Source of the DNA: Minisyncoccota bacterium
GTDB taxonomy: Bacteria; Patescibacteriota; Minisyncoccia; UBA6257; JAGOQP01
NCBI GenBank assembly: GCA_041661795.1
Contig: JBAZTS010000004.1
Location: 6,136-70,135 of the forward strand
Reading direction: 5' to 3'
Length of the DNA: 64,000 bases
Below are positions 1-64,000 of the stretch, one piece after another (positions within the stretch are counted from its first letter, which is position 1; each line of letters opens with the position of its first letter). Below the pieces are notes generated by a model that saw nothing but the letters and a program-made list of their open reading frames with translations, was not told where the DNA came from and searched no databases. A program made the position numbers and the translations under genes.

Positions 1-3
1 CGT

Positions 4-936
4 GTGGCTATTGCTCCTTCAGAATTTGGAGAGGTCGTAGTTATGCGTCTTTTGGATCCTGATGCTATTAATTTAACTCTACAAGATCTGGGATTTAGAG
101 ACGATGATTTAAAAATAGTTGAAGAGCAACTTAATAAACCATACGGGATGGCACTTAATACTGGTCCTACCGGTTCTGGAAAAACAACAACTCTCTACGC
201 GTTTCTAAGACACAAAATTAGTTCAGAAATAAAAATTATTACAATTGAAGATCCTATTGAATATCATCTGAAAGGAATAGAGCAGACACAGGTTAATAAT
301 GAAGCGGGCTATTCATTCGCTTCTGGACTCAGGTCTCTTATGAGACAGGACCCAGACGTTATTCTGGTTGGTGAAATAAGAGACAAAGAAACGGCTGAGA
401 TCGCCGTGCAGGCGGCTTTAACGGGTCATTTGGTGTTCTCTACGGTTCATGCTAACGAATCGGCCTCTGCTGTTCCTCGTCTTGTGGATTTGGGGGTTAA
501 AGCGGCTAGCTTAGCTCCGGCCTTAAATCTTCTAATCGCCCAGAGATTAGTTAGGCGTCTTTGTAAGTTCTGTAAAGTAAAAGAAAAAACCATCAACAAT
601 GAACTTTGGGAAATGATAAAAAAATATGTGGAAGCAATGCCCGCAAGAGTTGATAAGGAAAAGTATTTAAAAAATATTGAGATTTATAAACCAGCCAGTT
701 GTGATAAATGCAACAACACCGGTTATAAGGGAAGAGTCGGTATATATGAACTTTTAGTAATCAATGAAAAAATTCAAGAATTGATTATGAAAGAAGCCGG
801 GCAATTGGAAATAGAAAAAGAAATAAAAAGCACTGATTTTGTTTCTATGAAACAAGATGGAGTTTTAAAGTTAATTTCTGGATTAACGACATTAGAAGAA
901 ATAGAAGACGTAGCTGGAAAAGTTGAGTGGATTTAA
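4..936 (+). CDS. Type II/IV secretion-system ATPase (PilB/GspE family), C-terminal part; 5' end lies outside the window
   Basis: Walker A 'GPTGSGKTTT'. Conserved GspE/PilB core, Asp/His boxes and a C-terminal Cys4 'CDKC..C' Zn motif. The ORF runs to the window start. Confidence 0.85.
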   Translation: MAIAPSEFGEVVVMRLLDPDAINLTLQDLGFRDDDLKIVEEQLNKPYGMALNTGPTGSGKTTTLYAFLRHKISSEIKIITIEDPIEYHLKGIEQTQVNNEAGYSFASGLRSLMRQDPDVILVGEIRDKETAEIAVQAALTGHLVFSTVHANESASAVPRLVDLGVKAASLAPALNLLIAQRLVRRLCKFCKVKEKTINNELWEMIKKYVEAMPARVDKEKYLKNIEIYKPASCDKCNNTGYKGRVGIYELLVINEKIQELIMKEAGQLEIEKEIKSTDFVSMKQDGVLKLISGLTTLEEIEDVAGKVEWI

Positions 937-991
937 AGCCTATTAATTCCAATTATTCCATCATTTTATTATTTAATTGTTATATTGCGTT

Positions 992-1029
992 ATTATGTCC
1001 GATGTAGCGATCGTTACATCGGACATAAT
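992..1029. repeat. 38-nt near-perfect palindrome (ATTATGTCCGATGTAGCGATCGTTACATCGGACATAAT) just upstream of ORF 1054..1656
   Basis: Read directly. Self-complementary except for one G/A position. It is partnered by an inverted, related palindrome at 1685..1722. Confidence 0.8.
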
Positions 1030-1053
1030 AAAGAAAGCAGTTGATAATTTAAT

Positions 1054-1656
1054 TTGTTTAATTATATAACGACCATGAAAGGGGATAAAACTTTAGAAGT
1101 TCTTGAATTATTAGAGGGAGGATTTGAATTTTTCGGAGCTTTTGTCGAGGCCTTTCTCTCGGCAGGTTATGGAGCTTCCTCAAGTAGATTAGATTATGAG
1201 CACAATAAGGCGCTTGACAGAAGATCCGAAGAAAAACAGAAATTGGAAGAACGCAGACGTTTACACAGTTTGATTTATAAACTCAAAAAAGAAGGGTTAA
1301 TAACTTCCGCAAAAAAGAAAGAAAGCATTCCGTTTCTTACAAAAAAAGGAATTGCAAGTTTAAAAATCTTAAGAAAAAAGAAATCAAACAGTTTACCTGT
1401 TCCAGATTACAAAACAAACAAGTCAAACGACATCACAATTGTCACTTTTGATGTACCCGAAAAAGAAAAAAGAAAGAGGTATTGGCTTAGAGTGGCTTTG
1501 AAAAATATGGATTTTTATATGATTCAAAAAAGTGTTTGGTTTGGGAAGGTAGGACTTCCGGAAAGTTTCATAGAAGACGTTAGAAGAATAAACGTACTTG
1601 GCTATTTGGAAATATTCAAAGTCACTAAATCGGGAACGTTAAGAAAAATCACTTAA
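1054..1656 (+). CDS. Hypothetical wHTH-like protein with a C-terminal Cas2/VapD-like (PaaX-C-like) segment
   Basis: The C-terminal 'ITIVTFDVPEKEKRKRYWLRVALKNMDFYMIQKSVWFGK' resembles the Cas2-type beta-alpha-beta core (VTYDV..RR..V.K.L...G.RVQ.SVF). The N-terminus is basic and HTH-like. No CRISPR array is nearby. Confidence 0.4.
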   Translation: MFNYITTMKGDKTLEVLELLEGGFEFFGAFVEAFLSAGYGASSSRLDYEHNKALDRRSEEKQKLEERRRLHSLIYKLKKEGLITSAKKKESIPFLTKKGIASLKILRKKKSNSLPVPDYKTNKSNDITIVTFDVPEKEKRKRYWLRVALKNMDFYMIQKSVWFGKVGLPESFIEDVRRINVLGYLEIFKVTKSGTLRKIT

Positions 1657-1684
1657 CCGATTAAGAGCTGATTAGAAATTGTCC

Positions 1685-1722
1685 ATTATGTCCTACGTAA
1701 CGATCGCTACGTAGGACATAAT
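1685..1722. repeat. 38-nt near-perfect palindrome (ATTATGTCCTACGTAACGATCGCTACGTAGGACATAAT) downstream of ORF 1054..1656
   Basis: Read directly. It shares the ATTATGTCC/GGACATAAT ends and the CGATCG centre with 992..1029. Its core is the reverse complement of the first palindrome's core. Confidence 0.8.
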
Positions 1723-1809
1723 GAAATATTTAGATTATTTATAGAAAAGAAAGCGCCACGTTGGATGTCCGTGGCGGGAGGGTGCGGGGTGTAGGCGCGG
1801 CGAGGGACG

Positions 1810-2091
1810 CTAGTCGTCGTCTTCGTCGATGTCGAGATCGGCGAGAGCGTTCTTTCTGGCGCTGGATGTGGAGGATGACGGCTGGTTCCTGAACCTTGGG
1901 CTCGCATTGAACCAGATTATGAAACCCATGTCACTCAACACCAGGATCGTCATGAGGGCGGCCCAGATTCTTTCGATGTTGGTGGGAACGTCTCCCTTGC
2001 TGTCGGCGTATGCCGACACCCAAAGGAGCAGTCCCAACATCATCATAGTCAAGATCCCCAGATTCAGAAGGCCCACTTTCATCTTAGTCAT
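1810..2091 (-). CDS. Small membrane protein (93 aa, two TM segments, acidic C-terminus) in a GC-rich segment
   Basis: Hydrophobic ORF with an upstream GGAGA ribosome-binding site inside a duplicated motif 'TCTCCCGCGATGAGCTC'. A downstream hairpin plus T-run terminator sits at about 1750-1785 on the minus strand. GC content is much higher than the flanks. Confidence 0.5.
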   Translation of the reverse strand: MTKMKVGLLNLGILTMMMLGLLLWVSAYADSKGDVPTNIERIWAALMTILVLSDMGFIIWFNASPRFRNQPSSSTSSARKNALADLDIDEDDD

Positions 2092-2143
2092 TTTCTTCTC
2101 TTCTTTTCTCCCGCGATGAGCTCACGGGGGGCTTGTTTTACGT

Positions 2144-2338
2144 CTATGACCGGGGGGCGATTTGGGCGATGATGTATAGGAGGGAAACTAAGAAAATCAC
2201 CATTCCCGAGAAGAACAGAACCTCAAGGAACAGTGACCTTACCTGTCCACTCTTGTCGAAGAACGGGTGGAGCACCAAAAGAAATGGTGAGAGGAAGAGG
2301 ATAATTCCCACTATCATGAAAACCTGAGCGGTGTGCAT
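2144..2338 (-). CDS. Small membrane protein (64 aa, two TM segments), first gene of a GC-rich two-gene operon
   Basis: Hydrophobic ORF. The same 'GAGCTCATCGCGGGAGA' upstream motif as the downstream gene. GC-rich. Confidence 0.5.
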   Translation of the reverse strand: MHTAQVFMIVGIILFLSPFLLVLHPFFDKSGQVRSLFLEVLFFSGMVIFLVSLLYIIAQIAPRS

Positions 2339-2403
2339 CTCTATCTCTTTCTCCCGCGATGAGCTCGCGAGTAGCTCTACGTACTGCGTTTATTTATATA
2401 GAA

Positions 2404-2555
2404 ATCGCCTGATTCTGTGGACAACTGTGTGGGTGTAATCTCTGCGATCAGGCAGAGACATATAGAATTCTTCAGAGGAGAAGAATAGCCGGAGCCGTTC
2501 TTTCCTTGGCGTAGAAAAATTCCAAAAGTGTGTCCACAGGATCAGGCGATCCTGT
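2404..2555. promoter_or_regulatory. Inverted repeats ATCGCCTGAT(T/C)CTGTGGACA (2404-2428 and 2531-2555) plus palindrome TCTCTGCGATCAGGCAGAGA (about 2441-2462), upstream of the minus-strand small-protein operon
   Basis: Read directly; candidate operator sites. Confidence 0.4.
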
Positions 2556-2657
2556 TTTATTTAAAAATTACTTTTAGGATGATAGCATATTATCAGCAAG
2601 ATGTCAAGTTGGCGATTTATTCGTTGGTATGTGTTATAATAGCCGTACAAACAAATC

Positions 2658-3659
2658 ATGTCAAGACCCATAAAACACAGGTTATCAAGCCGTCTTTCTC
2701 CAGAGGAAAAGAGCATAGATTCGGCTCTAAGGCCTCTTTCTTGGGACCAATATATAGGCCAGGAAAGGATAAAAAACAATCTTTGGACAATGATGGAGGC
2801 CGCTAAAAAAAGAAACGAATCAATTGAACATTTGTTATTCTATGGTCAGGCAGGCTTGGGAAAAACTACCTTAGCCAACATAGTTGCCAAAGAAATGGGA
2901 TGTTCCATAAGAACTACCTCAGGACCGGTTATTGAAAAATCGGGGGACTTGGCGGCCATTCTTTCCTCTTTGGAACAAGGAGACGTTCTTTTTATAGACG
3001 AAGCTCATCGCATCAACAAAAGCATAGAAGAAATGCTTTATCCGGCCATGGAATCAAAAAAACTTCATCTGATTATAGGAAAAGGTCCATCAGCCAGAAT
3101 GATGACTATTGACCTTCCAGATTTTACATTAATTGCCGCTACCACCAGATTAAATCTTCTATCATCTCCCTTAAGATCAAGATTTGGGGCCGTTATAAAA
3201 TTGGATTATTATGAACATAAAGACATTAAAAAAATTATAGAAAGATCCGCTTCCATATTAAAAATAAAAATAAACAAAGAAGCGGTGGAAGTTATCGCTT
3301 CGGCCGCAAGATTTACTCCAAGAATTGCCAATCGTCTTTTAAAAAGAGTCCGAGACACTGCTCAGGTACAAAACAAAGATATTATAGACGGGGAAATAGC
3401 TAAAAAAACTTTGGAAATGTTTGAAATAGATTTTTTGGGTCTAGAAGAATATGACAGACGTCTTTTAAAAACTGTTATAGAAAAATTTAACGGAGGACCA
3501 GTGGGACTTTCCAGCTTGGCGGCGGCTTTAGGGGAAGACAAGGGCGCCATAGAAGATGTTTATGAGCCCTATCTTATAAAAATGGGTCTTTTACAGAGAA
3601 CTTCTTCAGGGAGAGTTGTTAGTCAACTTGCCAGAGAACACTTAGAGAGTAGTGGGTAG
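2658..3659 (+). CDS. ruvB: Holliday junction branch-migration helicase RuvB
   Basis: AAA+ Walker A 'GQAGLGKTTLA', Walker B 'LFIDEAHR', sensor and winged-helix C-terminus typical of RuvB. Confidence 0.9.
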   Translation: MSRPIKHRLSSRLSPEEKSIDSALRPLSWDQYIGQERIKNNLWTMMEAAKKRNESIEHLLFYGQAGLGKTTLANIVAKEMGCSIRTTSGPVIEKSGDLAAILSSLEQGDVLFIDEAHRINKSIEEMLYPAMESKKLHLIIGKGPSARMMTIDLPDFTLIAATTRLNLLSSPLRSRFGAVIKLDYYEHKDIKKIIERSASILKIKINKEAVEVIASAARFTPRIANRLLKRVRDTAQVQNKDIIDGEIAKKTLEMFEIDFLGLEEYDRRLLKTVIEKFNGGPVGLSSLAAALGEDKGAIEDVYEPYLIKMGLLQRTSSGRVVSQLAREHLESSG

Positions 3660-3854
3660 TAGCATTTTAATTAAGTAAGAATTATTGTTTCTTGAACCCG
3701 CTTCGCTTTGACCAGCGACTCGCTCGCTTGTCCTCATCGTTTTGCTGTCCGCTCTTAGCGGACAGACCATGCCAAAACGATTCCGGGGGTTCTACAAAAC
3801 AACAATTCTCACTTAAGTAGCTAACTATAATAATGGTTCAAGAAAATGTTTTTC

Positions 3855-3930
3855 TGACCGCCCGGAAGCCGGCTGGGCTGAGGTAGAGGGATTTTTCAGC
3901 AGAAAAATACCCGGGTCTGAAAAATAGTTT
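3855..3930 (+). repeat. Roughly 75-nt intergenic repeat element (CCGCCCGGAAGCCGGCTGGGCTGAGGTAGAGGGATTTTTCAGCAGAAAAATACCCGGGTC); an inverted copy lies at 63575..63650
   Basis: About 85% identity to the reverse complement of 63575-63650. It is embedded in a region with TTTCTTGAACC / GGTTCAAGAAA inverted repeats (3693, 3838, 3924). Confidence 0.7.
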
Positions 3931-3952
3931 CTTGAACCAAGATAACCGAAGT

Positions 3953-5494
3953 TTAAATCAGATGGTTCAATAAGCTTTGGCCGGACATATCGTCCGGTTT
4001 TTTTATTTCCATTAACTCTAAAATCGTGGGAGCTACGTCGGCCAACATTCCTATGGTGATTTTTTCCTTTTCTTTTATATTAAATTGATCTTGGGGTTTT
4101 TGGAAAATTTTTCCAACTAAATATATCGGAACCGGACTTGGGTCGTGTTTGGTTTCCGGCTCACCCGTTACAGGATTAAACAATCTTTCTACGTTACCAT
4201 GGTCGCTAGTGATAATCACAATTGTATCTTTAGCTAAAGACGATTGGATAATCTTTCCTATCTGCTCGTCTATTATCTCCACCGCTTTTAATGATGCCTG
4301 ATAATTTCCCGTATGAGCTATCATGTCGGGATTAGCAAAATTAACCAATATAAAACTAAAAACTCCTTCTTCTATTGCTTGTATGGTCCTTGTAGTGATA
4401 GCAGGAGCCATCATTTGCGGGTCGTCTTCCTGGCGGGGAATCATTTTGGACGGGATTAAAATACGGTATTCGTTTTCAAAAGGTTTGTCGTCTAAACCGT
4501 TAAAAAAGAAAGTAACATGGGCGTATTTTTGGGTCTCGGCTATTCTCAATTGACTGGCTCCGTTATCCGCTAAAATTTTTCCTAAAGGATTTTTGACTAT
4601 CTGTGGAGGAAAGGCGGTGGGGATTTTATAGTCCTCTCTTATTTGTGTCATTGAGGCGACAAAAATATTTTCAAATTTGTTGGTTTGGAAATAAGCAAAA
4701 TCAGGATTAACAAAAGCCTCGGATATTTGTCTTAAGCGATCTTCTCTAAAATTAAAAAAGAATATAGAGTCATTATTTTCCACCGATCTTTTTTGGGACT
4801 CAATGATTACCGGCATAACAAATTCGTCATTTAGATTTTTGTCGTAAGTTTTTTGGATATGACTTTTTATTCCATCTTCTTTTATAATCTGAGCTTTTCC
4901 GGTTATCGCATCGTAAGTTCTGGCGGTTAAATCCCAGTGCTTGTCTCTATCCATAGCATAATATCTTCCTGAGACGCTTGCGATTTTTTCCTGGGGAAGC
5001 TTGGATATTAACGAAAAAGAAGAGTAAGGAGCGCTGTCTCTTCCGTCAGTAAAAACATGTATAAAATAACCCACCCCTTCTTTTTGGGCTATTTCCATTA
5101 AGGCGGTCAGATGTTCCATAGATGAATGGATATTGGCTTCTCCTATTAATCCCACAAAATGAATGCGAGATTTATTTTTTTTGGCGTGATTAACTGCCGC
5201 AAGCACCGTTTCGTTTTTAAAAAAACTTCTATCTCTTACCGCTAAACTTATTCTGGGAAAATGTTGGTAGATTATTTTTCCGGCCCCCATGGTCAAATGG
5301 CCAACTTCACTGTTTCCTTCTTCCCCCCAAGGAAGACCAACGGCAATGCCGGATGCTTGCAAAGCGCCTGATGGGAAATTATTTTTTATGTATTCTATGT
5401 TTTTGGGTTTGGCGACGTATATTGGGTTTGATTGATTTTCTTGTCCAATGCCCCATCCGTCCAAAACCACTAAAACAACAGGTTTTCTAGCCAT
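3953..5494 (-). CDS. gpmI: 2,3-bisphosphoglycerate-independent phosphoglycerate mutase
   Basis: Full-length iPGM similarity (MARKPVVLVVLDGWG..., metal-binding Ser/His/Asp motifs). The likely start is the internal Met at about 5494, not the ORF-track start at 5560. Confidence 0.88.
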   Translation of the reverse strand: MARKPVVLVVLDGWGIGQENQSNPIYVAKPKNIEYIKNNFPSGALQASGIAVGLPWGEEGNSEVGHLTMGAGKIIYQHFPRISLAVRDRSFFKNETVLAAVNHAKKNKSRIHFVGLIGEANIHSSMEHLTALMEIAQKEGVGYFIHVFTDGRDSAPYSSFSLISKLPQEKIASVSGRYYAMDRDKHWDLTARTYDAITGKAQIIKEDGIKSHIQKTYDKNLNDEFVMPVIIESQKRSVENNDSIFFFNFREDRLRQISEAFVNPDFAYFQTNKFENIFVASMTQIREDYKIPTAFPPQIVKNPLGKILADNGASQLRIAETQKYAHVTFFFNGLDDKPFENEYRILIPSKMIPRQEDDPQMMAPAITTRTIQAIEEGVFSFILVNFANPDMIAHTGNYQASLKAVEIIDEQIGKIIQSSLAKDTIVIITSDHGNVERLFNPVTGEPETKHDPSPVPIYLVGKIFQKPQDQFNIKEKEKITIGMLADVAPTILELMEIKKPDDMSGQSLLNHLI

Positions 5495-5641
5495 TGCATC
5501 AATGATAATACAAAACCAGTTGACTGTAAAAGAACAAAGGACTATTATAAACTTGTTCAATTTTAAATTTAATTATTTTTCAGATGAATTCTTTAACAAA
5601 TCAATTGAATATCCCAAGGAAGAATCTGAAGATTTTCTACC

Positions 5642-7168
5642 ATGGAAAACAATTTAGTCGCCTACTTGATAGGCGCGCTGGTTTTTGGTGTGGTTGCGGG
5701 TTATTTTGTCCGTCACTTTTTGGTTTCTCGTCAATCGGCTTCAATCGAGCAGACAACTAAAAGACAGCTTGAAGAAAGCAGGTCAAAGGCCAATGAAATA
5801 GTATTGGAGGCGCAAGAAAAGTCCGCCGGTATTTTGGATGAAATAAAAAAGGAAGAAAAAGAAAGAAAAGTTCAGTTGGATAAGGTTGAAGAAAGATTAA
5901 TGAGGAAAGAAGAATCCTTGGAAAAGGAATCTTCGGATATAAGAGAAAAAGAAAAATCGGTTGTTGTTGATATAGAAAAGATAAATCAGGCCAAATCTTA
6001 TATAGAACAATTAAAAAAAGATCTTTCTTTGCAATTGGAAAAAATTGCCGGCTTGAGCTCTCAAGAGGCAAAAGATTTACTTCTAAAAGAAGTTTCTCAA
6101 AAATATAGGCAAGATATTACCGACTATGTTGGGAAAATGATGAAGGAAAGAAGAGAGGAGATAGAAAAAAAATCCATAGAAATTTTGGCAACTGCCATGC
6201 AAAGATACAGTCGTTCTTCGGCTGCCGAGCTTACAACTACAGCAGTGCCTCTGCCCGATGAAGAATTTAAAGGAAAAATAATAGGAAAAGAAGGAAGAAA
6301 CATAAGAGCTTTTGAAAGATTAACCGGAGTTGAATTAATTATTGACGAAACCCCGGACAGTATTGTAATTTCTTCTTTTGACCCAGTCAGAAGAGAGGTG
6401 GCCAAAAGCGCTTTGGAAAAATTAATAAAAGATGGAAGAATTCAACCGGCCAAGATAGAAGAAAAAGTGGAAGAGGCCACTCAAGAAATTGCCAAGAAAA
6501 TAATGGAAGCCGGAGAAGCGGCCGCTTACGAGGTTGGAGTTTATGATTTACCCAAAGAAATCGTTCAACTTCTTGGACGACTTGCCTATCGTACCAGTTA
6601 TGGTCAAAACGTTTTAAGACATTCGGTAGAAGTTACTCATTTTGCCGGAATGTTAGCCGAAGAGCTTGGTCTTAATGCTGAAATAGCCAAAAGGGGAGCG
6701 CTTTTGCATGACATAGGAAAGTCAATTGACCATGAAGTTCCAGGAAGCCATGTGGATATAGGAAGAAAGATACTCAAAAAATACAATATTGATGAAAGGG
6801 TGATAAATGCCATGGAAGCTCACCATGAGGAGTATCCTTACGCTATTCCCGAGGCCTACGTCGTCTCTACTGCAGACGCTATCTCAGCGGCAAGACCTGG
6901 GGCTAGAAGAGATACCTTGGAAAATTACCTTAAACGCCTGGGGGAATTGGAGCAAATTGCTTCCAGTTTTGAAGGAGTTAAGAATTCATACGCCATTTCG
7001 GCCGGAAGAGAGCTGAGAATATTTGTTGTTCCTGAGAAAATAGACGATTTTGGGGCTTTGGAATTAGCCAGATCAATAGCCAAGAAGGTAGAATCGGAAT
7101 TAAAGTATCCTGGGGAGATAAGAGTAGTGGTAATCAGGGAAACCAGAGCGGTAGAGTATGCTCGCTAA
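5642..7168 (+). CDS. rny: Ribonuclease Y
   Basis: N-terminal TM helix, coiled coil, KH domain (GKIIGKEGRNIRAFE) and HD domain (LLHDIGK...). Confidence 0.9.
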   Translation: MENNLVAYLIGALVFGVVAGYFVRHFLVSRQSASIEQTTKRQLEESRSKANEIVLEAQEKSAGILDEIKKEEKERKVQLDKVEERLMRKEESLEKESSDIREKEKSVVVDIEKINQAKSYIEQLKKDLSLQLEKIAGLSSQEAKDLLLKEVSQKYRQDITDYVGKMMKERREEIEKKSIEILATAMQRYSRSSAAELTTTAVPLPDEEFKGKIIGKEGRNIRAFERLTGVELIIDETPDSIVISSFDPVRREVAKSALEKLIKDGRIQPAKIEEKVEEATQEIAKKIMEAGEAAAYEVGVYDLPKEIVQLLGRLAYRTSYGQNVLRHSVEVTHFAGMLAEELGLNAEIAKRGALLHDIGKSIDHEVPGSHVDIGRKILKKYNIDERVINAMEAHHEEYPYAIPEAYVVSTADAISAARPGARRDTLENYLKRLGELEQIASSFEGVKNSYAISAGRELRIFVVPEKIDDFGALELARSIAKKVESELKYPGEIRVVVIRETRAVEYAR

Positions 7169-7294
7169 TTATTGGCTTGATTGCTTGTCTTTTATCTAGT
7201 GCTTATATATAATTATTAGAGTCATTTAAGTCCGCCGGTTTTGAGGGCGGGAAAACAAAGGTCGGGAATTGTTTACAAGATTTTATTTAATAAT

Positions 7295-7570
7295 ATGAAA
7301 AAACCAGAATTAATTGAGGCAGTTATGAAAGTTGCCGGAATAGAAGTAAAAAAGCAGGCAACTATGGCTGTGGAGGCGGTTTTTGATACTATCGCCAAAA
7401 CATTAGGCAAGGGAGAGGAAGTATCCGTTCCTGGATTTGGAGTTTTTAAAATTTCCAAAAGAGCCGCCAGAGAAGGAATTAATCCTCGAACCGGAGAAAA
7501 GATTCATATCTCTGCTTCAACCAAACCGAAATTCAGAGCCGCAAAAGCCCTCAAAGAAGCGGTTTTATAG
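7295..7570 (+). CDS. hup: DNA-binding protein HU
   Basis: HU/IHF signature (MKKPELIEAV..., 'GFGVFKISKRAAREGINPRTGEKIHI'). Start taken at the internal Met. A rho-independent terminator follows. Confidence 0.88.
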   Translation: MKKPELIEAVMKVAGIEVKKQATMAVEAVFDTIAKTLGKGEEVSVPGFGVFKISKRAAREGINPRTGEKIHISASTKPKFRAAKALKEAVL

Positions 7571-7589
7571 ATTAAAGTTGATGGAAAAT

Positions 7590-7625
7590 AAAAACCCTCT
7601 TACTTTTATAAGAGGGTTTTTGATT
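7590..7625 (+). terminator. Rho-independent terminator (AAAAACCCTCTTACTTTTATAAGAGGGTTTTTGATTT)
   Basis: GC stem-loop plus U-run downstream of hup. It likely also serves the convergent minus-strand gene. Confidence 0.7.
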
Positions 7626-7632
7626 TAATCTT

Positions 7633-8553
7633 TTATTTTATTAAATTCTTTGCGTTCAAACTCATTTTTATAAAAACATCGTAAGCCAACATTATTTTTT
7701 CAAATGATTGGGATATAATATTTTCAATATATTTTGAAGCTCTTTCTTGTATAACCTCTTCTTCTCCGTTGGATGGCATAAATTTATTATTTTTGTCCAA
7801 TTCATTTTTTAAATTTTTAAAAAAACTTTCTACCGACAAATCTCTAATCGGCGCATAAACGTTAAATATTATTTCCTTGGATTTGTCATTAAGTTGGTGT
7901 CCGTCTTCTATGTATCCCGAGGCCTGATCCAAAAGATTTTTAAGAGCCGGATTTTTAGTAAGTTTTTTGGAGTAGATTTTATTTATATCAATGCTCACTT
8001 TTTCCAATCTTTGGTCAGCCAGTTCTAAAATTTCTGAGATATTAAAAACGGCTATTACATTGTTTAATTTATAAAGAAAAGCGTCTATTTCCAGCGTCTT
8101 TTTGGTCTCTATGTTTTTGGCCATTTCTTTTAAATCCTCTATGGATATTTGGTCGTTGTTGTCTATCTTACTAATCTGGTCTTTATAAAAAACTGAGAAT
8201 TCATCTAATGTTTTGATGAATTTTTCCCTTATTTTTGTCCAATCATCGGTCTGGGGAAAAGAAATCATCTCCAGCTTTTCCTTGGAATCTTCTACTTGTC
8301 CCAAAGAAAGATCAATTACACTTTTAACTATTTTTATTCTTAAATCTGTCTCAGATTTTACTTTGTCTTCATCTGAAATTTTACTATCGTCTTTTATAGT
8401 AAAGAGTTTTTCCACGTCTTCTTTTGTCTGAGAGAGTTTCTCTTCTGTTTCCAGGTCTCCCGCTAAAACATTTTGGAAATTAAAAATAAAAATGCTTGTT
8501 ATTAAAACAAGAAAGGCGAGCGATTTTATTTTTTTATTATTTAAGAATTCCAT
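7633..8553 (-). CDS. Hypothetical secreted coiled-coil protein (signal peptide)
   Basis: N-terminal signal or anchor. Last gene of the sigma factor/anti-sigma/secreted-protein operon. Same three-gene layout as the 13472-15469 module, whose sigma factor is a clear paralog. Confidence 0.5.
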   Translation of the reverse strand: MEFLNNKKIKSLAFLVLITSIFIFNFQNVLAGDLETEEKLSQTKEDVEKLFTIKDDSKISDEDKVKSETDLRIKIVKSVIDLSLGQVEDSKEKLEMISFPQTDDWTKIREKFIKTLDEFSVFYKDQISKIDNNDQISIEDLKEMAKNIETKKTLEIDAFLYKLNNVIAVFNISEILELADQRLEKVSIDINKIYSKKLTKNPALKNLLDQASGYIEDGHQLNDKSKEIIFNVYAPIRDLSVESFFKNLKNELDKNNKFMPSNGEEEVIQERASKYIENIISQSFEKIMLAYDVFIKMSLNAKNLIK

Positions 8554-8555
8554 TT

Positions 8556-9086
8556 TTATTGAGAAAGCGCTTTAATAATTGAATTTAAATCGCTATTCAT
8601 TGTGGTTGAATCTAGATCTCCCGATTGGATAACTTTTGTTTCTTTATCAAGTATGGTCTGGTTTAAGTGGTTGAATTGATCTTTTGACACCTGGTCTAAA
8701 ACCTTTAAACTTTCCGCTGATGTTTTTTGAAAATGATCCAATTGGGATATCTGAATATTTATATTAGAATTGACGATCTCAGCTTCGGCTACCACTTTCT
8801 TTTCATTTAATCCCGGCAGAAACAAAGGGGAAAGTTCTCTAGTGGCATAATAAACCGAAACTAAAATCACCAAACTTCCAAGAACAAAAGAAATGGCTCT
8901 TGGGGCGTAGGTGAAGTAATTTAATATGGAAAAGGAACCATTGCCGATGCTAACGGCTAAATTTCCCTCCTCGTTATGAATTTGTTGACTCTGAAGAACC
9001 AATCTTTTTGAAGAAGCCGAAAAATCATTCTTTGGATGAATGTTTTTAAAACTTCCTAGTATAGATTTTAATCTTTTGGTTTCCAT
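8556..9086 (-). CDS. Putative anti-sigma factor (single-pass membrane protein)
   Basis: Single TM segment. The start overlaps the stop of the ECF sigma gene. Position equivalent to 14034..14687. Confidence 0.45.
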   Translation of the reverse strand: METKRLKSILGSFKNIHPKNDFSASSKRLVLQSQQIHNEEGNLAVSIGNGSFSILNYFTYAPRAISFVLGSLVILVSVYYATRELSPLFLPGLNEKKVVAEAEIVNSNINIQISQLDHFQKTSAESLKVLDQVSKDQFNHLNQTILDKETKVIQSGDLDSTTMNSDLNSIIKALSQ

Positions 9087-9658
9087 TGGTTGTCTTGGTT
9101 ATTTTCCTTTTTACCTATCATTTTCTTTAATTTTCTTATGGCTCTAAATTGAAGAACTCTGATGGCGCCTTGATTTTTTCCTATGATTTTAGATATTTCT
9201 TCGTAGGAAAGTTCTTCAACAAATCTTAAAATTATTATTTCTTGTTGGTCTGGAGTTAGCTTAGAAAGCGACTGATAGACCACCTCTATTTCCATTTTTT
9301 TGATGGTTTCTTCTCCTGCCTTCTCTTCAACTACTACCTCTTCCGTAACCTTTTCTATGTCAATTAGGTTCTTTTTGGTTCGGTAATGGTCTATAACCTT
9401 ATTTCTGGCTATTCTATAAAGCCAGCTGGATATAGGTAGTCCCTGATCCTTGAAAGAGTTTATATTTTGCCAAGCGCTTAAGAAAACTTGGTGGGTAAGG
9501 TCCTCAGCTTCCTCACGGTGGCCTACTTTAAGATAGATAAACCGGAAAATTCCTGGTTGATATCTGTCATATAGAAGGCCAAAAGCCGGGGCCTCACCCA
9601 TAATGGCTCTTTCAGCCAGGTCTTTCTCATTTTCTTTTTTAGAAAGCCCATCTAACAT
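9068..9658 (-). CDS. ECF-type RNA polymerase sigma factor
   Basis: Sigma-70 region 2 (FLSAWQNINSF..., 'YRIARNKVIDHYR') and region 4 HTH (LSYEEISKIIGKNQGAIRVLQFRAIRKLKK). Confidence 0.85.
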   Translation of the reverse strand: MLDGLSKKENEKDLAERAIMGEAPAFGLLYDRYQPGIFRFIYLKVGHREEAEDLTHQVFLSAWQNINSFKDQGLPISSWLYRIARNKVIDHYRTKKNLIDIEKVTEEVVVEEKAGEETIKKMEIEVVYQSLSKLTPDQQEIIILRFVEELSYEEISKIIGKNQGAIRVLQFRAIRKLKKMIGKKENNQDNQWKPKD

Positions 9659-9836
9659 ATATAACGAAAAATTAGTGATTTAGTTTCAAAAAAGCTCCTT
9701 TTTGGAGCATACGGCAATTATACACTACTTTTGGCCAACACCAAAGCAAATTTTTATTTTGTTATGTTAAATTCTTATTATATTTTGTATAATAAAACTA
9801 TGCATTCAGAATCTGACAATAAAACAAATCTTCCTT

Positions 9837-9847
9837 GGGGGGGGGGG
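9837..9847 (+). repeat. Homopolymeric G11 tract inside the 5' end of the pilin reading frame
   Basis: Read directly. With 11 Gs, the ATG at 9800 terminates at TAA 9867 and the pilin body is out of frame. With 10 Gs, ATG 9800 reads through into the FTLVELLVVIG prepilin motif. Confidence 0.85.
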
Positions 9848-9914
9848 ATTCCATGTATCCGAAAATAAATCATTTACTCTTGTAGAGTTATTAGTCGTCA
9901 TCGGAATTCTTGCT

Positions 9915-11108
9915 GTGTTAACAACCGCAGTCGTTATTATCCTCAATCCTTCTGATTATCTTGCTCAAGCCAGGGACTCTCGTAGAATGCAAGACCTCTC
10001 CCTCCTCAATAATTCCCTCCAAAACCTAGAAGCCATAGATCCTACTATATCCTTTGGAACATCTCTTACTGTCTATGTATCTATACCAGATGATGCTTCT
10101 TCTACCTGTGGAACCTTAGGATTACCTGCTCTTCCAGCTACCTATACATACAATTGTGTCTCAACAGCTAATCTCACTAAAACCAATGGTACTGGTTGGG
10201 TTCCTGTCAACTTTACTACTCAATCTATTGTTCAATTATCTGCTCTTCCCATAGATCCTACTAATACTCCTACAGATGGACTTTATTATACATATATCCC
10301 TGGAGGTTCCTATGAACTCAACACCATCTTAGAATCCAACAAATACAGATTATCAGGAGATAAAGACAGAACTTCTTCTGATGGAGGTGACTCCTTCGCT
10401 GTCTATGAAATAGGTACCAACAAGACCCTTAACCCCATCAAGGATTCTGGTCTTGTGGGATATTGGAAGTTTGATGGAGGAACATCAGGGTCTATATCTA
10501 ATAATCAGACAACTGGATTTGAAGATTTCTCAAGTAATAACAACGGTGGGACAGCTAAAAACACTAATGGCACAGGTATGTCTTGGGCTCAAGGGAAGGT
10601 AGGAGGAGCTGTTTCATTTGACGGTGCGGATGATTATGTGAATCTTGGGAGTCTTGATAATCTTTCAGGAAATAGCGAAACAGTATCTTTTTGGCAGAAT
10701 GCCTATTCGAGAAATGATTTCGGAAGCTCTGTTGATAGCTCTCTCGGAGGAAGTGAAGCTACAATCAGATTTAATATTGGTTATTATTATTCGGTATCTC
10801 CTCATTTCTCGGTGTTTATTGGCAATGGAAGCTCTGCTCAATCATTTAGTTTTTACAACACAATTCCACTAGGTACTTGGGAACACTATATTGTCGTTTT
10901 GGATGGCAGTAATTTAAAAGTGTTTTTGAATGGAACGCAACTTAGTTCAACAGAAAATGTTGCGATAACCTTGGCGCAGGGAATTTACGGAATTGCCAAG
11001 GGATCTGGCGGAGCTGGTTTTTTTAATGGTCTTATCGACGATGTTCGTATCTACGATCGCGCCCTCTCCGTATCAGAAATAAAAGCTATTTATAATGCCA
11101 CTAAGTAG
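9915..11108 (+). CDS. Type IV pilin-like protein with a C-terminal concanavalin A-like lectin (LamG) domain; the N-terminal prepilin segment (from ATG 9800) is frameshifted by the G11 tract
   Basis: Upstream in-frame sequence encodes 'KSFTLVELLVVIGILAVLTTAVV' (class III signal and N-terminal pilin helix). The C-terminus carries a LamG-like segment (GLVGYWKFDGG...GKVGGAVSFDGADDYV...IDDVRIYDRALSVSEI). The track ORF begins at GTG 9915. Confidence 0.75.
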   Translation: MLTTAVVIILNPSDYLAQARDSRRMQDLSLLNNSLQNLEAIDPTISFGTSLTVYVSIPDDASSTCGTLGLPALPATYTYNCVSTANLTKTNGTGWVPVNFTTQSIVQLSALPIDPTNTPTDGLYYTYIPGGSYELNTILESNKYRLSGDKDRTSSDGGDSFAVYEIGTNKTLNPIKDSGLVGYWKFDGGTSGSISNNQTTGFEDFSSNNNGGTAKNTNGTGMSWAQGKVGGAVSFDGADDYVNLGSLDNLSGNSETVSFWQNAYSRNDFGSSVDSSLGGSEATIRFNIGYYYSVSPHFSVFIGNGSSAQSFSFYNTIPLGTWEHYIVVLDGSNLKVFLNGTQLSSTENVAITLAQGIYGIAKGSGGAGFFNGLIDDVRIYDRALSVSEIKAIYNATK

Positions 11109-11191
11109 AACCAAAAGATTTTGATTCCGCTCTATTTCTTTCGCACCCTCTTATATAGCATATATGCTATATAAGACACTATTCAATCCAG

Positions 11192-12478
11192 TTGATTTTG
11201 TTGTCATTTACCCATATCATCTTAATATCCATGAAAGTGTTTTTAAAAGTAACCTTGTCGGCACTCTCTCTTATTCTTGCGGGGGGATTTTTTTATTTTT
11301 TTGGAAGCGTTGGTTTAGATGTTGTTAAAAATTCAAAGGAAAATTATAACCAAGATTTCGTAATGACTCTTGGCGCCAGCATTTTTGAGGCCATTAAAGA
11401 AAAATCCATTAGCCAGATGAACTACTGTTCCAAAGAGGCGTCCTTTTTTACTCCTGATGACAAAAAATTCTGTTTTAATATTCCTAAACAAAACGCTTTT
11501 CGTCTTTTTGAAATAAATTTAACCGATAATCGAATACTGTTTTATGAAAACGGTCTTTTGTCCAAAATTTTCCCTATTGCCTATCAATCTCCTTATGGCA
11601 AGTGGTTTCAGACACCAACGGGATATTTTCAAATAGGGGTTAAGAAACCAAAGTTTATGTCTTCTATCACTGATGTTTTTATGGAAAATGCGGTCCAATT
11701 CTACGAGGACTTTTTTATACACGGAATTCCTTATTTTCCCGACGGAACTAAGGTTTCCAGCCAGTTTTCCGGGGGCTGTATAAGATTAGAAGATAACGTT
11801 GCTAAAGATTTTTTTAATCTGGCTCAAAAAGGAGACACGGTTGTTTCCTATCTGACATTAGAAAACCTTTCTTTAAAGAACGACTTTGCCTCTCCTGTTG
11901 ATAAAGACGATTTTTGGATACGACAAAGATTTAATTCTCCTCTTAGAAACAATTGGTATTATTTTAAAGACAAAAGAGATAATTACGTTCAACATACCGG
12001 ATTAGATTTGTCTCCTCTTCCAAGTTCAAAAAAATTAAATGTTTACGCCATAGCCGATGGTCAAATTAATAGATTAATAAAAAACGGATTAAGTGATTCA
12101 GGGTTGGGGAATACGATTATTATTGAACACCAAAAAGATGGGAATATATTTTATTCTCTTTATGGGCATTTGAATAAAATAGAAGAAGAATTAACTGTGG
12201 GAAAAACCATAAATGCCGGTGATAAAATTGGAGCAGTTGGTAACACGGGTTATGGATGTAATTTCTGGAAAATAGGCAAAGACGGTTGTTCTTCTGGCGA
12301 TCAGGACGATGTCCATCTTCATTTGGAAATAAAAGATTCTCCGGTTTTGTTTTCCCCAAAAGAAGATGATTGCTGGGCTGACCAAGCTGCTACAAAAAAA
12401 TGCGTTGGTTATACGTCAGAAGACCCTTCCAAGTTTGGCTATCAAGACCCACTGCTTTTAATTTTTCAGAATCAATAA
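11192..12478 (+). CDS. Bifunctional L,D-transpeptidase (YkuD) / M23-family peptidoglycan endopeptidase
   Basis: N-terminal TM helix. L,D-transpeptidase catalytic motif 'HG..YF..G...S.GCIRL' (SQFSGGCIRLED). C-terminal M23 motifs (HTGLDL..., GNTGY, 'HLHLEI'). Confidence 0.75.
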   Translation: MILLSFTHIILISMKVFLKVTLSALSLILAGGFFYFFGSVGLDVVKNSKENYNQDFVMTLGASIFEAIKEKSISQMNYCSKEASFFTPDDKKFCFNIPKQNAFRLFEINLTDNRILFYENGLLSKIFPIAYQSPYGKWFQTPTGYFQIGVKKPKFMSSITDVFMENAVQFYEDFFIHGIPYFPDGTKVSSQFSGGCIRLEDNVAKDFFNLAQKGDTVVSYLTLENLSLKNDFASPVDKDDFWIRQRFNSPLRNNWYYFKDKRDNYVQHTGLDLSPLPSSKKLNVYAIADGQINRLIKNGLSDSGLGNTIIIEHQKDGNIFYSLYGHLNKIEEELTVGKTINAGDKIGAVGNTGYGCNFWKIGKDGCSSGDQDDVHLHLEIKDSPVLFSPKEDDCWADQAATKKCVGYTSEDPSKFGYQDPLLLIFQNQ

Positions 12479-12479
12479 A

Positions 12480-13418
12480 ATGTTTCTCCAAAAATTTTTT
12501 AAAAAAGATATTATTCTTTTTGCCGTTGTTTTTATCCTAGTGGGGATTGGTTTTTATTTTTGGACAGATTTAGACAAAAAAACTCCCGATTTTAATGATT
12601 TTCAAGCCCAACCGGTTTTTTCAAAAAGAACTATAATTGCTACCGATCCGATTATTTTTTATATAGCCAAATCTCTGTCTTTAAATATAAACAATCTTGA
12701 TATTTTATTAATTTATTATGATGAGCTGGGAGTAGATTCGTTTTGGAAAAAAATCAAAGAAGAAAAAAATATAAGTAAAAATCCCACCTTTATATTTTTT
12801 AATACCCCTTATGATAATTGGGTAAAAGAGGTGTATAAAAAAGAAGAGGGAGTTATTCTGGTTAATTTTGAGGACTCTATTAAAGAAGACCCGCTTTTTT
12901 TGGGAGAACAACAGGAGGATCTTAATTTGGGAGAATATTTTTTTATGTCTCTTAGGGGAGGCATGGTGGTTATCCAAACAATAGCTCATGCTCTTGGGGG
13001 GGCCGATCCTGTTAATAAAGAATTTTACATAAACAATGCCTATGATCAGATAGTTAAACTTCAAGACGTTTATAAACAATCTCGTGACCAGATAGCCAAA
13101 TCTTCGGAATCAAAAATTCTTTACGAAAAGAAATGGAAAAGATTTTTTTCTGACTTGGGGGATAATTTTACAAACAATTTTGATATCTCTGACTCTAAAT
13201 ATTCTTTTGTCTATCTAAAAAATATAATTACAACTAAAAAAATAAAAGCAATTGCCGTTGATCAGGATTTTCCGGTGGACGATTTTAAGAAATTTTTAGA
13301 GGAAAACTTTTTAAAAGTTAAAGTTGTTGTTTTAAAAAACTCTCTTTCTTTGGGGGACGATTACTTGCAAATTAACATTGATAATCTATCATCTGTCATC
13401 GGAGCGCTTCTAAACTAA
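12480..13418 (+). CDS. Hypothetical membrane-anchored protein
   Basis: N-terminal TM helix; no recognisable domain. Confidence 0.4.
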   Translation: MFLQKFFKKDIILFAVVFILVGIGFYFWTDLDKKTPDFNDFQAQPVFSKRTIIATDPIIFYIAKSLSLNINNLDILLIYYDELGVDSFWKKIKEEKNISKNPTFIFFNTPYDNWVKEVYKKEEGVILVNFEDSIKEDPLFLGEQQEDLNLGEYFFMSLRGGMVVIQTIAHALGGADPVNKEFYINNAYDQIVKLQDVYKQSRDQIAKSSESKILYEKKWKRFFSDLGDNFTNNFDISDSKYSFVYLKNIITTKKIKAIAVDQDFPVDDFKKFLEENFLKVKVVVLKNSLSLGDDYLQINIDNLSSVIGALLN

Positions 13419-13471
13419 ATTGTATAAGTTATAATTATAGTAAGCCACGTAAGTGCTCACGTAACGTCATT

Positions 13472-14041
13472 ATGATTAGAACAAGAAAAGAAAAGTTAGA
13501 AAGTTTTGAACAAACCGTCGCAAAAGCGGGAAGGTTAGACGAGGACTCTTTTGCTTTAATATACCAACAGTGCGTTTCGCCTCTTTATAGGTTCTTTTAT
13601 ATACGAGTCAAAAATAAGGCGATTTCAGAGGATCTTACCCAATTGGTTTTTTTAAAGGCCTGGGGAAACATTAAAGATTTGGATAATATAGAAAATATTA
13701 CCGCTTGGCTTTTTACCGTGGCCAGAAACACATTAATTGACCACTGGAGAAAGAAAAAAGACATAAGTGTTGGCGACCTATCTTTTTTGGAGGAAAAGGG
13801 CGGTAGCTCTGATTCTTCTGGCGAGATAGATATAATAAAATCTATGGGGGAAATTGAGTTGGTTTTAGACAAATTAAATGATGAGCAGAGGGAAGTTGTC
13901 ACTCTAAAATTTTTTGATGGGCGTTCCAACAAGGAAATAGAAAAAATCATGAGAAAATCTTCTACTTCTATAAGGTCGCTTCAATACAGAGCCATGCTTA
14001 ACTTGAGAGATATTTTAAATAAGGACAATAAAAATGAATAA
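13472..14041 (+). CDS. ECF-type RNA polymerase sigma factor (paralog of 9068..9658)
   Basis: Region 2 (FLKAWGNIKDL, 'FTVARNTLIDHWR') and region 4 (EVVTLKFFDGRSNKEIEKIMRKSSTSIRSLQYRAMLNLR). Confidence 0.85.
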   Translation: MIRTRKEKLESFEQTVAKAGRLDEDSFALIYQQCVSPLYRFFYIRVKNKAISEDLTQLVFLKAWGNIKDLDNIENITAWLFTVARNTLIDHWRKKKDISVGDLSFLEEKGGSSDSSGEIDIIKSMGEIELVLDKLNDEQREVVTLKFFDGRSNKEIEKIMRKSSTSIRSLQYRAMLNLRDILNKDNKNE

Positions 14042-14687
14042 TCCTAAAGAAATAAAAAGATTAAAAGAAATTTTGGAAAAATCCAAAGATATTAACAATG
14101 GAGACGTTGTTAACTTTTTAAAACAGGAAGAGGAAACAGAATTAGCCAATTTTCTTGAAAAGATTGATTATACCGGAAAGAAAATTGAACCCGAGCGTCT
14201 TTTGACTATAAAAATTTTAGATAATTTAAAATCACAAAAAATGTCTCCAAGGGGCGACCTTAGAGCCAGCTCTTTTATCAACAAAATTCGTCTCCAGCTT
14301 CACATGCCAAACATTCTTAAAGCAGGCATACCTTTGGCTTTGGCGGTTTTGGTGGGAATAGTGATTTTTGCCGATCCATTCACGTCTGAGAACTATCAGG
14401 TTGAGGAGTTGAAAAATTTAGGGAAAGATGAGACAATGATACAAGATTTGTCTTCCGATATAAACAAGTATTTTCAAGAAGAAAGTAAGCTTTTGGCTGT
14501 AGATGAGGGGCTATCCGCAGCTAGCTCAGCTGGAAAACTAGCTGCTCCAGAGGTCCTAAGTATGTCTTTTGATGTCGATTCTATTGATCTGGAAGCCGCC
14601 CAGGTCTCAATTGATTCTGATCTGGCTAACTTCTTTGAACAAGAAAGTGAGTTTTATCAGATGGATTCAACTTTAGCTAATTTCTAA
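14034..14687 (+). CDS. Putative anti-sigma factor (single TM)
   Basis: Overlaps the sigma gene stop. One TM helix (AGIPLALAVLVGIVIFA). Position equivalent to 8556..9086. Confidence 0.45.
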   Translation: MNNPKEIKRLKEILEKSKDINNGDVVNFLKQEEETELANFLEKIDYTGKKIEPERLLTIKILDNLKSQKMSPRGDLRASSFINKIRLQLHMPNILKAGIPLALAVLVGIVIFADPFTSENYQVEELKNLGKDETMIQDLSSDINKYFQEESKLLAVDEGLSAASSAGKLAAPEVLSMSFDVDSIDLEAAQVSIDSDLANFFEQESEFYQMDSTLANF

Positions 14688-14689
14688 TT

Positions 14690-15469
14690 ATGGATACCAT
14701 AAACAAAACTACAAAAAATTATATTATCGCTATTACGGTCCTATTATCTTTAGGTCTATTTTCGGGTGTCTCTTTGGCGGCTACTTCGCAAGAAAATGAA
14801 TTCTCCAGATCATTTAATAGATTTTTGGAAGAAAAGGAGAGTTTTCGAAAATCAAAATCGGATCAATCGGGACTAATCGAAAGAGCTAAATCATTTCTTT
14901 TGGTCACGATAGAGGTTTTAGAAAAAAGATCTTTACAAATTCAAGACAGGATAAGTTTGAAAATAGATGTTTATCAGGACCTTGGGCCATATATGTCGGA
15001 AGAGATTAAATCAAATCTTATCAAGCTTAATGAGCTAAAAGAATCGGTTTCTAATTCAAATAATTTGGAGGAATTAAGAAATATATCTTCTCAACTCATT
15101 TCTTATAGGCAGGATGACGAAAAAAATCTAAAAAAGCTTATCTTGCTGGCTCACATCTCAAGATTTGAGGATACTATTATAAAAACATCTCAAAATCGTT
15201 TGGAAGTCATTAATCAAAAGTTGTTATTAATAAAAAATTCAAGAAAGAATATTTTGGCTTTGGAGAAATTATCAGAACAGGCCGAACAACAAATAGCCGA
15301 TGTCCAAAAAACGATTGATATTTTAAAAACAAATATTTCTCAGGAATTAATCAGTTTATCCGATATTTCTCAAATACAAAAACAGTTGATTTCAATAACC
15401 GAAAGAGTAAAAGACATCTATAAAATATTCAAGCAGATTGCCGTAGATGGTAATCAGTTGCTTTACTAA
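14690..15469 (+). CDS. Hypothetical secreted coiled-coil protein
   Basis: N-terminal anchor or signal peptide. Third gene of the sigma/anti-sigma module. Confidence 0.45.
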   Translation: MDTINKTTKNYIIAITVLLSLGLFSGVSLAATSQENEFSRSFNRFLEEKESFRKSKSDQSGLIERAKSFLLVTIEVLEKRSLQIQDRISLKIDVYQDLGPYMSEEIKSNLIKLNELKESVSNSNNLEELRNISSQLISYRQDDEKNLKKLILLAHISRFEDTIIKTSQNRLEVINQKLLLIKNSRKNILALEKLSEQAEQQIADVQKTIDILKTNISQELISLSDISQIQKQLISITERVKDIYKIFKQIAVDGNQLLY

Positions 15470-15542
15470 TTTTTTACAAACGGGAACGTCTTCTCGGGTT
15501 GTGTTTTTGTGGTTGGCAAAAATCTAGTCCCAAGCCCTGATA

Positions 15543-15968
15543 TTAGAAAATATCAATTAGATAAAGATAAAAAACAGAATATATTAAAACCAATGGGATA
15601 TAGATTATATATAAAACACGCTTTAGTTTGTGGACTGTCATGATGGACTTTGTTACATATCCCCAAGTTTCCAAAAAAACGTAAATTAATATTAAACCAA
15701 TGTACAGCCACATATTTTCAATTTGCCATAATATTATAAATCCCAAAGTTTCTGACACTATGTCTAGTACTTCATTAGTTGAGGTTTCATTGGCACTGGC
15801 TACAAGTTCAATTATTTCCCAAATGATAAAAATAGCTAAGGCGTATATCAGACCAATAACAAAGCTAATCCCAAGCGTTTTAAAAATAACAGCCAATGAG
15901 GCGCCAAATAAAAAATGGTTAATTGACCAAGTATCTACGTACCTTCTTTCTATCCAAACTTTATTCAT
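15543..15968 (-). CDS. Hypothetical polytopic membrane protein
   Basis: Multiple TM helices. The start is taken at the internal Met (MNKVWIERRY...) because the ORF-track N-terminus overlaps tRNA-Gly. Confidence 0.5.
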   Translation of the reverse strand: MNKVWIERRYVDTWSINHFLFGASLAVIFKTLGISFVIGLIYALAIFIIWEIIELVASANETSTNEVLDIVSETLGFIILWQIENMWLYIGLILIYVFLETWGYVTKSIMTVHKLKRVLYIIYIPLVLIYSVFYLYLIDIF

Positions 15969-15973
15969 GTGTG

Positions 15974-16045
15974 AGCGGGCGAGGAGAATCGAACTCCCGT
16001 CTCTTCCTTGGCAAGGAAATATAATAGCCATTATACGACGCCCGC
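15974..16045 (-). tRNA. tRNA-Gly (anticodon GCC)
   Basis: Cloverleaf read from the reverse complement: acceptor GCGGGCG/CGCCCGC, anticodon loop TTGCCAA, T-loop TTCGATT. No encoded CCA. Confidence 0.75.
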
Positions 16046-16084
16046 ATCTTTATTAACTTTACACTTTCTATTTTGTGCTTTCCA

Positions 16085-16215
16085 CTAATCTTGTCCGCCC
16101 GAAAGGAATCTCACATCGTCCGCTCAGGGCGGACTCTTTCAAAACCCTCGGTTTTGAATAATTTCCTACACAGAGGACTAAGCGTCCTCCGACCCACCTC
16201 TATTCGAATCCATTG
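16085..16215. repeat. Copy A of a roughly 130-nt conserved three-hairpin element located 3' of a tRNA (between tRNA-Lys and tRNA-Gly)
   Basis: About 90% identical to 46806-46935. Hairpins GTCCGC-TCAGG-GCGGAC, TTCAAAACC-CTC-GGTTTTGAA and GAGGAC-TAAGC-GTCCTC. The third hairpin shows compensatory substitutions between the two copies. It begins with TGTCCGCCC..GGAATC, mimicking the tRNA-Lys 3' end (TGTCCGCCC..GGATTC) about 170 nt away. Confidence 0.7.
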
Positions 16216-16257
16216 GGAACGGCATAATTTTAAATTACGATGTAATTCAAAATTTTG

Positions 16258-16330
16258 TCCGCCCACCAGGATTCGAACCTGGGACCTTCTCCTTAAGAGG
16301 GAGCAGCTCTACCAGCTGAGCTATGGGCGG
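16258..16330 (-). tRNA. tRNA-Lys (anticodon CTT)
   Basis: Cloverleaf from the reverse complement: D-arm GCTCAGCTGGTAGAGC, anticodon loop CTCTTAA, T-loop TTCGAAT. Confidence 0.75.
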
Positions 16331-16378
16331 ATAAAGACAATATAAAATATAACAACTCAAAAATCAAAGTTATTTCTG

Positions 16379-16873
16379 TTAGTTACGGACATTTTTGTTT
16401 ATATAACTAGGCACTACCCCCAGATCAAAGTATTTATTTTTTAGTTGTTTAGGTAGGGTTGAGAACTTTACTATTATCTTTCTACAGTTTTTAGATCCGC
16501 ATTGGCACTTCATTTTCCAATCGTCATCATTGGCGAGAATTGTGGAGTAATCTATTGTTATTTCTTTCCTTGGTTTGATATTTTTAATAGCCTTAATAAA
16601 TAGTTTTCTTCCGATTTTTATTACTCCAGCGTTTGGAGAACACGAATGATTTAGATAATCGCCCAATTCCCCTTGAGGGCTTATATAATATTTTCTACTA
16701 AATCTGAATGTATTGTCACAAGTTCTTTTATCAACTTCGTAGATCTTTTTAATCGTTATTAATTTTCCTATAATTTCAAATATTATTTTCCCATCTTCTG
16801 ATTTTCTTTTAGAAAATAAACCAAGCCCGTTTTTTGATTTTCTCACTGCAACGTTTGAATTTTCTAGCAACAT
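16379..16873 (-). CDS. SET-domain protein (putative lysine methyltransferase)
   Basis: 'GDYLNHSCSPN' SET motif and a Cys-rich post-SET segment (CQCGSKNC). Start taken at the internal Met; the ORF-track N-terminus overlaps tRNA-Arg. Confidence 0.7.
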   Translation of the reverse strand: MLLENSNVAVRKSKNGLGLFSKRKSEDGKIIFEIIGKLITIKKIYEVDKRTCDNTFRFSRKYYISPQGELGDYLNHSCSPNAGVIKIGRKLFIKAIKNIKPRKEITIDYSTILANDDDWKMKCQCGSKNCRKIIVKFSTLPKQLKNKYFDLGVVPSYINKNVRN

Positions 16874-16882
16874 AATATTTTG

Positions 16883-16956
16883 CGCGCCTCGCAGGAGTCG
16901 AACCCGCAACCCCCTGCTTCGAAGGCAGGTGCTCTATCCAGTTGAGCTAGAGGCGC
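16883..16956 (-). tRNA. tRNA-Arg (anticodon TCG)
   Basis: Cloverleaf from the reverse complement: GCGCCTC acceptor, D-loop AACTGGATA, anticodon loop CTTCGAA, T-loop TTCGACT. Confidence 0.75.
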
Positions 16957-16990
16957 TTTGTCTAATATCTAAATCTATAATAGAATAGAT

Positions 16991-18448
16991 TTGATGACGA
17001 AAACAAGTATCCCTAAAGAAATTATAGAAATTGCTAAAAAGCTTGAGAAAGCTGATTTTGATGCGTACTTGGTTGGCGGATGTGTTAGGGATGTTTTACT
17101 AGGACGGGATCCCAAGGATTGGGACATTACTACAAGCGCTAAACCAGAACAAATACAAAAATTATTTCCAGACAGCGTTTATGAAAATAATTTTGGCACT
17201 GTGGGAGTAAAAACAAGATCTAAAAATGAAACTCTCAAAATTGTGGAAATAACCACATTCAGAAAAGATATTAGCTACAGTGACGGCAGGCATCCAGATA
17301 AAATCGTTTTTGCCAAAACTGTAGAAGAGGACTTAGCCCGTCGTGATTTTACGGTTAATGCCATGGCGCTATCGCTTAAGTCTAAGCTTGTTGATATATT
17401 TGGTGGCCAAATTGATTTATCTAATAAGCTTATAAAAGCCGTTGGAAGTCCTGATGACAGATTTGGAGAAGACGCCTTAAGGATGCTAAGAGCCGTCAGA
17501 TTTTCCGCGCAACTTGATTTTCAGATAGAACAAAAAACTTTGGATTCAATAATCAAAAATTCCCATCTCTTAAAAAACATATCCAAAGAAAGAATCAGAG
17601 ATGAATTTCAAAAAATGATAATGACTCCAAGAGCCGCCTGGGCCGTTCAGATTCTTTCCAATTTAAAACTTCTTAAATTTATTATTCCGGAACTTGAAGA
17701 GGGCATTAATGTGGGACAAAATAAACATCATATCTATACAGTTTGGGAACATAATTTAAGGGCCTTAGATTACGCGGTTTCAAAAAATTATTCTCTTGAA
17801 ATACGACTGGGGTCCTTGCTTCATGATGTTGGAAAACCCAGAAGTAAATCCGGAGATGGTCCCAATTCAACTTTTTATCAACACGAATATATAGGAGCGA
17901 CGATGACTAAAAAGATATTAGAGAACCTAAAATTTCCCAAAGATGTGATTAATGACGTGACTTTACTTGTAAGGTGTCATCTTTTTTACTACAACGTGGG
18001 AGAAGTGAGTGCTGCCGGTGTCAGGAGATTTATCTCAAGAGTTGGGGAAGAATACATAGACGACATTTTAAAAATCAGAGAAGCCGACAGAATTGGCTCT
18101 GGGGTCCCTAAGGCATTCCCTTATCGTTTGCGTCACTTAAAATTTATGATAGAGAAAGTAAAACATGATCCGGTTTCTCCCAAAAACTTGAAAATCAACG
18201 GCAATGATCTGATAAAAAAATTATCTTTAAAACCCGGTCCACGCATCGGTCATATATTAAATTCTCTTTTGGAAGAAATCATAGAGGATCCCAAGAAAAA
18301 CATTAAATCTAATTTGGAAAAGAGAGCCAAAGCGTTGAACAAACTTTCCGACAAAGAGCTGTTAAAACTTAGAGAAAAAGCCGAAAAAGTTAAAGAAGAA
18401 TTTGAAACCGGCATAGAAGCCGAAATGAAAAAGAAACATAAGGTTTAA
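16991..18448 (+). CDS. cca: CCA-adding enzyme / poly(A) polymerase family with HD domain
   Basis: Nucleotidyltransferase motif 'GGCVRD..LG' with DxD, tRNA-NT head and HD motif (LLHDVGKP). Confidence 0.85.
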   Translation: MMTKTSIPKEIIEIAKKLEKADFDAYLVGGCVRDVLLGRDPKDWDITTSAKPEQIQKLFPDSVYENNFGTVGVKTRSKNETLKIVEITTFRKDISYSDGRHPDKIVFAKTVEEDLARRDFTVNAMALSLKSKLVDIFGGQIDLSNKLIKAVGSPDDRFGEDALRMLRAVRFSAQLDFQIEQKTLDSIIKNSHLLKNISKERIRDEFQKMIMTPRAAWAVQILSNLKLLKFIIPELEEGINVGQNKHHIYTVWEHNLRALDYAVSKNYSLEIRLGSLLHDVGKPRSKSGDGPNSTFYQHEYIGATMTKKILENLKFPKDVINDVTLLVRCHLFYYNVGEVSAAGVRRFISRVGEEYIDDILKIREADRIGSGVPKAFPYRLRHLKFMIEKVKHDPVSPKNLKINGNDLIKKLSLKPGPRIGHILNSLLEEIIEDPKKNIKSNLEKRAKALNKLSDKELLKLREKAEKVKEEFETGIEAEMKKKHKV

Positions 18449-18452
18449 TCTA

Positions 18453-19265
18453 ATGATAGGATTTTTTGACTCGGGGCTTGGGGGATTGACCGTTTTAAAA
18501 GAGGCGGTTAAACTAATGCCTCAATATTCGTATGCTTATCTTGGCGACAATGCCAGAACTCCTTATGGATCCCACAGTCATGAAGTTATTTATAGATTTA
18601 CACGTCAAGGTGTTTCTTGTCTATTCAAAAAAGGAGCCGAGCTTGTTATTTTGGCTTGCAACACTACTTCGGCAGTGGCTCTAAGAAGAATTCAGCAGGA
18701 ATTTCTCCCAAAATATTTTCCCACCAAAAGAGTTTTGGGAATTATTATTCCTACTGCCGAAGAAATTGTTAATCTGACAAAAACTAAAGAAGTGGGAATT
18801 TTTGGAACCGAAGCAACTGTTTATTCTTTCTCTTATCCCAAAGAAATAACCAAGATTGATGACTCTATTAAAGTTCATCAACAAGCATGCCCGTTACTAG
18901 TTCCAATTATTGAAGCCGGAGAATTGGAATGGGAAGGATTAGAGTTGGCTGTTAAAAAATATATAAAGGAACTTTTTGGAAAAACGGAAAAAATTGATTC
19001 GGTTATTCTTGGTTGTACCCACTATTCTCTGATAGAGGGTATTTTCAGAAAAAATATTGATAAAAAAATTGAAATAATTTCGCAGGGTAAAATTATCGCC
19101 AAAAAATTGGAAAATTATTTATCTCGCCACCCGGAAATAGAGACAACCATAAAGAGGAGCGAGGAGAGAAAGTTTTTTAGCACGGAAAACTCTTTTAGAA
19201 CCAATAATTTATTTAAACTTTTTTGGGGTAGCACAGTTGAGGTTAGTAAAGTTAATTTGATTTAG
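18453..19265 (+). CDS. murI: Glutamate racemase
   Basis: MIGFFDSGLGGLTVL N-terminus; 'LACNTTSA' and 'GCTHYS' catalytic Cys motifs. Confidence 0.88.
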   Translation: MIGFFDSGLGGLTVLKEAVKLMPQYSYAYLGDNARTPYGSHSHEVIYRFTRQGVSCLFKKGAELVILACNTTSAVALRRIQQEFLPKYFPTKRVLGIIIPTAEEIVNLTKTKEVGIFGTEATVYSFSYPKEITKIDDSIKVHQQACPLLVPIIEAGELEWEGLELAVKKYIKELFGKTEKIDSVILGCTHYSLIEGIFRKNIDKKIEIISQGKIIAKKLENYLSRHPEIETTIKRSEERKFFSTENSFRTNNLFKLFWGSTVEVSKVNLI

Positions 19266-19422
19266 GTGTTTTTTGGTTATTCTACTGGAAATTGGAATTG
19301 TTTTCTGATACTCTTTTTGTAGGCATCTGTGTGGGTGCCAAAATGTGTCTTTTTTTGAATAAATAAGTCCGATACTTGCTATCGGAGTGACTTTTATAGC
19401 CCACACTTCGCCCAAGGGTTTT

Positions 19423-19493
19423 CGGGACGTAGTATACCGGTAGTACGTGCGCTTCGGGTGCGTAAAGACCGGGTTCGATTCCCGGCGTCCCGA
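19423..19493 (+). tRNA. tRNA, probably Pro (anticodon CGG). The anticodon-arm register is ambiguous; alternative registers give TCG (Arg) or TTC (Glu).
   Basis: Acceptor CGGGACG/CGTCCCG and T-arm CCGGG-TTCGATT-CCCGG are clear. The anticodon loop is read as TTCGGGT. Confidence 0.55.
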
Positions 19494-19515
19494 CGAACGA
19501 CAAAATCTTTTTAAA

Positions 19516-20538
19516 ATGAATTCCAAACATCCATTTTTCATAATTTTTCTTCTTTTGGTCTTTTTGGTTCTGGCTTTTTTTATAACTCTCCCTTATTTCA
19601 ACGCTATTTTTTTGGCATCGGCTTTGGCTATAGTTTTTTGGCCTATGCATAAAAGAATATTAAAATTTATTGGACTAAACGGAGTCGCCTCATTTTTGTC
19701 GGTTATGGTTGTTCTTCTTATTGTTCTTATTCCTTTATCCGGAATAGGAACTTTAATTTTTAAAGAAGCCAGCCAACTTTATTATTCTGTTTCACAAGGA
19801 GCTGAATTTACTCAGATAAATTCTTTTATTTCATATCTGGAAAAAGAATTAAATATTATCAGTCAAGGTTCAATACAAGCCGCCGATGTTCAAGAATATT
19901 TTTCAAAAGCTCTTTCTTGGATAGTCGGAAATTTGGGTTCTGTTTTTTCTGGACTGGCCGGAGGACTGGTTAGTTTTCTTTTTTCTATTTTCATTCTCTT
20001 CTATCTTTTTAAAGACGGAGACAAATTGAATAAGTTTATTTCAGACAACAGTCCTCTGGAAGAAAAATATACCGGAGCGTTGTTTGCCAGAATAAAAACA
20101 TCGGTATCCTCCGTTATTAAAGGTTCCTTGATTGTCGCTTTAGTGCAAGGAATTGTCAGTGGAATCGGATTTTGGATTTTTGGAGTTCCTAACCCGGCTC
20201 TTTGGGGAGGATTTGCCGCCGTGGCCGCTCTAGTGCCTACACTGGGAACGTCTTTAGTAATGCTTCCTATGATTTTATTTCTTTTGTTTACCGGTTCTAT
20301 TCCTAACGCTTTTGGGCTTCTATTATGGGGATTTTTGGCTGTTAGTTTTATAGATAATCTTTTGGGACCAAAACTAATGAGCAAAGGAGCCCATCTTCAT
20401 CCATTAGTAGTTCTTTTTGGAGTTTTAGGAGGTGTGGGAATATTTGGTCCGATTGGATTTATAATCGGTCCCGTTATCTTAAGTATTCTTTTTGCTCTTT
20501 TGGATATTTATGCGGAAATAGTCAAAACTAGCTCATAG
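19516..20538 (+). CDS. AI-2E family transporter (PerM/YhhT, UPF0118)
   Basis: Eight-TM topology and conserved AI-2E family pattern. Start taken at the internal Met after the tRNA. Confidence 0.7.
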   Translation: MNSKHPFFIIFLLLVFLVLAFFITLPYFNAIFLASALAIVFWPMHKRILKFIGLNGVASFLSVMVVLLIVLIPLSGIGTLIFKEASQLYYSVSQGAEFTQINSFISYLEKELNIISQGSIQAADVQEYFSKALSWIVGNLGSVFSGLAGGLVSFLFSIFILFYLFKDGDKLNKFISDNSPLEEKYTGALFARIKTSVSSVIKGSLIVALVQGIVSGIGFWIFGVPNPALWGGFAAVAALVPTLGTSLVMLPMILFLLFTGSIPNAFGLLLWGFLAVSFIDNLLGPKLMSKGAHLHPLVVLFGVLGGVGIFGPIGFIIGPVILSILFALLDIYAEIVKTSS

Positions 20539-20557
20539 AGAATAGCGTATAGCGCTT

Positions 20558-20881
20558 ATGATAAACTACGAACAATTTAAACAGGTTGATTTAAAAGTTG
20601 CCAAAGTTTTGTTGGCAGAGAGGGTTGAGGGGTCTGAAAAACTCATCAAACTTCAAATTTCTTTAGGCGAGGAAGAAAGGCAAATTATTGCCGGTATTGG
20701 ATTAAAATATCAGCCGGAAGATTTAGTTGGAAAGAATATAATTATTGTTGCCAATCTTGAATCGCGGATATTGATGGGTCTTGAAAGCCAAGGAATGCTT
20801 TTGGCTGCCTCTAACGAAAATGAGGGACCGATTCTCTTGACTATTATGGAAGACATTGCTTCTGGAAGCGAAATTAGATAA
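20558..20881 (+). CDS. tRNA-binding protein (CsaA/Trbp111-like EMAP/Myf domain)
   Basis: 'VDLKVAKVL..E.VEGSEKL.KLQI..GEE.RQI.AGI' is a typical OB-fold tRNA-binding domain. Confidence 0.75.
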   Translation: MINYEQFKQVDLKVAKVLLAERVEGSEKLIKLQISLGEEERQIIAGIGLKYQPEDLVGKNIIIVANLESRILMGLESQGMLLAASNENEGPILLTIMEDIASGSEIR

Positions 20882-20883
20882 AT

Positions 20884-21570
20884 ATGAAAATTACTATTTT
20901 TTCTGAAAAAAACACTGAAGAAATAAAATTATTTTTGGGAAACGGTTTTGAGTTTGTAGAAGAAAATCCAGAAATTGTTTTGGTGCAGGGCGGTGACGGA
21001 ATGCTTTTGAAATCAGAAATTGCTTTCCCAGAAATACCAAAGCTTCTTATTAAAGGTAGTCAAATTTGCAAACTTTGTTCTCCTATAGACAACGAAAAAA
21101 TATTGGAGAAATTTAAAAACAATTCCTATTCTATTGAGGAATTTATGAAACTGGAGGCAAGAGTTGAAGGAAAAGATTCTTTAATTGGTATAAACGACAT
21201 TACCGTTCACAATGCCGACGCAAGACACGCTATCAGATACAAAGTTTATATAAACCAAAAATCCGTTGTAAACGGGAACGAAATTATCGGAGATGGAATT
21301 GTTGTAGCCACTCCCTTGGGTTCCACTGGTTATTACCGAAGCATTACCGACAGTTTCTTTGAAGTAGGAATGGGATTGGCTTTTAACAACAGCACTGAGC
21401 AATCTGACCACATGGTTTTAAAAGAGAATGCGGTCATAGAATTAGAAATAACACGAGGCCCAGCTTTGGTTTACGCGGACAATAATCCTAACAGCATAAC
21501 TTTGGAAAACGGAGCAAAAGTTGTAGTATCAAAATCAGACAAGAAAGCCAAGATTATTAGGATAATATAA
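20884..21570 (+). CDS. nadK: NAD kinase
   Basis: 'GGDGM' ATP-NAD kinase motif and the 'ATP..GSTGY' C-terminal motif. Short N-terminus. Confidence 0.7.
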   Translation: MKITIFSEKNTEEIKLFLGNGFEFVEENPEIVLVQGGDGMLLKSEIAFPEIPKLLIKGSQICKLCSPIDNEKILEKFKNNSYSIEEFMKLEARVEGKDSLIGINDITVHNADARHAIRYKVYINQKSVVNGNEIIGDGIVVATPLGSTGYYRSITDSFFEVGMGLAFNNSTEQSDHMVLKENAVIELEITRGPALVYADNNPNSITLENGAKVVVSKSDKKAKIIRII

Positions 21571-21593
21571 GTCATTCGTCCCGCAGAATTTAC

Positions 21594-21667
21594 GGGGGTG
21601 TAGTTAAGTGGTATAACGGGTCATTCGCATTGACCAAGCCGGGGTTCGATTCCCCGCACCTCCACCA
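21594..21667 (+). tRNA. tRNA-Ala (anticodon CGC), CCA encoded
   Basis: GGGGGTG acceptor with G3:U70, anticodon loop TTCGCAT, T-loop TTCGATT, 3' ACCA. Confidence 0.75.
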
Positions 21668-21730
21668 AAGAACAAGTTAACAATTGTTAACCGTTGACAA
21701 GTCGGTTAACCAATATTATCCTTATAGAAT

Positions 21731-21985
21731 ATGGACAAAAAGATGTTTTCTACAAGCGAAGTTGCAAAACTTCTAGGAATTAGCCGGATAGCCGTGTTTA
21801 AAAAAGTTAAATCAGGTGAAATTAAAGCCCAGAGAATCGGCCGAAGTTTTGTTATAGATAAAAATGATCTTCCGTCTATTTTGGGAAAATCTCTAACCAA
21901 AAGCAAGAAACAGCTTATTGAAAGAGCTGTTAAAAAAACGGTTGATGAATATAGGGAAACATTAAAAATGTTAGGGCAAGAATGA
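21731..21985 (+). CDS. Excisionase-family HTH DNA-binding protein (putative antitoxin or regulator of the downstream Doc)
   Basis: HTH_17-like 'STSEVAKLLGISRIAVFKKVKSGEIKAQRIG'. Four-nt overlap with the Doc gene. Confidence 0.6.
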   Translation: MDKKMFSTSEVAKLLGISRIAVFKKVKSGEIKAQRIGRSFVIDKNDLPSILGKSLTKSKKQLIERAVKKTVDEYRETLKMLGQE

Positions 21986-22404
21986 AATCTTTAGACGTTA
22001 CTGAGGTTGAATACATTACTTATCGTCTGGCTAAGGAGTTGATGAAATGGAATGAGCCGATTCCGGATTTTAGCTCGCGTTTTTCCAATGTGCTTGAAAG
22101 TTGTTTGGCGGTTCCATTTCAATCTTTTGCTAAAAAAACTTTTTACAAAGGACTAGTTGAAAAATCAGCCATCCTTTTCTATTTAATGGTAAAGAATCAT
22201 CCATTCCAGAATGGTAATAAAAGAATTGCCATGGCGACTCTTTTATATTTTTTGTTTAAAAACAAAAAATGGCTTAAAGTTGACGAAAAAGAATTCTATA
22301 ACTTTGCCAGATGGATAGCGGAAAGTAATCCGAAGTTAAAAGAGGAGACAGTTAAAGCTATTCAAAAATTCCTAAAAACATATATTATTAATCTAAATAA
22401 TTAA
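21982..22404 (+). CDS. Doc/Fic-family toxin (death-on-curing)
   Basis: Fic/Doc motif 'HPFQNGNKR'. Confidence 0.75.
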   Translation: MKSLDVTEVEYITYRLAKELMKWNEPIPDFSSRFSNVLESCLAVPFQSFAKKTFYKGLVEKSAILFYLMVKNHPFQNGNKRIAMATLLYFLFKNKKWLKVDEKEFYNFARWIAESNPKLKEETVKAIQKFLKTYIINLNN

Positions 22405-22418
22405 CCAAATTTATAAAT

Positions 22419-22790
22419 ATGATATTTAGAAAACCAGAACAATTTGGTCAACAGGAAGAATCCCCAATTATTGAGCTACCGGATGATCAGGAATTAAGGC
22501 AAGTACTTGAAAATAAGCTGGCTGAATACAACGAGCGCCTCAAGAAAAATCCCTACCTTTCTCCAGAATCACCCGAGATATTGGACACCAAACATAAAAT
22601 TGCCGTCCTGGAAAAACTTCTTAAAGATGGGAGTGTTAACACCTATAATTTTTCCAAAGAGCTTTCCGAAGCTAGAGATTTTGTTTTTGATGCTAGTTTT
22701 TTTAACAATGCTTGTGCTGTTATAGAGGATTATGTAAAAACCGGCGGAAGACGGACTAGAGGAGGCACTGGCTTAAACAAATCAAACTAA
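22419..22790 (+). CDS. Hypothetical protein
   Basis: ORF with a ribosome-binding site context; no recognisable domain. Confidence 0.35.
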   Translation: MIFRKPEQFGQQEESPIIELPDDQELRQVLENKLAEYNERLKKNPYLSPESPEILDTKHKIAVLEKLLKDGSVNTYNFSKELSEARDFVFDASFFNNACAVIEDYVKTGGRRTRGGTGLNKSN

Positions 22791-22799
22791 AATATATCC

Positions 22800-23654
22800 A
22801 TGTCTAAAAATATTTTAATAATTATTCTGGCGGTTATTGTGGTGGGAGGAGGCGCCTATTTTATAATTAGTAATTTTTCCAATCCCTCAAACCAAGACCA
22901 AATCCAAAACCAAGCGGATGATTTTAACAAAATTGAAACTGCCGCTAAAAATTCGGCATATGTTATAGAAAGAGATTCTTTTGATTTACAGAACGGTTCT
23001 TCCAGTCAACCCTCGGGAACCGAGACAAAAGTTTTTAACGTGACATCTGGAGATATAAATCAGGACGGTAAAGCCGATGCTGTTGTTATTTTATTTCAAA
23101 ATTCTGGAGGAACCGGGACTTTCTTTTACGTTTCGGCTATAACAAATTCCAAAAATGCCTATCAACCGGCCGCTAATTCTGTATTTTTAGGTGACAGAAT
23201 TTCTCCTCAAACAGTTGAAATAAAGCAAGGACAAATAATCGTAAATTATGCCGATAGATATCCCTGGGAATCGTATGCGGCTACTCCAAGTGTCGGTAAA
23301 TCAAAATATCTCACATTTGAAAACGGACTTCTTAAAGAAAAAGAATTACCAAAACTTTCTTTAGATGAAGCCAGAAGATTGATTTTAGATAAATATTATA
23401 AGGATTGTTTACCTGTCGATTGTCCAACCAGTGTTAATGTTGATGTTTCGGATGGAGTTGATGGTGTTTGGTATGTTCAGGCGATTTTCAATGGTGTTAA
23501 AGATGATTCTGTTGATTCTCAAAAAAAGATTCATTCCGTTAATCTTGTTTCCGCTCCAAGTGAAACTTGGGCTTTGGGACAGGTATTAGTTAGTCAACAA
23601 AGATGTCAGCAAGGGAGAGGGCATCAGGAATTTTCAGAAGAACTGTGTTTATAG
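22800..23654 (+). CDS. Hypothetical membrane-anchored protein
   Basis: N-terminal TM anchor. The C-terminus extends into the GC-rich segment. Confidence 0.45.
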   Translation: MSKNILIIILAVIVVGGGAYFIISNFSNPSNQDQIQNQADDFNKIETAAKNSAYVIERDSFDLQNGSSSQPSGTETKVFNVTSGDINQDGKADAVVILFQNSGGTGTFFYVSAITNSKNAYQPAANSVFLGDRISPQTVEIKQGQIIVNYADRYPWESYAATPSVGKSKYLTFENGLLKEKELPKLSLDEARRLILDKYYKDCLPVDCPTSVNVDVSDGVDGVWYVQAIFNGVKDDSVDSQKKIHSVNLVSAPSETWALGQVLVSQQRCQQGRGHQEFSEELCL

Positions 23655-24576
23655 TGCTATCCCGGTTGACTTTTGTATGGTTCCGTAATAGTATAAAGAC
23701 AGCTCGTTTGAACTCAAAACGTGGAGTCCTGGGGGACACGCGACCGAAAACGGCTTGCGCTCCATCGGTGGCGCTATATAAAATAACCGATTCTGTGTCG
23801 TGTGGGCGAGGAAGTACACCTGCACACGACATGCCGCGGAGGTCGTAATCTCCGCTGGTCCGATTGACGGCACGTGTTGCCGTCGAAATAGTGGCTCTAT
23901 GCTACTGGAAGTTGTTACCACTCTTGTGGTAACGGAGGCGGTACCCACTCCGCTCTCCATTCCAAAAGGGGACGCCAAGCGCTCCCCGTAGGCATCGACG
24001 CCAGAAACAGATACATCGGATCGTGTAACACTTGATCAGTTCGCGTGCCCCCAGGCTCCCGTCAACACAGCACCACCCACCCCGCCCTCGAGGGTGGTTT
24101 CTTTTTATATAACTATATAACTTGACAAAATATTTAATGTATGATAACATGTGCACATGTGCAAACTGCAGATCCCGCACAACGACGGGATTGGTGCACG
24201 AGCACAGCATAGGGCGCAGGGATGAAGACCCTGTCTGCCTAAGCTAAGCTGTGCTCTTACCAAAGCAGGACCGCACGGGTCCAAAAAGAGCCCACCCAGA
24301 GTGGACTCAAGGGAACGAAGGCCTTGCCCGTTAGAGCCCAAATCAACTACAAGGGAACAACTCTGATTGACAATCGCTTTCCATCCCAAACCAAGAAGAG
24401 GATAGGCTTGAAGGTTTAATGTCATCTCAAACTCCTCACATTAGTGTTTACACTAATGTGACACAAAGTTTGACGAAGACAACCTCTCTCAAGCCACCTC
24501 AAAAATTTAAAGGTCGGCTACCTTTTCAAATAGCCACTGCACTCCTCGGTCTCTCTATGAGACCACTCGATCCTAA

Positions 24577-24606
24577 GGGACGCCCCGCGCGTCCCTTTCG
24601 CTTTTT
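24577..24606 (+). terminator. Rho-independent terminator (GGGACGC-CCCGC-GCGTCCC + TTTCGCTTTTT) closing the GC-rich non-coding island
   Basis: Perfect 7-bp GC stem followed by a U-run on the plus strand. Confidence 0.7.
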
Positions 24607-24651
24607 ATACAGTTTTGATTTTGTGGAGGCAAAGGAATAGAATTACAATAT

Positions 24652-25047
24652 ATGAACACATACAACTGGTATCAAACATTAATCAAACCCTCCTGGTCTC
24701 CGCCTTCATGGCTTTTCGGACCGGTTTGGACTTTTCTCTACGTTATTATCGCCGCTACCTTCGGCACGGTCTTCTACAAAGCTTTTACCGGAAAATTGCC
24801 CTGGCTTGTTGCCCTCCCCTTTATTCTCAATCTCATTTTTAATCTTGCTTTTACTCCTCTCCAGTTTGGACTTAAGAATAATTTTCTGGCGGCGGTTGAT
24901 ATTCTACTTGTTCTCGGGACTCTGGTTTGGGCATTAGTTGTTATTTATCCTTATGCCAAATGGATTACTTTTGCCAATCTTCCCTATCTTCTTTGGGTTT
25001 TATTTGCCACTGTTTTACAATTAACCATCACCTATCTAAACTGGTAG
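24652..25047 (+). CDS. tspO: TspO/MBR family tryptophan-rich sensory protein
   Basis: 'KPSWSPPSWLFGPVWTFLY' hallmark; five TM helices. Confidence 0.85.
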   Translation: MNTYNWYQTLIKPSWSPPSWLFGPVWTFLYVIIAATFGTVFYKAFTGKLPWLVALPFILNLIFNLAFTPLQFGLKNNFLAAVDILLVLGTLVWALVVIYPYAKWITFANLPYLLWVLFATVLQLTITYLNW

Positions 25048-25067
25048 GGAGATTATAAAATAAAAAT

Positions 25068-25376
25068 ATGGATCCAAAAGAAAACCTCAGGTCACCGGAA
25101 AAAATAAATCCTGTTATTGCTTCCAGTACGGAAGAGGCGAAAAGGATGAAGGAAGAAGGAGTTGATACGATCATCTTTAGACCCGATCAGTATGAAGTTA
25201 TTGTTTTTACTAAAAATCCAGATGTTGTGGAAAATATAATTGAAGGAAGTAATTGGAACTCTGGAGAAAACACTCCTGATGAGAAGGGATATTACGAATA
25301 TGTCTACACTCGACTTAATGAGAGTCAGTTGGTAGAACATTTAAAAGATCCATCAAAATTCCGAGGGGAGAATTAG
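25068..25376 (+). CDS. Hypothetical protein
   Basis: ORF only. Confidence 0.35.
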   Translation: MDPKENLRSPEKINPVIASSTEEAKRMKEEGVDTIIFRPDQYEVIVFTKNPDVVENIIEGSNWNSGENTPDEKGYYEYVYTRLNESQLVEHLKDPSKFRGEN

Positions 25377-25391
25377 TTTTGAAATAAAACC

Positions 25392-25805
25392 ATGGATTTT
25401 TTACCGATTATACCGGAATTTTATATATCTGATATCAAAAAAAGTTTAGAGTTCTATGTAGACGCTCTTGGGTTTAAAATTGAGTATAGGAGGGAAAATC
25501 CCAATTTCGTATTTTTGTCTTATCAGGGAAGTCAGCTAATGATTCAAGAATTGCGCGAAGGAGAGAAAGAAAGAGAAAAATTGGAATATCCATTTGGGAG
25601 GGGAATCAATTTTCAGATTAATACCGATAATATTTCCGCGATTGTTGATTCTTTGAAAAAACACAACTATCCTTTAAAAAAAGAGGCGGAGGATAATTGG
25701 TATAAAAAAGACGATACTGTGTATGGATGTCGAGAGGTATTAGTTTTAGATCCGGATGGCTATCTGCTTAGATTTTCAGAAAACATCGGACAAAAAGATA
25801 TTTAA
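25392..25805 (+). CDS. VOC-family (glyoxalase/bleomycin-resistance fold) protein
   Basis: 'FYVDALGFKIEY..' beta-alpha-beta-beta-beta module pattern. Confidence 0.65.
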   Translation: MDFLPIIPEFYISDIKKSLEFYVDALGFKIEYRRENPNFVFLSYQGSQLMIQELREGEKEREKLEYPFGRGINFQINTDNISAIVDSLKKHNYPLKKEAEDNWYKKDDTVYGCREVLVLDPDGYLLRFSENIGQKDI

Positions 25806-25809
25806 TCAA

Positions 25810-26265
25810 ATGGAAACTTGTATTTTTTGTAAAATAGTAAAAGGGGAAGTGCCGTGCCACAAGATTTGGGAGGATGAAAAGCACTTGGCTTTTTTGTCCA
25901 TATTTCCAAACACCGAGGGGTTCTCTGTGGTGATAACCAAAGAACATAATCCCAGTTACGCTTTTGATAATTCTGACGCAACTTTATCGGAACTGGTGCT
26001 GGCGGCCAAAAAGGTGGGAAAACTAATTGACCAAAAACTTCCTGACGTTGGCAGAACTGGAATGATTTTTGAAGGATTTGGAGTGGACCATTTACACGCT
26101 AAATTGTTTCCCATGCACGGAACTGAAAACATTAAAGAATGGAAACCGATAAAATCCAACGTGGATAAATACTTTGAAAAATACGAGGGATATATCTCCT
26201 CACATGATTATAAACGAGCCGATGACGAAAAACTGACCCAACTAGCCAAAAAGATAAGAGAGTAG
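25810..26265 (+). CDS. HIT-family (histidine triad) protein
   Basis: N-terminal 'CIFCKIVKGE.P...W.DE..LAFL' HIT-family pattern. Confidence 0.7.
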   Translation: METCIFCKIVKGEVPCHKIWEDEKHLAFLSIFPNTEGFSVVITKEHNPSYAFDNSDATLSELVLAAKKVGKLIDQKLPDVGRTGMIFEGFGVDHLHAKLFPMHGTENIKEWKPIKSNVDKYFEKYEGYISSHDYKRADDEKLTQLAKKIRE

Positions 26266-26311
26266 TAACCTGAGTATTATAAATCCCTCCCAAAATTTAA
26301 GTTGGGAAAAT

Positions 26312-26974
26312 ATGAAAATAAAAGATTTGCCAAAAGTTGATAGACCACGAGAAAAACTTATCAAGTACGGACCTGATAAATTAAACAACTCAGAACTTTT
26401 GGCAATCCTACTTGGTACGGGAACGAAAGGAACAAATGTAGTCGAGCTTGCTAATAAAATTCTTAAAAAATTCAGTGGTGATTATCTAGCCAAAGCGCAA
26501 TTTAAAGAGCTAAAAAACACATTTGGTCTGGGTAGTGCCAAAGCCTGCGAGATCGTCGCTTGTTTTGAGCTGGGTCGCAGGTTATTAAAGGGCAAGAAAT
26601 CAGTTTTGATTCTTTCTCCACAGGAAGTTTGGCACGAGTTAAGAGATATTAGAAACAACAAAAAGGAACATTTTGTTGTTTTTTATTTGGATACCAGAAA
26701 TCAAGAGATAAAAAGAAAGATAATTTCTATCGGTACTTTAAACGCCAATCTTGTCCATCCAAGGGAGGTTTTTGAGCCGGCAGTTAAGTACTCAGCCGCT
26801 CAAATCATTGTTGCTCACAATCATCCCTCCGGAGACACGGATCCTTCTCAGGAAGACATGGATATAACTAAACGCCTTGTCGAAACCGGTAAAATTCTTG
26901 ATATAGAAGTCTTGGATCATGTTATTGTTTCAAAAACTGGTTATTTTAGTTTTAAAGAAAAGAAGTTGATTTGA
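26312..26974 (+). CDS. radC: RadC-like JAB-domain protein
   Basis: HhH N-terminus and JAMM motif 'HNHPSG..PS..D'. Confidence 0.85.
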   Translation: MKIKDLPKVDRPREKLIKYGPDKLNNSELLAILLGTGTKGTNVVELANKILKKFSGDYLAKAQFKELKNTFGLGSAKACEIVACFELGRRLLKGKKSVLILSPQEVWHELRDIRNNKKEHFVVFYLDTRNQEIKRKIISIGTLNANLVHPREVFEPAVKYSAAQIIVAHNHPSGDTDPSQEDMDITKRLVETGKILDIEVLDHVIVSKTGYFSFKEKKLI

Positions 26975-27021
26975 GTTGGTGCGGGGTTGACATTGGGTTT
27001 GGTGTACACTATTATGTACAT

Positions 27022-27393
27022 ATGGACAAAAAAACAACGCTTTCCATATCGGAAGCAAGAAAAAAAATATTTGAAATAACCGAGGATGTTCAAAAACCGG
27101 GTACTAGTTACACCCTTACCGAAAGAGGTCGCCCCAAGGCCGTAATTATGTCTGTTGATGAACATGAATCTTGGGCCGAAACTCTGGAAGTTATAAAAGA
27201 TTTTCCTGATCTTAAAAAAGACGTTGCCGAAACTAAAAAAGCTGTCAGAATCGGAAGCTATAGAAAGTGGACGGCTCTTGAAGATCTCTTGAGAAAAGAG
27301 GGTTTTGTCGTGGCCGATAAATCGCCAAAAAAATATGGAGTATCAATTGAAAATAAAACCGGGGGTAGAAAAAGAAATAGAAAAACTTTCTAA
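27022..27393 (+). CDS. Phd/YefM-family antitoxin
   Basis: 'TLSISEARKKIFEIT...RPKAVIMSVDEHESWAETLEV' matches the YefM fold pattern. Start taken at the internal Met. Confidence 0.7.
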   Translation: MDKKTTLSISEARKKIFEITEDVQKPGTSYTLTERGRPKAVIMSVDEHESWAETLEVIKDFPDLKKDVAETKKAVRIGSYRKWTALEDLLRKEGFVVADKSPKKYGVSIENKTGGRKRNRKTF

Positions 27394-27592
27394 AAAAGAG
27401 TACCAGAGAATACTTTTGGCTTTTACGGCCATTGCCTCTGATCCATTCATCGGCAAAAAATTGGAGGGGGAATATGCCGAATGCTATTCCTACCGCGTCT
27501 GGCCCTATCGGATAATCTACCAGATTCTAAAAAAACAGCTTGTTGTGCTTGTTATCAAAGTCGGCCACCGCCAAGGAGTTTATAAAAAATGA
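27335..27592 (+). CDS. RelE/ParE-family toxin
   Basis: 'YRIIYQI..KQLVVLVIKVGHRQ' RelE/ParE C-terminal signature. The gene overlaps the antitoxin 3' end in another frame. Confidence 0.7.
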   Translation: MEYQLKIKPGVEKEIEKLSKKEYQRILLAFTAIASDPFIGKKLEGEYAECYSYRVWPYRIIYQILKKQLVVLVIKVGHRQGVYKK

Positions 27593-27778
27593 AAAAGGGC
27601 CATCGTCCTAACGGTCGACGCCCTCCTTAGATACTGTAAATACAGTATAACCCATATTTTATCTAAATCAATGAATTTGTGGATAACTCTAAAGTCATTG
27701 AATTCCCACTAAAAAGGGCATAGAATTGCATAAAATGCCACAAAATAAGAGGAAATTTGAATAAATTTATACATAACA

Positions 27779-30139
27779 ATGCCAGATTTTTCAAAAAAAG
27801 AACTTTCCGAACAAGATATTTGCTCAAAATATATCCTACCAGCTATTGTTAACGCCGGTTGGGATTTACAGAAGCAAATTCGCGAACAATACAGTTTTAC
27901 GGCTGGTCGCATTACTGTGCGCGGGAAGACTGTTTTTCGCGGAGAACAAAAACGTGTTGATTTTATTCTTTATCATCGGGGTCATCTCCCGCTCGCAATT
28001 ATTGAGGCAAAAGACAACGCTCATTCGGTTGGTGAAGGAATGCAACAGGCTTTGGGATATGCAGAAGCCCTTGATGTTCCATTTGTGTACAGCTCCAATG
28101 GAAACGCTTTTTTGGAGCATGACCGTATCACAAAAACAGACGCTGTTGAACGAGAACTTAAGCTAAGTGAATTTCCTTCGCCAGAGACGCTTTATAATCG
28201 TTATATAAAGGCCAAAAATATTATCCCCGCACAGGAGCAGATAATTATTCAAGATTATTACCATGAAATAGATGGAAAGTCACCACGCTATTTTCAGCAG
28301 GTGGCCATAAATCGCGCCACAGAAGAAATCGCCAAAGGTAAAAATCGTCTTCTGCTCGTAATGGCAACTGGTACCGGTAAAACTTACACCGCTTTCCAAA
28401 TTATCTGGCGTCTTTGGAAAGCCGGAGTAAAAAAACGCATTCTCTTTTTGGTTGATAGAAATATTTTGGCTGATCAGCCTATCATGAATGACTTTAGACA
28501 CTTTGGCGACAAGATGACGAAAATTCAACACCGTCAAGTTGATAAAGCTTACGAAGTTTATCTAGGACTTTATCAGGGTTTAACCGGTCTAGAAGAAGAA
28601 AAAAATATTTTTAAACAATTCTCTCCTGATTTTTTTGATTTGATAATCGTTGACGAATGTCACCGAGGGAGTGCTCGCGAAGATACTGCCTGGCGTGAGA
28701 TTCTGGAATATTATAAAAACGCCACTCAAATCGGTTTGACTGCCACTCCAAAAGAAACCGCCGACATTTCAACTCAAACTTATTTTGGCGAACCGGTATA
28801 CACTTACTCGCTCAGACAAGGCATTGAAGATGGTTTTCTGGCTCCTTATAAAGTCATTAGGGTTACGTTGGATAGAGATGCTGAAGGTTATCGTCCTACG
28901 GTTGGGGAGATTGATAAATATGATAATCCGATACCAGATAAAATTTTTAGTCAAAGTGATTTTGATCGCAAAATAGTACTGGAAGAACGTACCAAAGTCG
29001 TAGCCGAAAAAATCACTCAGTATCTCAAAGCTACTGATCGGATGCAAAAAGCGATTGTATTTTGTGTAGACACCGAACATGCCGATCGCATGCGTCAAGA
29101 ACTCGTAAACACAAACTCCGATCTTGTTAGTGATCATCCTAATTACATCGTTCGTATAACCGGTAACGATGAATATGGAGTAAAGGAACTTGATAGATTT
29201 ATCAATCCGGAAAGTCCTTATCCAGTCATTGCTACTACCTCAAAATTATTGACTACCGGAGTTGATACACAGACCGTTCGCCTTATTGTTATAGACCAAA
29301 ACATCAATTCAATGATTGAGTTTAAGCAAATCATTGGTCGCGGCACACGTGTGCGTGAAGATTATGGCAAGATGTTTTTTACCATTATGGATTTCCGGGG
29401 AGCTACGGAGTTATTTGCCGATCCTAAATTTGATGGTGACCCAGTTGTTATTTATCAAGCTAAAGAAAAAGGACCAATTATTGACCCCAACGAAGATGAA
29501 AAGGGAATTATTATAGAAGACAGACCAATTATTGATTATGATGTTTCAAGACCAAGAACTGGAATGGTTCATGACGAGCCTAAAAAATATTATCCCCAAG
29601 GCGTAGAAGTAAAAGTTATTAATGAGAGAGTCCAATATATGGATGAACATGGCAAACTTATCACTCAATCGCTTAAAGACTATACTAAACACAATATTTT
29701 AAAAGAATACGCTTCGCTGGATGATTTTTTAACCGCCTGGACGAAAGCCGAACAAAAAGATGCAATTTTAAACGAATTGGAGTCGCGTGGAGTATTTTTC
29801 CAAGAATTATCAGATGAAGTTGGTAAAGATTTAGATCCTTTTGATCTCGTTTGTCATGTCGCCTGGGGTAAAAAACCTCTTACGCGTCATCAGAGAGCAG
29901 AAAAAGCTCGTAAGGATGATTATTTTGCAAAATACAAAGGTAAGGCGCGTCAAGTTATAGATGCTCTTTTAATAAAATATGCCGACCAAGGCATTACTGC
30001 TATTGATGACATCGGCGATCTTCAAGTCCCGCCCCTTAACGAATTTGGAACTCCTGTCGAAATTGTAGATATTATCTTTGGTGGTCGGGAGAAATATTTA
30101 GAAGTTATTCAGGAAGTTCAGCAAGCTCTTTACTCTTAA
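27779..30139 (+). CDS. hsdR: Type I restriction enzyme R subunit
   Basis: N-terminal PD-(D/E)xK nuclease region, SF2 helicase motifs (MATGTGKT, DECHR, TATPKET), HsdR C-terminal domain. Confidence 0.9.
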   Translation: MPDFSKKELSEQDICSKYILPAIVNAGWDLQKQIREQYSFTAGRITVRGKTVFRGEQKRVDFILYHRGHLPLAIIEAKDNAHSVGEGMQQALGYAEALDVPFVYSSNGNAFLEHDRITKTDAVERELKLSEFPSPETLYNRYIKAKNIIPAQEQIIIQDYYHEIDGKSPRYFQQVAINRATEEIAKGKNRLLLVMATGTGKTYTAFQIIWRLWKAGVKKRILFLVDRNILADQPIMNDFRHFGDKMTKIQHRQVDKAYEVYLGLYQGLTGLEEEKNIFKQFSPDFFDLIIVDECHRGSAREDTAWREILEYYKNATQIGLTATPKETADISTQTYFGEPVYTYSLRQGIEDGFLAPYKVIRVTLDRDAEGYRPTVGEIDKYDNPIPDKIFSQSDFDRKIVLEERTKVVAEKITQYLKATDRMQKAIVFCVDTEHADRMRQELVNTNSDLVSDHPNYIVRITGNDEYGVKELDRFINPESPYPVIATTSKLLTTGVDTQTVRLIVIDQNINSMIEFKQIIGRGTRVREDYGKMFFTIMDFRGATELFADPKFDGDPVVIYQAKEKGPIIDPNEDEKGIIIEDRPIIDYDVSRPRTGMVHDEPKKYYPQGVEVKVINERVQYMDEHGKLITQSLKDYTKHNILKEYASLDDFLTAWTKAEQKDAILNELESRGVFFQELSDEVGKDLDPFDLVCHVAWGKKPLTRHQRAEKARKDDYFAKYKGKARQVIDALLIKYADQGITAIDDIGDLQVPPLNEFGTPVEIVDIIFGGREKYLEVIQEVQQALYS

Positions 30140-30149
30140 TTAAAATTGT

Positions 30150-31580
30150 ATGTCTGAAATCCAATCTATAATAAAAAACATCCAGAATATAATGCGCCAA
30201 GACGCAGGTGTTGATGGCGATGCCCAACGGCTCTCTCAGCTTGTTTGGATGTTGTTTTTGAAAATATTTGACGATCAGGAAAAAGAGAGGGAACTTATAA
30301 ATCCCAAGTATAAATCTCCGATTCCACAGGATCTTCGTTGGCGTAATTGGGCAAGCAATCCAGAAGGGACAACCGGCGATAAATTGCTTGATTTTGTAAA
30401 TAACACTCTTTTTAAACGTCTCAAAGATTTATCTTTTGACGAAAGCGAAGACCCGCGCGGTTTTATAGTCCGCGAAGTATTTGCCGATAGTTATAACTAT
30501 ATGAAGTCCGGAACGCTTATTCGTCAGGTTATCAATAAAATCAACGAAATTAATTTCAATAAAGCCGACGACCGCCACGCTTTTAACGATTTATACGAAC
30601 ATCTGCTAAAAGAGCTTCAGAGTGCCGGAAATGCGGGGGAATACTACACGCCTCGCCCTCTCACACGTTTCATCGTGGAAATGGTAAATCCTAAACTCGG
30701 CGAATCCGTGTTGGACCCAGCTTGTGGCACGGGGGGATTTTTAATTGATACTATTGAATATATAAGAAAAAATGAGATAAAAAATCAATCAGATGAAAGA
30801 AAATTACAAAACCAGATTCACGGAGTGGAACTTAAACCGTTACCACATTTGCTTGCTATAACCAATATGATTTTACACGGCGTGGATACTCCAAAACATC
30901 TTCGTTGTGGCGATATGCTCTCTCAACCTCTTCGTGAATACGGTCCCAAAGACAGAGTGGATGTAATCGTAGCCAATCCTCCATTTGGTGGAGCGGTAAA
31001 AGACGGAGTGGAAAAAAACTTTCCTGCCGAGTTTCGTACCAAAGAGACCGCTGATTTATTTTTAGTTTTATTTATACATCTCCTTAAACCTAACGGCCGA
31101 GCCGGAATTATTTTACCTGACGGGTCTCTTTTTGGAGAAGGCGTAAAGACTGCTATTAAGAAAAAACTACTTGAAGAATGTAATGTTCACACCATCATCC
31201 GCTTATCCCAAGGAGTTTTTAACCCATATGCCGGAGTAAATACCAATCTTATATTTTTCACCAAAGGCGAACCCACAAAAGAGATTTGGTATTATCAGCT
31301 TCCGCTTCCGGATGGAATGAAACAATACACAAAAAATCGTGGTATAACTCATGAAGAGTTTAATGTTGTCCGCAAATGGTGGGGAAGCCGTAAGTCAAAT
31401 GGAAATTCCTGGAAGGTCTCCATAAAAGAAATTCAGGAAAGAAATTATAATTTAGACTTTAAAAATCCAAACGGCAATGCAAAAACTAACCACAAGGATC
31501 CAAGGGAAGTTTTAGGGGAGATTAAGGAGAAAGAAAAAGAAATAACCAAAATACTGGGAGAAATTGATAGACAAATATAA
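30150..31580 (+). CDS. hsdM: Type I restriction-modification N6-adenine methyltransferase subunit
   Basis: HsdM N-domain; SAM motif 'DPACGTGGFL'; 'NPPFG' catalytic motif. Confidence 0.9.
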   Translation: MSEIQSIIKNIQNIMRQDAGVDGDAQRLSQLVWMLFLKIFDDQEKERELINPKYKSPIPQDLRWRNWASNPEGTTGDKLLDFVNNTLFKRLKDLSFDESEDPRGFIVREVFADSYNYMKSGTLIRQVINKINEINFNKADDRHAFNDLYEHLLKELQSAGNAGEYYTPRPLTRFIVEMVNPKLGESVLDPACGTGGFLIDTIEYIRKNEIKNQSDERKLQNQIHGVELKPLPHLLAITNMILHGVDTPKHLRCGDMLSQPLREYGPKDRVDVIVANPPFGGAVKDGVEKNFPAEFRTKETADLFLVLFIHLLKPNGRAGIILPDGSLFGEGVKTAIKKKLLEECNVHTIIRLSQGVFNPYAGVNTNLIFFTKGEPTKEIWYYQLPLPDGMKQYTKNRGITHEEFNVVRKWWGSRKSNGNSWKVSIKEIQERNYNLDFKNPNGNAKTNHKDPREVLGEIKEKEKEITKILGEIDRQI

Positions 31581-31866
31581 CAGTCGCCATAAGGAGGCTG
31601 TTTTTTTGACAAGTCCGATTCTCTTGATTATACTTATTGGTAGTGTGAGTATGCGTCAACCATATGGAAGATTTAGAAAAAGGCAAAGTTTCTTAAGTCT
31701 TCTGTTTTATTGGCTTATTCTAAGGGTCTTTCAGATAATATCTAAATCTTCTAAATCATAACCAGAATATAGTTGACATAGGTTAACGCTTGATATATAC
31801 TGAAAACGTCGCAAATACACCACTTTTGTATCTTAGTAAGTAGCTTTGTTATAATTAATCAACAAT

Positions 31867-32229
31867 ATGAAAAATTCAAAAAAAGGTAGAGTCATTCAAG
31901 TTGTTCAGGAAATTCAGGTTCTTTTAGAAGAACTAAAGAAACTTTTTTCCATTAATGATGTGCGAGTCAAAGGTTCTTTAGGAAAAGGTCAAATTACTAA
32001 TTATTCCGGGGCCTCAGGAGGAATAAGAATGCTTTTAGATGACAATTATTTTAAAGAGACTAGATCTCTTTCGGAAGTTACCATGAGATTAAAACAAGAA
32101 GGGTTTAATTATTCGAAAAATACTGTTTCGATGGCTTTATTGAGGGCTGTTCAGGCCAGATTCCTTGTAAGACTCCCAGCAGAGGGACATAAAGGCCGAG
32201 AAAGATGGGTATATGTAATTAGAAAATAA
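31867..32229 (+). CDS. Small winged-helix protein, paralog 1 of 4 in a tandem array
   Basis: Shares the pattern 'SG.SGG.R.L...NFFK..R...[DE]V......Y.......V.MAL.R.......V......KGR.[WY].Y' with ORFs 32236 and 32797. A TTGACA/TATATA promoter lies at about 31776-31810. Confidence 0.5.
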   Translation: MKNSKKGRVIQVVQEIQVLLEELKKLFSINDVRVKGSLGKGQITNYSGASGGIRMLLDDNYFKETRSLSEVTMRLKQEGFNYSKNTVSMALLRAVQARFLVRLPAEGHKGRERWVYVIRK

Positions 32230-32235
32230 CTAGCT

Positions 32236-32568
32236 ATGAAAAATCAACAAGACTACGATTTGGTTATTAAAAGGTTAAATCGCCTTGAAAAATATGTCTT
32301 CAGAAATAAAGACGAGCAGACATTAGAAGACAAAAAAGACAGAAAATCAGATTTTTCTGGCCCAACAGGAGGATTACGATTTTTAGTTTTGCGTAATTTT
32401 TTTAAAACCAAGAGGAAATTTTCAGATATTAGAGCTGAACTCGAGAAAAATAGTTATCATTATAGTCCCCAAGCTGTAGACATGGGGCTTAAAAGGTTAT
32501 CAAAATTAAAAGGTCCTCTCGTTGCATTAAAACAAAAAGGGAAAAAATTTTATGGCGAAAGAAAGTAA
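32236..32568 (+). CDS. Small winged-helix protein, paralog 2
   Basis: Paralogous to 31867 and 32797. Confidence 0.5.
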   Translation: MKNQQDYDLVIKRLNRLEKYVFRNKDEQTLEDKKDRKSDFSGPTGGLRFLVLRNFFKTKRKFSDIRAELEKNSYHYSPQAVDMGLKRLSKLKGPLVALKQKGKKFYGERK

Positions 32569-32785
32569 TCTGAGAAAGAAAAAACAAAATACCAGTGTTG
32601 CTGAGAGACTTATAAAAGTTATTAATAAGCAACCAAGGACCGCAGAAGAATTCAGAAAAGAAATCAAAGACAAGCTTGGTCATAACGAAAAACCGGAAGA
32701 CATTAGGGTAAATTTACTTTATCTCTTAAGAAGGGAAAAGATTAAGCGGAAGAAAGAAGGCAGCGTTTATAAATATTATATTTAA
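32552..32785 (+). CDS. Small basic winged-helix-like protein, paralog 3 (shorter)
   Basis: Basic, with an HTH/wing-like C-terminus (RVNLLYLLRREKIKRKKEGSVYKYYI). It overlaps the previous gene's end. Confidence 0.4.
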   Translation: MAKESNLRKKKQNTSVAERLIKVINKQPRTAEEFRKEIKDKLGHNEKPEDIRVNLLYLLRREKIKRKKEGSVYKYYI

Positions 32786-32796
32786 TTTTTAAATCT

Positions 32797-33126
32797 ATGA
32801 GTCATAAAGAAATTAAACAAATATTCAAACGACTTGAAAGGATAGAGAAAAGAATTTTTAGCAAAAGCATTGCACCTAACCAGAACAAGAAAGAATTAAA
32901 AACTAACGGTAATACCAGTTTATCAAGCTTAATTTTAAAGCTTCGTAATAGTGGTTTTTTTAAGCAACCGCAAAGTGCAAACGATGTTTATAAAAAACTT
33001 TCGCCGACTTATTCTTGCAAAATTAATAGAGTCAACATGGCGTTGAAAAGATTAAGAGAGAGGAAAAAGTTAAGAATAGCAGATAAGATTATTAAAGGGA
33101 GAAAAATTTTAACTTATGTCTGGTAA
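32797..33126 (+). CDS. Small winged-helix protein, paralog 4
   Basis: Paralogous to 31867 and 32236. Confidence 0.5.
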   Translation: MSHKEIKQIFKRLERIEKRIFSKSIAPNQNKKELKTNGNTSLSSLILKLRNSGFFKQPQSANDVYKKLSPTYSCKINRVNMALKRLRERKKLRIADKIIKGRKILTYVW

Positions 33127-33898
33127 ACCATTAACTAGCGAAACTAAAATAAGGTCAATTCTCGAACAAAAATTCGAGAAAGTTCATATTGGTGCAATTT
33201 TAAAACATTTTATTGCCGCAAAGAAAAAATATCAAGAAAGCGACTGGGAAAGTTCAATTTTTAAATCCAGTAAGTTTGTAGAAGCCACAACAAAAGCACT
33301 TATGAGGTTTTGCGGAAAAGCTCTACCAAAAATAAGAGATTTTCATGCTGGTAATTTTTTGCGCAAATTAGAACAAGAATCTGTTACTATTGACGACACT
33401 GTCAGGATCGTAATTCCTAAGGGTTGTCTTTTCATTTATGAAATAGCGAGCAACCGTGGGGCTCGCCACGATTCTGATGGAATAGATCCGAATGAAATTG
33501 ATGCGGGCGCTACTAATATAATTATCTCTTGGGTTCTTGGTGAATTAGTCAGGTTTGCAAGCAAGAGGGACAAAAACCCAGAAGAGGCACGCGATTTAGT
33601 AGATGCAATTACAGGCAAAACCTATCCATTTTTTGAGGAAATCGAGGACAGACTTTATATAAATATTAATGGACTGAGTGCTGAAAAAATAGCTACTCTT
33701 ATTCTTTACGGTCGCTATCCTCGTAGAACAAGTAAAGATTTTTTGTGTGAATTAGTTGAGAGACATGGATTTTCCGCGAAAAATGCAAAAATGGCATTTA
33801 AACGTACAAAATACTTATGTGATATTAATAAAAAAGGATTGAAATTAAGAGGTTTGGGTAGGCAGAAAGCAGAGAAAATCTTGGATCAGAGTAGATGA
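33116..33898 (+). CDS. Hypothetical protein embedded in the hsd locus (candidate defence/Abi-like; function unknown)
   Basis: 260-aa soluble protein with no confident domain match. Contains 'NRGARHDSDG'. It lies between hsdM and hsdS. Confidence 0.4.
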   Translation: MSGKPLTSETKIRSILEQKFEKVHIGAILKHFIAAKKKYQESDWESSIFKSSKFVEATTKALMRFCGKALPKIRDFHAGNFLRKLEQESVTIDDTVRIVIPKGCLFIYEIASNRGARHDSDGIDPNEIDAGATNIIISWVLGELVRFASKRDKNPEEARDLVDAITGKTYPFFEEIEDRLYININGLSAEKIATLILYGRYPRRTSKDFLCELVERHGFSAKNAKMAFKRTKYLCDINKKGLKLRGLGRQKAEKILDQSR

Positions 33899-33941
33899 TT
33901 TATGAAAACTAACTGGCTAATAAAAAGATAGTAGGAATATA

Positions 33942-34415
33942 ATGCACAAAACAGAAAAACTAGGAAAAATCTCAAGTATTTCACCCAAACAGATGGTCAG
34001 CGTTTTTTTGAACAATTCTCCCGTACATGCAAAAACAATAATAGAAAAACACTATATCGGGTTATGGATAAAAGCTTCAGGAATTATAGAAAGCGTAGAT
34101 TTAATGTTGGACTATGTTACGTTCAATTTTCATAATAAGGATGGCACCTATTTGTCCACAAACTTTTTTAAACCTGTCGATAGCGAAACTTCCCAACTAA
34201 AAGTTAAAGATCAAATAAGTTTAATTGGAAAAGTATTTAATGTTGGAGATGGTATTGTGGTTTTAGACAATTGTGTGTTAACAACCAAAGACGAAATAAA
34301 CGATTCAATTAATAAAGAATCCAATTCAAACTGGTGGGAGAAAACTTGGGTGCAAATCATAATGCTTTTAGGTGCGATAGCGGGAATTATAGGACTTTAT
34401 TCTTTATTTAGATGA
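33942..34415 (+). CDS. Hypothetical protein with a C-terminal TM anchor, embedded in the hsd locus
   Basis: 157 aa with a C-terminal hydrophobic helix. The stop overlaps the hsdS start. Confidence 0.4.
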   Translation: MHKTEKLGKISSISPKQMVSVFLNNSPVHAKTIIEKHYIGLWIKASGIIESVDLMLDYVTFNFHNKDGTYLSTNFFKPVDSETSQLKVKDQISLIGKVFNVGDGIVVLDNCVLTTKDEINDSINKESNSNWWEKTWVQIIMLLGAIAGIIGLYSLFR

Positions 34416-35557
34416 AAACTTATCAAACAAAAAAACTCGGAGAGGCGTTGGATTACGAACAACCTGGAGAATATATTGTGAACTCTAAGGATTACAGCGA
34501 CAACTATAAAATTCCGGTTTTGACAGCCGGCAAAACTTTTATTTTGGGTAATACAAATGAGAAAGAAAATATTTTCCCGATTGATAAATTACCGGTGATC
34601 ATTTTTGATGATTTTACCACTGCTATAAAATTTGTTGATTTTCCCTTTAAGGTAAAATCTTCAGCAATGAAGATTTTACATGCTAAGAAAAATGTAGCAG
34701 ATATTAAATATTTGTTTTATTTGATGCAAACCATAGAAATCAATCACGCAACACATAAACGATATTGGATATCAGAATATTCTCAAATAAAAATCTCCCT
34801 TCCGCCTCTCGCTGAACAAAAAAAGATTGTTGCTAAGTTAGAAAAAGTATTGGGTAAAATTAAAGAAGCTAAAAAATTACGCTCCGAGGCAGAAGAGACC
34901 ACTAAAAACCTTATTCCCGCCGAACTACACAAAATTTTTGAAGAGGGCAAAAAGAAAGGTTGGGAAGAAAAAAAACTTGGAGATGAAACTATTTTAAAAA
35001 TGACGAGCGGAGGAACGCCAAGTCGATCAAATATAGATTTTTATAATGGTGGTATTCTTTGGCTAAAGTCGGGGGAACTTGAAAACAATGTGGATATTAT
35101 AGATTCAGAAGAAAAAATCTCTGAAGATGCGATAAAAAAAAGTAGTGCAAAAGTTTTTCCGAAAGGAACAGTTTTGTTTGCCATGTATGGCGCAACGGCT
35201 GGTAAATTAGGAATACTCGGTATTGATGCAAGTACTAACCAAGCAGTTGCCGGAATGATTCCTGTCGCAGAAAAGCTGAATAATAAATTTCTCTACTATT
35301 TTTTACTTAAGCAACGCGAGGAAATTATTTCTCAAGCATGGGGAGGGGCACAGCCAAATTTAAGCCAAGCAATTATAAAAGAATTTAAAATTTCACTCCC
35401 ATCTCTCCCCGAGCAAAAAAAGATTGTTGTGCGGTTGGATTTGCTATCTGAAAAAATCAAAAAACTACAAGATTACCAAAAATCCACTAAATCTGACATG
35501 GCATCGCTTGAACAATCAATTCTATCATCCGCCTTCTCCGGCAAATTAGATAAATAA
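34412..35557 (+). CDS. hsdS: Type I restriction-modification specificity subunit
   Basis: Two target-recognition domains, each followed by the conserved 'SLP(P/S)L.EQKKIV..L' coiled-coil repeat. Confidence 0.88.
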   Translation: MKTYQTKKLGEALDYEQPGEYIVNSKDYSDNYKIPVLTAGKTFILGNTNEKENIFPIDKLPVIIFDDFTTAIKFVDFPFKVKSSAMKILHAKKNVADIKYLFYLMQTIEINHATHKRYWISEYSQIKISLPPLAEQKKIVAKLEKVLGKIKEAKKLRSEAEETTKNLIPAELHKIFEEGKKKGWEEKKLGDETILKMTSGGTPSRSNIDFYNGGILWLKSGELENNVDIIDSEEKISEDAIKKSSAKVFPKGTVLFAMYGATAGKLGILGIDASTNQAVAGMIPVAEKLNNKFLYYFLLKQREEIISQAWGGAQPNLSQAIIKEFKISLPSLPEQKKIVVRLDLLSEKIKKLQDYQKSTKSDMASLEQSILSSAFSGKLDK

Positions 35558-35581
35558 GTAGAAAGTTATTATAATTATTTT

Positions 35582-36055
35582 ATGACCAATTTTGAATTTT
35601 CACGAGAGTTGATAAAAGGGAAAATCGCTGAGGTTGTTTTTGAGCAGATGTTTAGAGAATCCGGGAAGTGGACAATTTTGCGTTCCGGTTATGAGTATAC
35701 ACTTCCAGAACTAGCCCAGTATCAACATTTAGCAGAGGTAAAAGCGGTTATGAAAAACATTCGCAATGCTCCGGATTTCATTTTAATATCACAAGACAAA
35801 AAGGAAGTTCATTTGGTGGAAGTTAAGTATCGTACCCATAAACAGTCAGGAGATTTAAAGAGAATATCTCAAGACGTTTTAGAATTTTGGAATCCGTGTT
35901 GGTTATTCATTGCTTCTCCAGACGGATTTTTCTTTGAGCCGTGCCACACTGTTGTTAATAATAGTGGGAAAATAAAAGCTCTCTATTCAACTTGGGTAAG
36001 TGATAATACTCAGAAAGAATATCTAAAACTCCTTAACGAATTTGAGAAAAAATAA
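35582..36055 (+). CDS. Hypothetical PD-(D/E)xK nuclease-fold protein
   Basis: 'APDFILIS...EVHLVEVKYR' fits a D...(D/E)xK restriction-endonuclease-like core. It sits immediately after hsdS. Confidence 0.4.
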   Translation: MTNFEFSRELIKGKIAEVVFEQMFRESGKWTILRSGYEYTLPELAQYQHLAEVKAVMKNIRNAPDFILISQDKKEVHLVEVKYRTHKQSGDLKRISQDVLEFWNPCWLFIASPDGFFFEPCHTVVNNSGKIKALYSTWVSDNTQKEYLKLLNEFEKK

Positions 36056-36137
36056 CCCCTATGTCAAAAAATTTGGATTGGCAAGATGGGAGTGTTTTTT
36101 GGTTGCATTTCTACAAAATACTTTGTAGTTTTGGTAT

Positions 36138-36863
36138 ATGGATAATCCGAAAATCTTAATTGGAACTCCTACTTATTCGGGAAAGTTTTATTGTCTCTCA
36201 GAATGGGTAGAAAATATAAAGAAGATTAACTATCCCAATTTTGACGTTCTTTTGGTTGATAACTCCAAAGATGATGAATATAAAAAGAGGATTGAATCTT
36301 TGGGAATAAATTGTGTTAAATCCCCGCATTATGAGGGAAATCCAGTAAAAAGTTTATGTGAAGCAAGAAAGGTGTTTTTTGATAAAGCTCTTGAGGGTGG
36401 GTACGATTATGCCTTTAGTATAGAACAGGATCTTTTCCCGCCAGCAGATATTATACAAAAACTTCTTAAGTCCGATAAAAAAATTATCGGAACTACCTAT
36501 CTAGTTGGTCAACTTATGGATGAAAAAATAAGGAGAAAAAAAGATTGGCTGACATCATTTGCCGATTTGGAGAAAGAAATAATATTACCTGATGGCAATA
36601 AGGCCATGTATTGGATGACTCTTTCGGAAATAAAAAATAGAGGAGTGTTTCGGGTCAAGAGTTGTGCTTTTGGATGCACGCTTATTGCTCGCGATGTATT
36701 AGAAAAAATAAAACCAAGAGTGATTGAAGGATTAAGAAGATTTGATGATTACTATTTTTTTGAAGATTGTTTTAAAGAGGGCATAGAGGTTTATGGAGAT
36801 TCAGATATTTTAGTAGACCATTATCCTAGTTTAGGCGGGGGAAGTGGCTGGATTACACTTTGA
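36138..36863 (+). CDS. Glycosyltransferase family 2-like protein
   Basis: 'LIGTPTY...DVLLVDNSKDD' Rossmann-like GT-A N-terminus. Confidence 0.5.
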   Translation: MDNPKILIGTPTYSGKFYCLSEWVENIKKINYPNFDVLLVDNSKDDEYKKRIESLGINCVKSPHYEGNPVKSLCEARKVFFDKALEGGYDYAFSIEQDLFPPADIIQKLLKSDKKIIGTTYLVGQLMDEKIRRKKDWLTSFADLEKEIILPDGNKAMYWMTLSEIKNRGVFRVKSCAFGCTLIARDVLEKIKPRVIEGLRRFDDYYFFEDCFKEGIEVYGDSDILVDHYPSLGGGSGWITL

Positions 36864-36881
36864 TTTCTTTCTATAAAATGA

Positions 36882-36917
36882 GCACGGCTCGGATGTTTCC
36901 ATCCGAGCCGGTAGTGC
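36882..36917. terminator. Hairpin GCACGGCTCGGA-TGTTTCCA-TCCGAGCCGGT, left boundary of the GC-rich/cassette island (a related copy at 42498..42527)
   Basis: Read directly; it follows the minus-strand GC-rich ORF 36944..37372. Confidence 0.6.
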
Positions 36918-36943
36918 TTTAGGCGTGTGCTTGTTGCGGGGAG

Positions 36944-37372
36944 CTAGAGTTCGTGAGCCCAGGGGGCCCAGATGATCATGGTGGCGTCGTCGATCGTCGG
37001 TTGCTCGTCTGGCGGTCTGGGGGGGATCGCGACGACGACGTTGCCCTCCCTGATGCCCAGTTCGGTAGCGGTTGAATCGAGTTCGGTTCTCAACGACGTC
37101 CAGAAAAAGTCGTTGAGAGTCCGAAACTGACGCCGGTTCCGCTGGATTTTGATGTATGACCGCCTGAAGAAGGAGGCACCACCAAGCGATGCGGTTTCCG
37201 CCGTCAAGCTTTCGATTTCGGCGACGATGAAGCTCATGACCCTCAGGATGGTGGCGAGGTAATCGGGGATTTTACCGATCACCTTCTCACCCTCCTTGAC
37301 GGGGGGAAGCCCGTCGCTCGCCGGGGTTTGTCCGGCCTTTTCCACTAACTCGTCTAACCATGGAATCTGCAT
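36944..37372 (-). CDS. Hypothetical GC-rich protein (142 aa)
   Basis: AAGGAG ribosome-binding site upstream of the ATG. Composition unlike the host backbone. Terminator hairpin downstream. Confidence 0.5.
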   Translation of the reverse strand: MQIPWLDELVEKAGQTPASDGLPPVKEGEKVIGKIPDYLATILRVMSFIVAEIESLTAETASLGGASFFRRSYIKIQRNRRQFRTLNDFFWTSLRTELDSTATELGIREGNVVVAIPPRPPDEQPTIDDATMIIWAPWAHEL

Positions 37373-37441
37373 CGTCCGCTCCTTTCAAAAGTATTTATGT
37401 ATTAACAGAAATTGAAGAAGTTGTCAATAAGATATAACCCA

Positions 37442-37472
37442 GTGTTTTTTGTTTTGGTGTAGGTGATATAAT
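37442..37472 (+). promoter_or_regulatory. Conserved promoter GTGTTTTTTGTTTTGGTGTAGGTGATATAAT (copy 1 of 3), extended -10 TGnTATAAT, ending 6 nt before the ATG
   Basis: Identical or near-identical copies at 39371..39401 and 40558..40588, each 6-8 nt upstream of a start codon (leaderless-type). Confidence 0.65.
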
Positions 37473-37478
37473 AAAAAC

Positions 37479-37712
37479 ATGAGAAAGGAGCCAAAAAAAC
37501 AAAACATTGTCATCTATCAAACTAAAACCGGAGCAATTGAGCTTCGCGGTGATTATTGCAAAAAAACTATTTGGGCAAATCGTATGCAGATGGCCAAGAT
37601 ATTTGGTGTAAATCCTCAAGCAATTTCTAAACATATTCAAAATATCTATCAAGAAAAAGAGTTACAAAGAAAACCAACTAGTTCCATTTTAGAACTAATT
37701 CAAAATGGATAA
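37479..37712 (+). CDS. RhuM/Fic-associated N-terminal DNA-binding-domain-like protein (77 aa, probably a fragment)
   Basis: 'IVIYQTKTGAIELRGDYCKKTIWANRMQMAKIFGVNPQAISKHIQNIY' resembles the N-terminus of RhuM-family proteins. Confidence 0.5.
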   Translation: MRKEPKKQNIVIYQTKTGAIELRGDYCKKTIWANRMQMAKIFGVNPQAISKHIQNIYQEKELQRKPTSSILELIQNG

Positions 37713-37913
37713 TAGTTAATGTAATTATAGATAATCGTTAAACTTTGCCTATCTTTATTTTATATTTACATACATAGATTTTAGATATATCTGAGGGAGT
37801 ATGTGCAAATTTTGCACACAGTATAATACTGTAACTAATTCTTATACCTATCCAACCCACCTACACCAAAAATATGCTTAAGGACCAAATGGCCGAAACG
37901 ATTATCACCAAAT

Positions 37914-37947
37914 AACATCCTTACAAACTCCAGTTTGTAAGGATGTT
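37914..37947. repeat. Perfect palindrome AACATCCTTACAAACTCCAGTTTGTAAGGATGTT (cassette-boundary hairpin)
   Basis: Read directly. It shares the CAAACTCCAGTTTG core with hairpins at 38961 and 39328. Confidence 0.75.
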
Positions 37948-38090
37948 ATTTTACGGCCCAACTTCCCAGTAGTAATCTTTGCTTTACCGCTTGGGAATTG
38001 GGACAGGTAGATTCTTATTATATTTTGACTTCTAAATTGACTAAGTGGTTAAATTGTGTTATCCAATAAGTAGAACTCAAGGAGGAAAGT

Positions 38091-38303
38091 ATGAAGATGG
38101 AGAAGATGACCGATCGGAAACTGGGGCGGAAGGCGATGAAAATTCGCCTGATCGCCGAGACCGAGGAGGAGATGTCACTCCTCACCGAGATCACCTCTCA
38201 GTTGTTAGGAAGGTGGCCGGTTCTAGGAGACAAACTGAAGGATGAGAAGGTTTTCCAGCTTGACGTCACTCTCCGCAAGATGTGGTCAGCTGTTCTCGGC
38301 TGA
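38091..38303 (+). CDS. Hypothetical small GC-rich protein (70 aa), first gene of a three-gene GC-rich module
   Basis: AGGAGGA ribosome-binding site. A TTGACTTCT -35-like element upstream, similar to the other GC-rich modules. Confidence 0.45.
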   Translation: MKMEKMTDRKLGRKAMKIRLIAETEEEMSLLTEITSQLLGRWPVLGDKLKDEKVFQLDVTLRKMWSAVLG

Positions 38304-38350
38304 CGCGAAGCGCTTGCTTAACTTGCTGTATGAACTGAAAGGAGACAGAG

Positions 38351-38617
38351 ATGTGCGGACCACAGTTGGGAATCCCGCTCAACGACCAGACCCTCGCTGA
38401 GATGTCCCAGGAGGAGAGGAACTTCTGGCTGGACTTCCTGGAAGAGGCCTCTGATGTCATCGAGAAAATGGCGGATGAAGAGGCCACTCAGCCATTCACT
38501 CCGCCGGCCTCGCTTCTGTCCAAGTACAACATGGCGGTGGCACGCTATGATGGGCGTGCTTACTGCCAGATCCTCCAACTGGAGGAGATCTTCAACTTCC
38601 ACCAGACCCAGACCTAA
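38351..38617 (+). CDS. Hypothetical small acidic GC-rich protein (88 aa)
   Basis: AAGGAG ribosome-binding site 7 nt upstream. Confidence 0.45.
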   Translation: MCGPQLGIPLNDQTLAEMSQEERNFWLDFLEEASDVIEKMADEEATQPFTPPASLLSKYNMAVARYDGRAYCQILQLEEIFNFHQTQT

Positions 38618-38628
38618 CAAGGAAGGAG

Positions 38629-38826
38629 ATGCCGATGTTTTCAAACAAGAAGTGTCCGAAGTGCGAGAAGTCGTACACGATCCTAGCGACCACGATCTAC
38701 AACGTCCAGTGGTGCTTCTCCCACGGAGAAGCACCCGTCTTCCTGGACAGGACGCTCTGTTGTGGAGCACCTGTCGGGAACTTTCGGGGAGGAGACCCCT
38801 CTTCGACGCTGGTGACCAGCACCTGA
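38629..38826 (+). CDS. Small Cys-rich protein (CPKC...YNVQW...RTLCCGAP), paralog of 42236..42424
   Basis: Clear amino-acid similarity to ORF 42236 (KKCPKCEKSYTILATTIYNVQWCFSHGEAPVFLDRTLCCGAPV vs KEKCPKCGQTCGMAITVYNIQWVRENGERPVYLSRTLCCGSPM). Ribosome-binding site present. Confidence 0.6.
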   Translation: MPMFSNKKCPKCEKSYTILATTIYNVQWCFSHGEAPVFLDRTLCCGAPVGNFRGGDPSSTLVTST

Positions 38827-38960
38827 TCAACTCTCCAACTACTTAAGTACAACCAGGGCAGTTTCACTGCCTCGACCGCCGCGGCCAACCCCCGCGGCGG
38901 ATCTTTTTTATAAAGAAATATAATTTTGATTTTCATCGCTAATCTTGGCCTATCTTTTCC

Positions 38961-39000
38961 ACATAACATATCAACAAACTGGAGTTTGTTGATATGTTAT
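38961..39000. repeat. Perfect palindrome CATAACATATCAACAAACTGGAGTTTGTTGATATGTTATG (cassette-boundary hairpin)
   Basis: Read directly. Same stem as 39328..39365, with the loop inverted. Confidence 0.75.
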
Positions 39001-39026
39001 GTGTGGGGATGTATAATATACAGAAT

Positions 39027-39311
39027 ATGGAAAAGCTAAAAACCGCCGAACAAATGGAGAGGCATCTTAAAGGAATGGCCAATCATTACCGGATTGAAAT
39101 TTTACTTCTTTTAGATTCCAGCGACGGCATAACTCTTGACGCTATTATAAAAGCAATGGATGCTGACCCAAGAACAATAGGGGAACACGCTAGACGTCTC
39201 TACAATGCCGGCTTGGTTGATAAAAAATATAGGGGCAGATTTATGGAGTATAAACTCTCTCCCTATGGGAAAAAATTTGTTTCTTTTTTAAAATCTTTTC
39301 AGCGTGTCTAA
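39027..39311 (+). CDS. ArsR/SmtB-family winged-helix transcriptional regulator
   Basis: 'MANHYRIEILLLLDSSDGITLDAIIKAM' HTH_20 pattern. Start chosen at the internal Met after the hairpin. Confidence 0.6.
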   Translation: MEKLKTAEQMERHLKGMANHYRIEILLLLDSSDGITLDAIIKAMDADPRTIGEHARRLYNAGLVDKKYRGRFMEYKLSPYGKKFVSFLKSFQRV

Positions 39312-39327
39312 TTTAAATTCTTTAATT

Positions 39328-39365
39328 ACAACATATCAACAAACTCCAGTTTGTTGATATGTTGT
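39328..39365. repeat. Perfect palindrome ACAACATATCAACAAACTCCAGTTTGTTGATATGTTGT
   Basis: Read directly. Confidence 0.75.
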
Positions 39366-39370
39366 TTTGG

Positions 39371-39401
39371 GTGTTTTTTGTTTTGGTGTAAGTGATATAA
39401 T
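39371..39401 (+). promoter_or_regulatory. Conserved promoter GTGTTTTTTGTTTTGGTGTAAGTGATATAAT (copy 2)
   Basis: One-nt variant of the 37442 and 40558 copies; it ends 8 nt before the GNAT ATG. Confidence 0.65.
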
Positions 39402-39409
39402 TAGTTTAA

Positions 39410-39871
39410 ATGAAAATAAAAATTAGGAAAGCAAAATTAGAGGAGCTAAAAAAGATTGTTAATGTAACCAGTAAAGCATTTGACGATCCGTTTGATCCTA
39501 AGGGCTACATAAGGAAAGACAAAGAGTATTATAAAGATTTAGTAGCGCCGTTTAAAGATAAAAAATTTGGTATTTTTGTTGCGGTCTATAACGATAAAAT
39601 AATAGGAGTTCAGCGATTTGAATTTATAAAAAACAATATAAATCTATTTCGGCTTGGTGTGTTAAAGTCATTTAGAAACAAAGGCGTGGCTCCGGCTTTG
39701 ATAAAAAGAACCGAATCCGAAGGTAAAAAGAAAAACTGCAAGAAGATAACTCTGATGTGTATTGAAGAAAAGGGATTGACTCCTTACTATAAAAAAATTG
39801 GTTTTAGGGTGGATAAGATAAAGAAGCATCGAGATCATCACGATGTTTTTATGTCTAAGTCCATAAACTAA
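39410..39871 (+). CDS. GNAT-family N-acetyltransferase
   Basis: 'IGVQRFEF...FRLGVLKSFRNKGVAPALIKR' acetyl-CoA-binding motif A (R/Q-x-x-G-x-G/A). Confidence 0.7.
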   Translation: MKIKIRKAKLEELKKIVNVTSKAFDDPFDPKGYIRKDKEYYKDLVAPFKDKKFGIFVAVYNDKIIGVQRFEFIKNNINLFRLGVLKSFRNKGVAPALIKRTESEGKKKNCKKITLMCIEEKGLTPYYKKIGFRVDKIKKHRDHHDVFMSKSIN

Positions 39872-39895
39872 TCTGCCTTCTCCTAAAAAGTTTTT

Positions 39896-40038
39896 GAGTG
39901 TTTTTTGGTTTAAGTTGACTTCTGTGATTTATGTGATATAACTATGGCAGAATTGTAGTCAATCGAAGTTTTGCACCAAACTGTCTGTGAACAGAAGGGG
40001 CGGTGTAAAACACTGCTCTTTCACAAGAAAAGGAGAAA
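39896..40038 (+). promoter_or_regulatory. Promoter (TTGACT ... TGTGATATAAC) plus conserved roughly 100-nt 5' leader of GC-rich module 1; homologous to 41903..42033
   Basis: About 75-80% identity to the leader at 41903-42033, including 'AATCGAAGTT(T/C)TGCAC' and 'CTGCTCTTTCACAAGAAAAGG(A/G)GA'. Alternative pairings GTGAACAG/CTGCTCTTTCAC and GAAAGAGC/GCTCTTTC preserve a hairpin. Confidence 0.55.
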
Positions 40039-40411
40039 TATGTCTCAGGCAAAGTGTAGTTCTTGCCAACGCGTTTTCGAACCGTCTGTCTCGTTCGACT
40101 TCTACCCGAAGCCGACTCCGAAGGATCCAGACGCCGGTTTGTGCGAGAGCTGTCTCATGAGAGGGATCTTCCAGGAGACGGCGCGCGACCCGGTCCCGGT
40201 TCCCAACGGACACGAGACGAGCGTCTGCAAGAAGGGACAGGGAGAACTGACCTGTAGCTTTTTGGGTCTCTCTTCCAGGGACGGGCACCTCGTCTACGAG
40301 TGCCTGAAGGGAAGCTCCTTGGAATCGGCCATCAGAGGGCGGCTTCGGGAGGGCTCCATGAAGTCCAAGGGGGACAACTGCTCCGGACCCCCCGACTTCC
40401 GGGCCAACTGA
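40039..40411 (+). CDS. Cys-rich protein (124 aa), apparently a fusion of domains homologous to ORFs 42034 and 42236
   Basis: The N-terminus 'CSSCQRV..YP..P.DPDAGLCESC' resembles 42034 'CDVCCYRR..YPVDP...C'. The C-terminus 'CKKGQGELTCSF..' resembles 42236 'CPKCGQTCGM'. Ribosome-binding site AAGGAG. Confidence 0.5.
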
Positions 40412-40557
40412 CCATCTCTCTCACAAAGCACAACCAGGCAGAACAAAACTGCCACTTGACCGCCACGGCTCACCCCGTGGCGTTCTGCTTTTGTAAAAAT
40501 ATTTTTTGGTTTCTCTTATTTTCTAATTCGTACGAATAGGTAAATAGAAAAATTGGG

Positions 40558-40588
40558 GTGTTTTTTGTTTTGGTGTAGGTGATATAAT
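40558..40588 (+). promoter_or_regulatory. Conserved promoter GTGTTTTTTGTTTTGGTGTAGGTGATATAAT (copy 3)
   Basis: Identical to 37442..37472; it ends 6 nt before the NYN-gene ATG. Confidence 0.65.
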
Positions 40589-40594
40589 ATAAAT

Positions 40595-41095
40595 ATGAGA
40601 ATAGAAGGAAATAATTGTGCCTATATTGATGGAGCTAACTTGCACAATGGTGTTGCCAGCTTAGGTTGGAATCTTGATTATAAAAAATTTAGAGTATGGT
40701 TATCGGAAAAATATTCAATAAAAAACGCCTATATTTTTATAGGACTCATTTCTAAGTACAAAGAACTTTATAAATATTTACAGGAGTGCGGATTTACTCT
40801 TATTTTTAAAGAGGTGATTTATGATGGAAACGGTAAGCCAAAAGGAAATTGTGACGCTGATTTAGTTTTACAATCTACTCGCGATGCTTATGAAAACAAA
40901 TTTGATAGATCAATTATTGTTACAAGCGATGGAGATTACGCTGGATTAGTAAAATTTCTTCAAGAAAAACAAAAGTTATTAGTCATTCTATCTCCCAACA
41001 ATCAGGAAAGGTGCTCGATTCTTCTTAAAAGAACTGGCGTCAAAATAGCTTACATAAATGACCAGCGTTCTATATTGGGGACTTCTGTAAAATAA
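40595..41095 (+). CDS. NYN-domain (LabA-like) putative ribonuclease
   Basis: 'AYIDGANL...D.ADL.L..........SDGDYAGLVKFL' NYN/DUF88 pattern. Confidence 0.65.
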   Translation: MRIEGNNCAYIDGANLHNGVASLGWNLDYKKFRVWLSEKYSIKNAYIFIGLISKYKELYKYLQECGFTLIFKEVIYDGNGKPKGNCDADLVLQSTRDAYENKFDRSIIVTSDGDYAGLVKFLQEKQKLLVILSPNNQERCSILLKRTGVKIAYINDQRSILGTSVK

Positions 41096-41292
41096 AAAAG
41101 CCCCCAACGAAGACAGAACTTCGCAAGGGTCTTTTTCGTAGTGATGTTATATATATATCACACTTGTACAATAAAATCAATCTTCTGTGGATAACTTAAA
41201 AACCAACCTTATTCTTTAAAAAACGCTGTTATATCTTTGACGATATCTTTGGTTGATTATATAATGAACGTAATACTATTAAATAAAATAAA

Positions 41293-41841
41293 ATGGATCC
41301 AGAAAATAATGTAGAAAATATTGTTTCGTCGGTTGGCGGTAAGAAAAAATTAATAATTATTGGAGTTATTGTTCTGGCGGTTATTGTTGTTGGGTATTTG
41401 ATTAATGGTTTTGTCGGCAGAACTGCGGGAGATAAATTGGCCGAAAACATTCTTGAAAATCAACTTGGAGGAAATGTGGATATAGATTCAAGTGACGGTT
41501 CCGTTTCTATAGTAACAGACCAGGGAACTTTTACTTCCGGAGATTCAGCCAAGTGGCCATCGGATATGCCAAGCGATGTTCCAAAATTTACCAAAGGCAA
41601 AATAACGGTAGCCGGGTCTTCTCTGACGGGAGGCACTGGCTGGCAAGTGATGTATGAAGGCGTTAATAAGGGAGATTTTGACGCTTATCACAACACTCTT
41701 AAATCCGCGGGATGGACTGACATCGGAACATTTAGCGCTGATATAAATATTATTCAGATGAGTAAGGGTGAAAATAGTTTGATGATGGCTATTGACGCTC
41801 AAAGCAAAGCATTCACTCTGACGGTTTATACTGGAGAATAA
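41293..41841 (+). CDS. Hypothetical membrane-anchored protein
   Basis: N-terminal TM helix. A strong terminator follows (41851-41882 AAAACAGGGCTCTTGGAGCCCTGTTTTTTTT). Confidence 0.45.
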   Translation: MDPENNVENIVSSVGGKKKLIIIGVIVLAVIVVGYLINGFVGRTAGDKLAENILENQLGGNVDIDSSDGSVSIVTDQGTFTSGDSAKWPSDMPSDVPKFTKGKITVAGSSLTGGTGWQVMYEGVNKGDFDAYHNTLKSAGWTDIGTFSADINIIQMSKGENSLMMAIDAQSKAFTLTVYTGE

Positions 41842-41902
41842 TTTATTGTCTCAAAACAGGGCTCTTGGAGCCCTGTTTTTTTTACATAAAAATGTTTGTT
41901 GT

Positions 41903-42033
41903 TATTTTGACATCTGTGACTTATGTGGTACAACTTGAGCAAGATTGTAATCAATCGAAGTTCTGCACTAAACGCTGTTTATCGAAAGAGCGGTGCGGGA
42001 CTTGCTCTTTCACAAGAAAAGGGAGGAAAGAAA
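41903..42033 (+). promoter_or_regulatory. Promoter (TTGACA ... TGGTACAAC) plus conserved 5' leader of GC-rich module 2
   Basis: Homologous to 39896..40038. Confidence 0.55.
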
Positions 42034-42219
42034 ATGCTTCCAGCATGTGACGTGTGTTGTTACCGAAGAGATATCTGGCGTATTTACCCCGTTGATCCTC
42101 GGAAACAAAAGTTGTCTCACAATCGCTATGCCTGCGATCTTCACAAGAGCGAAGTGATCTCGCGGGTGAAGTCCAGTACTGCGTGGCCCAACTTCGAGGT
42201 GATCGTCGAGAAGATCTGA
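42034..42219 (+). CDS. Small Cys-rich zinc-ribbon-like protein (61 aa)
   Basis: GGGAGG ribosome-binding site; 'CDVCC...C..H' pattern. Homologous to the N-terminal half of 40039..40411. Confidence 0.5.
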   Translation: MLPACDVCCYRRDIWRIYPVDPRKQKLSHNRYACDLHKSEVISRVKSSTAWPNFEVIVEKI

Positions 42220-42235
42220 AGGAAAGGAGAAACAA

Positions 42236-42424
42236 ATGCCGAAGAAGGAGAAGTGTCCCAAGTGCGGGCAAACGTGTGGGATGGCCATCACGGTCTATAA
42301 CATCCAATGGGTGCGTGAGAACGGGGAGCGTCCGGTGTATCTTTCCCGGACGCTCTGCTGCGGCTCACCGATGAGGGGATTCTGGGGAGAGAATTTCCCC
42401 CTGGTGCCGGGATCCAGCCCCTAG
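42236..42424 (+). CDS. Small Cys-rich protein (CPKC...YNIQW...RTLCCGSP), paralog of 38629..38826
   Basis: AAGGAG ribosome-binding site; paralogy as above. Confidence 0.6.
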   Translation: MPKKEKCPKCGQTCGMAITVYNIQWVRENGERPVYLSRTLCCGSPMRGFWGENFPLVPGSSP

Positions 42425-42497
42425 TTCTTTCGCTGTCGTACATTACCGGTCAGGCATCTCGCCTGACCGGTTTCGCTTCAAAAACTCACCCAAAATA

Positions 42498-42527
42498 AAG
42501 CACGGCTCGGAAAATCCGAGCCGGTGA
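42498..42527. terminator. Hairpin GCACGGCTCGGA-AAA-TCCGAGCCGGTG, right boundary of the GC-rich modules (a related copy at 36882..36917)
   Basis: Read directly. Confidence 0.6.
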
Positions 42528-42626
42528 TATTGTTGATGTGTTAATGTGGTTTGTGAGTTGTGCTTTCTATGTTACAATCAATGTCCCGGTCGAGTGATTA
42601 TTTCTAATTTTGTTTAAAAATATTTT

Positions 42627-42821
42627 ATGAAAACAATTTCATGTAAAGATATGGGAGTAGAGTGTGATTTTTCCGCTCAGGCCGAAACAGCCGAAGAAGC
42701 AGTAAAGTCCTTAAAAGAACATGCTGCTCAAGTTCACGCCGATAAGGTTGCCGAAATGTCGGCCACTATGTCAGACGAACAAATGACAAGCGAGATGATG
42801 TCCAAAGTTAAGGATATGTAA
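42627..42821 (+). CDS. DUF1059-family small protein
   Basis: 'MKTISCKDMGVECDF' matches the DUF1059 N-terminal signature. A terminator follows at 42828-42865. Confidence 0.6.
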   Translation: MKTISCKDMGVECDFSAQAETAEEAVKSLKEHAAQVHADKVAEMSATMSDEQMTSEMMSKVKDM

Positions 42822-42888
42822 TTTCAAAAACCGTCCCGATTTGTCGGGGCGGTTTTTTGTTTGGATTGGAATATTGTAAGATGTATCT

Positions 42889-43221
42889 ATGAATAACAAT
42901 CTTACTCAAAAAAAGTGTCTGCCTTGCGAGGGAGGAGTCCCTCCTCTGGATAAAACCCAAATGGAAGAGCTTATTAAAGAAACCCCCGGCTGGGAGATCA
43001 CAGAAGAAGGGAAAAAAATAAAGAGAGAGTTTAAATTCAAGGATTTTAAAGAAACGATAGTATTTGTAAACAAAGTGGCAGAGTTGGCAGAAAGTGAAGG
43101 GCATCATCCTGATATCCATATTTTTTACAGCCGTTTGGAACTGGAATTATGGACGCATATGATTGGAGGACTCTCGGAAAACGATTTTATTTTGGCAGCC
43201 AAGATTAACGCTTTGCTATAA
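42889..43221 (+). CDS. phhB: Pterin-4a-carbinolamine dehydratase (PCD/DCoH)
   Basis: 'E.GHHPD' active-site motif and overall PCD pattern (WEI.EEG..I.REFKFKDF). Confidence 0.8.
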   Translation: MNNNLTQKKCLPCEGGVPPLDKTQMEELIKETPGWEITEEGKKIKREFKFKDFKETIVFVNKVAELAESEGHHPDIHIFYSRLELELWTHMIGGLSENDFILAAKINALL

Positions 43222-43282
43222 ATTATTTTTTGATATAATTAAATCAGTTCGCTAAATCTTCTGCGAACCAAAAGGAGGCAGT

Positions 43283-43426
43283 ATGCCAGTTTGGTGTAAT
43301 AAGCACAACAAGGAGGTGAAGAAGAAGGACAGGGCGCGATGCTACAGGTTGGGGTGCTCGTGGCTGTCGTTCATCTTGCGACGAAAGAGCAGGAGAATCA
43401 GTCGGAGTAGCAGAAGGTAAGCACAT
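43283..43426 (+). CDS. Small Arg/Lys-rich GC-rich ORF (47 aa), tentative
   Basis: AAGGAGG ribosome-binding site 6 nt upstream; GC-rich. A hairpin terminator (AGGCCTGCGT-TTGGGG-ACGCAGGCCT) follows at about 43460-43490. Confidence 0.3.
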
Positions 43427-43549
43427 CTCGTCTCGCGGGTAACACCGTCGGGACGTCAGTAAGGCCTGCGTTTGGGGACGCAGGCCTTGTAAAATATACA
43501 CTTGCGTGAGCGAGTGATTTTTGTTATAATATAAATAAGGAGGTGTGAG

Positions 43550-43756
43550 ATGGATCAGGTGCTGGTTTCTTTATTGGCCGTAACGGTCATCGGTCTTCTT
43601 GCGGCTATCTGTTACGTCGTCTCTCTATTTATTAAGGGGAGATCAGACAAGAACAAAAAAATCAACAAAGAAATTACTGACTCCCTCTGCAAGTGGTCCC
43701 ACCAGGATATCGGAAAGCCGCCCGATGATCTCTGGAGTAAGCCGCCGGGAAAATGA
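43550..43756 (+). CDS. Small membrane protein (68 aa)
   Basis: GGAGG ribosome-binding site; one TM helix. A terminator follows at 43790-43832 (CGTCCGCGGGA...TCCCGCGGACG TTTTCGTTT). Confidence 0.45.
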   Translation: MDQVLVSLLAVTVIGLLAAICYVVSLFIKGRSDKNKKINKEITDSLCKWSHQDIGKPPDDLWSKPPGK

Positions 43757-43860
43757 GGTACACCATAATACTACGCACACGTTCGCTATACCGTCCGCGG
43801 GAGCAATTGGGCTTCCCGCGGACGTTTTCGTTTAAGAAAAGATTGATATATAATTTATCC

Positions 43861-44064
43861 ATGGAAATCATCGGAGGAATTGGAGTTTTAATAATCGCTC
43901 TGGCTATTTGGATAAAAAAAGAAGGAGTCCAAGATATTTTATTTATTATCGGTGGAGCGTTTCTTTTGGCATACAGTGTTTATTTAAACAACATCATTTT
44001 TATAGTTCTTCAGTGTATTTTTATCATCTCGTCTTTTCTGGAAATTGTTTCAAAAAAGAAATAA
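43861..44064 (+). CDS. Small membrane protein (67 aa, two TM)
   Basis: Hydrophobic ORF starting at the internal Met MEIIGG. Confidence 0.4.
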   Translation: MEIIGGIGVLIIALAIWIKKEGVQDILFIIGGAFLLAYSVYLNNIIFIVLQCIFIISSFLEIVSKKK

Positions 44065-44129
44065 TAGCCACTTTTTTTATTCGGTTATTTTTTGTATAAT
44101 TAATTTAATTATTATTTATTATTAATTTT

Positions 44130-45290
44130 ATGAATAAGAAATTATTTTCTTTAGTTCTGTTGGTTATTGGTTTGGTTTGTCTCCCTCTCTTTTCACAAGC
44201 GCTTACTTTTAAAGGGGGCGAGTCATATTATCTTTCTCAAGGAGATAAAGTTGCAGGTGATTTATATCTTGGGGCTTCATCGGCGACAATCGCAGGAGAA
44301 GTTAACGGCGATTTATTTATCGGAGGCGGTTCGGTGTTTATTTCCGGTCCTATAAAACAAGATTTAACAGTTGCCGGAGGTTCGATTAATTTAAACGGAG
44401 CAATAGGAGACGACATCAGAGCGGCAGGAGGAAATATTGTTATTGGCGGAAATGTAGGGGGTGATTTACTCATTTTTGGAGGACAGGTTCATCTCGCTCC
44501 CGGGGCAGTTGTAAAAGGGGAAGCTCTTATATATGGAGGAATGGTAACGATTGATGGAAAAATTATGGGAGATGTAAAAATCAGAGGAGGTCAGGTGGTT
44601 GTTAACGGATGGTTGCTTGGAAAGAATTCAGATATTGCCGTTCAAAAAAGTTTGATTTTAGGTTCATCTGCCAGAGTTGAGGGAAATTTAACATATAAAG
44701 CTCCACAGGAAGCTCAAATAGACTCACTGGCGATCATTATTGGGGAAACAAAATTTGAAAAAATCGAGGGTGGGACAAAATATTCCAATCCCATGGGAAG
44801 TTGGTGGAAAAAAGCGGTTGGAGTTTTGTGGGGAATTAAACTGGCCATGACTTTACTGGTAGTTCTTTTGGCGGTTTGGATTTTCCCAAAGCATGTTCAA
44901 AATTATGTTAGTTATGCCAAAGGAAATTTTTGGAAAGAGGTCTTGAGAGGATTTCTCTTTTTGGTTGTTGTCCCGATAGCCGTTATTCTTTCGTTCATAA
45001 CTGTTATTGGAATTCCAGTGGGAGGATTGCTTTTGGTTTCTTATGTTCTTTCTCTATTTGTTGCTTTTGGAGTTATAGCTTCTTTGGTTCTGGGATCTTT
45101 GGTCTGGCAGTGGTTTTCTTCGGATAAAAAACTTGAAGTTACCTGGAAGCAGGCGATTGTTGGGGTAATTCTATTAAATGTCTTAGGATTTATTCCTTTT
45201 GTGGGATGGATTGCTGTCTTTATCTTTTCCCTAGTTTCACTGGGGGTGGTGTTTCATTCTTGGCAGGACAAAGTTTGGACACAGAGATAA
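44130..45290 (+). CDS. Bactofilin-like / polymer-forming beta-helix repeat protein with a C-terminal membrane domain
   Basis: Signal peptide. Repeated 'G(D/G)L...GG.V.I.G.I.GDL' left-handed beta-helix repeats. About four C-terminal TM helices. Confidence 0.5.
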   Translation: MNKKLFSLVLLVIGLVCLPLFSQALTFKGGESYYLSQGDKVAGDLYLGASSATIAGEVNGDLFIGGGSVFISGPIKQDLTVAGGSINLNGAIGDDIRAAGGNIVIGGNVGGDLLIFGGQVHLAPGAVVKGEALIYGGMVTIDGKIMGDVKIRGGQVVVNGWLLGKNSDIAVQKSLILGSSARVEGNLTYKAPQEAQIDSLAIIIGETKFEKIEGGTKYSNPMGSWWKKAVGVLWGIKLAMTLLVVLLAVWIFPKHVQNYVSYAKGNFWKEVLRGFLFLVVVPIAVILSFITVIGIPVGGLLLVSYVLSLFVAFGVIASLVLGSLVWQWFSSDKKLEVTWKQAIVGVILLNVLGFIPFVGWIAVFIFSLVSLGVVFHSWQDKVWTQR

Positions 45291-45335
45291 TTTAATTTTA
45301 TTGCCAAGGTTGTCTGTTTTTGTTATCTTTGCCTT

Positions 45336-46535
45336 ATGATTTCTTTTAAAAAGTTATTTTTAACAGCGATTTTTTTACTGGGATTATTTTTTATATCCAA
45401 TATTTCGCTGGCTCAGGAAAATAAAACGACTCTCTACTTTTTCTGGGGAGACGGATGTCCGCATTGCGCTGATGAGGAAGTTTTTTTAGAAAAGCTTAAA
45501 GCCAAATACTCAAACTTAGAAGTAAAAGATTTTGAAGTTTGGTTTAATTCGGATAATCAGAAGATTTTAAAGAAAACGGCAGAAATATTAAACGCAAAAG
45601 TTGGAGGAGTTCCTTTTACTGTTGTTGGTGATTGGTACAAAGTTGGTTATACAAATGACCAGACGAGTGGTAAAGAGATAGAAGACAAAGTGAAAGAATG
45701 TTTGGTAAATTCATGTCTTGACCCGCTGACTTCTTTAATTAAACCTCAAGAAAAACCGGATATTGATGATAAAAAAAATTCCGTTGTCCCAGATTCAATA
45801 ACATTTCCTCTGATTGGCGAAATCAAGACGAAGAATCTGTCTTTGCCGTTACTAACCGCGGTTTTTGGATTGGTAGACGGATTTAATCCATGCGCCATGT
45901 GGGCTCTGGTTTTTCTTATTGGGCTTCTTTTAGAAATAAAAAACAGAACTCGTATGTGGGTTTTGGGAACAACTTTTATAGCAATCTCGGGAATTGTTTA
46001 CTTTATATTTATGGCAGCTTGGTTAAATCTTCTTATTTTTATCGGATTTATTTTCTGGGTGAGGTTAATAATTGGACTGGTAGCCGTTGGAGGGGGGGCG
46101 TGGAGTTTGAAAGAATATTTCACAAAGCCGAATCTGGTTTGTGTAGTTGAAGAGTCGGATAAAAAGAAAAACTTTTTTGAGAAACTAAAAGGAATTGTTA
46201 AAAAAGAAAATTTCTGGCTGGCTCTTGGAGGAATAATTTTATTGGGGGCTTCGGTCAACTTGATTGAGTTAATGTGTTCTGCCGGACTTCCGGCCGTTTA
46301 TACCCAGATTTTATCTTTGAGCGAACTCTCTTCCGTTTCTTATTATCTCTACTTGTTGCTTTATATATTTTTCTATATGCTGGACGACATTGTTGTCTTT
46401 GTAATTGCCATGACAACATTACGATTAACAGGATTTTCGGGAAAATACGCCCGCTGGTCTCGCTTAATTGGAGGAGCGATCATGTTGATTTTGGGAATAC
46501 TTTTGATTTTCAAACCGGGTTGGTTGATGTTCTAA
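45336..46535 (+). CDS. Thioredoxin-like domain fused to a CcdA/DsbD-type transmembrane thiol-disulfide transfer domain
   Basis: N-terminal 'GDGCPHCADEE' CxxC thioredoxin fold. TM domain with 'NPCAMWAL' and 'MCSAGLP' Cys motifs typical of CcdA/DsbD-beta. Confidence 0.65.
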   Translation: MISFKKLFLTAIFLLGLFFISNISLAQENKTTLYFFWGDGCPHCADEEVFLEKLKAKYSNLEVKDFEVWFNSDNQKILKKTAEILNAKVGGVPFTVVGDWYKVGYTNDQTSGKEIEDKVKECLVNSCLDPLTSLIKPQEKPDIDDKKNSVVPDSITFPLIGEIKTKNLSLPLLTAVFGLVDGFNPCAMWALVFLIGLLLEIKNRTRMWVLGTTFIAISGIVYFIFMAAWLNLLIFIGFIFWVRLIIGLVAVGGGAWSLKEYFTKPNLVCVVEESDKKKNFFEKLKGIVKKENFWLALGGIILLGASVNLIELMCSAGLPAVYTQILSLSELSSVSYYLYLLLYIFFYMLDDIVVFVIAMTTLRLTGFSGKYARWSRLIGGAIMLILGILLIFKPGWLMF

Positions 46536-46537
46536 AT

Positions 46538-46816
46538 TTAGCTACAGAATATAACAATATAGACGCCAATCATTATAGCGTTGAACCAAATGCAATCTCG
46601 CGAATAGATTTCGCTTGGTTGTTTTTTATAAACCGTAATTGTAGAAGTTATTAGAGGAGGTAAATGAACCAATAAGACAACCAAAACAATTATTAATTTC
46701 AAATCAATTTCTGTTAAATATCCTAAAATAATTAAAAAGAAACCAGCGCTACAAAGAAACCATATTGCATGGTTTGCGTTTCTAAAGATTCTTTTTTTAA
46801 CTAACCATTCAATCAT
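46538..46816 (-). CDS. Hypothetical small membrane protein (92 aa)
   Basis: Two to three TM helices. The start abuts the end of repeat copy B. Confidence 0.4.
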   Translation of the reverse strand: MIEWLVKKRIFRNANHAIWFLCSAGFFLIILGYLTEIDLKLIIVLVVLLVHLPPLITSTITVYKKQPSEIYSRDCIWFNAIMIGVYIVIFCS

Positions 46817-46935
46817 TGTGAGCGGGTAAGGGGAATCTCACGTCGTCCGCTCAAGGCGGACTCTTTCAAAACCCTCGGTTTTGAATAATTTCCTACACGG
46901 AAGATTAAGCATCTCCCGACCCCTCTCTATTCGAT
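46806..46935. repeat. Copy B of the roughly 130-nt tRNA-associated three-hairpin element (3' of tRNA-Trp)
   Basis: About 90% identical to 16085-16215. It begins with TGAGCGGGTAAGGGGAATC, an exact 19-nt duplicate of the tRNA-Trp 3' end located 180 nt away. A bidirectional hairpin plus T-run (46940-46980) separates it from tRNA-Trp. Confidence 0.7.
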
Positions 46936-46985
46936 TCCATTCCACTCATAAAAAATATCCCGGCGATGCGGAATATTTTTTTATG

Positions 46986-47056
46986 AGCGGGTAAGGGGAA
47001 TCGAACCCCTGGCGCCAGTTTGGAAAACTGGGGTATTACCACTATACGATACCCGC
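46986..47056 (-). tRNA. tRNA-Trp (anticodon CCA)
   Basis: Cloverleaf from the reverse complement: GCGGGTA acceptor, anticodon loop TTCCAAA, T-loop TTCGATT. Confidence 0.75.
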
Positions 47057-47131
47057 AACCAATTAACCTATAACAAGGATAAAATAACACGCCAACTTGA
47101 TTTTTTCAACATTTTTGGGGTAAGCTTGATT

Positions 47132-47185
47132 TACCCCCACACTAATTGTGGGGTAGGATTAACTCTCACAATTAGTGTGGGGGTA
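47132..47185. promoter_or_regulatory. Long inverted repeat TACCCCCACACTAATTGTGGGGTA-(9 nt)-CTCACAATTAGTGTGGGGGTA upstream of ORF 47197
   Basis: Read directly. The TACCCC...GGGGTA half-sites resemble the CsoR operator at 47959. Confidence 0.45.
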
Positions 47186-47196
47186 TACCAAAAGAT

Positions 47197-47808
47197 ATGA
47201 TAAAAGATTGGTTTTCAAGAATTTCTAAAAGAACCAAATGGGTAATAGCAACAATAATTCTTATATTTGTTGTCGCTTTTTTGATGTTTGTTTTTTCTCC
47301 TCTTTCCAAAGCATCAATTCCACCCGCTTTTAGTCAGGCCAGACAAGAGGGGTCAATATACGCTAAGGAAATAGCCGTGGCCACTAATGAAATCGCGGTA
47401 AACCTCAATGGCATTGGCGAGTTAAAAGACAGAAATGAAAAATCAAAAATATTTGATTTGGTTATCGCTCAAATACAAAAAAATAATCAAACAAAGGAAA
47501 AAGCTCTTCTTCTCACCGAACAATTAAGGAAAATGACCAGTGCTCTTCCGGATGTTACTCCTGAAAAAGCCGGACAGGTAGCTTTGGAAGCACTAACTTC
47601 AGAAACAGTTTTGGTGCAAAAACTAATTAATTACAGCGACCTTCTAAACCAGCTTTTGAATTCAATTAAAGATAAACTGGCAAGTGGTGACAATAATTAC
47701 GATAGCGTCAATAAAATTATTGACAACATCAACAAAGAAACGAGTGAAATAAACAAACTCAACGAAGAGTTTTCACAAAAGATGGATAAGTTTGACGGGT
47801 ATTTTTAG
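47197..47808 (+). CDS. Hypothetical membrane-anchored coiled-coil protein
   Basis: N-terminal TM helix; no recognisable domain. Confidence 0.4.
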   Translation: MIKDWFSRISKRTKWVIATIILIFVVAFLMFVFSPLSKASIPPAFSQARQEGSIYAKEIAVATNEIAVNLNGIGELKDRNEKSKIFDLVIAQIQKNNQTKEKALLLTEQLRKMTSALPDVTPEKAGQVALEALTSETVLVQKLINYSDLLNQLLNSIKDKLASGDNNYDSVNKIIDNINKETSEINKLNEEFSQKMDKFDGYF

Positions 47809-47839
47809 GGGCTAAATCCGACCATGAAGATTTTGTTTA

Positions 47840-47910
47840 GGGCCTATAGTTAAGTGGTAGAACACCTCATTTGCAATGAGGAGACGGCAGTTCAATTCTG
47901 CCTAGGTCCA
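47840..47910 (+). tRNA. tRNA-Ala (anticodon TGC)
   Basis: GGGCCTA acceptor with G3:U70; anticodon loop TTTGCAA; T-loop TTCAATT. Confidence 0.75.
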
Positions 47911-47958
47911 CAGGATAGAAAACTCTCTAACGGGAGTTTTTTGATTGACATTTGACAT

Positions 47959-47976
47959 ATACCCCCGGGGGGGTAT
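47959..47976 (+). promoter_or_regulatory. CsoR-type operator ATACCCCCGGGGGGGTAT, overlapping the -10 (TATAAT 47974-47979) of a TTGACA promoter
   Basis: It matches the known CsoR operator architecture (TACCC-N-GGGTA, e.g. B. subtilis copZA ATACCCTACGGGGGTAT). It lies directly upstream of the csoR-like gene. Confidence 0.7.
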
Positions 47977-47977
47977 A

Positions 47978-48256
47978 ATGGAAATCATGAAAAAAACCAC
48001 AAACAAAAGTCGGCTTATCCAACGATTAAAAATTATTGAAGGTCAGGTCAGAGGTCTTCAAGAAATGGTTGAAAAAGGAGTTTATTGTATTGATATTATT
48101 ACCCAAACTTCGGCGGTAAAGCAGGGGCTTTCTAATGTGGAGGATATTCTTGTGGAGAGTCACTTAAACAGTTGCATTATCAATCAGATAAAATCGGGGC
48201 AAACCGACAAAGCCCAAAAAGAAATTCTCAAGGTTTATAAATTAAAAAGGAAATAA
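47978..48256 (+). CDS. csoR: CsoR/RcnR-family copper-sensing repressor
   Basis: DUF156 pattern 'RL.RIEGQVRGL..MVE....C.D...Q..AV...L'. Start taken at the internal Met; the transcript is leaderless or nearly so. Confidence 0.75.
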   Translation: MEIMKKTTNKSRLIQRLKIIEGQVRGLQEMVEKGVYCIDIITQTSAVKQGLSNVEDILVESHLNSCIINQIKSGQTDKAQKEILKVYKLKRK

Positions 48257-48263
48257 TATTTTT

Positions 48264-48743
48264 ATGAAAAATACGTATATTTTAGGCGTGTTGGCGATAG
48301 TTTTAATAGGAGTTGGAATTTATTTTTCTTCTTCCGGTCCGGTTGCCAATAGTCAGGGGAAATTAGAAACATCTCATCTTACCTATGATTTTGGACAAGT
48401 GATAATGAATGCCGGAAATGTTGAACATAAGTTTGTTTTGCAAAATAATAGTTCAGAGCCGATAACCGTCGGTGAAATTTCAACTTCTTGTATGTGTACT
48501 ACGGTTTTTATGGAGTATGATGGTAAAAGTGACGGGCCGTTTGGAATGAGCGGGCATGATATAAAAAGAACGGCTGGCATTACAATAGAGCCGGGAAAGT
48601 CGGCTGATTTAAAAGTTGTTTTTGACCCGGCGGCTCATGGACCATCCGGAACAGGATTTATCCAGAGAAATATTTATATCAACACTAATTCAATTGCTCA
48701 ACCTCAAGTCGTTTTCGAAATTAGTGGTACAGTAAATCTTTAA
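48264..48743 (+). CDS. DUF1573-domain membrane-anchored protein
   Basis: 'YDFGQV..G...HKFVL.N....P..V....TSCMCT' is the DUF1573 signature. Confidence 0.55.
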   Translation: MKNTYILGVLAIVLIGVGIYFSSSGPVANSQGKLETSHLTYDFGQVIMNAGNVEHKFVLQNNSSEPITVGEISTSCMCTTVFMEYDGKSDGPFGMSGHDIKRTAGITIEPGKSADLKVVFDPAAHGPSGTGFIQRNIYINTNSIAQPQVVFEISGTVNL

Positions 48744-48770
48744 CATTAAATAACTTTAGTACTTAATAAA

Positions 48771-49670
48771 ATGAAGGACAAAATTATTACTTTCTTGGGA
48801 GGCGCTGTTTTGGCGATAGTGGCAATTATCGGAGTTGCCTATTTAGGGTCTGATTACAAAAAAGAAACAATTAATTCAAAGGATCTTAATACTGGTAAAA
48901 ACGATTCTCATGTCCAAACATCTAATGACTACAATTTTAAAACGGGGCTCAAATTGGACCAATTTCCCAAGAATCTAGTTGAAAATGGGATTGTTGATTT
49001 AGAAAAATATCGTCAATTGGCAGGTGAGATGCCCGCAGAAGAAAGTCAGATTTTGGAATCCAACAATAGTAAGGAAGAAATAATTATTAATCAGAATAAT
49101 AATCAATTTTTTCTTAATCTTTTTTGGGGCTTAGGTTTGGCGCAAGAAAATAAATATCTTGTTGAATTAAGGTCTTACAAAGACCAAAACCAGCTAGATG
49201 GGCTAGCGTCAACAGGAGGATGGAATATCGCTAACGGTTCCGCTTCCGACCATTTTTCCATGCATAATTTTCTTAATTTGACCGACGAACAACAAAAGAA
49301 AGTGGCTGATATAGCTTCCACTATTTATCGTCCTTGTTGCGGCAACAGCGCCCGTTTTGCTGATTGCAATCATGGGATGGCAATGCTGGGGGTTTTGTCT
49401 TTGGGAGTATCTCAGGGACTTTCAGATGATCAGCTCTATAACTTAGCTCTTAAATTTAATTCTGTCTGGTTTCCCGATCAATATAGCCAGATGGCGCAGT
49501 ATTTTAAAGTTTTTGAAAAGAAGGAAACAAACCAAGTTGACCCTAAAATAGTTCTTTCGGCTAAATTCTCCAGTGGTCAGGGATTTTCTCAAAATATTGA
49601 GAAACCATTAGCAACTTTAAATAATCCTTCGGCAGGTCCTCAATCCGGTGGAGGCAGCTGTTCGCTTTAA
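48771..49670 (+). CDS. Hypothetical secreted or anchored protein with a C-terminal Cys cluster (CCGNSARFADCNHG)
   Basis: ORF with an N-terminal TM helix. Confidence 0.4.
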   Translation: MKDKIITFLGGAVLAIVAIIGVAYLGSDYKKETINSKDLNTGKNDSHVQTSNDYNFKTGLKLDQFPKNLVENGIVDLEKYRQLAGEMPAEESQILESNNSKEEIIINQNNNQFFLNLFWGLGLAQENKYLVELRSYKDQNQLDGLASTGGWNIANGSASDHFSMHNFLNLTDEQQKKVADIASTIYRPCCGNSARFADCNHGMAMLGVLSLGVSQGLSDDQLYNLALKFNSVWFPDQYSQMAQYFKVFEKKETNQVDPKIVLSAKFSSGQGFSQNIEKPLATLNNPSAGPQSGGGSCSL

Positions 49671-50403
49671 AATTATGTTTATTATTTCCATTCTGGGTTC
49701 ATTTCTAGGTGGCATGGCGGCTCTTTTTGCTCCTTGTTGCGTTACCATACTCTTTCCTCTTTATCTGGGAACTATTTTTAAACAAACATCTCGTGTTTTG
49801 CTAATGACGGCGATTTTTGGTTTGGGAATTGCCGCGGTTTTACTACCAATTAGTTTGGGAGTCAGTTTCTTGGCTGAGTTTTTTCACAACTATCATCGTG
49901 AATTTTACATTTTCGGAGGAATAATGCTTCTTTTGGTGGGATTAACTTTGGCGTTTAAAATTAAAATGCCTATGCCTCGCTTCAAACAGCCAGAAATCTC
50001 TCAACAGGATGGCAAGATAGGTTTAGCTGGCGCTTTTGGACTGGGAATTTTTTCGGGAATTGCCAGCGCCTGCTGCGCTCCAGTGCTTGCTGGTAGTTTA
50101 ACTTTAGCTGTTATCTCGGGAACTTTTCTGAAAGCGTTTATAGTTAGTATGTTTTATGTTTTAGGAATGGTTGTCCCTTTATTTGTCTTGGCTTTTTTCT
50201 GGAAAAAGCTAAAATTCTCCGACTTAAAAATTTTTGAAGGCGGAAAATTGAAAATTATCGCTGGAGTCGTATTTGCCTTAGTGGGTATTATGATTTTTTA
50301 TCTGGGAATCACCGGTAATCAGTGGTGGGCTCCGGAGTGGCAGGTCGGATTTTCTGATTGGTTAAAGAATATCAGTCAGGGCGTGGTGAACATTTTTAGA
50401 TAA
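49648..50403 (+). CDS. CcdA/DsbD_2-like polytopic membrane protein with paired Cys motifs (APCC, ACCAP)
   Basis: Six TM helices with intramembrane CC pairs. Confidence 0.45.
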   Translation: MEAAVRFKIMFIISILGSFLGGMAALFAPCCVTILFPLYLGTIFKQTSRVLLMTAIFGLGIAAVLLPISLGVSFLAEFFHNYHREFYIFGGIMLLLVGLTLAFKIKMPMPRFKQPEISQQDGKIGLAGAFGLGIFSGIASACCAPVLAGSLTLAVISGTFLKAFIVSMFYVLGMVVPLFVLAFFWKKLKFSDLKIFEGGKLKIIAGVVFALVGIMIFYLGITGNQWWAPEWQVGFSDWLKNISQGVVNIFR

Positions 50404-50443
50404 TTAAAAAGGTCGCTTTCGTTATAAGTTTTTATTAATCAAT

Positions 50444-50731
50444 ATGGAAAATCATTCTTGCCAAATTCACAAAAACGGTTTTGCCAGAGCGGCGGCTTTA
50501 GTGATGGGAGGAATTTACGCTTTGTGCGCTATTTTTGTGGCTCTCTGGCCTGGGTTGGGATTAAAACTTTTTGGGTATCTGACTCATTTAGTCAATCTGA
50601 ACACCGCCGCCAAGGTTACCCTGGGAGGTTTTATTATTGGGCTTCTTGAGGTTTTGGTTTATACCTATGTTGTTGCTTGGCTGATTGCCTGGTTACACAA
50701 TAGGTTTTGCGGTCCTAAACACTCCGCTTAA
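50444..50731 (+). CDS. Hypothetical small membrane protein
   Basis: Two to three TM helices. Confidence 0.35.
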   Translation: MENHSCQIHKNGFARAAALVMGGIYALCAIFVALWPGLGLKLFGYLTHLVNLNTAAKVTLGGFIIGLLEVLVYTYVVAWLIAWLHNRFCGPKHSA

Positions 50732-50737
50732 TCATAC

Positions 50738-51193
50738 ATGAACGGAATAAATATTAGAAAATCTGTTTTTTTGGCAACACTGGCCTTTTTAATGCTTCTG
50801 GCTATCTATTTTTCCGTTCTCACCCTGGTTTCTGGTTCTGAATATTCCCGAGGACAGTTTAGCAGATATTGGTATTTTGTTTTGCTTTTGGCTTTGGGGT
50901 TTGGAGTTCAAATCGGTTTATATTCCTACCTAAAAAATTTTATTAAATACTCCAGAGCCGAAAGCGGAACCGTGGCGGTCTTAGGAACAACTTCAACCGT
51001 TTCAATGATTTCTTGCTGTTCCCACTATCTTGCCAATATTCTGCCGATTATCGGAACTAGCGGTATTGCAGCTTTTGCCGGGGTTTATCAGGTTGAGCTA
51101 TTCTGGTTGGGCATATTGTTAAATTTAGTCGGAATCGCTTTTATTTCTCTGCGGTTGAACAAAGTTCTAAAGGTTCATTTAAAAACAACATGA
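50738..51193 (+). CDS. Hypothetical membrane protein
   Basis: Four TM helices. Confidence 0.35.
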   Translation: MNGINIRKSVFLATLAFLMLLAIYFSVLTLVSGSEYSRGQFSRYWYFVLLLALGFGVQIGLYSYLKNFIKYSRAESGTVAVLGTTSTVSMISCCSHYLANILPIIGTSGIAAFAGVYQVELFWLGILLNLVGIAFISLRLNKVLKVHLKTT

Positions 51194-51630
51194 AGAAGAT
51201 CCCTATAATCATATTTTTTTTGTTGCTGGCCGCCGCTCTTACCTTTTTTGTTTTTGATTTTAAACCGGAAAGTCAGTCAGATATTCAGACGAAAGAAAAT
51301 GAGACAATTATTCTAGATTCTCAAACTGAATCTGCGGGAGATGTTCAAGTAAGCGCAACGCCAATAATCAATGAATATTTAAAATTTGAGATGGTTTTTG
51401 ACACTCACTCGGGAGATTTGAATTATGATTTGGTTTCTATTTCACAACTAAAAGATAAAGATGAAAATATTTATCAGCCCTTGGCTTGGGAAGGTGATAA
51501 ACCGGGAGGTCATCATAGGGAGGGAACCTTGAATTTTGGCCCAAGTTCAGATATTTCAATGTTACCCGTCATAATTTTAGAAATTAACGGCATTAGAGAG
51601 GAAAATTTAATTTTTAAATGGGATTTATAA
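51190..51630 (+). CDS. Hypothetical secreted protein
   Basis: Signal peptide; overlaps the previous gene's stop. Confidence 0.35.
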   Translation: MKKIPIIIFFLLLAAALTFFVFDFKPESQSDIQTKENETIILDSQTESAGDVQVSATPIINEYLKFEMVFDTHSGDLNYDLVSISQLKDKDENIYQPLAWEGDKPGGHHREGTLNFGPSSDISMLPVIILEINGIREENLIFKWDL

Positions 51631-51807
51631 AAACATGAACTGTTGCGGACATAAACATAATAATAACCACTCTAATCACAATAACGGAGACAAAACCGAT
51701 GATTCTAATCAGTCCATATCAATACTTCGCTGGTTGCATTGGGGAATGATGGGAATGCTAATTTTATATATTTTAAGTAAATTTTTTAAAATATTTTAAT
51801 TGTATTT

Positions 51808-54060
51808 ATGAAAAAGATTTTTAAAGTAAAGGGGATGGATTGCGCTTCTTGCGCAACTACCATAGAAAAAGCAGTTGGAAAAATTGAAGGTGTTAAAAAC
51901 GCTTCGGTTAACTTTGCTGCCGATAAACTTTTTGTTGAATGCGATAATGAAATTGATGACCAGAAAATTATTGGCGCAGTTGTTGATGTTGGATATAAAG
52001 CAATGAGTGATAATCACCATCAACATCAAGAAGAGCACGACCACTCCAAAATGGAAAGCGATGCGGAATTTAATACTCTTAAGAAAAAATTGTGGCTTGG
52101 AGTTGTTATTTCTTTAATTGTTTTGTTTTTGAGTTTTGGAGGGGGACTAAAATCTTTTATTCCCGAAAAACTAACTCTTTTTATTCTTTTGGTACTATCA
52201 ACGCCAATTGAATTTTGGGTTGGGAAACAGTTTTGGAGAGGAATGTTCTATGAATTTAAAAACCTAAAGCCGGGAATGGATAGCTTGGTGGCTTTGGGAA
52301 CTGGTGCTGCTTATTTTTTTAGCGCTATAATTGTTGTTGCTAATATCATTCCGGAGTTTAGTAACTCATTCATAGCTAAATTTGAGTCATATTTTGACGT
52401 GGCTGTTGTCGTTACCACGTTTATTATTTTAGGAAAATATCTTGAAGCCAGAGCCAAAGGGTCGGCATCGGAAGCTATAAAAAAACTTTTAAAACTTCAA
52501 GCCACCATTGCTCATCACATTGATGAACAAGAAAATGTCCACGACATTGATATTAATCAAGTCAAAGTTGGTGACATTCTTTTGGTCAAACAAGGAGAAA
52601 AAGTTCCGGTTGATGGGATTATTATAGAAGGGCAAGTTTCTTTAGATGAATCCATGGTTACGGGGGAATCGTTGCCGGTTGATAAAAAATCAGGAGATAA
52701 AATTATCGGAGCTACTATAAACAAGAGCGGAGTTTTTAAAATGAAAGCGGAGAAAGTAGGCAGTGAAACGTTTCTTTCTCAAATTGTTAGAATCGTTCAA
52801 GAAGCTCAGGCCTCAAAAGCGCCGATACAAAAATTAGCCGATAAAATTACTCAAATTTTCGTTCCTATTGTTTTAGCCATTTCAGTTGTAACTTTTGTTG
52901 TCTGGTTTTTTGTCGGTCCTGATCCAAAATTATCTTATGCTCTTGTTAACGCCGTTGCTGTTCTGATAGTAGCTTGCCCATGCGCTTTGGGGTTAGCTAC
53001 TCCCATTGCGGTTATCACGGGAACTGGAAAGGGAGCGGAAAATGGAATTATTATAAGAAATGCTCAAGGCCTAGAAGTTGCTGGAAAAACTCATACCGTA
53101 GTTTTGGATAAAACCGGAACTATTACAGAAGGTAAGCCATCAGTAACTGACATAATAGTGAAGAGCGGAGAACGTATAACGGAAAGCGTGGAAATTTTAA
53201 GAATTGCCGCTAGCTTGGGAGCTAACACTACTCACCCTTTGGATAAGGCGGTTACTGATAAAGCCAAACAGGAAAATATTTCTCTGGCGGCGGTAGAAAA
53301 TTTTGAAGCGGTGACAGGAAAAGGAATACAAGGAACGATAGATGGTAGGAAATATTTATTTGGAAACAAAAAACTGATTGAAGAATTTGGGGTTGTCATT
53401 TCCAAAGAAACTGAAGATAAAATTGATGATTTAAATAATCAGGGTAAAACAGCTTTAATTTTGGGAGACGAAAAATCAGTTGTGGGAATTATTGGAATAG
53501 CTGATACCCTAAAAGATACAGCCGCAGAAACTATTAAGAAATTAAAAGGGATGGGGATAGACGTTTGGATGATAACGGGAGACAGCCAAAAAACCGCTCA
53601 AGCCATTGCTAAAAAAGTTGATATAGAAAATGTTTTGGCTTCGGTTCTGCCTGAACAGAAATCAGAAAAAATAAAAGAAATGCAACGCAATAACAAAGTG
53701 GTAGCTATGGTGGGAGATGGAATAAATGATGCGCCGGCCTTAACACAAGCGGATGTTGGAATAGCTATAGGTACGGGAACCGACATTGCTATTGAATCGG
53801 CGGGGATTACATTGGTATCTGGAGATCCATCCGGAATTTATAAAGCGATTTTATTGTCGCGCAAGACACTATCTAACATAAAACAGAATCTTTTCTGGGC
53901 TTATGCTTACAATATAATTCTTATTCCAGTAGCCGGCGGAGTTTTATATCTATTTGGGGGGCCTCTTCTAAATCCGATTTTAGCTGGAGTAGCAATGGCC
54001 TTCTCTTCTTTATCGGTTGTGCTAAACTCATTGCGCTTAAAAAATATTAAGTTGAGTTAA
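51808..54060 (+). CDS. copA: Copper-translocating P1B-type ATPase
   Basis: N-terminal HMA 'GMDCASCATTIEKAV'; TM 'CPC' motif; DKTGT phosphorylation site; GDGINDAP hinge. Confidence 0.9.
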   Translation: MKKIFKVKGMDCASCATTIEKAVGKIEGVKNASVNFAADKLFVECDNEIDDQKIIGAVVDVGYKAMSDNHHQHQEEHDHSKMESDAEFNTLKKKLWLGVVISLIVLFLSFGGGLKSFIPEKLTLFILLVLSTPIEFWVGKQFWRGMFYEFKNLKPGMDSLVALGTGAAYFFSAIIVVANIIPEFSNSFIAKFESYFDVAVVVTTFIILGKYLEARAKGSASEAIKKLLKLQATIAHHIDEQENVHDIDINQVKVGDILLVKQGEKVPVDGIIIEGQVSLDESMVTGESLPVDKKSGDKIIGATINKSGVFKMKAEKVGSETFLSQIVRIVQEAQASKAPIQKLADKITQIFVPIVLAISVVTFVVWFFVGPDPKLSYALVNAVAVLIVACPCALGLATPIAVITGTGKGAENGIIIRNAQGLEVAGKTHTVVLDKTGTITEGKPSVTDIIVKSGERITESVEILRIAASLGANTTHPLDKAVTDKAKQENISLAAVENFEAVTGKGIQGTIDGRKYLFGNKKLIEEFGVVISKETEDKIDDLNNQGKTALILGDEKSVVGIIGIADTLKDTAAETIKKLKGMGIDVWMITGDSQKTAQAIAKKVDIENVLASVLPEQKSEKIKEMQRNNKVVAMVGDGINDAPALTQADVGIAIGTGTDIAIESAGITLVSGDPSGIYKAILLSRKTLSNIKQNLFWAYAYNIILIPVAGGVLYLFGGPLLNPILAGVAMAFSSLSVVLNSLRLKNIKLS

Positions 54061-54100
54061 AAATAGTTGTATTAATTAAAATAAATTAAATCAAAAAATT

Positions 54101-54730
54101 ATGAAAAAAGAAATTATTATATCAGGTTTAGTCGGCGCGTTTATCGGTATTCTCGTCCTCTTATTTTTCTTTGGAACATGGGGTTGGAACTTTAGAGGAT
54201 GGAATTCAATGATGGGCGGGGATAATAACAACCGCCAAGGAGGCATGATGGGAGACATAAGTCGTTATTTTATTGAGCAAATGATTCCGCACCACGATGA
54301 TGCGATTATCATGGCAGAAATCGCATTCACGAAAGCAGAACATTCAGAAATTAAACAACTCGCAGAAGATATTAAACGAACACAGAGTGAAGAAAATGCA
54401 ATGATGCGCGAATGGTACAAAACATGGTATGGAACAAACGTCTCGGATATTGGTTCTGCGGTTGGACATGGTATGGGAGGGGGAATGATGAACAACGGAA
54501 TGATGGGAAGTGCCACGGATGTTAACACTCTTAAAATTGCAAAACTGTTTGATAAAGAATTTATTGAACAAATGATCCCACATCATCAGATGGCGGTTAT
54601 GATGGCGAATATGGCGTTGAACAGCTCTGATCGTTCCGAAATTAAACAACTTGCCAAAAACATTATTTCCGCACAAACAAAAGAAATCGAAAGTATGCGT
54701 ACTTGGTACAGTTTGTGGTATGTAAATTAA
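54101..54730 (+). CDS. DUF305-domain protein (copper-resistance associated)
   Basis: Two repeats of 'FIEQMIPHH..A..MA'; N-terminal TM helix. Confidence 0.7.
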   Translation: MKKEIIISGLVGAFIGILVLLFFFGTWGWNFRGWNSMMGGDNNNRQGGMMGDISRYFIEQMIPHHDDAIIMAEIAFTKAEHSEIKQLAEDIKRTQSEENAMMREWYKTWYGTNVSDIGSAVGHGMGGGMMNNGMMGSATDVNTLKIAKLFDKEFIEQMIPHHQMAVMMANMALNSSDRSEIKQLAKNIISAQTKEIESMRTWYSLWYVN

Positions 54731-54838
54731 TTTACCTCTATTCTTGGGGGCTATCCGCAAAATAGGTCCTGACTTTTTCAAGTAAGCATCACAGTTTTAC
54801 AAAAATAAAAACACCCTATATGGGTGCTTTTATTTTCG

Positions 54839-55155
54839 TGGAGATGGCGAGAGTTGAACTCGCGTCTAAGATAGTCGTTTTAAAATTACTACATGCTTAG
54901 TTCTTGAGACAAGCTCAAAAGCGGTTTTGCTTTCTATTTTTTCCCCATATCCTACAGAAAGCTACTTGGATATGAGTACTCCTCATATATAACACCGGAT
55001 AATCTCCTATGAGGTGTCAGAGTCCGATGCCTACCTTACGCGAAAGCGAAGGCGGGAGCCAAGTTTTTGTTGGCGTTTATGTTGTTGCCAGTTAGCGGCA
55101 TGGCAGCCGGCATGCAATTTTAAAAGTGCGTATCTTATCGAAGCCCAGCATCCCC
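54839..55155 (-). ncRNA. ssrA: tmRNA (SsrA)
   Basis: Minus-strand 5' GGGGATGCTGGGCTTCGAT... and 3' ...GACGCGAGTTCAACTCTCGCCATCTCCA, giving a tRNA-Ala-like acceptor with G3:U70. Candidate tag reading frame GCC AAC AAA AAC TTG GCT CCC GCC TTC GCT TTC GCG TAA (ANKNLAPAFAFA). Located 5 nt downstream of smpB. Confidence 0.8.
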
Positions 55156-55160
55156 AAAAA

Positions 55161-55601
55161 CTATCTTTTTATACTTCTTCTTATTTCTCTTTCCACTTCT
55201 CTTTTCTTAATAACCTCTCTTTTGTCTTTACCTTCTCTTCCCTTGGTTATGGCAACTTCAACTTTGATGTTGTTGTTCTTATTATAAACACGGAAAGGAA
55301 TAATTGTCAATCCTTTATCCCGGGATTTGCCTATCAACATTTTTATCTGTTCTTTGTGCAACAAAAGACGTCTGGGTCTGTCTTTCTCGTAATTTGGAGG
55401 AGTGTTTTTCTCTTGGAAGGGGGCTATTGAGCACCCTAAAAGCCAGACCTCGTTGTTATAGACCTTAACATATGACCCTGCCAGGGAAATCTTTCCGGCT
55501 CTTATGGCTTTAACCTCAAACCCTAGAAGCTGTATTCCAGCTTCAAGTTTATCCAGGATTTCAAAATTAAAACCGGCTTTTTTATTGACTATTGTTTCCA
55601 T
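55161..55601 (-). CDS. smpB: SsrA-binding protein SmpB
   Basis: 'GIQL.G.EVK..R.GK.SL..SYV', the KDRPRRLLLHK and C-terminal basic tail are typical of SmpB. Confidence 0.85.
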   Translation of the reverse strand: METIVNKKAGFNFEILDKLEAGIQLLGFEVKAIRAGKISLAGSYVKVYNNEVWLLGCSIAPFQEKNTPPNYEKDRPRRLLLHKEQIKMLIGKSRDKGLTIIPFRVYNKNNNIKVEVAITKGREGKDKREVIKKREVEREIRRSIKR

Positions 55602-55667
55602 TGCCTATAAATATTACCATTTTTTTGGTCTTATGGTATAATAGGAGAAATTAAAAATAAATATAAT

Positions 55668-58013
55668 ATGAAAAACTTTAAAATTCTCTTTTCGGTTTTG
55701 TTGTTTGTTTTGTCTATTTCAATGGTCGGAAGTATTAACAATGTCCAAGCTCAAACAGCCGCAACTTTAACGGTTGTGCCATCGTCAATATCTACCCCCA
55801 CAAATGGATTTTATAAATTTAAAGCCATGTACGACCCTGACGGCGCCTCTGGAGTCGAGACACCAAGAGACGTTACTATGCAGTCAACATGGGCATCTGC
55901 CAATCCGGCCTATGTGAATGCTCATTCGGTAATGAAAGGGACTTTCGTTTCTCAAAATTGTATCGGAAACAATCAAGATGTTACCGTTTACGCCTTCTAT
56001 AACAGTATAAGTGGTTTGGCTTTAACCAGGTCTTCTTGCAAATCAGCGGGTTCAAGTTTAGGTCAGGGAACTTTAACAATAAGTGCCAGATTTGGAATTT
56101 TAGATACTTTATCAGGAAGTTTGACTTCTTCAAGAAATCTTACTCAAGAAGAAAAAGATCAGGTGATATTAAAACTTTATAATAGAGAAAGCGTTCTTTT
56201 TAACACTCTTGTTAAAGCCGATTTAAGATTAGATCAGGCAACGTCTTTGGATGTTTTCCCAACATCGGGAGGCGGATCGGGTGATTATTCCGTTTCTTCA
56301 GTTGGTCTTCCTTTAGGATGGGGACTTGCCAAGTCATATTCTTGTCAGGTTACCGTTGGTCAGAGTAAAACATGCCAGATAGGTCTTTTTAAAGACAGGG
56401 TTGATCATACTAGTGACTATAGTGTTGATATGACGGAAGGTCCGGCGGCAATCTTGCCTTCTTTTTCCACTAATCTTGTTCAAGCGCAATTTCAGAAAAC
56501 AGTTCTGGATACTTCTGGAAAAATTATGGACATGAAAATGGTCAAGGTCTCCGGCAAGCAAATTCTTTTGGTTATGGCCAGTGTTTCCGGGGGAGTAAGT
56601 GTTTATTCTTATGATGCAACCGATCCGGGAAATCCGTCTTTGCTTCAGGAAAATAAAATAGGTTCTTATGTTAATTATGGCAATAGTAAATTAATTGTTT
56701 TAGATGATTATCCTTATGTTCTTATATCGCAATTAGTTAGACAGCCAAATCCGAACTATCAAGGAGTTGATTATTGGACTTACACGGGACAAATTGATTC
56801 AAGTGGTAAATTAACCCAAATATCTATCACAAGATTTGCCAAAGATTATCAGGAAAGTCAGGCGGGATTTAATGATAATTCTCCGCAAGCGCTATTTGCG
56901 CTTGGGGGAAAAACTTATTTGGTCACTTCGGACTATTATACTCTCAAGTTTTTTGACGTTACCAGTTCAACGGACCACAACGATGCCAAGATGGTTTCCC
57001 AGTACAATTCGGAAGGTGTCCAATTGGCGCTACAAAGAGGGTCTCCTTGGAATCCCGTAAAAGTGGTTAAGTTTAGTAATAAGGTTTATATCGTGGCTAA
57101 CATGGCCTCGACCGATTCGGGATGGTTCCACGCCAACGCCGTTGATTTTATGTTTGTGGTTGACGTTTCAAATATCGCTAATCCTGTTCTGGTTTTCGCT
57201 CCGCCGAGAGTTTCGTCGCTCTTTAACCATGATTGGCAGTTGAATGCGATGGAAAAAAAATATATTAATCGCGATAACCCTCATTCTGGTAATGTTACCC
57301 TGTTCGACAATGTTTTATCTAAGGCAGTTCATTTTTACAGTCCAAGACAAGAACTTGCCGGAAATCATGCCAATATCTATCAAACTCAAGATGCAAGTGA
57401 AGTTTTACCCAAAATCAGAGTAAGAGATGTTTTGGCCGGTTATTCTGTCGTCGAAGGAAGCAATTTTGTGCAGGAGATAACACAGTCAAGAGTTGTTGTC
57501 TGTGAACAAAGAGGAGCTAAGGGAGATGCCAATAGTTCAGGAAAGGATTGTGGAAGCGGTGTTTTGGGATCAACCGAGCCGGGTAGTTCTTCCGGATACA
57601 GGTTTCCTTATCAGTCAATTAATTTCGGAATTCCATTAGATATGGAAAATGGAGTTGTGGTTAGTTCCTCTGGTAAAGTTGCTCTTCTGACTTCCTCAGG
57701 AATATTATTTGCCGATACTTCTTTGGCTTTTGGAGGGGTAAATTCTATTGATGCAGTTCTGTATCAAAAGGACAGTAAAAACTTTTATGTATTTGTTTCA
57801 ACATCAAAAAATGTTAAATCAGTTAAACTATATTTTGATCAGGGAATAAATCCCCCAGGAACTATTCCTCCACCAGATGATGAGATAATTCCTCCTCCAC
57901 CATCGGATGAAAATCAAACCGGAGGAACGTTTAATCTTCCTTCTAATTTTACCACCAGCCCGTTTTCAATCAGAGGATTGATTAGGTTTATAGAAAAGCT
58001 TAAGGGACTTTAA
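55668..58013 (+). CDS. Large hypothetical secreted protein (781 aa) with a Pro-rich C-terminus
   Basis: Signal peptide; beta-rich; no recognisable catalytic motif. Confidence 0.45.
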   Translation: MKNFKILFSVLLFVLSISMVGSINNVQAQTAATLTVVPSSISTPTNGFYKFKAMYDPDGASGVETPRDVTMQSTWASANPAYVNAHSVMKGTFVSQNCIGNNQDVTVYAFYNSISGLALTRSSCKSAGSSLGQGTLTISARFGILDTLSGSLTSSRNLTQEEKDQVILKLYNRESVLFNTLVKADLRLDQATSLDVFPTSGGGSGDYSVSSVGLPLGWGLAKSYSCQVTVGQSKTCQIGLFKDRVDHTSDYSVDMTEGPAAILPSFSTNLVQAQFQKTVLDTSGKIMDMKMVKVSGKQILLVMASVSGGVSVYSYDATDPGNPSLLQENKIGSYVNYGNSKLIVLDDYPYVLISQLVRQPNPNYQGVDYWTYTGQIDSSGKLTQISITRFAKDYQESQAGFNDNSPQALFALGGKTYLVTSDYYTLKFFDVTSSTDHNDAKMVSQYNSEGVQLALQRGSPWNPVKVVKFSNKVYIVANMASTDSGWFHANAVDFMFVVDVSNIANPVLVFAPPRVSSLFNHDWQLNAMEKKYINRDNPHSGNVTLFDNVLSKAVHFYSPRQELAGNHANIYQTQDASEVLPKIRVRDVLAGYSVVEGSNFVQEITQSRVVVCEQRGAKGDANSSGKDCGSGVLGSTEPGSSSGYRFPYQSINFGIPLDMENGVVVSSSGKVALLTSSGILFADTSLAFGGVNSIDAVLYQKDSKNFYVFVSTSKNVKSVKLYFDQGINPPGTIPPPDDEIIPPPPSDENQTGGTFNLPSNFTTSPFSIRGLIRFIEKLKGL

Positions 58014-58038
58014 GTTTTGACGTTGTCACACTTTAAAA

Positions 58039-61000
58039 ATGCTTAGAAATTTAAAATCTTTTAACCCTTCGGAAATAGAAGAGAAGATACTCCAATTTTG
58101 GAAGGAAAAGAATATATTTGAAAAAACTTTAATTCCTAAAAAAGGAAAGAAGAAAAAACTTTTCAATTTTTGGGAAGGTCCGCCCACAGCCAATGGCAGG
58201 CCGGGCATTCACCATGTTATCGCAAGGTCCTTTAAGGATGTTGTTTTGAGATACAAAACAATGGCGGGTTTTACCGTTCCAAGACGTGGTGGATGGGATA
58301 CTCACGGGCTTCCGGTTGAACTTCAAACAGAAAAGCAACTTGGGCTTGCCTCTAAAAAAGATATAGAAAAATATGGGGTAGCCCAGTTTAACCAAAAATG
58401 TAAAGAATCGGTCTGGATATACAAAAGTGAATGGGAAAAATTCACTGAGCGCATAGCTTATTGGCTTGATTTGAAAAACGCTTATGTAACATACAAGAAT
58501 AGATACATAGAAACACTCTGGTGGATAATTTCGCAGTTTTGGAAAAAGGGTTTGATGTATCAGGGATACAAAATTGTTAACTGGTGTACCAGATGCGGGA
58601 CATCTCTTTCTTCCCATGAAGTTGCTCAGGGGTATAAAGAAGTTACTGAAAATTCGGTTTATATAAAATTTAAACTAAATAAAGGACAGAAAATTAAAAA
58701 TATCGCGACCGATGATAAAACATTTGTTCTTTCTTGGACGACTACACCATGGACTTTACCGGGCAATGTAGCTTTGGCTGTTGGGGAAAAGATAAATTAT
58801 TCTCTTGTGGAAGATTCTCAAACAAAGGAAAAATATATAATCGCTTCTGAACTTAAAAATTCTGTTTTGAAAGGAGAAAATTTAAAAGATTTGGTAAATT
58901 TTACCGGAAAAGATTTAATGGGACTTTCTTATAAACCTCTTTTTGACATTGCTACTTTAAAATCCAATACTTCCTATAAAATTTATCCTGCTGATTTTGT
59001 AACGACCACCGACGGAACTGGAGTGGTTCATACCGCCGTGGTTTACGGAGAAGACGATTATAATTTAGGTAAAAAAATAGGTCTTCCAGAAGTTCATACG
59101 GTTGATGAAAACGGAAAATTTGTTTCTCAGGTAAAAGATCTTTCTGGGCTCTACGTTAAATCAAAAGAAGCGGAAGAGAAAATATTTGAACATCTAAAAA
59201 ACAATGGAAATTTTGTTTCCATTCTTCCGTATACTCATGAGTACCCCTTCTGTTGGAGGTGCGATTCACCTCTGCTTTACTATGCCAGAAGCGCCTGGTT
59301 TGTGGCGGTTAATAAAGTCAAAAAACAACTTATTGAAAACAATCAGAAAATAAATTGGGTGCCTTCCCATATCAAAGATGGCCGTTTTGGGGAGTGGCTC
59401 AAAGAAGTCAAAGATTGGAATTTTTCCCGAGAAAGATATTGGGGAACTCCTCTTCCTATATGGAAATGCGACAAGTGCGATAACCACAGAATAATTGAGA
59501 ATTTTAACCAACTCACGGAACTTCTGCCAAAAAGCTCCAATAGCTATATATTAATGAGGCATGGACAGTCCCAGGGCAATGTAAAAGGAATTTCCAACGG
59601 TAATCCAAAGGATAGAAATAAATTTAGTTTGACTCTTAAGGGCAACGTTGAAGCTCAAAAAAGCGCTCAAGCCATAAAAAAGAATGGCGGAGTGGATATA
59701 ATTATTTCTTCTGATTTTCAGAGAACGGCTCAAACAGCCAAAGTTGTTGCTGAAGTTTTGGGAGTAAAAAAAGTTATCTTTGATAAGCGCTTGAGAGAAA
59801 TAAATGTAGGCGTTTTTGATAATTCTCCTATAAATAATTATCACCTTTTCTTTTCTTCTTACGAAGAAAAATTTTTGAAAAATCCGCCCAAAGGGGAAAG
59901 TTTAAGAGATGTAGCCGCAAGAGTGTATTCTCTGATAAAAGAAATTGAAAAAAAATATAAAAATAAAAAGATTTTAATTGTCAGTCATGAATATACATTA
60001 TGGATGGCTTCGGGAGTTATCAATGGTTATGATCAGGACGAAATGATAAGAGAAAAAGAAAAAAGAGGAGATGACTATTTAGGAACGGCTCAATGGGAAA
60101 AAATTAATTTCAAAAATGTTCCAAGAGACAAGGAAGGTTTTTGTGATTATCACAAGCCACACATAGACGCGGTTTCTTTTCCTTGCGATAAATGCAAAGG
60201 GAAAATGACAAGAGTTAAAGAAGTAGCCGATGTTTGGTTTGATGCCGGGTCAATGCCGTTTGCTCAAGACCATTTTCCGTTTAACAAAAACATTACTTTT
60301 CCGGCTGACTATATTTCCGAAGCCGTAGATCAGACCAGGGGGTGGTTTTATACTCTTTTGGCTGTATCAACTTTATTAGGGTTAAAGGGTTGTTATAAAA
60401 ATGTTATTTGCTTGGGACACATTAGGGATAAAAACGGTCAGAAAATGTCTAAGTCGCGAGGTAATGTTATTGACCCTTGGTTGATGATAAACAAATACGG
60501 AGCCGATGCATTGAGGTGGTATCTTTTTAACGTTAATGCTCCCGGAGAACCAAAAAACTTTGACGAGGAAGAATTGGCCAAAACTTTAAGAAAAACAATT
60601 TTAGTTATATATAACTCTTTTGTATTTTTAGAAACTTACGGAAAAAAAGGAGTGGATATCGGTCTCGCTTTAAAGTCCCCAAATGTCTTGGATAAATGGA
60701 TAGTAGAAAGAGTTTTTCAACTTTCCGATTCTGTAAGAAAGAATATGGATGCTTACGACATTATTAAATCTGGACAAAACATAGAACAGTTTATAGATGA
60801 TCTTTCCCGCTGGTATATAAGGAGGTCCAGAAGACGACTTCAGAAGCCAGAAGAAAAGTTATCAAATAAAAATAATGATTATCAAAATGCTTCAGCTACT
60901 CTGGCCTACGCTCTTTTATCTCTTTCCAAAATCATGGCTCCCTTTGTTCCGTTCTTTTCCGAAGCACTTTATCAATCGTTAAAGAAAGAGACCAAGTTTG

Positions 61001-61581
61001 ATTCAAAAGAATCAGTTCATCTGGAAGAATGGCCTAATTTAGGGGAAAGAGGAAAGGGGAAAGGGGAAAGCAAAAATCTGACTGAAGAGATGGAAGAGAT
61101 AAGAAAAATAGCATCACTGGTTTTGGCAAAAAGGTCAGAGCTGGGAATAAAAGTAAGACAGCCACTAGCTTTGCTTAGGGTAAAGGGTGCATGGTTTAGG
61201 GGTAAGGGAGATGAGGGGTTGTTGGAGATACTTAAAGATGAGGTGAATGTAAAAGAGGTTATTGTTGATAAAAAGTTAAAGAATGAATTTGAATTGGATA
61301 CAAATATTACTTCGGAACTTAAAAACGAAGGTATGATAAGAGAACTCACAAGAATAATCCAGGACTTAAGACAAAAATCTGGTTGTGTCCCTAAAAATAA
61401 GATATTTATTTGGATAGAAAGCGTGCCCGAGATAGAAAACTTTGTGAAAATTAATACAAAAGTCATCTCTCTGGAAGTTGGGGCTAAAAAAATTGAATTT
61501 GGCAAAAAAGACAAATTTGACGCCGAGGAGGAAACTAAAATTGACGGCCAAAAGATTTGGGTAGGAATTAAAAAAGCTTAG
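58039..61581 (+). CDS. ileS: Isoleucyl-tRNA synthetase with an inserted histidine-phosphatase (PGAM-like) domain
   Basis: HIGH 'PGIHHV' and 'KMSKS' motifs, the IleRS-type N-terminus (PPTANG...GWDTHGLPVE) and a Zn-binding C..C pair. About 230 aa between 'WKCDKCDNHR' and 'DYHKPHID' carry 'LMRHGQSQGN' (RHG motif) and 'LIVSHEYTL' of the histidine-phosphatase superfamily. Confidence 0.8.
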   Translation: MLRNLKSFNPSEIEEKILQFWKEKNIFEKTLIPKKGKKKKLFNFWEGPPTANGRPGIHHVIARSFKDVVLRYKTMAGFTVPRRGGWDTHGLPVELQTEKQLGLASKKDIEKYGVAQFNQKCKESVWIYKSEWEKFTERIAYWLDLKNAYVTYKNRYIETLWWIISQFWKKGLMYQGYKIVNWCTRCGTSLSSHEVAQGYKEVTENSVYIKFKLNKGQKIKNIATDDKTFVLSWTTTPWTLPGNVALAVGEKINYSLVEDSQTKEKYIIASELKNSVLKGENLKDLVNFTGKDLMGLSYKPLFDIATLKSNTSYKIYPADFVTTTDGTGVVHTAVVYGEDDYNLGKKIGLPEVHTVDENGKFVSQVKDLSGLYVKSKEAEEKIFEHLKNNGNFVSILPYTHEYPFCWRCDSPLLYYARSAWFVAVNKVKKQLIENNQKINWVPSHIKDGRFGEWLKEVKDWNFSRERYWGTPLPIWKCDKCDNHRIIENFNQLTELLPKSSNSYILMRHGQSQGNVKGISNGNPKDRNKFSLTLKGNVEAQKSAQAIKKNGGVDIIISSDFQRTAQTAKVVAEVLGVKKVIFDKRLREINVGVFDNSPINNYHLFFSSYEEKFLKNPPKGESLRDVAARVYSLIKEIEKKYKNKKILIVSHEYTLWMASGVINGYDQDEMIREKEKRGDDYLGTAQWEKINFKNVPRDKEGFCDYHKPHIDAVSFPCDKCKGKMTRVKEVADVWFDAGSMPFAQDHFPFNKNITFPADYISEAVDQTRGWFYTLLAVSTLLGLKGCYKNVICLGHIRDKNGQKMSKSRGNVIDPWLMINKYGADALRWYLFNVNAPGEPKNFDEEELAKTLRKTILVIYNSFVFLETYGKKGVDIGLALKSPNVLDKWIVERVFQLSDSVRKNMDAYDIIKSGQNIEQFIDDLSRWYIRRSRRRLQKPEEKLSNKNNDYQNASATLAYALLSLSKIMAPFVPFFSEALYQSLKKETKFDSKESVHLEEWPNLGERGKGKGESKNLTEEMEEIRKIASLVLAKRSELGIKVRQPLALLRVKGAWFRGKGDEGLLEILKDEVNVKEVIVDKKLKNEFELDTNITSELKNEGMIRELTRIIQDLRQKSGCVPKNKIFIWIESVPEIENFVKINTKVISLEVGAKKIEFGKKDKFDAEEETKIDGQKIWVGIKKA

Positions 61582-62916
61582 TTGTATTATTACCAAATAA
61601 TGGTGATTAAAAATTATAATCAGTTAGCTACCAATAAGCTTAGAAAAGACGCTCTTAACATTATAGAAAGCGCCTATGAGGCGATTGATATAGAATCTCT
61701 TACTAAAAAAAGAGTGAAGATAAAGAAGGGTTATTTATGTGTTTCGGACGCTTCTCGTAATGAAAGAGTAAATTTAAAAAAATTCAAAAGAATTTTTTTA
61801 ATAGGATTTGGCAAGGGCTCATCATTGGCAATAGCAACGTTGGCTGGAATATTTAAACCTTTGGGTTCTCGGTTTGTCGGAGGAATTTCTTTGGATGTAA
61901 AAAACTCCAACCCTAACCCCTCACCCCTAAACCCTAAAATTAAGTTTTTTAAAGGGACTCATCCAAAACCATCAATTACCAATGTGAGGACTACACAAAA
62001 GATTGTTGATTTAGTAAGAAGTGCCGGCCAAAACGATTTGGTTATTTATTTTATCGGTGGCGGAGGGTCGTCTTTGTTATGTGGGTCTTTGGGAGAACTT
62101 AACTCTTCAAAATTTGTCTTTGATCAGTTAACTCAAAAAGGGGCTTCTATAAAAGAATTAAACATAGTTAGAAAACATCTTTCTGAAGTTAAGGGTGGTG
62201 GACTAACCAAATTTACATATCCAGCCACTTCCGTTTCTTTGATTGTTTCTGATGTTTGTGGAAACGATTTTTCAACTATTGCTTCCGGGCCAACTGTTTT
62301 TGATAAAACTAAGATAGAGGATGCTATCGGAATTTTTAGAAAATATAATATATCTTTTAAAGGAGTTAATTTTATTGAAACTCCAAAAGACAAAAAATAT
62401 TTTACCAAATCAAAATATTTTCTTTTGGCGTGTAATCAAGATGCGGCTTTAGCAATGCTTGCTACCGCAAGAAAAATCAAATACACGGCCTCTATCTTAA
62501 GTTTGGCGGTAGAAAAAGAAGTCAGTCAAGTTTTTATTGAATCGTTAAAGAAGATAAAGAATGGAGAGGCGATTATTATGGCGGGAGAAACAACTGTCAA
62601 GATAAAAGGAAAGGGAAAAGGAGGAAGAAATCAGGAGGCCTGTCTTTTTGTGTTATCCAGAGCTCTTTCTAAAATGATAAATATAAAAGATATCTTGGTT
62701 TCCAGCTTTGCTTCGGACGGATTTGATAATACTCCGGTGGCCGGGGCCATAGTTGACCAAGAGTCATTGGAAAAAACAAAAAATCTTTCATTAAATCCAA
62801 AAAAATTCCTTTCTAAAAACGATTCATTTAGTTTTTTTAGAAAAACCCAAGATCAGATATACATCCAAAGGAAATCATTCAATGTTTCCGATTTAATGCT
62901 GATTATCAAGAAGTAG
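61582..62916 (+). CDS. Glycerate kinase (MOFRL family)
   Basis: 'LIGFGKGS' and 'GGGGSSL...(L)' motifs, 'MAGETTV' and the MOFRL C-terminal region. Confidence 0.7.
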   Translation: MYYYQIMVIKNYNQLATNKLRKDALNIIESAYEAIDIESLTKKRVKIKKGYLCVSDASRNERVNLKKFKRIFLIGFGKGSSLAIATLAGIFKPLGSRFVGGISLDVKNSNPNPSPLNPKIKFFKGTHPKPSITNVRTTQKIVDLVRSAGQNDLVIYFIGGGGSSLLCGSLGELNSSKFVFDQLTQKGASIKELNIVRKHLSEVKGGGLTKFTYPATSVSLIVSDVCGNDFSTIASGPTVFDKTKIEDAIGIFRKYNISFKGVNFIETPKDKKYFTKSKYFLLACNQDAALAMLATARKIKYTASILSLAVEKEVSQVFIESLKKIKNGEAIIMAGETTVKIKGKGKGGRNQEACLFVLSRALSKMINIKDILVSSFASDGFDNTPVAGAIVDQESLEKTKNLSLNPKKFLSKNDSFSFFRKTQDQIYIQRKSFNVSDLMLIIKK

Positions 62917-63000
62917 TATATAGGGATTGGTATTTGGTATATAGAATAGTCCTCTGATATAAATTTATTTCTATATACTATCTACCATATACTAAATGCT

Positions 63001-63540
63001 ATGATGTATATAAACGAACTCTCTCCTAACCCTGTCGGAAAAGACACGGAAGGAGAGTATATAAAAATTTATAATGATTCTGATGCCTTGATTTCACTTT
63101 CCGGATGGAGCATAAAAGATGTCTCTGGAAAAACTTTTGTAGTTTTGCAAAAATCCGTGCCAGCGCGCGGATTTTTGGTCTTGGATTATCAGACAACAAA
63201 AATTTCTCTTAATAATTCCGGAGACACGATTTATCTTTACGACCAGAATAAAAATTTAGTTGATAAGTTGGAGTATAGTCAAAATATTTCGGATGATGTT
63301 GTGGTAAAAAAGGATATTACCACAGGAAAAGTTTCTTTGAGCTCAGAATCTATAAAAAAAGAGATCATAGAAGTTGTGGAAGCACGCCCCAACACCAATT
63401 CCATTGGTGTTGGAGAACCGTTAACCACTCAAGTTATAAATGGTGACGGAATAGACAATTTAGTGTTTATAGGAATAGGGGTTTCTTTGGCTCTGGCAAT
63501 CGCTTTTTGGCTGGCGTTTAAGAAGGTTGTAGATAGTTAA
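63001..63540 (+). CDS. Lamin-tail-domain (LTD) protein with a C-terminal TM anchor
   Basis: 'INELSPNP.G.D.EGEYI.IYN......LSGW.I.D.SG' LTD signature; C-terminal hydrophobic helix. Confidence 0.7.
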   Translation: MMYINELSPNPVGKDTEGEYIKIYNDSDALISLSGWSIKDVSGKTFVVLQKSVPARGFLVLDYQTTKISLNNSGDTIYLYDQNKNLVDKLEYSQNISDDVVVKKDITTGKVSLSSESIKKEIIEVVEARPNTNSIGVGEPLTTQVINGDGIDNLVFIGIGVSLALAIAFWLAFKKVVDS

Positions 63541-63574
63541 ATTATTGTTTTATTTGGTTTTAAGAAAAGTTTTT

Positions 63575-63650
63575 GGGCACGGGTATTTTTCTGCTGAAAA
63601 ATCCCTCAAGCTCAGCCCGCCGGCTTCCGCACGGCCCAAAAACCTTCCTT
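63575..63650 (-). repeat. Inverted copy of the roughly 75-nt repeat found at 3855..3930
   Basis: The reverse complement aligns at about 85% identity: CCG..CGGAAGCCGGC.GGCTGAG.T.GAGGGATTTTTCAGCAGAAAAATACCCG. Confidence 0.7.
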
Positions 63651-63806
63651 AAAACCCATACTTGACTTTTGTCTTAATATTTGCTATAATCCAAGGACAA
63701 ACTGGAATAAGGTGACATTGGGTCATCTTGTCCAGACGCACATTAACAAGAAGTGAACATGTTGTGGAAGGTTTAGGAACCTTACCGCAACAGAAAGGGA
63801 AAGCTC

Positions 63807-64000
63807 ATGTCCAATCGTGAGACGGCCCAAGCGACACTGGGACAGGTGTGGGAACTGCTGGGGGATATTTTCAAGATCCTCGGCAAAAAGTTCTCAGGCC
63901 TCTCCCTCTCACAGGTCCAGCGGTTGATCAGCAACAAGAAGCAGCTGATCGACAGCTACTGGAAGGTGGCTCTCGATATTCTCGGTGAGGTCGAGGATGT
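63807..64000 (+). CDS. GC-rich hypothetical ORF, 5' part only (runs off the window)
   Basis: ATG 63807 with an AAAGGGAAAG ribosome-binding site. Composition like the other GC-rich modules. Not in the ORF track because it has no stop within the window. Confidence 0.35.
   Translation, partial: MSNRETAQATLGQVWELLGDIFKILGKKFSGLSLSQVQRLISNKKQLIDSYWKVALDILGEVED

Follow-up and report, generated by a model that had tools for sequence, protein, structure and literature searches.

The question raised by this locus is what purpose is served by three perfect palindromes spaced between short gene units, for which the initial annotation offered three options, namely attC-like recombination sites, protein-binding sites and RNA-processing sites. 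All three palindromes are present in the window, i.e., the whole 64-kb stretch of DNA that was analyzed, and each is slightly longer than first described: P1 at 37910-37951 (arms 37910-37929 / 37932-37951, 20-2-20), P2 at 38960-39003 (arms 38960-38980 / 38983-39003, 21-2-21), and P3 at 39328-39365 (arms 39328-39345 / 39348-39365, 18-2-18), all unstranded and with 100% complementary arms. Their core CAAACTSSAGTTTG occurs in exactly three copies in the 64-kb window, versus 0.04 expected from shuffles. A 32-nt weight matrix built on independent loci gave 51.2 bits for P1 and 28.2 bits for each of P2 and P3, with a maximum of 4.7 bits over 1.24 Mb of shuffled DNA; no fourth site was found with this matrix in the window, where the next best position scored -1.9 bits. 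The 32-nt core of P1 (37915-37946), ACATCCTTACAAACT-CC-AGTTTGTAAGGATGT, equals the family consensus, and cores identical to it were found at dozens of Patescibacteria loci. The cores of P2 (38966-38997; an ATATCA variant with a GG centre) and P3 (39331-39362; CC centre) share the arm ACATATCAACAAACT and differ solely in the centre, so the view that they are one element in opposite orientations holds. None of the three sites is intragenic. We propose, with a probability of about 0.75, that P1, P2, and P3 are cognate DNA-binding sites (operators) of a 94-aa ArsR/SmtB-like protein encoded between P2 and P3; the palindromes are most likely regulatory operators rather than integron-like recombination sites. 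Overall, this is a conventional kind of system, uncharacterized and with an unusual layout.

The gene bracketed by P2 and P3 (39027-39311, + strand) encodes an ArsR/SmtB-like winged-helix (wHTH) protein, a putative regulator. Its product has weak Pfam matches to MarR, HTH_20, and HTH_5 (17.6 bits for the latter, below the cut-off of 22) and matches the NCBIfam ArsR/SmtB model NF033788 at 2.7e-9 (36.7 bits, below the cut-off of 55), and many of its homologs carry a precomputed PF01022 annotation. A profile of the protein compared with PDB matched HlyU (2.3e-6), CadC, and SmtB. The AF2 model (pLDDT 86) predicts a winged-helix fold with secondary structure elements H7-31, H37-44, H48-60, E64-69, E72-77, and H79-93, and a Foldseek search with this model matched CadC, HlyU, SqrR, SmtB, CzrA, and MarR proteins, as well as the centromere-binding protein AspA (rmsd 1.0 over 73 residues). 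On this basis, the 94-aa protein is predicted to be a winged-helix protein of the ArsR/MarR type. Cysteine is absent from it, four histidines (His13, His20, His54, and His75) are conserved, and neither the domain search nor the AF2 model revealed a nuclease or transposase domain. The family is large, with at least 1312 homologous clusters at 90% identity and 135 clusters at 50% identity with E<=1e-10.

The wHTH gene's own promoter (38989-39017, + strand) has its -35 box (TTGATA at 38989-38994) in the right arm of P2, followed by a 17-bp spacer and the -10 box TATAAT at 39012-39017, and represents the best promoter-like match in the 36.8-43.6 kb region (11/12 matches). Because the ATG lies only 9 nt downstream of the TATAAT box, the wHTH mRNA is expected to be near-leaderless. 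Homologous loci have a common layout of site, TATAAT, 6-7 nt, and ATG, with the upstream consensus aACATCCTTAyAAACT-TG-AGAATGTAAGGATGTtGTG-TATAAT-N6-ATG; the consensus -35 box of the homologs (TTGAGA) falls within the site centre, and the upstream site always overlaps the -35 box. Scanning genomes for a degenerate form of the core retrieved at least 119 loci, approximately 95 of them from Patescibacteria, where the arm sequence itself is conserved, beyond mere pairing; the Clostridia matches of this pattern scan were discarded as an unrelated repeat that has only a 7-nt core in common. All 27 close wHTH homologs at the pattern-ascertained loci are flanked by a site on each side, and the same arrangement was found again at 81 loci that had been collected solely through the protein. 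After dereplication across Patescibacteria genomes and metagenomes, the upstream 32-bp motif precedes 103 of 103 distinct homologs, with the site centre most often at -32 from the ATG. The downstream site lies just past the stop codon at 80 of 88 dereplicated loci, with its centre approximately 16 to 18 nt past the stop, in either orientation of the next gene, including 20 of the 23 cases where that gene is convergent. Judged by these comparisons, the gene-plus-two-sites module has been conserved in a large number of Patescibacteria (CPR) genomes.

The site type follows the protein type. In all six cases, true B-type genes, whose products are paralogs with approximately 50% identity, have palindromes with the core ACATTCT instead of ACAAACT (ACATTCT..AGAATGT) on both sides, whereas A-type genes are associated with A or A/B-hybrid sites in 160 out of 171 cases. 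The two protein types differ, for example, at residue 52 (Gly in A-type, Ser in B-type), a candidate position for reading the AA/TT bases of the site. Neither the B-type paralog nor B-type sites were found in the window. Protein and site types thus appear to covary across paralogs, and this covariation, together with the site-gene association and the promoter geometry, leads us to predict that the palindromes are cognate operators. The protein-binding option of the initial annotation thereby gains strong comparative support.

The paralog data and the promoter layout also bear on whether the palindromes act as RNA hairpins, i.e., as terminators, processing sites or 3'-end stabilizers. The predicted hairpin energies of -22 to -32 kcal/mol, the start of downstream sites right at the stop codon, and the T-rich run behind P3 (TTTTGGGTGTTTTTTGTTTTGG) would suit such a role, and this run limits the initial claim that the palindromes lack a U-run to P1 and P2; however, an energy of this order is trivial for any perfect palindrome, and no consistent T-run follows the downstream sites at the 80 loci. 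Moreover, P2 and all upstream sites hold the -35 box and precede the transcription start, which speaks against the suggested RNA-processing sites. The A/B hybrids, which make up about half of all sites, would have two A.A mismatches beside the hairpin loop rather than compensatory changes, which suits binding to the duplex better than a structural role. An Rfam scan of the window returned only tRNAs and tmRNA, with no match at the palindromes, and a terminator scan flagged not the palindromes but four nearby GC-rich hairpins with T-runs (38876, 40461, 41853, and 42826), which are evident terminators. We therefore rejected intrinsic termination, the palindromes being unflagged and the T-run not conserved, and regard an RNA-hairpin role in general as very unlikely.

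In the proposed mechanism, the wHTH protein, presumably as a dimer or a pair of dimers, would recognize a 32-bp site composed of four ACAnnCT units, two in direct orientation per arm, with the arms inverted about the 2-bp centre. Since P2 overlaps the -35 box, its occupancy would block RNA polymerase and result in negative autoregulation, where both the binding and the sign of regulation are predicted by comparison. P3, which starts 17 nt after the wHTH stop codon at a spacing of 365 bp from P2, may strengthen or insulate the autoregulatory unit, whether by cooperating or looping with P2 or by acting as a roadblock against read-through. In addition, P3 might act on the adjoining GNAT acetyltransferase gene (39410-39871, + strand; Pfam Acetyltransf_10 / _1), a possible P3 target, whose promoter module D2 (GTGTTTTTTGTTTTGGTGTAAGTGATATAAT, extended -10; 39371-39401, + strand) lies just downstream of P3 and occurs in three copies in the window. 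The centre of P3 is approximately 60 nt upstream of the expected GNAT transcription start and the core GNAT promoter is not overlapped; in other genomes, GNAT is not a recurrent neighbor of the sites.

P1 is most likely a solitary site of the regulon type that has remained where the DNA was rearranged, next to a RhuM-like gene that is truncated. This gene encodes a 77-aa N-terminal fragment (37479-37712, + strand; tblastn), in which only residues 4-85 of the 346-aa protein of locus L059 are left. Full-length RhuM genes are recurrent site neighbors, adjoining sites in L059, L141, L182, and L188, and the RhuM-like gene matches PADLOC PDC-S05. A relic of the D2-type promoter core (TTTTGGTGTAGGTG; 37858-37871, - strand, downstream of P1; alignment A3) suggests that P1 was once part of a decayed site-plus-promoter unit. 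There is no obvious target gene of P1 in the window. The GC-rich mini-protein encoded between P1 and P2 is an ORFan for which no relatives were found.

A set of recurrent genes (TspO, MnmA, SWIM, NYN, and RhuM) follows co-oriented sites in related genomes. From the orientation of a site, the direction of the gene that follows it can be predicted for TspO (18/19), SWIM (6/6), MnmA (5/5), and MGMT-like genes (3/3), and solitary sites as a whole show the same bias (37 vs 18, p=0.014). The TspO gene of the window (24652-25047) has no site, not even a weak one. A coherent single-function regulon was rejected: the neighbors are for the most part a mixed set (102-111 singleton clusters), in which few families recur.

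The proposed operator system resembles ArsR/SmtB autorepressors such as SmtB, CzrA, CadC, HlyU, and SdpR in sequence and fold, in the small size of the winged-helix protein (approximately 100 aa), and in an operator that is an inverted repeat about a 2-bp centre and overlaps the promoter of the regulator itself. Operators of this family are N-2-N inverted repeats (12-2-12 in SmtB and CzrA) at autoregulated promoters. In contrast, the sites described here are longer (15-2-15 or more, with four ACAnnCT units), a second copy directly follows the stop codon in approximately 90% of loci, the -35 box is located inside the site centre, the mRNA is leaderless, and sites also occur within coding regions; the protein lacks cysteines and a recognizable metal site and scores under the curated family cut-offs. 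To our knowledge, transcriptional regulation in Patescibacteria, most of which are uncultured, is almost entirely unexplored, and our literature searches retrieved no description of the motif or the regulator. The locus yields a defined and widely conserved putative regulator-operator pair with a 32-bp motif, a leaderless promoter architecture, paralog-specific sites, and a candidate regulon comprising TspO, MnmA, SWIM, NYN, RhuM, and other genes, all testable in vitro without culturing.

A plain operator model does not account for several properties of the sites. It leaves unexplained the retention of the downstream site before convergent genes, as well as the position of many solitary sites in other genomes, 42 of 104 (approximately 40%) having no gene start within 130 nt, and the low frequency of -10 boxes at canonical spacing (9% of solitary sites). 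Between 12 and 14 sites in other genomes, likewise not accounted for, lie within conserved genes in frame, each time in one and the same frame, in loops of TsaD, TsaC, MnmA, YchF, and TspO, and are missing from some orthologs: for instance, the TsaD site is present in L052, L088, and L104 and absent in L040, and the MnmA site is present in L123 and absent in L177, L017, and L060. Finally, at weakly conserved positions the two arms of one site agree in 56% of cases, versus 38% when the arms are taken from two different sites of a locus, which is more than a simple dimer site requires, and palindromy exceeds the conserved motif, by at least 5 nt in 19% of solitary sites.

These in-frame copies, the excess arm agreement, and the extended palindromy are among the observations expected if the palindrome were a small selfish or mobile element of REP/REPIN or RPE (Rickettsia palindromic element) type, with the wHTH gene as its partner and the promoter use secondary; so are the gene flanked by two copies with others dispersed, and the two loci L176 and L151, which differ by exactly one site-gene-site unit. 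The layout is indeed that of REPtrons in the REP-RAYT system, in which many palindromes also lie at gene ends, and the in-frame copies missing from some orthologs recall RPEs. In REPtrons, however, the bracketed gene encodes an HUH Y1 (IS200/IS605-like) transposase and tens to hundreds of extragenic copies occur per genome, whereas the gene described here encodes a predicted DNA-binding winged-helix protein with no nuclease or transposase domain, and the copies appear to be few (3 per 64 kb in the window, and 28 extra copies in 393 kb near the wHTH gene, i.e., approximately 7 per 100 kb). REPs are species-specific, unlike the motif described here, which is kept across many Patescibacteria lineages, and the promoter geometry and orientation bias indicate a regulatory function. 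RPEs are 100-150 bp long, as opposed to 32 bp here, and differ in that the sites are linked to a specific putative binding protein and, in the window, do not lie inside genes. Template-switch correction of quasi-palindromes is a known mutational process that can yield both arm homogenization and palindrome extension. A phage or mobile-element origin was rejected, a collection of 2.9 million viral contigs yielding only 2 matches. Taken together, we consider a selfish element unlikely; the initial annotation had itself raised the case of abundant REP-like copies scattered at random, and instead the sites appear to be few and are linked with the regulator gene.

We give a small but real chance to a related idea, namely that the palindrome and the wHTH gene form a self-propagating protein-site pair of a new kind in Patescibacteria. 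Copying would then place the whole palindrome between genes and, with the reading frame kept, in loops encoded by housekeeping genes, and the bracketed protein would serve it specifically, in silencing, in roadblocking or in mobilization via host functions. By analogy, such a pair would resemble REP-RAYT minus the transposase, with the promoter/operator use co-opted.

The retention of the downstream site regardless of the next gene, the many solitary sites at gene ends or within genes, and the four-unit site, which suggests more than one dimer per site, also agree with barrier or organizing sites, acting as fork or transcription roadblocks (as in RTP-Ter of B. subtilis) or as centromere or nucleoid sites (as in archaeal AspA or ParB-parS). 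RTP-Ter and AspA likewise combine a small winged-helix dimer, more than one dimer per site, and composite palindromic sites adjoining the protein's own gene. The resemblance is limited to fold and layout: the AspA fold match is generic to winged-helix proteins, no ParA-like or other partition partner was seen among the neighbors scanned, there is no sign of fork arrest, the GC skew has no terminus-like switch at the locus, and every upstream site falls on the -35 box. Such a role is therefore distinctly unlikely, and operators remain our preferred reading. Both the bracketing arrangement and the copies lying in frame within genes are unusual; if functional, they would illustrate the way in which very compact genomes accommodate regulatory or barrier sites.

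An attC-like array of integron-type cassettes is scarcely tenable. The mosaic region has palindromic sequences between short gene units, as in integrons, and the site-gene-site unit is present in one and absent from the other of the two loci that differ by it. Integron attC sites, however, are imperfect palindromes with R''/L''-L'/R' boxes (GTTRRRY) and extrahelical bases, found with an adjacent IntI tyrosine recombinase, whereas the symmetry here is perfect, with no R/L boxes, no GTTRRRY, and no extrahelical bases, and no integrase or other recombinase was detected among the ORFs scanned (22.8-50.4 kb and the window start). The units are equipped with promoters and terminators of their own, the element also occurs beside and inside housekeeping genes, and the GC-rich units have no relatives beside sites elsewhere, i.e., no DNA relatives in 202 loci. 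Contradicted on its defining features, the attC option was rejected. The idea of palindromes separating cassettes is only loosely right, since P2 and P3 bracket one conserved regulator gene and not arbitrary cassettes; the difference between L176 and L151, to which no recombinase is linked, is the outcome that would be expected from recombination between 32-bp repeats.

The cumulative GC skew climbs steadily through the window. The second palindrome pair, reported beside the PaaX-like gene at the start of the window, has no further copies in the collected loci or viral contigs; the pair itself is real and flanks ORF 1054-1656, with its members at 985-1036 and 1676-1731.

Three perfect palindromes lie between gene units in the window, as the initial annotation had proposed: P1 (arms 37910-37929 and 37932-37951, arm sequence ACATCCTTACAAACT), P2 (arms 38960-38980 and 38983-39003) and P3 (arms 39328-39345 and 39348-39365). 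The stems of P2 and P3 are indeed identical, with the common arm ACATATCAACAAACT, and the sole difference is the inverted centre, GG in P2 and CC in P3. The core CAAACTSSAGTTTG occurs 3 times in the window versus 0.04 expected. A 32-nt weight matrix built from protein-ascertained sites assigns 51.2 bits to P1 and 28.2 bits each to P2 and P3; no position in the rest of the window scores above -1.9 bits, and shuffled DNA (1.24 Mb) reaches at most 4.7 bits. The gene between P2 and P3 (39027-39311) encodes a 94-aa winged helix-turn-helix (wHTH) protein with weak Pfam matches to MarR, HTH_20 and HTH_5 and a match to the NCBIfam ArsR/SmtB model (2.7e-9) that falls under the model cut-off. The family profile matched PDB chains of HlyU, ArsR, CadC, and SmtB, and in the AF2 model (pLDDT 86) the winged-helix topology is of the ArsR/MarR kind, with Foldseek matches to MarR, CadC, HlyU, SqrR, SmtB, CzrA, and the centromere-binding protein AspA. 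The top promoter-like match across 36.8-43.6 kb belongs to this gene (TTGATA at 38989-38994, a 17-bp spacer, TATAAT at 39012-39017; 11/12 matches); its -35 box is contained in the right arm of P2, and the ATG lies 9 nt past the -10 box, thus the mRNA is predicted to be near-leaderless.

Scanning one genome per GTDB species with the pattern ATNNNNACAAACTNNAGTTTGTNNNNAT recovered at least 119 loci, versus about 9 chance matches expected by our estimate. Approximately 95 of the matches listed are from Patescibacteria, including genomes labelled Taylor-, Nomura-, Vogel-, Sung-, Jorgensen-, Lloyd-, Yanofsky-, Wolfe-, Taga-, Moran-, Staskawicz-, and Zambryskibacteria, as well as MAGs labelled Saccharibacteria. 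The positions left free in the pattern are still conserved among the matches listed, as (A)CAT[C/A]C[T/C][T/A]ACAAACT, which argues that the sequence itself is conserved beyond pairing. Among the same matches, 27 loci encode a wHTH homolog with 60-72% identity (tblastn), and all 27 have one site upstream and one downstream of the gene. At least 10 contigs of the Clostridia MAG JAZUOX01 (comparison loci L005, L012, L014, L024, L064, L065, L086, L091, L103, and L105) carry a repeat, AAATGGCTACAAACTnnAGTTTGTAGCCATTT, whose flanks are conserved; it shares only a 7-nt core with the Patescibacteria site and was rejected as the same element.

The wHTH family comprises 1312 clusters at E<=1e-5, of which all with a named source come from Patescibacteria or unclassified 'bacterium' MAGs; at 50% identity, it comprises 135 clusters at E<=1e-10. 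The 81 loci fetched via the protein alone match the pattern-found loci in architecture. Over all loci, dereplicated, the upstream site is present at 103 of 103 wHTH genes and the downstream site at 80 of 88, with a median spacing of 338 bp. The upstream site is most commonly centred 32 nt 5' of the ATG, and the downstream site starts at or inside the stop codon (its centre falling near +16 to +18). Alignment of the upstream regions gives aACATCCTTAyAAACT-TG-AGAATGTAAGGATGTtGTG-TATAAT-N6-ATG: in the homologous loci, the -35 hexamer TTGAGA forms the site centre, the -10 box lies 16-17 bp on, and the start codon coincides with the expected transcription start, thus the promoter appears to be leaderless and wholly covered by the site. 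The window P2 is a variant, placed 13 nt further upstream, in which an ATATCA-type arm provides the -35 box. On the 176-kb contig ORMF011226306.1 (L188, L191), two wHTH modules with near-identical flanks lie ~43 kb apart, and locus L176 carries an extra truncated copy past its site at 2450.

Some loci encode a second, B-type paralog (~50% identical), often close to the A-type gene that resembles the window protein; the window contains neither a B-type gene nor a B-type site. All six true B-type genes are flanked by a different palindrome, ACATTCTnACATTCT-NN-AGAATGTnAGAATGT, and at A-type genes the sites are A-type or A/B-hybrid in 160 of 171 cases. This covariation is the strongest argument that each palindrome would be recognized by the protein whose gene it brackets. 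From such sequence comparisons we propose, with a probability of roughly three in four, that the palindromes are operators of the wHTH protein and that P2 mediates its autorepression. Among the functions initially suggested, protein binding is thus favored by the covariation, and RNA processing is disfavored by the hybrids: about half of the sites are of the A/B hybrid kind, which would put two A.A mismatches by the loop instead of a compensatory change. A reading as RNA hairpins or terminators was rejected, also given that the folding energies are those of any perfect palindrome, that upstream sites lie 5' of the transcription start, that no consistent T-run follows the downstream sites, and that the evident terminators of this genome are GC-rich hairpins with T-runs, a scan for which passed over the palindromes. 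The suggested attC-like role did not hold either: the sites are perfectly symmetric and lack R/L boxes, the units are equipped with promoters and terminators of their own, and the recombinase to be looked for was absent from the scanned ORFs.

The downstream site might act in cooperative or looping repression, or as a roadblock. It is kept in 20 of 23 loci with a convergent next gene versus 47 of 51 with a co-directional one, suggesting a role tied to the regulator gene itself. The 393 kb around 83 protein-ascertained genes contain, besides 159 bracketing sites, 28 others, and 24 of these 28 are co-oriented with the wHTH gene. When sites were oriented by their asymmetric centre and genes starting just downstream were tallied, TspO was in forward position in 18 of 19 cases, as were SWIM-domain proteins (6/6), MnmA (5/5), a small membrane plus wHTH protein (5/5), and MGMT-like proteins (3/3); NYN-domain and RhuM proteins also recur, and the remaining neighbors are mostly unique. 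Among the solitary sites analyzed, 37 have a gene start on the forward side only versus 18 on the reverse side only (p=0.014), another 42 have none within 130 nt, and 9% have a -10 box at canonical spacing.

Several features are left unexplained by the operator model: the retention of the downstream site and four further observations. First, 12-14 solitary sites lie in frame within conserved genes of other Patescibacteria (TsaD in L052, L088, and L104; TsaC in L047 and L111; MnmA in L123; YchF in L084; TspO in L003, L165, L177, and L150), always in the frame that spells HPYKLEFVRM and adding 10-12 residues in variable loops that orthologs such as TsaD of L040 and MnmA of L177, L017, and L060 lack. 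Second, 56-65% of sites have matching arms at the weakly conserved positions 4-8, versus 29-37% in shuffles and 38% when the arms are taken from separate sites of one locus. Third, 19% of solitary sites stay palindromic for at least 5 nt past the conserved motif. Fourth, the same flanks enclose one site in L176 versus site-gene-site in L151. These features could reflect copying of whole sites, and we keep a mobile-element reading as the main rival; they could equally result from recombination between 32-bp repeats and template-switch 'correction' of long quasi-palindromes, a known process. A REP/RAYT system is disfavored, given that the gene between the sites encodes no transposase and that copies are few in the window and in the 393 kb around wHTH genes. 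A phage association was rejected (just 2 matches in 2.9 million viral contigs).

The proposed operator system resembles ArsR/SmtB autorepressors in fold and in the N-2-N inverted-repeat operator, and marginally in protein sequence. It differs in that the site is long, with four units, and has the -35 box embedded in it, that expression is predicted to be leaderless, that a second site almost always follows the stop codon, and that intragenic copies exist. No description of it was found in the literature searched, and the palindrome-regulator pair offers a testable way into CPR gene regulation. The window contains a second module with the same layout: as initially noted, two copies of a different, near-perfect palindrome, ATTATGTCCnAnGTAnCGA-TCGnTACnTnGGACATAAT (985-1036 and 1676-1731), flank a gene with a PaaX_M/Cas2-like domain (1054-1656). 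No more copies of this palindrome were found in 202 loci or viral contigs.

The window is chromosomal and AT-rich (~36% GC), carries tRNAs and tmRNA, and encodes a type I restriction-modification system upstream of the palindrome region. At ~36.9-43.5 kb, AT-rich genes are mixed with five blocks of ~50-55% GC (36870-37390 on the minus strand, 38040-38910, 39980-40500, 41970-42530, and 43230-43500), containing small ORFs with Shine-Dalgarno sequences, each block with its own promoter and GC-hairpin terminator. Two blocks have a common 72-nt promoter/leader (39910-39981, 41902-41973), and two encode paralogous CxxC mini-proteins (38629-38826, 42236-42424). For the mini-protein between P1 and P2, a search of 5.8 billion proteins gave no relative, and the 202 Patescibacteria loci contain no DNA related to the blocks. 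The extended -10 promoter module D2, GTGTTTTTTGTTTTGGTGTAGGTGATATAAT (37442-37472, 39371-39401, 40558-40588; ATG 7-8 nt on), serves three unrelated genes, encoding a RhuM-like fragment (37479-37712, N-terminal 82 residues only), a GNAT protein, whose D2 copy has P3 immediately upstream of it, and an NYN protein (40595-41095); the RhuM and NYN families are recurrent site neighbors elsewhere. D2 is absent from the other loci, and its reuse looks like promoter propagation inside this genome. Downstream of P1 on the minus strand lies a decayed D2 core (37858-37871), thus P1 seems to be left over from a site-plus-promoter unit in rearranged sequence. Twin minus-strand terminator-like hairpins, CGGCTCGGA...TCCGAGCCG (36885-36910, 42503-42523), each trailed by TGCT and T-rich sequence, mark both ends of the 5.6-kb mosaic holding P1-P3. 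The window TspO gene (24652-25047), inside a GC-richer block, has no site, even a weak one by the 32-nt matrix, although TspO is the commonest target-like neighbor elsewhere. In addition, a palindromic motif, ..ATTCGTACGAATAGGTAAATA, upstream of the NYN promoter (40517-40546) also adjoins wHTH sites in two Nomurabacteria loci (L059, ~5100-5133; L079, ~6352-6384).

Follow-up and report, generated by a model that had tools for sequence, protein, structure and literature searches.

To judge from sequence comparison, the small cysteine-rich open reading frames described here are genuine protein genes of three unrelated families, and not, as a sequence-only reading of the same DNA had proposed, members of one new family with fused and split forms. 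The three are a two-domain protein of 123 residues, the paralogous pair CPKC...RTLCCG and the ORF that starts at position 42034. All positions refer to the window, that is the whole stretch of 64 kb that was analysed (Table 1). The explanation that best covers the findings jointly, and in which we place slightly better than even confidence, is that three unrelated small-protein families are carried in self-contained, GC3-rich cassettes with a shared regulatory leader, that their products are putative zinc-stabilised binding modules and that their import was fairly recent. The proteins appear to be new, small and zinc-finger-like, and small Cys4 proteins as such are a common kind. Unannotated small proteins are abundant in CPR/Patescibacteria genomes.

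Table 1. Features of the window discussed in the text
Feature	Position	Strand	Remarks
Small predicted membrane-protein ORFs	1810-2091 and 2144-2338	-	93 and 64 aa; in a further GC-rich island
Type I restriction-modification locus	27779-35557		Directly upstream of the cassette array; N6-methylase/HsdM at 30150, HsdS at 34412
GC-rich 142-aa ORF	36944-37372	-	Terminator hairpin at 36885-36910
Promoter-like 31-nt repeat GTGTTTTTTGTTTTGGTGTAGGTGATATAAT	37442-37472, 39371-39401, 40558-40588	+	Three copies, at most 1 mismatch
Three related perfect palindromes	37910-37951, 38960-39003, 39328-39365		Arms of 18-21 bp, 2-nt loop, core CAAACTNNAGTTTG
Orphan ORFs co-transcribed with CPKC paralogue A	38091-38303 and 38351-38617	+	70 aa, pI 9.5, and 88 aa, pI 4.2; GC3-rich
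CPKC paralogue A	38635-38826	+	63 aa from ATG 38635 (65 aa from 38629); last gene of a three-ORF GC-rich operon
Intrinsic terminator, cassette 2	38876-38900	+	
Promoter and leader, cassette 3	39915-40039	+	TTGACT 39915-39920, 16 nt, TG-n-TATAAC 39934-39942; leader of ~90 nt, 39950-40039
Two-domain protein	40040-40411	+	123 aa; N domain residues 1-47, C-terminal Cys4 domain ~55-120
Intrinsic terminator, cassette 3	40461-40482	+	
Paralogous promoter and leader, cassette 4	41907-42033	+	78% identical to the cassette-3 leader core
Cys/His-containing orphan ORF	42034-42219	+	61 aa; first gene of cassette 4; supported by its ribosome-binding site and a GC3 of 0.61 only
CPKC paralogue B	42236-42424	+	62 aa; second gene of cassette 4
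Terminator-like hairpin after cassette 4	42445-42471	+	
GC3-rich mini-cassette ORFs	43283-43420 and 43550-43756	+	Own ribosome-binding sites and terminators; both orphans

The cassette array and its surroundings

The window has a GC content of 37.6% and belongs, by exact protein matches (NCBI MFA6136317.1 and others), to a MAG of Candidatus Paceibacterota (CPR). Within about 36.8-43.9 kb it contains six short GC-rich islands (47-62% GC) with one to three small ORFs each, and between these islands lie host-like AT-rich genes for a MarR/ArsR-like regulator, a GNAT protein, an NYN protein encoded inside the cassette array, a DUF1059 protein and a pterin-4a-carbinolamine dehydratase (PCD). The nine GC-rich ORFs have GC3 values of 0.57-0.77 as compared with 0.25-0.41 in the surrounding genes. 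It is the called frame that carries this excess, with GC3 exceeding both GC1 and GC2; the overall GC content of the Cys-rich ORFs amounts to 0.47-0.60. Every GC-rich ORF is preceded by an AAGGAG/GGAGG ribosome-binding site located 6-9 nt ahead of its ATG, in full agreement with the earlier description of GC-rich genes with good ribosome-binding sites. A cassette, as the term is used here, is a self-contained unit that consists of a sigma-70-type promoter, a strong ribosome-binding site and a terminator in addition to its genes.

Besides the genes just named, the Pfam-scanned neighbours comprise a weak GT2 match, a bactofilin gene and the type I restriction-modification genes, and a CsoR-like repressor is also encoded near the cassettes. 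Several small uncharacterised ORFs are situated between hsdM and hsdS, one of which (33116-33898) shows a weak HEPN-domain match below the Pfam cutoff. The GNAT gene, which separates cassettes 2 and 3, has a composition like that of the host and its own repeated promoter. Each copy of the GTGTTTTTTGTTTTGGTGTAGGTGATATAAT repeat is found directly 5' of an AT-rich gene, encoding a 77-aa ORF, the GNAT protein and the NYN protein, respectively, and these genes alternate with the GC-rich cassettes.

Searches of the nine GC-rich ORFs against Pfam, PHROGs, NCBIfam and PADLOC returned nothing significant, and the PADLOC anti-phage defence profiles matched none of them at E values up to 1. The previous statement that no matching family could be recognised thus stands for these four collections as well as for the PDB. 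In their organisation the units resemble phage moron-type cassettes, which likewise have their own promoter, a strong ribosome-binding site, a terminator and a composition unlike that of the host, and relatives of the 123-aa protein that consist of its C-terminal domain only do occur on viral contigs. Unlike phage morons, however, the cassettes are not accompanied by a recognised prophage backbone among the scanned neighbours, and the two-domain relatives reside mostly among housekeeping genes. Integron gene cassettes differ in that they are promoterless ORFs separated by attC sites and adjacent to an intI integrase, whereas each unit of the window has its own promoter and terminator; no integrase is present among the neighbouring ORFs scanned with Pfam.

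Some further elements deserve mention. The middle one of the three related palindromes overlaps the -35 box of the MarR/ArsR-like gene (38994-39311), and T-runs follow the other two; the palindromes may serve as operators or terminators or represent a small repeat element. A near copy of the terminator hairpin of the 142-aa ORF is located at 42503-42523 on the minus strand, 3' of cassette 4, at a place where no gene of that strand ends; it may be what is left of another cassette, or a terminator that acts in both directions. One of the two mini-cassette ORFs encodes a very basic (pI 11.7), Cys-containing protein of 45 aa and the other a 68-aa protein with an N-terminal transmembrane helix. Since the same leader, GAGCTCATCGCGGGAGAAA, precedes both small predicted membrane-protein ORFs near the beginning of the window, the pattern of GC-rich small-gene cassettes recurs elsewhere in the genome. 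Finally, two tandem GC-rich units on the plus strand (23667-24105 and 24122-24610) are devoid of a convincing ORF. A TTGAC/-10 promoter is present in either unit, as is a terminator made up of a GC hairpin and a T-run; the z-scores of their RNA folds amount to -7.7 and -10.0, and Rfam does not provide a match to either of them even at E values up to 1. With about 410-460 nt each, these units are candidates for novel large structured ncRNAs.

Families of the small cysteine-rich proteins

The two CPKC proteins were correctly recognised as paralogues in the sequence-only reading. They are 50% identical over 52 aa (BLASTP, E=1e-18) and have the motifs CPKC, YN(V/I)QW and RTLCCG(A/S)P in common. 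For the first copy, ATG 38635 is the likelier start because the ribosome-binding site abuts ATG 38629; the resulting protein of 63 aa is identical with the JGI gene call P0001. Both copies end a small operon, paralogue A following the ORFs at 38091 and 38351 and paralogue B following the 42034 ORF. The claim that their DNA differs at synonymous positions also proved correct: a codon alignment reveals different codons at 15 of the 27 identical residues, with dN=0.37 and dS=1.93 (NG86; dN/dS ~0.19). These values argue for a coding pair under purifying selection whose similarity is maintained at the protein level, a constraint that rests on a single pairwise comparison because the family has two members only, both of them in the window.

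Each CPKC protein has four conserved cysteines (CxxC ... CC) arranged around a predicted beta-hairpin. The AlphaFold2 model is poor (pLDDT 60), and a structural neighbour was not found for it. A word-indexed search of 5.8e9 clusters did not yield any homologue, nor did scans of GTDB species genomes and IMG/VR, and a full HMMER search of 1.84e9 representatives retrieved nothing except the protein of the window itself and two repetitive artefacts. CPKC...RTLCCG is a lineage-restricted pair of paralogues. Homologues were likewise not found for the partner ORFs 38091, 38351 and 42034, and viral scans with the ORFs 36944, 42034 and 38351 remained empty.

The 42034 ORF ends 16 nt upstream of paralogue B, so the previous observation that it immediately precedes 42236 holds. 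The exact ORF is absent from the protein collection and has apparently not been called with this start; it could be spurious.

The third protein is of a different kind. The earlier reading had placed a 124-aa ORF at 40039; the ORF itself is real, its start being 40040 and its length 123 aa, as position 40039 is out of frame. A single-sequence search identified 51 homologues with E values down to 6e-36, and a profile search extended this set to at least 343 proteins (E of 1e-3 or better), which we refer to as the GDNCSGPPDF family. Its members lack Pfam domains, and every one of them is annotated as hypothetical. Where a source is named, it is Wolfebacteria, Parcubacteria or Patescibacteria, and the latter two account for most of the family. 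According to the family alignment, the N domain follows the motif TCxxCxxxFxPSxxFDFYPxxxDPxxGxCExC and the C domain has the invariant residues C63, C72, C88, K90 and G111-D-N-C-S-G-P-P-D-F120. The 40040-40411 ORF carries all invariant residues and is thus a member of the family. A comparison with the homologue from Candidatus Wolfebacteria GWA1_42_9 gave dN=0.35 and dS=1.63.

The N domain with its CxxC...CxxC arrangement is zinc-finger-like (treble-clef-like) and weakly resembles the ClpX zinc-binding domain. The closest known counterparts are the N-terminal zinc-binding domain of ClpX (PDB 2ds5) and other treble-clef/zinc-ribbon modules, for example the CsfB/Gin anti-sigma factor (5n7y). A structural match for the C-terminal Cys4 domain was not found. 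The best hit in a profile search of PDB sequences had an E value of 0.19, and Foldseek against BFVD returned nothing at an E of 0.001 or better. Residues 2-40 of the 123-aa protein show a weak HMM match (E 0.034) to Lar-like restriction alleviation proteins (phrog_5558), small zinc-ribbon proteins of phages and prophages, and the cassette array does adjoin a type I restriction-modification system. Membership in the Lar group was rejected, as just 5 of 44 family members match (best E 0.018), the match covers nothing beyond the generic CxxC region, and Pfam does not report it at all. A search of the literature for the motif or for Cys-rich small proteins in Patescibacteria found nothing.

Fused, C-only and permuted forms exist, but only within the GDNCSGPPDF family, whose core is the Cys4 domain of roughly 70 aa. 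An HMM search of the fetched loci counted 34 N-C copies and 62 C-only copies, and in none of these loci does an N-only gene stand beside a C-only gene. Among metagenome homologues, the domain order is reversed in P0035 (C, then N), and P0052 has, in place of the N domain, a Cys/His-rich module of another kind, CxxC...GWFxWPFNFDPxW. P0041 and P0043 are extended at the C terminus by unrelated sequences. The fusion partners in P0041, P0043, P0011 and P0052 do not contain any Pfam domain.

The sequence-only reading had assigned both small-ORF domains to the 123-aa chain and had concluded from this fission/fusion pattern that the two domains work together. Such a single two-domain family, split as 42034 plus 42236 (and 38629), fused in the 123-aa ORF and with cooperating small proteins, would agree with the adjacency and probable co-transcription of 42034 and 42236, with the homology of cassettes 3 and 4 up to the start codon and with the pattern CxxC ... 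YP..DP ... Cxx(C/H) that is present both in the 42034 ORF and in the N domain. However, BLASTP did not produce any alignment between the 123-aa and the 42034 protein, and the alignments with the CPKC proteins have E values of 0.24-0.26 over 13-14 residues. When hhalign was applied with profiles of the two domains built from 30 and 48 homologues, the proposed correspondences reached probabilities of 0.2% (42034 ORF with the N domain) and 0.5% (CPKC pair with the C domain). A weak match of the CPKC pair to the N domain, with a probability of 17%, speaks for the one-family model but is confined to 15 columns around the first CxxC. Furthermore, the family HMMs miss the 42034 and CPKC ORFs, the spacings of the motifs differ, and the small ORFs lack FxPS, FDFY, GxCExC and GDNCSGPPDF, which are invariant in the family. 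We accordingly rejected the C-terminal half of the 123-aa ORF as a member of the CPKC family and the 42034 ORF as a stand-alone N domain; no further N or C domain was detected by HMMs when the window was translated in all six frames. On the DNA level, cassettes 3 and 4 exhibit about 80% identity through promoter and 5' UTR, which collapses directly after the start codon. What they share is a promoter and a leader, not protein domains. The one-family model is already largely refuted, and we regard it as very unlikely.

The leader shared by cassettes 3 and 4

The common promoter has the form TTGAC(T/A), 16 nt, TG-n-TA(T/C)AAC, and both leaders contain an exact 20-mer, TGCTCTTTCACAAGAAAAGG, immediately ahead of the ribosome-binding site. 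In Candidatus Wolfebacteria GWA1_42_9 (locus L003, 780-905) the homologue of the 123-aa protein is preceded by this leader as well. Between the window and the Wolfebacteria locus the leader core is 79% identical as compared with 63.5% for the coding sequence, in which the synonymous sites are saturated. The leader is therefore under a constraint of its own.

Two helices can be drawn. P1 consists of 9 bp formed by GUUYUGCAC with GUGYRRRAC and includes one double compensatory change, and P2 is an 11-bp hairpin whose 3' strand contains CUCUUU, which is complementary to the Shine-Dalgarno sequence. Both are 100% paired in all three copies of the leader, and they overlap and are mutually exclusive; with three copies from two genomes, the covariation in P1 and P2 is not statistically meaningful. 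A leader shared in this way would co-regulate cassettes 3 and 4, probably at translation initiation, and the alternative formation of P1 or P2 would expose or free the anti-Shine-Dalgarno stretch CUCUUU.

The leader resembles translational RNA switches and thermometers (fourU/ROSE-like elements, expression platforms of riboswitches) in its two exclusive conserved helices and in the CUCUUU stretch. It differs from them in that it matches no Rfam family, is known from three copies only and has no aptamer-like conserved core that could be found. A covariance model applied to the window and 83 fetched loci (84 sources in total) retrieved just the three known leaders and duplicates thereof. A leader 18-mer had 38 matches in GTDB genomes, which is about the chance expectation and of which only that in Wolfebacteria is real; in IMG/VR the 18-mer and a 3' pattern gave chance matches only. 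With Rfam 15, the region 36800-43900 did not score at the gathering threshold or at E values up to 1, and chance hairpin matches were obtained elsewhere.

Origin and possible roles of the cassettes

Are the small ORFs proteins at all, and if so, are they peptides to be processed? GC-rich islands of AT-rich genomes are often structured RNAs, long spurious ORFs arise on both strands of GC-rich DNA, the window contains the two ORF-free units with strongly negative fold z-scores, and cassette 2 itself has a z-score of about -4.6 (-4.59). That the islands as a whole are structured non-coding RNAs and their ORFs artefacts is nevertheless extremely improbable: dN/dS is ~0.2 for both genes that can be tested, 343 proteins make up the family of the 123-aa protein, the periodicity of GC3 follows the called frames with their canonical ribosome-binding sites, the fold z-scores of cassettes 3 and 4 are only -2.1 to -2.75 and all three cassettes fall well short of the -7.7 and -10.0 of the ORF-free units, and Rfam offers no match. 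For the 42034 ORF alone, a structured RNA is unlikely but deserves more consideration. Precursors of RiPPs, suggested among other options in the sequence-only reading, or small secreted toxins matured by neighbouring enzymes would be compatible with small Cys-rich peptides with variable C-terminal tails and with a GNAT gene between cassettes 2 and 3. Inspection of the neighbours by Pfam did not bring to light a radical SAM enzyme, a YcaO protein, a lanthipeptide synthetase, a peptidase or an ABC exporter, and RiPP precursors are unlikely because a maturation enzyme is missing among these neighbours. In addition, the GNAT gene is host-like in composition and is served by a repeated promoter of its own, the ORFs have neither a signal peptide nor a leader-core organisation, and conservation spans the whole folded core. 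Peptides of this sort can hardly be what the cassettes encode.

A different matter is whether the genes were imported or belong to the native equipment of the host. In the latter case they would be housekeeping or stress genes for small putative zinc-binding proteins, serving in metal buffering or as adaptors of chaperones or proteases, and the leader would be a sensor of temperature or metal. The two-domain homologues are indeed single chromosomal genes among core genes: mostly they stand alone, surrounded by housekeeping genes (for instance grpE-dnaK, pth, rpsA and genes of ribosomal proteins). One lies between grpE-dnaK-dnaJ, from which it is divergent, and the rpsI-rplM-rplQ-rpoA cluster, and others are found between pth and signal peptidase/hisS and after rpsA. 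The likeness of the N domain to the ClpX zinc-binding domain, the MarR/ArsR-like regulator, the DUF1059 gene and the CsoR-like repressor nearby, and the anti-Shine-Dalgarno-like CUCUUU in the leader hairpin point in the same direction. On the other hand, if the genes were old and native, it would be difficult to account for a GC3 of 0.75 where the host has values near 0.3; CPKC proteins turned up in none of the other genomes that were searched, and an operator for a metal regulator was not identified. Native genes of this kind are a doubtful explanation.

On the favoured reading of imported cassettes, the excess in GC3 would mark a fairly recent horizontal acquisition from a donor with a GC content of about 55-60%. 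The family gene has a GC3 far above that of its flanking genes in 5 of 19 low-GC hosts including the window, an example being the Wolfebacteria locus (0.76 versus 0.45 in flanking genes), and the GC3 of most family members matches that of the host. As the excess is restricted to these 5 of 19 hosts, we read it as a sign of recurrent, fairly recent transfer between genomes that differ in GC content, rather than as something inherent in the family. The AT-rich leader resembles the host and fits poorly with import from a GC-rich donor.

The proteins themselves would be non-enzymatic, putatively zinc-stabilised modules that dock onto a protein or nucleic-acid partner. A conserved neighbour did not emerge from 49 family loci, and each homologue has its own TTGAC...TATAAT promoter; a 142-aa ORF that neighbours a family member at locus L128 is unrelated to the window ORF 36944. 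C-only members are encoded on three IMG/VR contigs, in one case immediately upstream of genes for SSB and a recombinase, in another within a cluster of small Cys-rich and HNH genes, and the third contig (L124) also encodes many small ORFs. Together with the adjacent restriction-modification and NYN genes, these phage contexts suggest that the proteins are related to conflict, be it defence, anti-defence or DNA transactions, and a role in phage-host or DNA-transaction conflict is a weakly supported possibility. The housekeeping contexts of most two-domain homologues and the lack of a conserved neighbour are better reconciled with a cellular role in the host than with conflict. A more far-reaching proposal has the leader as a new class of cis-regulatory RNA switch in Paceibacterota/Wolfebacteria that serves unrelated acquired zinc-binding mini-proteins, and GDNCSGPPDF as a new zinc fold that targets a conserved component of DNA transaction or defence; we consider this combination improbable. 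If it were true, the GDNCSGPPDF zinc fold would be used by CPR bacteria and phages alike.

The present analysis delimits one sizeable unannotated protein family with at least 343 members, the C-terminal Cys4 domain of which has no match in Pfam or the PDB. It sets apart a strictly lineage-specific pair of paralogues and corrects the tempting inference of fusion and fission. The shared leader is a concrete and testable regulatory element, and the presence of GC3-rich small-gene cassettes beside a restriction-modification system in the AT-rich genome of an episymbiont suggests that gene import into this genome is ongoing.

What the first reader, a model, noticed from the sequence alone, without database searches (positions are those of the whole stretch)
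39896..42424. Conserved promoter plus roughly 100-nt leader shared by two GC-rich modules; candidate cis-regulatory RNA
The segments 39896-40038 and 41903-42033 are homologous at the nucleotide level.

Shared blocks:
- TTGAC(T/A)TCTGTGA(T/C)TTATGTG(A/G)TA(T/C)AAC.
- GTA(G/A)TCAATCGAAGTT(T/C)TGCAC.
- CTGCTCTTTCACAAGAAAAGG(A/G)GA just before the start codon.

The downstream proteins have diverged, and in one module they are fused. Where the leaders differ, alternative pairings still close a hairpin against GCTCTTTCAC. These are GTGAACAG...CTGCTCTTTCAC in one and GAAAGAGC...GCTCTTTC in the other. That suggests a structured 5' UTR element such as a riboregulator, attenuator or protein-binding site, not neutral sequence.
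Basis: seen in the sequence. Interest (0 to 1): 0.7.

Follow-up and report, generated by a model that had tools for sequence, protein, structure and literature searches.

The report
Shared promoter plus bistable mRNA leader
Two unrelated small-protein gene cassettes in a Paceibacteria (CPR) genome carry the same promoter and roughly 90-nt untranslated leader, whose RNA can fold into two competing hairpins that hide or expose the ribosome-binding site; it looks like a rare new translation-control element, but only three copies could be found, so the evidence is thin.

Summary
The repeat is real. Window 39899-40033 and 41893-42022 share a sigma70-like promoter and a ~90-nt 5' leader (76-81% identity). 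These are the only two copies in the window, and no Rfam family matches even at E<=10.

One further homologue exists, upstream of the orthologue of the module-1 gene in Candidatus Wolfebacteria GWA1_42_9. There only the ~75-nt leader core is kept, behind an unrelated promoter. The core is 81% identical, against 63.5% for the CDS and 52.6% at third codon positions.

Two mutually exclusive helices stay 100% paired in all three variants:
- P2: GUUYUGCACY / GGUGYRRRAC.
- P3: GARRGRGCGGUG / CAC(Y)GCUCUUUC.

Neutral-substitution simulations give P = 0.0005 and 0.015 for that outcome. Seven decoy helices all break. In two of the three variants P2 and P3 are close in energy, and the P2 state lets CUCUUUC pair with the Shine-Dalgarno sequence.

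Most likely this is a lineage-restricted structured leader that modulates translation initiation and was copied with its promoter onto a non-homologous operon (promoter/leader reuse). The effector is unknown. Variable interior loops argue against a metabolite aptamer.

Three sequences cannot give statistically valid covariation.

The parts
39898..39911 (+). T-rich upstream motif GTGTTTTTTGGTTT just 5' of the module-1 -35 box (UP-element position)
   Evidence: GTGTTTTTTGKTTT occurs 6 times in the window, all on the + strand, against 0.46 expected. Its function is inferred.
39915..39942 (+). Module-1 promoter: -35 TTGACT (39915-39920), 16-nt spacer holding the direct repeat TGTGAT-TTA-TGTGAT, extended -10 TGaTATAAC (39934-39942)
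   Evidence: Read from the sequence. 24 of 28 positions are identical to module 2. The consensus scanner does not list it because the last -10 base is C. Promoter activity is inferred, not shown.
39950..40039 (+). Module-1 5' leader (~90 nt; the TSS at about 39949 +/- 2 is inferred from the -10 box)
   Evidence: Non-coding: the upstream in-frame TTG/ATG ORFs lie in different frames relative to the conserved sequence in modules 1 and 2, and in L005 that TTG reading frame no longer runs into the gene's ATG.
39952..39963 (+). P1 small hairpin AUUG-UAGU-CAAU (present in modules 1 and 2 only, absent from the Wolfebacteria copy)
   Evidence: The pre-core region is only 32% identical to L005, so P1 is not part of the conserved core.
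39968..40011 (+). P2 long helix: 5' arm GUUUUGCACC (39968-39977) with 3' arm GGUGUAAAAC (40002-40011), enclosing a small variable hairpin
   Evidence: 10 bp, 30/30 cells paired in 3 variants; 1 two-sided and 4 one-sided compatible changes; slid controls 40-60% paired. It is the only helix in the mod1 decoy enumeration with no broken pair in the other two variants.
39994..40022 (+). P3 alternative hairpin: GAAGGGGCGGUGU (39994-40006) with ACACUGCUCUUUC (40010-40022). It shares GGUG with the P2 3' arm, so P2 and P3 exclude each other.
   Evidence: It is the RNAalifold consensus. 12 bp, 35/35 cells paired, 5 one-sided changes.
40016..40022 (+). Anti-SD CUCUUUC (free when P2 forms, buried when P3 forms)
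   Evidence: It pairs with AAGGAG in the MFE and P2-constrained folds of module 1 and L005. The sequence is invariant, so covariation gives no information.
40030..40035 (+). Shine-Dalgarno AAGGAG, 4 nt before ATG 40040
   Evidence: Sequence. P(unpaired) is 0.21 in the P2 state and 0.64 in the P3 state.
40040..40411 (+). Module-1 gene g40040, 123 aa. Two Cys-rich domains: CxxC...FDFYP...CExC, then CKxGxGxxTCSFL...GDNCSGPPDF.
   Evidence: 51 homologues, the taxonomically named ones from Patescibacteria. 1074 cluster representatives at E<=1e-3. No hit in Pfam, NCBIfam, PHROG or PADLOC. The AlphaFold model has pLDDT 65 and no fold match.
40412..40495 (+). Module-1 3' UTR with two hairpins and an intrinsic terminator (stem 40461-40482, then a U-run). 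It is homologous to the 3' UTR of the GC-rich operon at 38824-38908.
   Evidence: one compensatory A-U to G-C change in the terminator stem.
41907..41934 (+). Module-2 promoter: -35 TTGACA (41907-41912), extended -10 TGgTACAAC (41926-41934)
41942..42033 (+). Module-2 5' leader: P1 41943-41956; P2 41960-41969 with 41992-42001 (extended by 2 A-U pairs and an inner GCU/AGC stem); P3 41984-41993 with 42002-42011; anti-SD 42005-42011; SD AGGGAGG 42020-42026
   Evidence: In this copy P2 is strongly favoured (ensemble -30.3 against -22.9 kcal/mol).
42034..42219 (+). Module-2 first gene g42034, 61 aa, Cys-rich orphan
   Evidence: No family hits. No similarity to g40040.
42236..42424 (+). Module-2 second gene g42236, 62 aa, CPKC...LCCG protein; paralogue of g38629 (38629-38826)
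   Evidence: 50% identity, E = 1e-18. No homologues elsewhere in 5.8 billion proteins apart from the paralogue itself.

Best explanation
The shared block is a sigma70-type promoter followed by a non-coding, structured 5' leader that acts in cis on the mRNA to tune translation initiation.

The conserved core runs from CGAAG to the Shine-Dalgarno sequence, about 75 nt. It can adopt two mutually exclusive folds:
- State A is the long helix P2 (GUUYUGCACY with GGUGYRRRAC). This leaves the pyrimidine stretch CUCUUUC free to pair with the Shine-Dalgarno sequence, so initiation is inhibited.
- State B is hairpin P3 (GARRGRGCGGUG with CAC(Y)GCUCUUUC). This buries the anti-SD and frees the ribosome-binding site.

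P2 is transcribed first, so it should form first. Conversion to P3 needs strand invasion, which some effector could promote or block. The effector could be a protein, temperature, an ion or a small ligand; it is unknown.

The element is restricted to a narrow Paceibacteria/Wolfebacteria lineage. It has been copied, promoter included, in front of a second, non-homologous operon of small Cys-rich proteins in this genome (promoter/leader reuse), which would place both under the same control.

Shown:
- homology between the copies;
- absence of a shared reading frame;
- conservation above that of the CDS;
- preservation of both helices;
- in-silico bistability and SD occlusion in two of three copies.

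Inferred:
- the transcription start;
- that the RNA switches in vivo;
- the direction of regulation;
- the effector.
For: 1. The repeat is real and not due to chance.
2. A third variant lies upstream of the g40040 orthologue in Wolfebacteria GWA1_42_9 and in three JGI metagenome contigs. Homology starts at the leader core. The region between the -10 box and the core is only 32% identical and the promoter is different.
3. Core identity between module 1 and Wolfebacteria is 58/72 (81%), against 63.5% for the CDS and 52.6% at third codon positions. Binomial P = 8e-7 against the third-position rate and 1e-3 against the whole-CDS rate.
4. P2 and P3 were each predicted from module 1 alone and are 100% paired in all three variants. 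P2 has 6 variable columns, including U-A / U-G / C-G at one pair. P3 has 5 pairs with a compatible one-sided change. Slid-register controls give 40-63% paired.
5. I simulated the same number of substitutions with the same transition/transversion split, placed at random. Both helices stay intact in 0.05% of runs (module 1 to module 2) and 1.5% (module 1 to Wolfebacteria).
6. Of the nine helices of at least 6 bp in the module-1 leader, P2 is fully kept and P3 loses only its loop-closing 13th pair. The seven others lose 1-4 pairs in each of the other two variants.
7. 12 of the 65 paired cells are G-U. The pairing therefore works only for the sense RNA, not for the antisense strand or a DNA palindrome.
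8. The P2 and P3 states are close in energy in module 1 (-25.4 / -24.9 kcal/mol) and within 3.3 kcal/mol in the Wolfebacteria copy. P(SD unpaired) is 0.21-0.25 in the P2 state and 0.64-0.77 in the P3 state.
9. No Rfam family matches at the gathering threshold or at E<=10.
Against: - Only three distinct sequences exist, in two genomes. There is a single two-sided compensatory pair, and the shuffle control is not significant (316/500). R-scape-type statistics are impossible.
- Some substitutions are shared by module 2 and the Wolfebacteria copy, so the two simulation P-values are not independent.
- Module 2 does not behave as a switch in silico. P2 is 7-8 kcal/mol more stable than P3, and SD accessibility is about 0.5 in the P2 state against 0.33 in P3.
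- The anti-SD:SD helix is invariant in sequence, so nothing beyond energy calculations supports it.
- Eight other g40040-family loci whose upstream sequence I read have short, unrelated leaders, so the gene does not need this element.
- The g40040 proteins behind the two conserved leaders are no closer to each other (59%) than to homologues that lack the leader (54-59%). The leader may therefore have spread recently by recombination, and part of its conservation may reflect recency rather than selection.
- There are no transcript data, so the TSS is inferred.
Confidence: 0.5

Rival explanations
1. Plain promoter/5'-UTR reuse (a 'putative mobile promoter'). The block was copied by recombination onto a second operon and exchanged between related genomes. 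It is conserved mainly because the copies are young and because it carries a good promoter and RBS. The hairpins are generic (for example 5' mRNA stabilisers) or incidental, with no switch and no effector.
For: - The pair meets the published definition: more than 50 nt at 80% identity or better upstream of non-homologous CDSs, with non-homologous upstream neighbours (PMC3488235).
- Promoter reuse is common in this island. Promoter D2 occurs 3 times on unrelated AT-rich genes, and a 3' UTR/terminator is shared by two other modules.
- The distribution of the leader does not follow the protein phylogeny.
- Module 2 is locked in P2.
Against: - At 76-81% identity the copies are not young. There are 14 and 9 substitutions in the core, and none breaks either of the two overlapping helices (P = 0.0005 and 0.015), whereas all decoy helices break.
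- In the Wolfebacteria copy the promoter was replaced but the leader core was kept. This is the opposite of what promoter-driven conservation predicts.
Confidence: 0.25
2. A metabolite- or ion-binding riboswitch of a new class. P2 and its interior form the aptamer, and P3 with the anti-SD forms the expression platform. It would control small Cys-rich (probably metal-binding) proteins.
For: - There is a two-state expression platform with SD occlusion.
- The same leader sits on two non-homologous Cys-rich operons, a regulon-like pattern.
- No known family matches.
- Single-stranded CGAAG, AAAC and GA are invariant around P2.
Against: - The interior of P2, where a ligand pocket would lie, is the least conserved part. 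Module 2 has indels and a differently built inner stem.
- Real aptamers conserve their core more than their helices.
- The regulated proteins have no known function, so no ligand can be proposed.
- Only three copies exist.
Confidence: 0.1
3. A DNA-level operator. The conserved block downstream of the promoter, or the TGTGAT-TTA-TGTGAT repeat in the spacer, is the binding site of a transcription factor, and the RNA folds are irrelevant.
For: - A conserved direct repeat lies between -35 and -10 in both window copies.
- The inverted repeats of P3 have a short 3-5 nt spacer, as in a palindromic operator.
- A MarR/ArsR-like HTH gene lies about 1 kb upstream.
Against: - 12 of the 65 helix cells are G-U pairs, and substitutions interconvert A-U, G-U and G-C. 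This keeps RNA pairing but degrades a DNA palindrome.
- The conserved region spans about 75 nt, far more than an operator.
- The Wolfebacteria copy keeps the transcribed core but not the promoter or spacer repeat.
Confidence: 0.05
4. A transcription attenuator or leader-peptide control element.
For: Alternative hairpins in a leader are the classic attenuator layout.
Against: - No U-tract follows P3 or P2; the sequence after P3 is ACAAGAAAAGG. The terminator scan finds nothing in either leader.
- There is no conserved upstream ORF. The in-frame TTG/ATG ORFs lie in different frames in modules 1 and 2, and the corresponding frame no longer reads into the gene's ATG in L005.
Confidence: 0.03
5. 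Modules 1 and 2 are diverged duplicates of one whole cassette, and the 123-aa protein corresponds to the 61-aa and 62-aa proteins fused or split.
For: - 61 + 62 = 123 aa.
- In the wider family the N- and C-terminal domains do occur alone, fused and permuted.
- There are loose motif resemblances, seen by eye only: CxxC...YPxDP...C, and CxKxGQ..TC...C[CS]G[SP]P..F.
Against: - There is no BLASTP alignment.
- hhalign with the 27-sequence profile gives probability 0.1% for g42034 and 7-10% for g42236, aligning only a CxxC knuckle of the wrong (N-terminal) domain.
- No nucleotide similarity exists beyond the leader.
Confidence: 0.07

Closest known systems
Putative mobile promoters / promoter propagation (Matus-Garcia, Nijveen & van Passel 2012, PMC3488235; PMC3575422)
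   Same: Homologous upstream regions of at least 50 nt and at least 80% identity sit in front of non-homologous genes in one genome, and the element is shared between genomes. That paper notes that riboswitches and other RNA elements are among such families.
   Different: Here the promoter itself is dispensable: it is replaced in the Wolfebacteria copy. The part that is kept is the transcribed, structured core. No IS, MITE or other vehicle is visible.
Shine-Dalgarno-sequestering expression platforms of translational riboswitches
   Same: Mutually exclusive helices, with an anti-SD / anti-anti-SD logic. The 5' helix is transcribed first.
   Different: There is no conserved aptamer core, no known ligand and no match to any Rfam family. 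The interior of the 5' helix varies among the three copies.
RNA thermometers (fourU, ROSE-like)
   Same: A short U-rich stretch (CUCUUU) can pair with AAGGAG in a weak 6-bp helix close to the start codon.
   Different: The anti-SD is additionally competed for by a 12-bp hairpin (P3), which itself competes with a 10-bp helix (P2). This three-partner layout is more elaborate than known thermometers. Temperature response was not tested.
Protein-titrated mRNA leaders (ribosomal-protein leaders, CsrA-type control)
   Same: A lineage-restricted structured leader overlapping the RBS, which could be locked in one fold by a bound protein. The downstream products are small zinc-ribbon-like proteins, a class that often binds nucleic acids.
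   Different: The two operons encode unrelated first proteins, so simple autoregulation cannot explain both. No canonical GGA-loop motifs are present. No binding protein is known.
Phage 'morons' (autonomous promoter-gene-terminator units of deviant base composition)
   Same: Each GC-rich module has its own promoter, leader and terminator in an AT-rich neighbourhood. The g40040 family also occurs on viral contigs.
   Different: The modules sit in a bacterial chromosome region with no recognisable prophage structural genes. The promoter context (T-rich upstream motif) is host-like.

Membership tests
Any described RNA family (Rfam 15: riboswitches, leaders, thermometers, sRNAs) | Covariance-model score at or above the family's gathering threshold | tested here: not met
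   The whole window at gathering thresholds gives only tmRNA and tRNAs. The 201-nt regions around both leaders at E<=10 give only noise: eukaryotic lncRNA, snoRNA and miRNA models at 7-18 bits against cut-offs of 43-72.
Putative mobile promoter (PMC3488235) | Upstream regions align over more than 50 nt with at least 80% identity | tested here: met
   72-nt ungapped repeat at 81%. 81% mean column identity in MAFFT.
Putative mobile promoter (PMC3488235) | Downstream CDSs and upstream CDSs do not align | tested here: met
   Downstream: no BLASTP or hhalign similarity. Flanks: blastn of the 929-nt contig covering 39560-40488 hits the window only at the leader of module 2. Module-against-module blastn gives the same result.
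Metabolite/ion riboswitch | A conserved ligand-binding core (unpaired nucleotides and junctions more conserved than the helices) | tested here: inconclusive
   The interior of P2 differs in sequence, length and pairing between module 2 and the other two. This leans against membership, but three sequences are too few to decide.
Metabolite/ion riboswitch | Expression platform with mutually exclusive pairings that control the SD or a terminator | tested here: met
   P2 and P3 share GGUG. The P2 state occludes the SD in 2 of 3 copies in silico. This is a thermodynamic prediction only.
Metabolite/ion riboswitch | Specific ligand binding that changes the fold | not testable with these tools
   Needs in-line probing, ITC or SHAPE.
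RNA thermometer (fourU/ROSE type) | SD paired in a weak helix that melts with temperature | tested here: inconclusive
   A CUCUUU:AAGGAG helix is predicted in module 1 and L005. Temperature dependence was not tested.
Intrinsic-terminator attenuator | GC-rich leader hairpin followed by a U-tract, with an alternative antiterminator | tested here: not met
   No U-tract follows P2 or P3. The terminator scan reports nothing between the promoters and the start codons.
Leader-peptide attenuation | Conserved short ORF with its own RBS in the leader | tested here: not met
   Candidate upstream ORFs are in different frames in modules 1 and 2, and the frame no longer reads into the gene's ATG in L005.
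Phage moron | Autonomous promoter-gene-terminator unit with base composition unlike its surroundings | tested here: met
   Promoter, leader and terminator are delimited. GC is 0.60 against 0.30-0.35 in the flanks.
Phage moron | Located within a (pro)phage genome | tested here: not met
   No phage structural or replication genes lie at 35.5-45.3 kb. Relatives of the gene do occur on viral contigs.

The most novel reading that the evidence does not exclude
The leader is a new class of effector-responsive riboregulator, a ligand-, metal- or protein-sensing switch. It would be specific to Paceibacteria/Wolfebacteria, travel as a portable promoter-leader cassette, and place unrelated phage-related small zinc-ribbon proteins under one signal. 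That would make it one of very few dedicated RNA regulators known in CPR bacteria.
Probability: 0.12. Interest if true: 0.65.

Novelty: new member of a known kind. Interest (0 to 1): 0.35.

Why it matters
CPR/Patescibacteria have tiny genomes, few recognisable regulators and very few known cis-regulatory RNAs. A structured leader that is kept while its promoter and its downstream gene are exchanged would show that these organisms move regulatory RNA modules between genes.

It would also give an experimental handle on a widespread, entirely uncharacterised small Cys-rich protein family. That family has more than 1000 cluster representatives, also occurs on phage contigs, and has no Pfam entry.

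As the evidence stands, this is a plausible but thinly sampled candidate. It is worth adding to a covariance-model search of CPR MAGs, and not yet worth a dedicated wet-lab effort.

Tried and rejected
- Exact-pattern scans of IMG/VR with the two best blocks gave one hit each. Both are chance matches inside unrelated coding sequence. The three-block pattern found nothing there.
- The single metagenome scan with GAAGTTNTGCAC-N(15-35)-GCGGTG-N(4-14)-CTCTTTC re-found only sequences identical to module 2 or to the Wolfebacteria copy.
- I looked for leader variants through the gene. Contigs of eight g40040 homologues were read, and only P0004 (Wolfebacteria) carries the leader.
- A GTDB-wide protein scan gave 16 loci and four viral loci. 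Covariance model R1 found nothing new in 176 kb + 53 kb of loci, nor in the window with filters off.
- GenBank phages have no DNA or protein match.
- Homologues of the module-2 proteins do not exist in the 5.8-billion-protein set apart from the in-window paralogue.
- I tried to find the function of g40040. There are no Pfam, NCBIfam, PHROG or PADLOC hits, the AlphaFold model has only pLDDT 65, and Foldseek against the PDB gives nothing below E = 1. The afdb50 library was unavailable.
- Rejected: a coding N-terminal extension (frames differ), an attenuator (no U-tract), and an antisense partner in the window (both-strand searches find only the two sense copies).


Full report
**What is there**

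The window is part of a 102.7-kb contig of a MAG named Candidatus Paceibacterota bacterium (CPR/Patescibacteria). Its GC content is 37.6%.

Between 36.8 and 43.9 kb lies a mosaic of very small transcription units. Some are AT-rich: an HTH protein, a MarR/ArsR-like protein, a GNAT, a NYN domain protein, DUF1059 and a pterin dehydratase. Others are strikingly GC-rich at 0.50-0.60.

- Module 1 is a promoter, a leader, one 123-aa Cys-rich ORF (40040-40411) and a terminator.
- Module 2 is a promoter, a leader, two ORFs of 61 and 62 aa (42034-42219 and 42236-42424) and a hairpin.

**The observation**

The two upstream segments are homologous:
- MAFFT gives 81% column identity.
- There is a 72-nt ungapped repeat at 81%.
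- blastn gives 76-78% over about 135 nt, 39899-40033 against 41893-42022.

Chance expectation is 0.00-0.05. A covariance model run with filters off also finds only these two copies.

The block begins with -35 TTGACW, a 16-nt spacer and an extended -10 TGnTAYAAC. It ends at the Shine-Dalgarno sequence. The inferred leader is about 90 nt. Nothing else in the two modules is similar at the DNA level.

**The proteins**

The claim that the downstream proteins are diverged copies, fused in one module, fails every test I could apply. BLASTP finds nothing. A 27-sequence profile of the module-1 family aligns only a CxxC knuckle, with probability of 10% or less.

The module-1 protein belongs to a real family:
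- 51 homologues were found; the few that carry an organism name are from Patescibacteria, and the GTDB-wide scan placed relatives in Wolfebacteria, Saccharibacteria, Taylorbacteria and other Patescibacteria MAGs.
- There are 1074 cluster representatives at E<=1e-3.
- It has two Cys-rich domains that also occur separately.
- It is absent from Pfam, NCBIfam, PHROGs and PADLOC.
- It has no fold match.
- It also occurs on four IMG/VR viral contigs. On one of them it sits between a sliding-clamp gene and the large terminase.

The module-2 proteins are orphans. The exception is that g42236 has a paralogue, g38629, in a third GC-rich operon of the window.

**More copies of the leader**

I looked through the gene and through the DNA.
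- Of the g40040-family loci whose upstream sequence I read, only one carries the leader: Candidatus Wolfebacteria GWA1_42_9 (L005/L022). Identical copies occur in three JGI metagenome contigs.
- There the promoter is different, and the first ~20 nt of the leader are unrelated (32% identity). From CGAAG to the SD the sequence is 81% identical to module 1 (58/72).
- The CDS behind it is only 63.5% identical at the nucleotide level, and 52.6% at third codon positions. The binomial P is 8e-7 against the third-position rate.

The family therefore has three distinct members in two genomes.

**Not coding, not a known RNA**

Upstream in-frame ORFs exist in modules 1 and 2, but they lie in different frames relative to the conserved sequence. 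The corresponding frame does not read into the gene's ATG in the Wolfebacteria copy.

Rfam 15 gives no hit at gathering thresholds, and only noise at E<=10 on 201-nt slices.

**Structure**

Folding module 1 alone gives two competing structures:
- P2 is a 10-bp long-range helix: GUUUUGCACC at 39968-39977 with GGUGUAAAAC at 40002-40011.
- P3 is a 13-bp hairpin: GAAGGGGCGGUGU at 39994-40006 with ACACUGCUCUUUC at 40010-40022.

They share GGUG and so cannot coexist. P3 is the RNAalifold consensus.

Across the three variants:
- P2 is paired in 30/30 cells. It has one two-sided change (U-A / U-G / C-G) and four one-sided compatible changes.
- P3 is paired in 35/35 cells, with five one-sided changes.
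- Sliding the 3' partner by 1-3 columns drops pairing to 40-63%.

I then simulated neutral change. The observed number of substitutions, with the observed transition/transversion split, was placed at random in the module-1 core. Both helices stayed intact in 0.05% of runs for module 2 and 1.5% for the Wolfebacteria copy.

As an internal control I listed every helix of at least 6 bp in the module-1 leader. There are nine. P2 survives intact, P3 loses only its terminal loop-closing pair, and the seven others lose 1-4 pairs in each other variant.

Twelve of the 65 paired cells are G-U. The pairing therefore exists only in the sense RNA. This argues against a DNA palindrome or an antisense transcript.

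The limits are plain. Three sequences are too few, some substitutions are shared between variants, and the column-shuffle control is not significant.

**How it may work**

With P2 enforced, CUCUUUC (40016-40022) pairs with AAGGAG (40030-40035). With P3 enforced, that stretch is buried.
- P(SD unpaired) is 0.21 against 0.64 in module 1, and 0.25 against 0.77 in the Wolfebacteria copy.
- The two states differ by only 0.5 and 3.3 kcal/mol of ensemble energy.

This is the anti-SD / anti-anti-SD logic of translational riboswitch platforms. No U-tract follows either hairpin, so transcription attenuation is excluded.

Module 2 departs from the pattern. P2 is extended and 7-8 kcal/mol more stable than P3, so this copy would be locked, or would need a stronger push.

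The interior of P2 is the least conserved part and is built differently in module 2. A metabolite aptamer is therefore not the favoured reading. A protein, temperature or ions are equally possible. The effector cannot be named from sequence.

**Evolutionary reading**

The pair meets the published definition of a putative mobile promoter (PMC3488235). The island shows other reuse of regulatory ends:
- a second promoter occurs three times on unrelated genes;
- a 3' UTR with its terminator is shared by module 1 and the operon at 38.0-38.9 kb, with a compensatory change in the stem.

The proteins behind the two g40040-linked leaders are no closer to each other than to leaderless homologues. The leader therefore seems to move independently of the gene. 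Part of its conservation could reflect recency. However, the pattern of substitutions, and the retention of the core after the promoter was replaced, point to selection on the RNA.

**Verdict**

The structured-leader interpretation is plausible and partly supported. The protein-fusion story is not supported.

The element is best filed as a new, very rare member of a known kind: an SD-controlling structured 5' UTR spread by promoter/leader reuse. I put confidence at about 0.5 that it regulates translation through the P2/P3 alternative, and about 0.25 that it is merely a reused promoter and UTR. Interest is moderate to low until more members or transcript data exist.

Noticed in passing
window 23668-24105 and 24121-24606 (+ strand): Two adjacent GC-rich (~0.5) segments, each with its own sigma70-like promoter and intrinsic terminator. 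Neither has a convincing ORF, and there is no Rfam hit even at E<=1. Both fold far better than shuffles: 401 nt, -174 kcal/mol, z = -6.6; and 449 nt, -173 kcal/mol, z = -9.2. They are candidate large structured ncRNAs of unknown family and are possibly more interesting than the finding itself.
   Followed up: partly
window 40409-40495 vs 38824-38908: The 3' UTR and terminator of module 1 are homologous to those of the GC-rich three-gene operon at 38091-38826. Both have two hairpins, and there is an A-U to G-C compensatory change in the terminator stem. That operon's last gene is the paralogue of module 2's second gene. The GC-rich modules are therefore mosaics that share 5' or 3' regulatory ends.
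   Followed up: partly
window 37442-37498, 39371-39427, 40558-40614; also 19266, 36092, 39898: A second reused promoter, GTGTTTTTTGTTTTGGTGTAGGTGATATAAT, occurs three times in front of unrelated AT-rich genes (an HTH protein, a GNAT, a NYN protein). Its T-rich head GTGTTTTTTGKTTT occurs 6 times on the + strand against 0.46 expected, including just upstream of the module-1 -35 box.
   Followed up: partly
window 36883-36912 and 42500-42526: Near-identical hairpin AGCACGGCTCGGA...TCCGAGCCGGT. At 36.9 kb it is the minus-strand terminator of the GC-rich gene 36944-37372. At 42.5 kb it has no gene to terminate and looks like an orphan remnant next to module 2.
   Followed up: partly
window 37914-37947, 38965-38998, 39330-39363: A 34-nt perfect palindrome, AACATATCAACAAACTSSAGTTTGTTGATATGTT, in three copies. 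Two of them bracket the MarR/ArsR-like gene 38994-39311, and one overlaps its promoter (TTGATA-17-TATAAT at 38989-39017). It could be an operator or a bidirectional terminator.
   Followed up: no
window 2097-2133 and 2340-2376 (minus-strand genes at about 1810-2090 and 2150-2338): Another GC-rich island holds two tandem small membrane-protein ORFs on the minus strand. Each is preceded by the same 29-nt hairpin-plus-SD element (TTTCTCCCGCGATGAGCTCRCG on the + strand, 86% identical). This is a second case of a duplicated structured leader in this genome.
   Followed up: no
window 40040-40411 and loci L005, L009, L013-L017, L022-L042: The g40040 family is a widespread, unannotated small Cys-rich protein family. 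It has 1074 representatives at E<=1e-3 and an invariant GDNCSGPPDF motif, and its N- and C-terminal domains occur alone, fused and permuted. Genes of the family are GC-richer than their host contig in all six loci measured, markedly so (by 0.10-0.18) in four of them. The family occurs on viral contigs, once between a sliding-clamp gene and TerL. In this MAG the JGI gene call is truncated to 84 aa and no NCBI accession is listed for the 123-aa product.
   Followed up: partly
window 63660-63807: A further GC-rich gene at the window edge (ATG 63808) has its own promoter (TTGACT-17-TATAAT) and a leader of about 110-115 nt unrelated to the one studied. Long leaders on GC-rich modules seem to be a recurring feature of this genome.
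   Followed up: no
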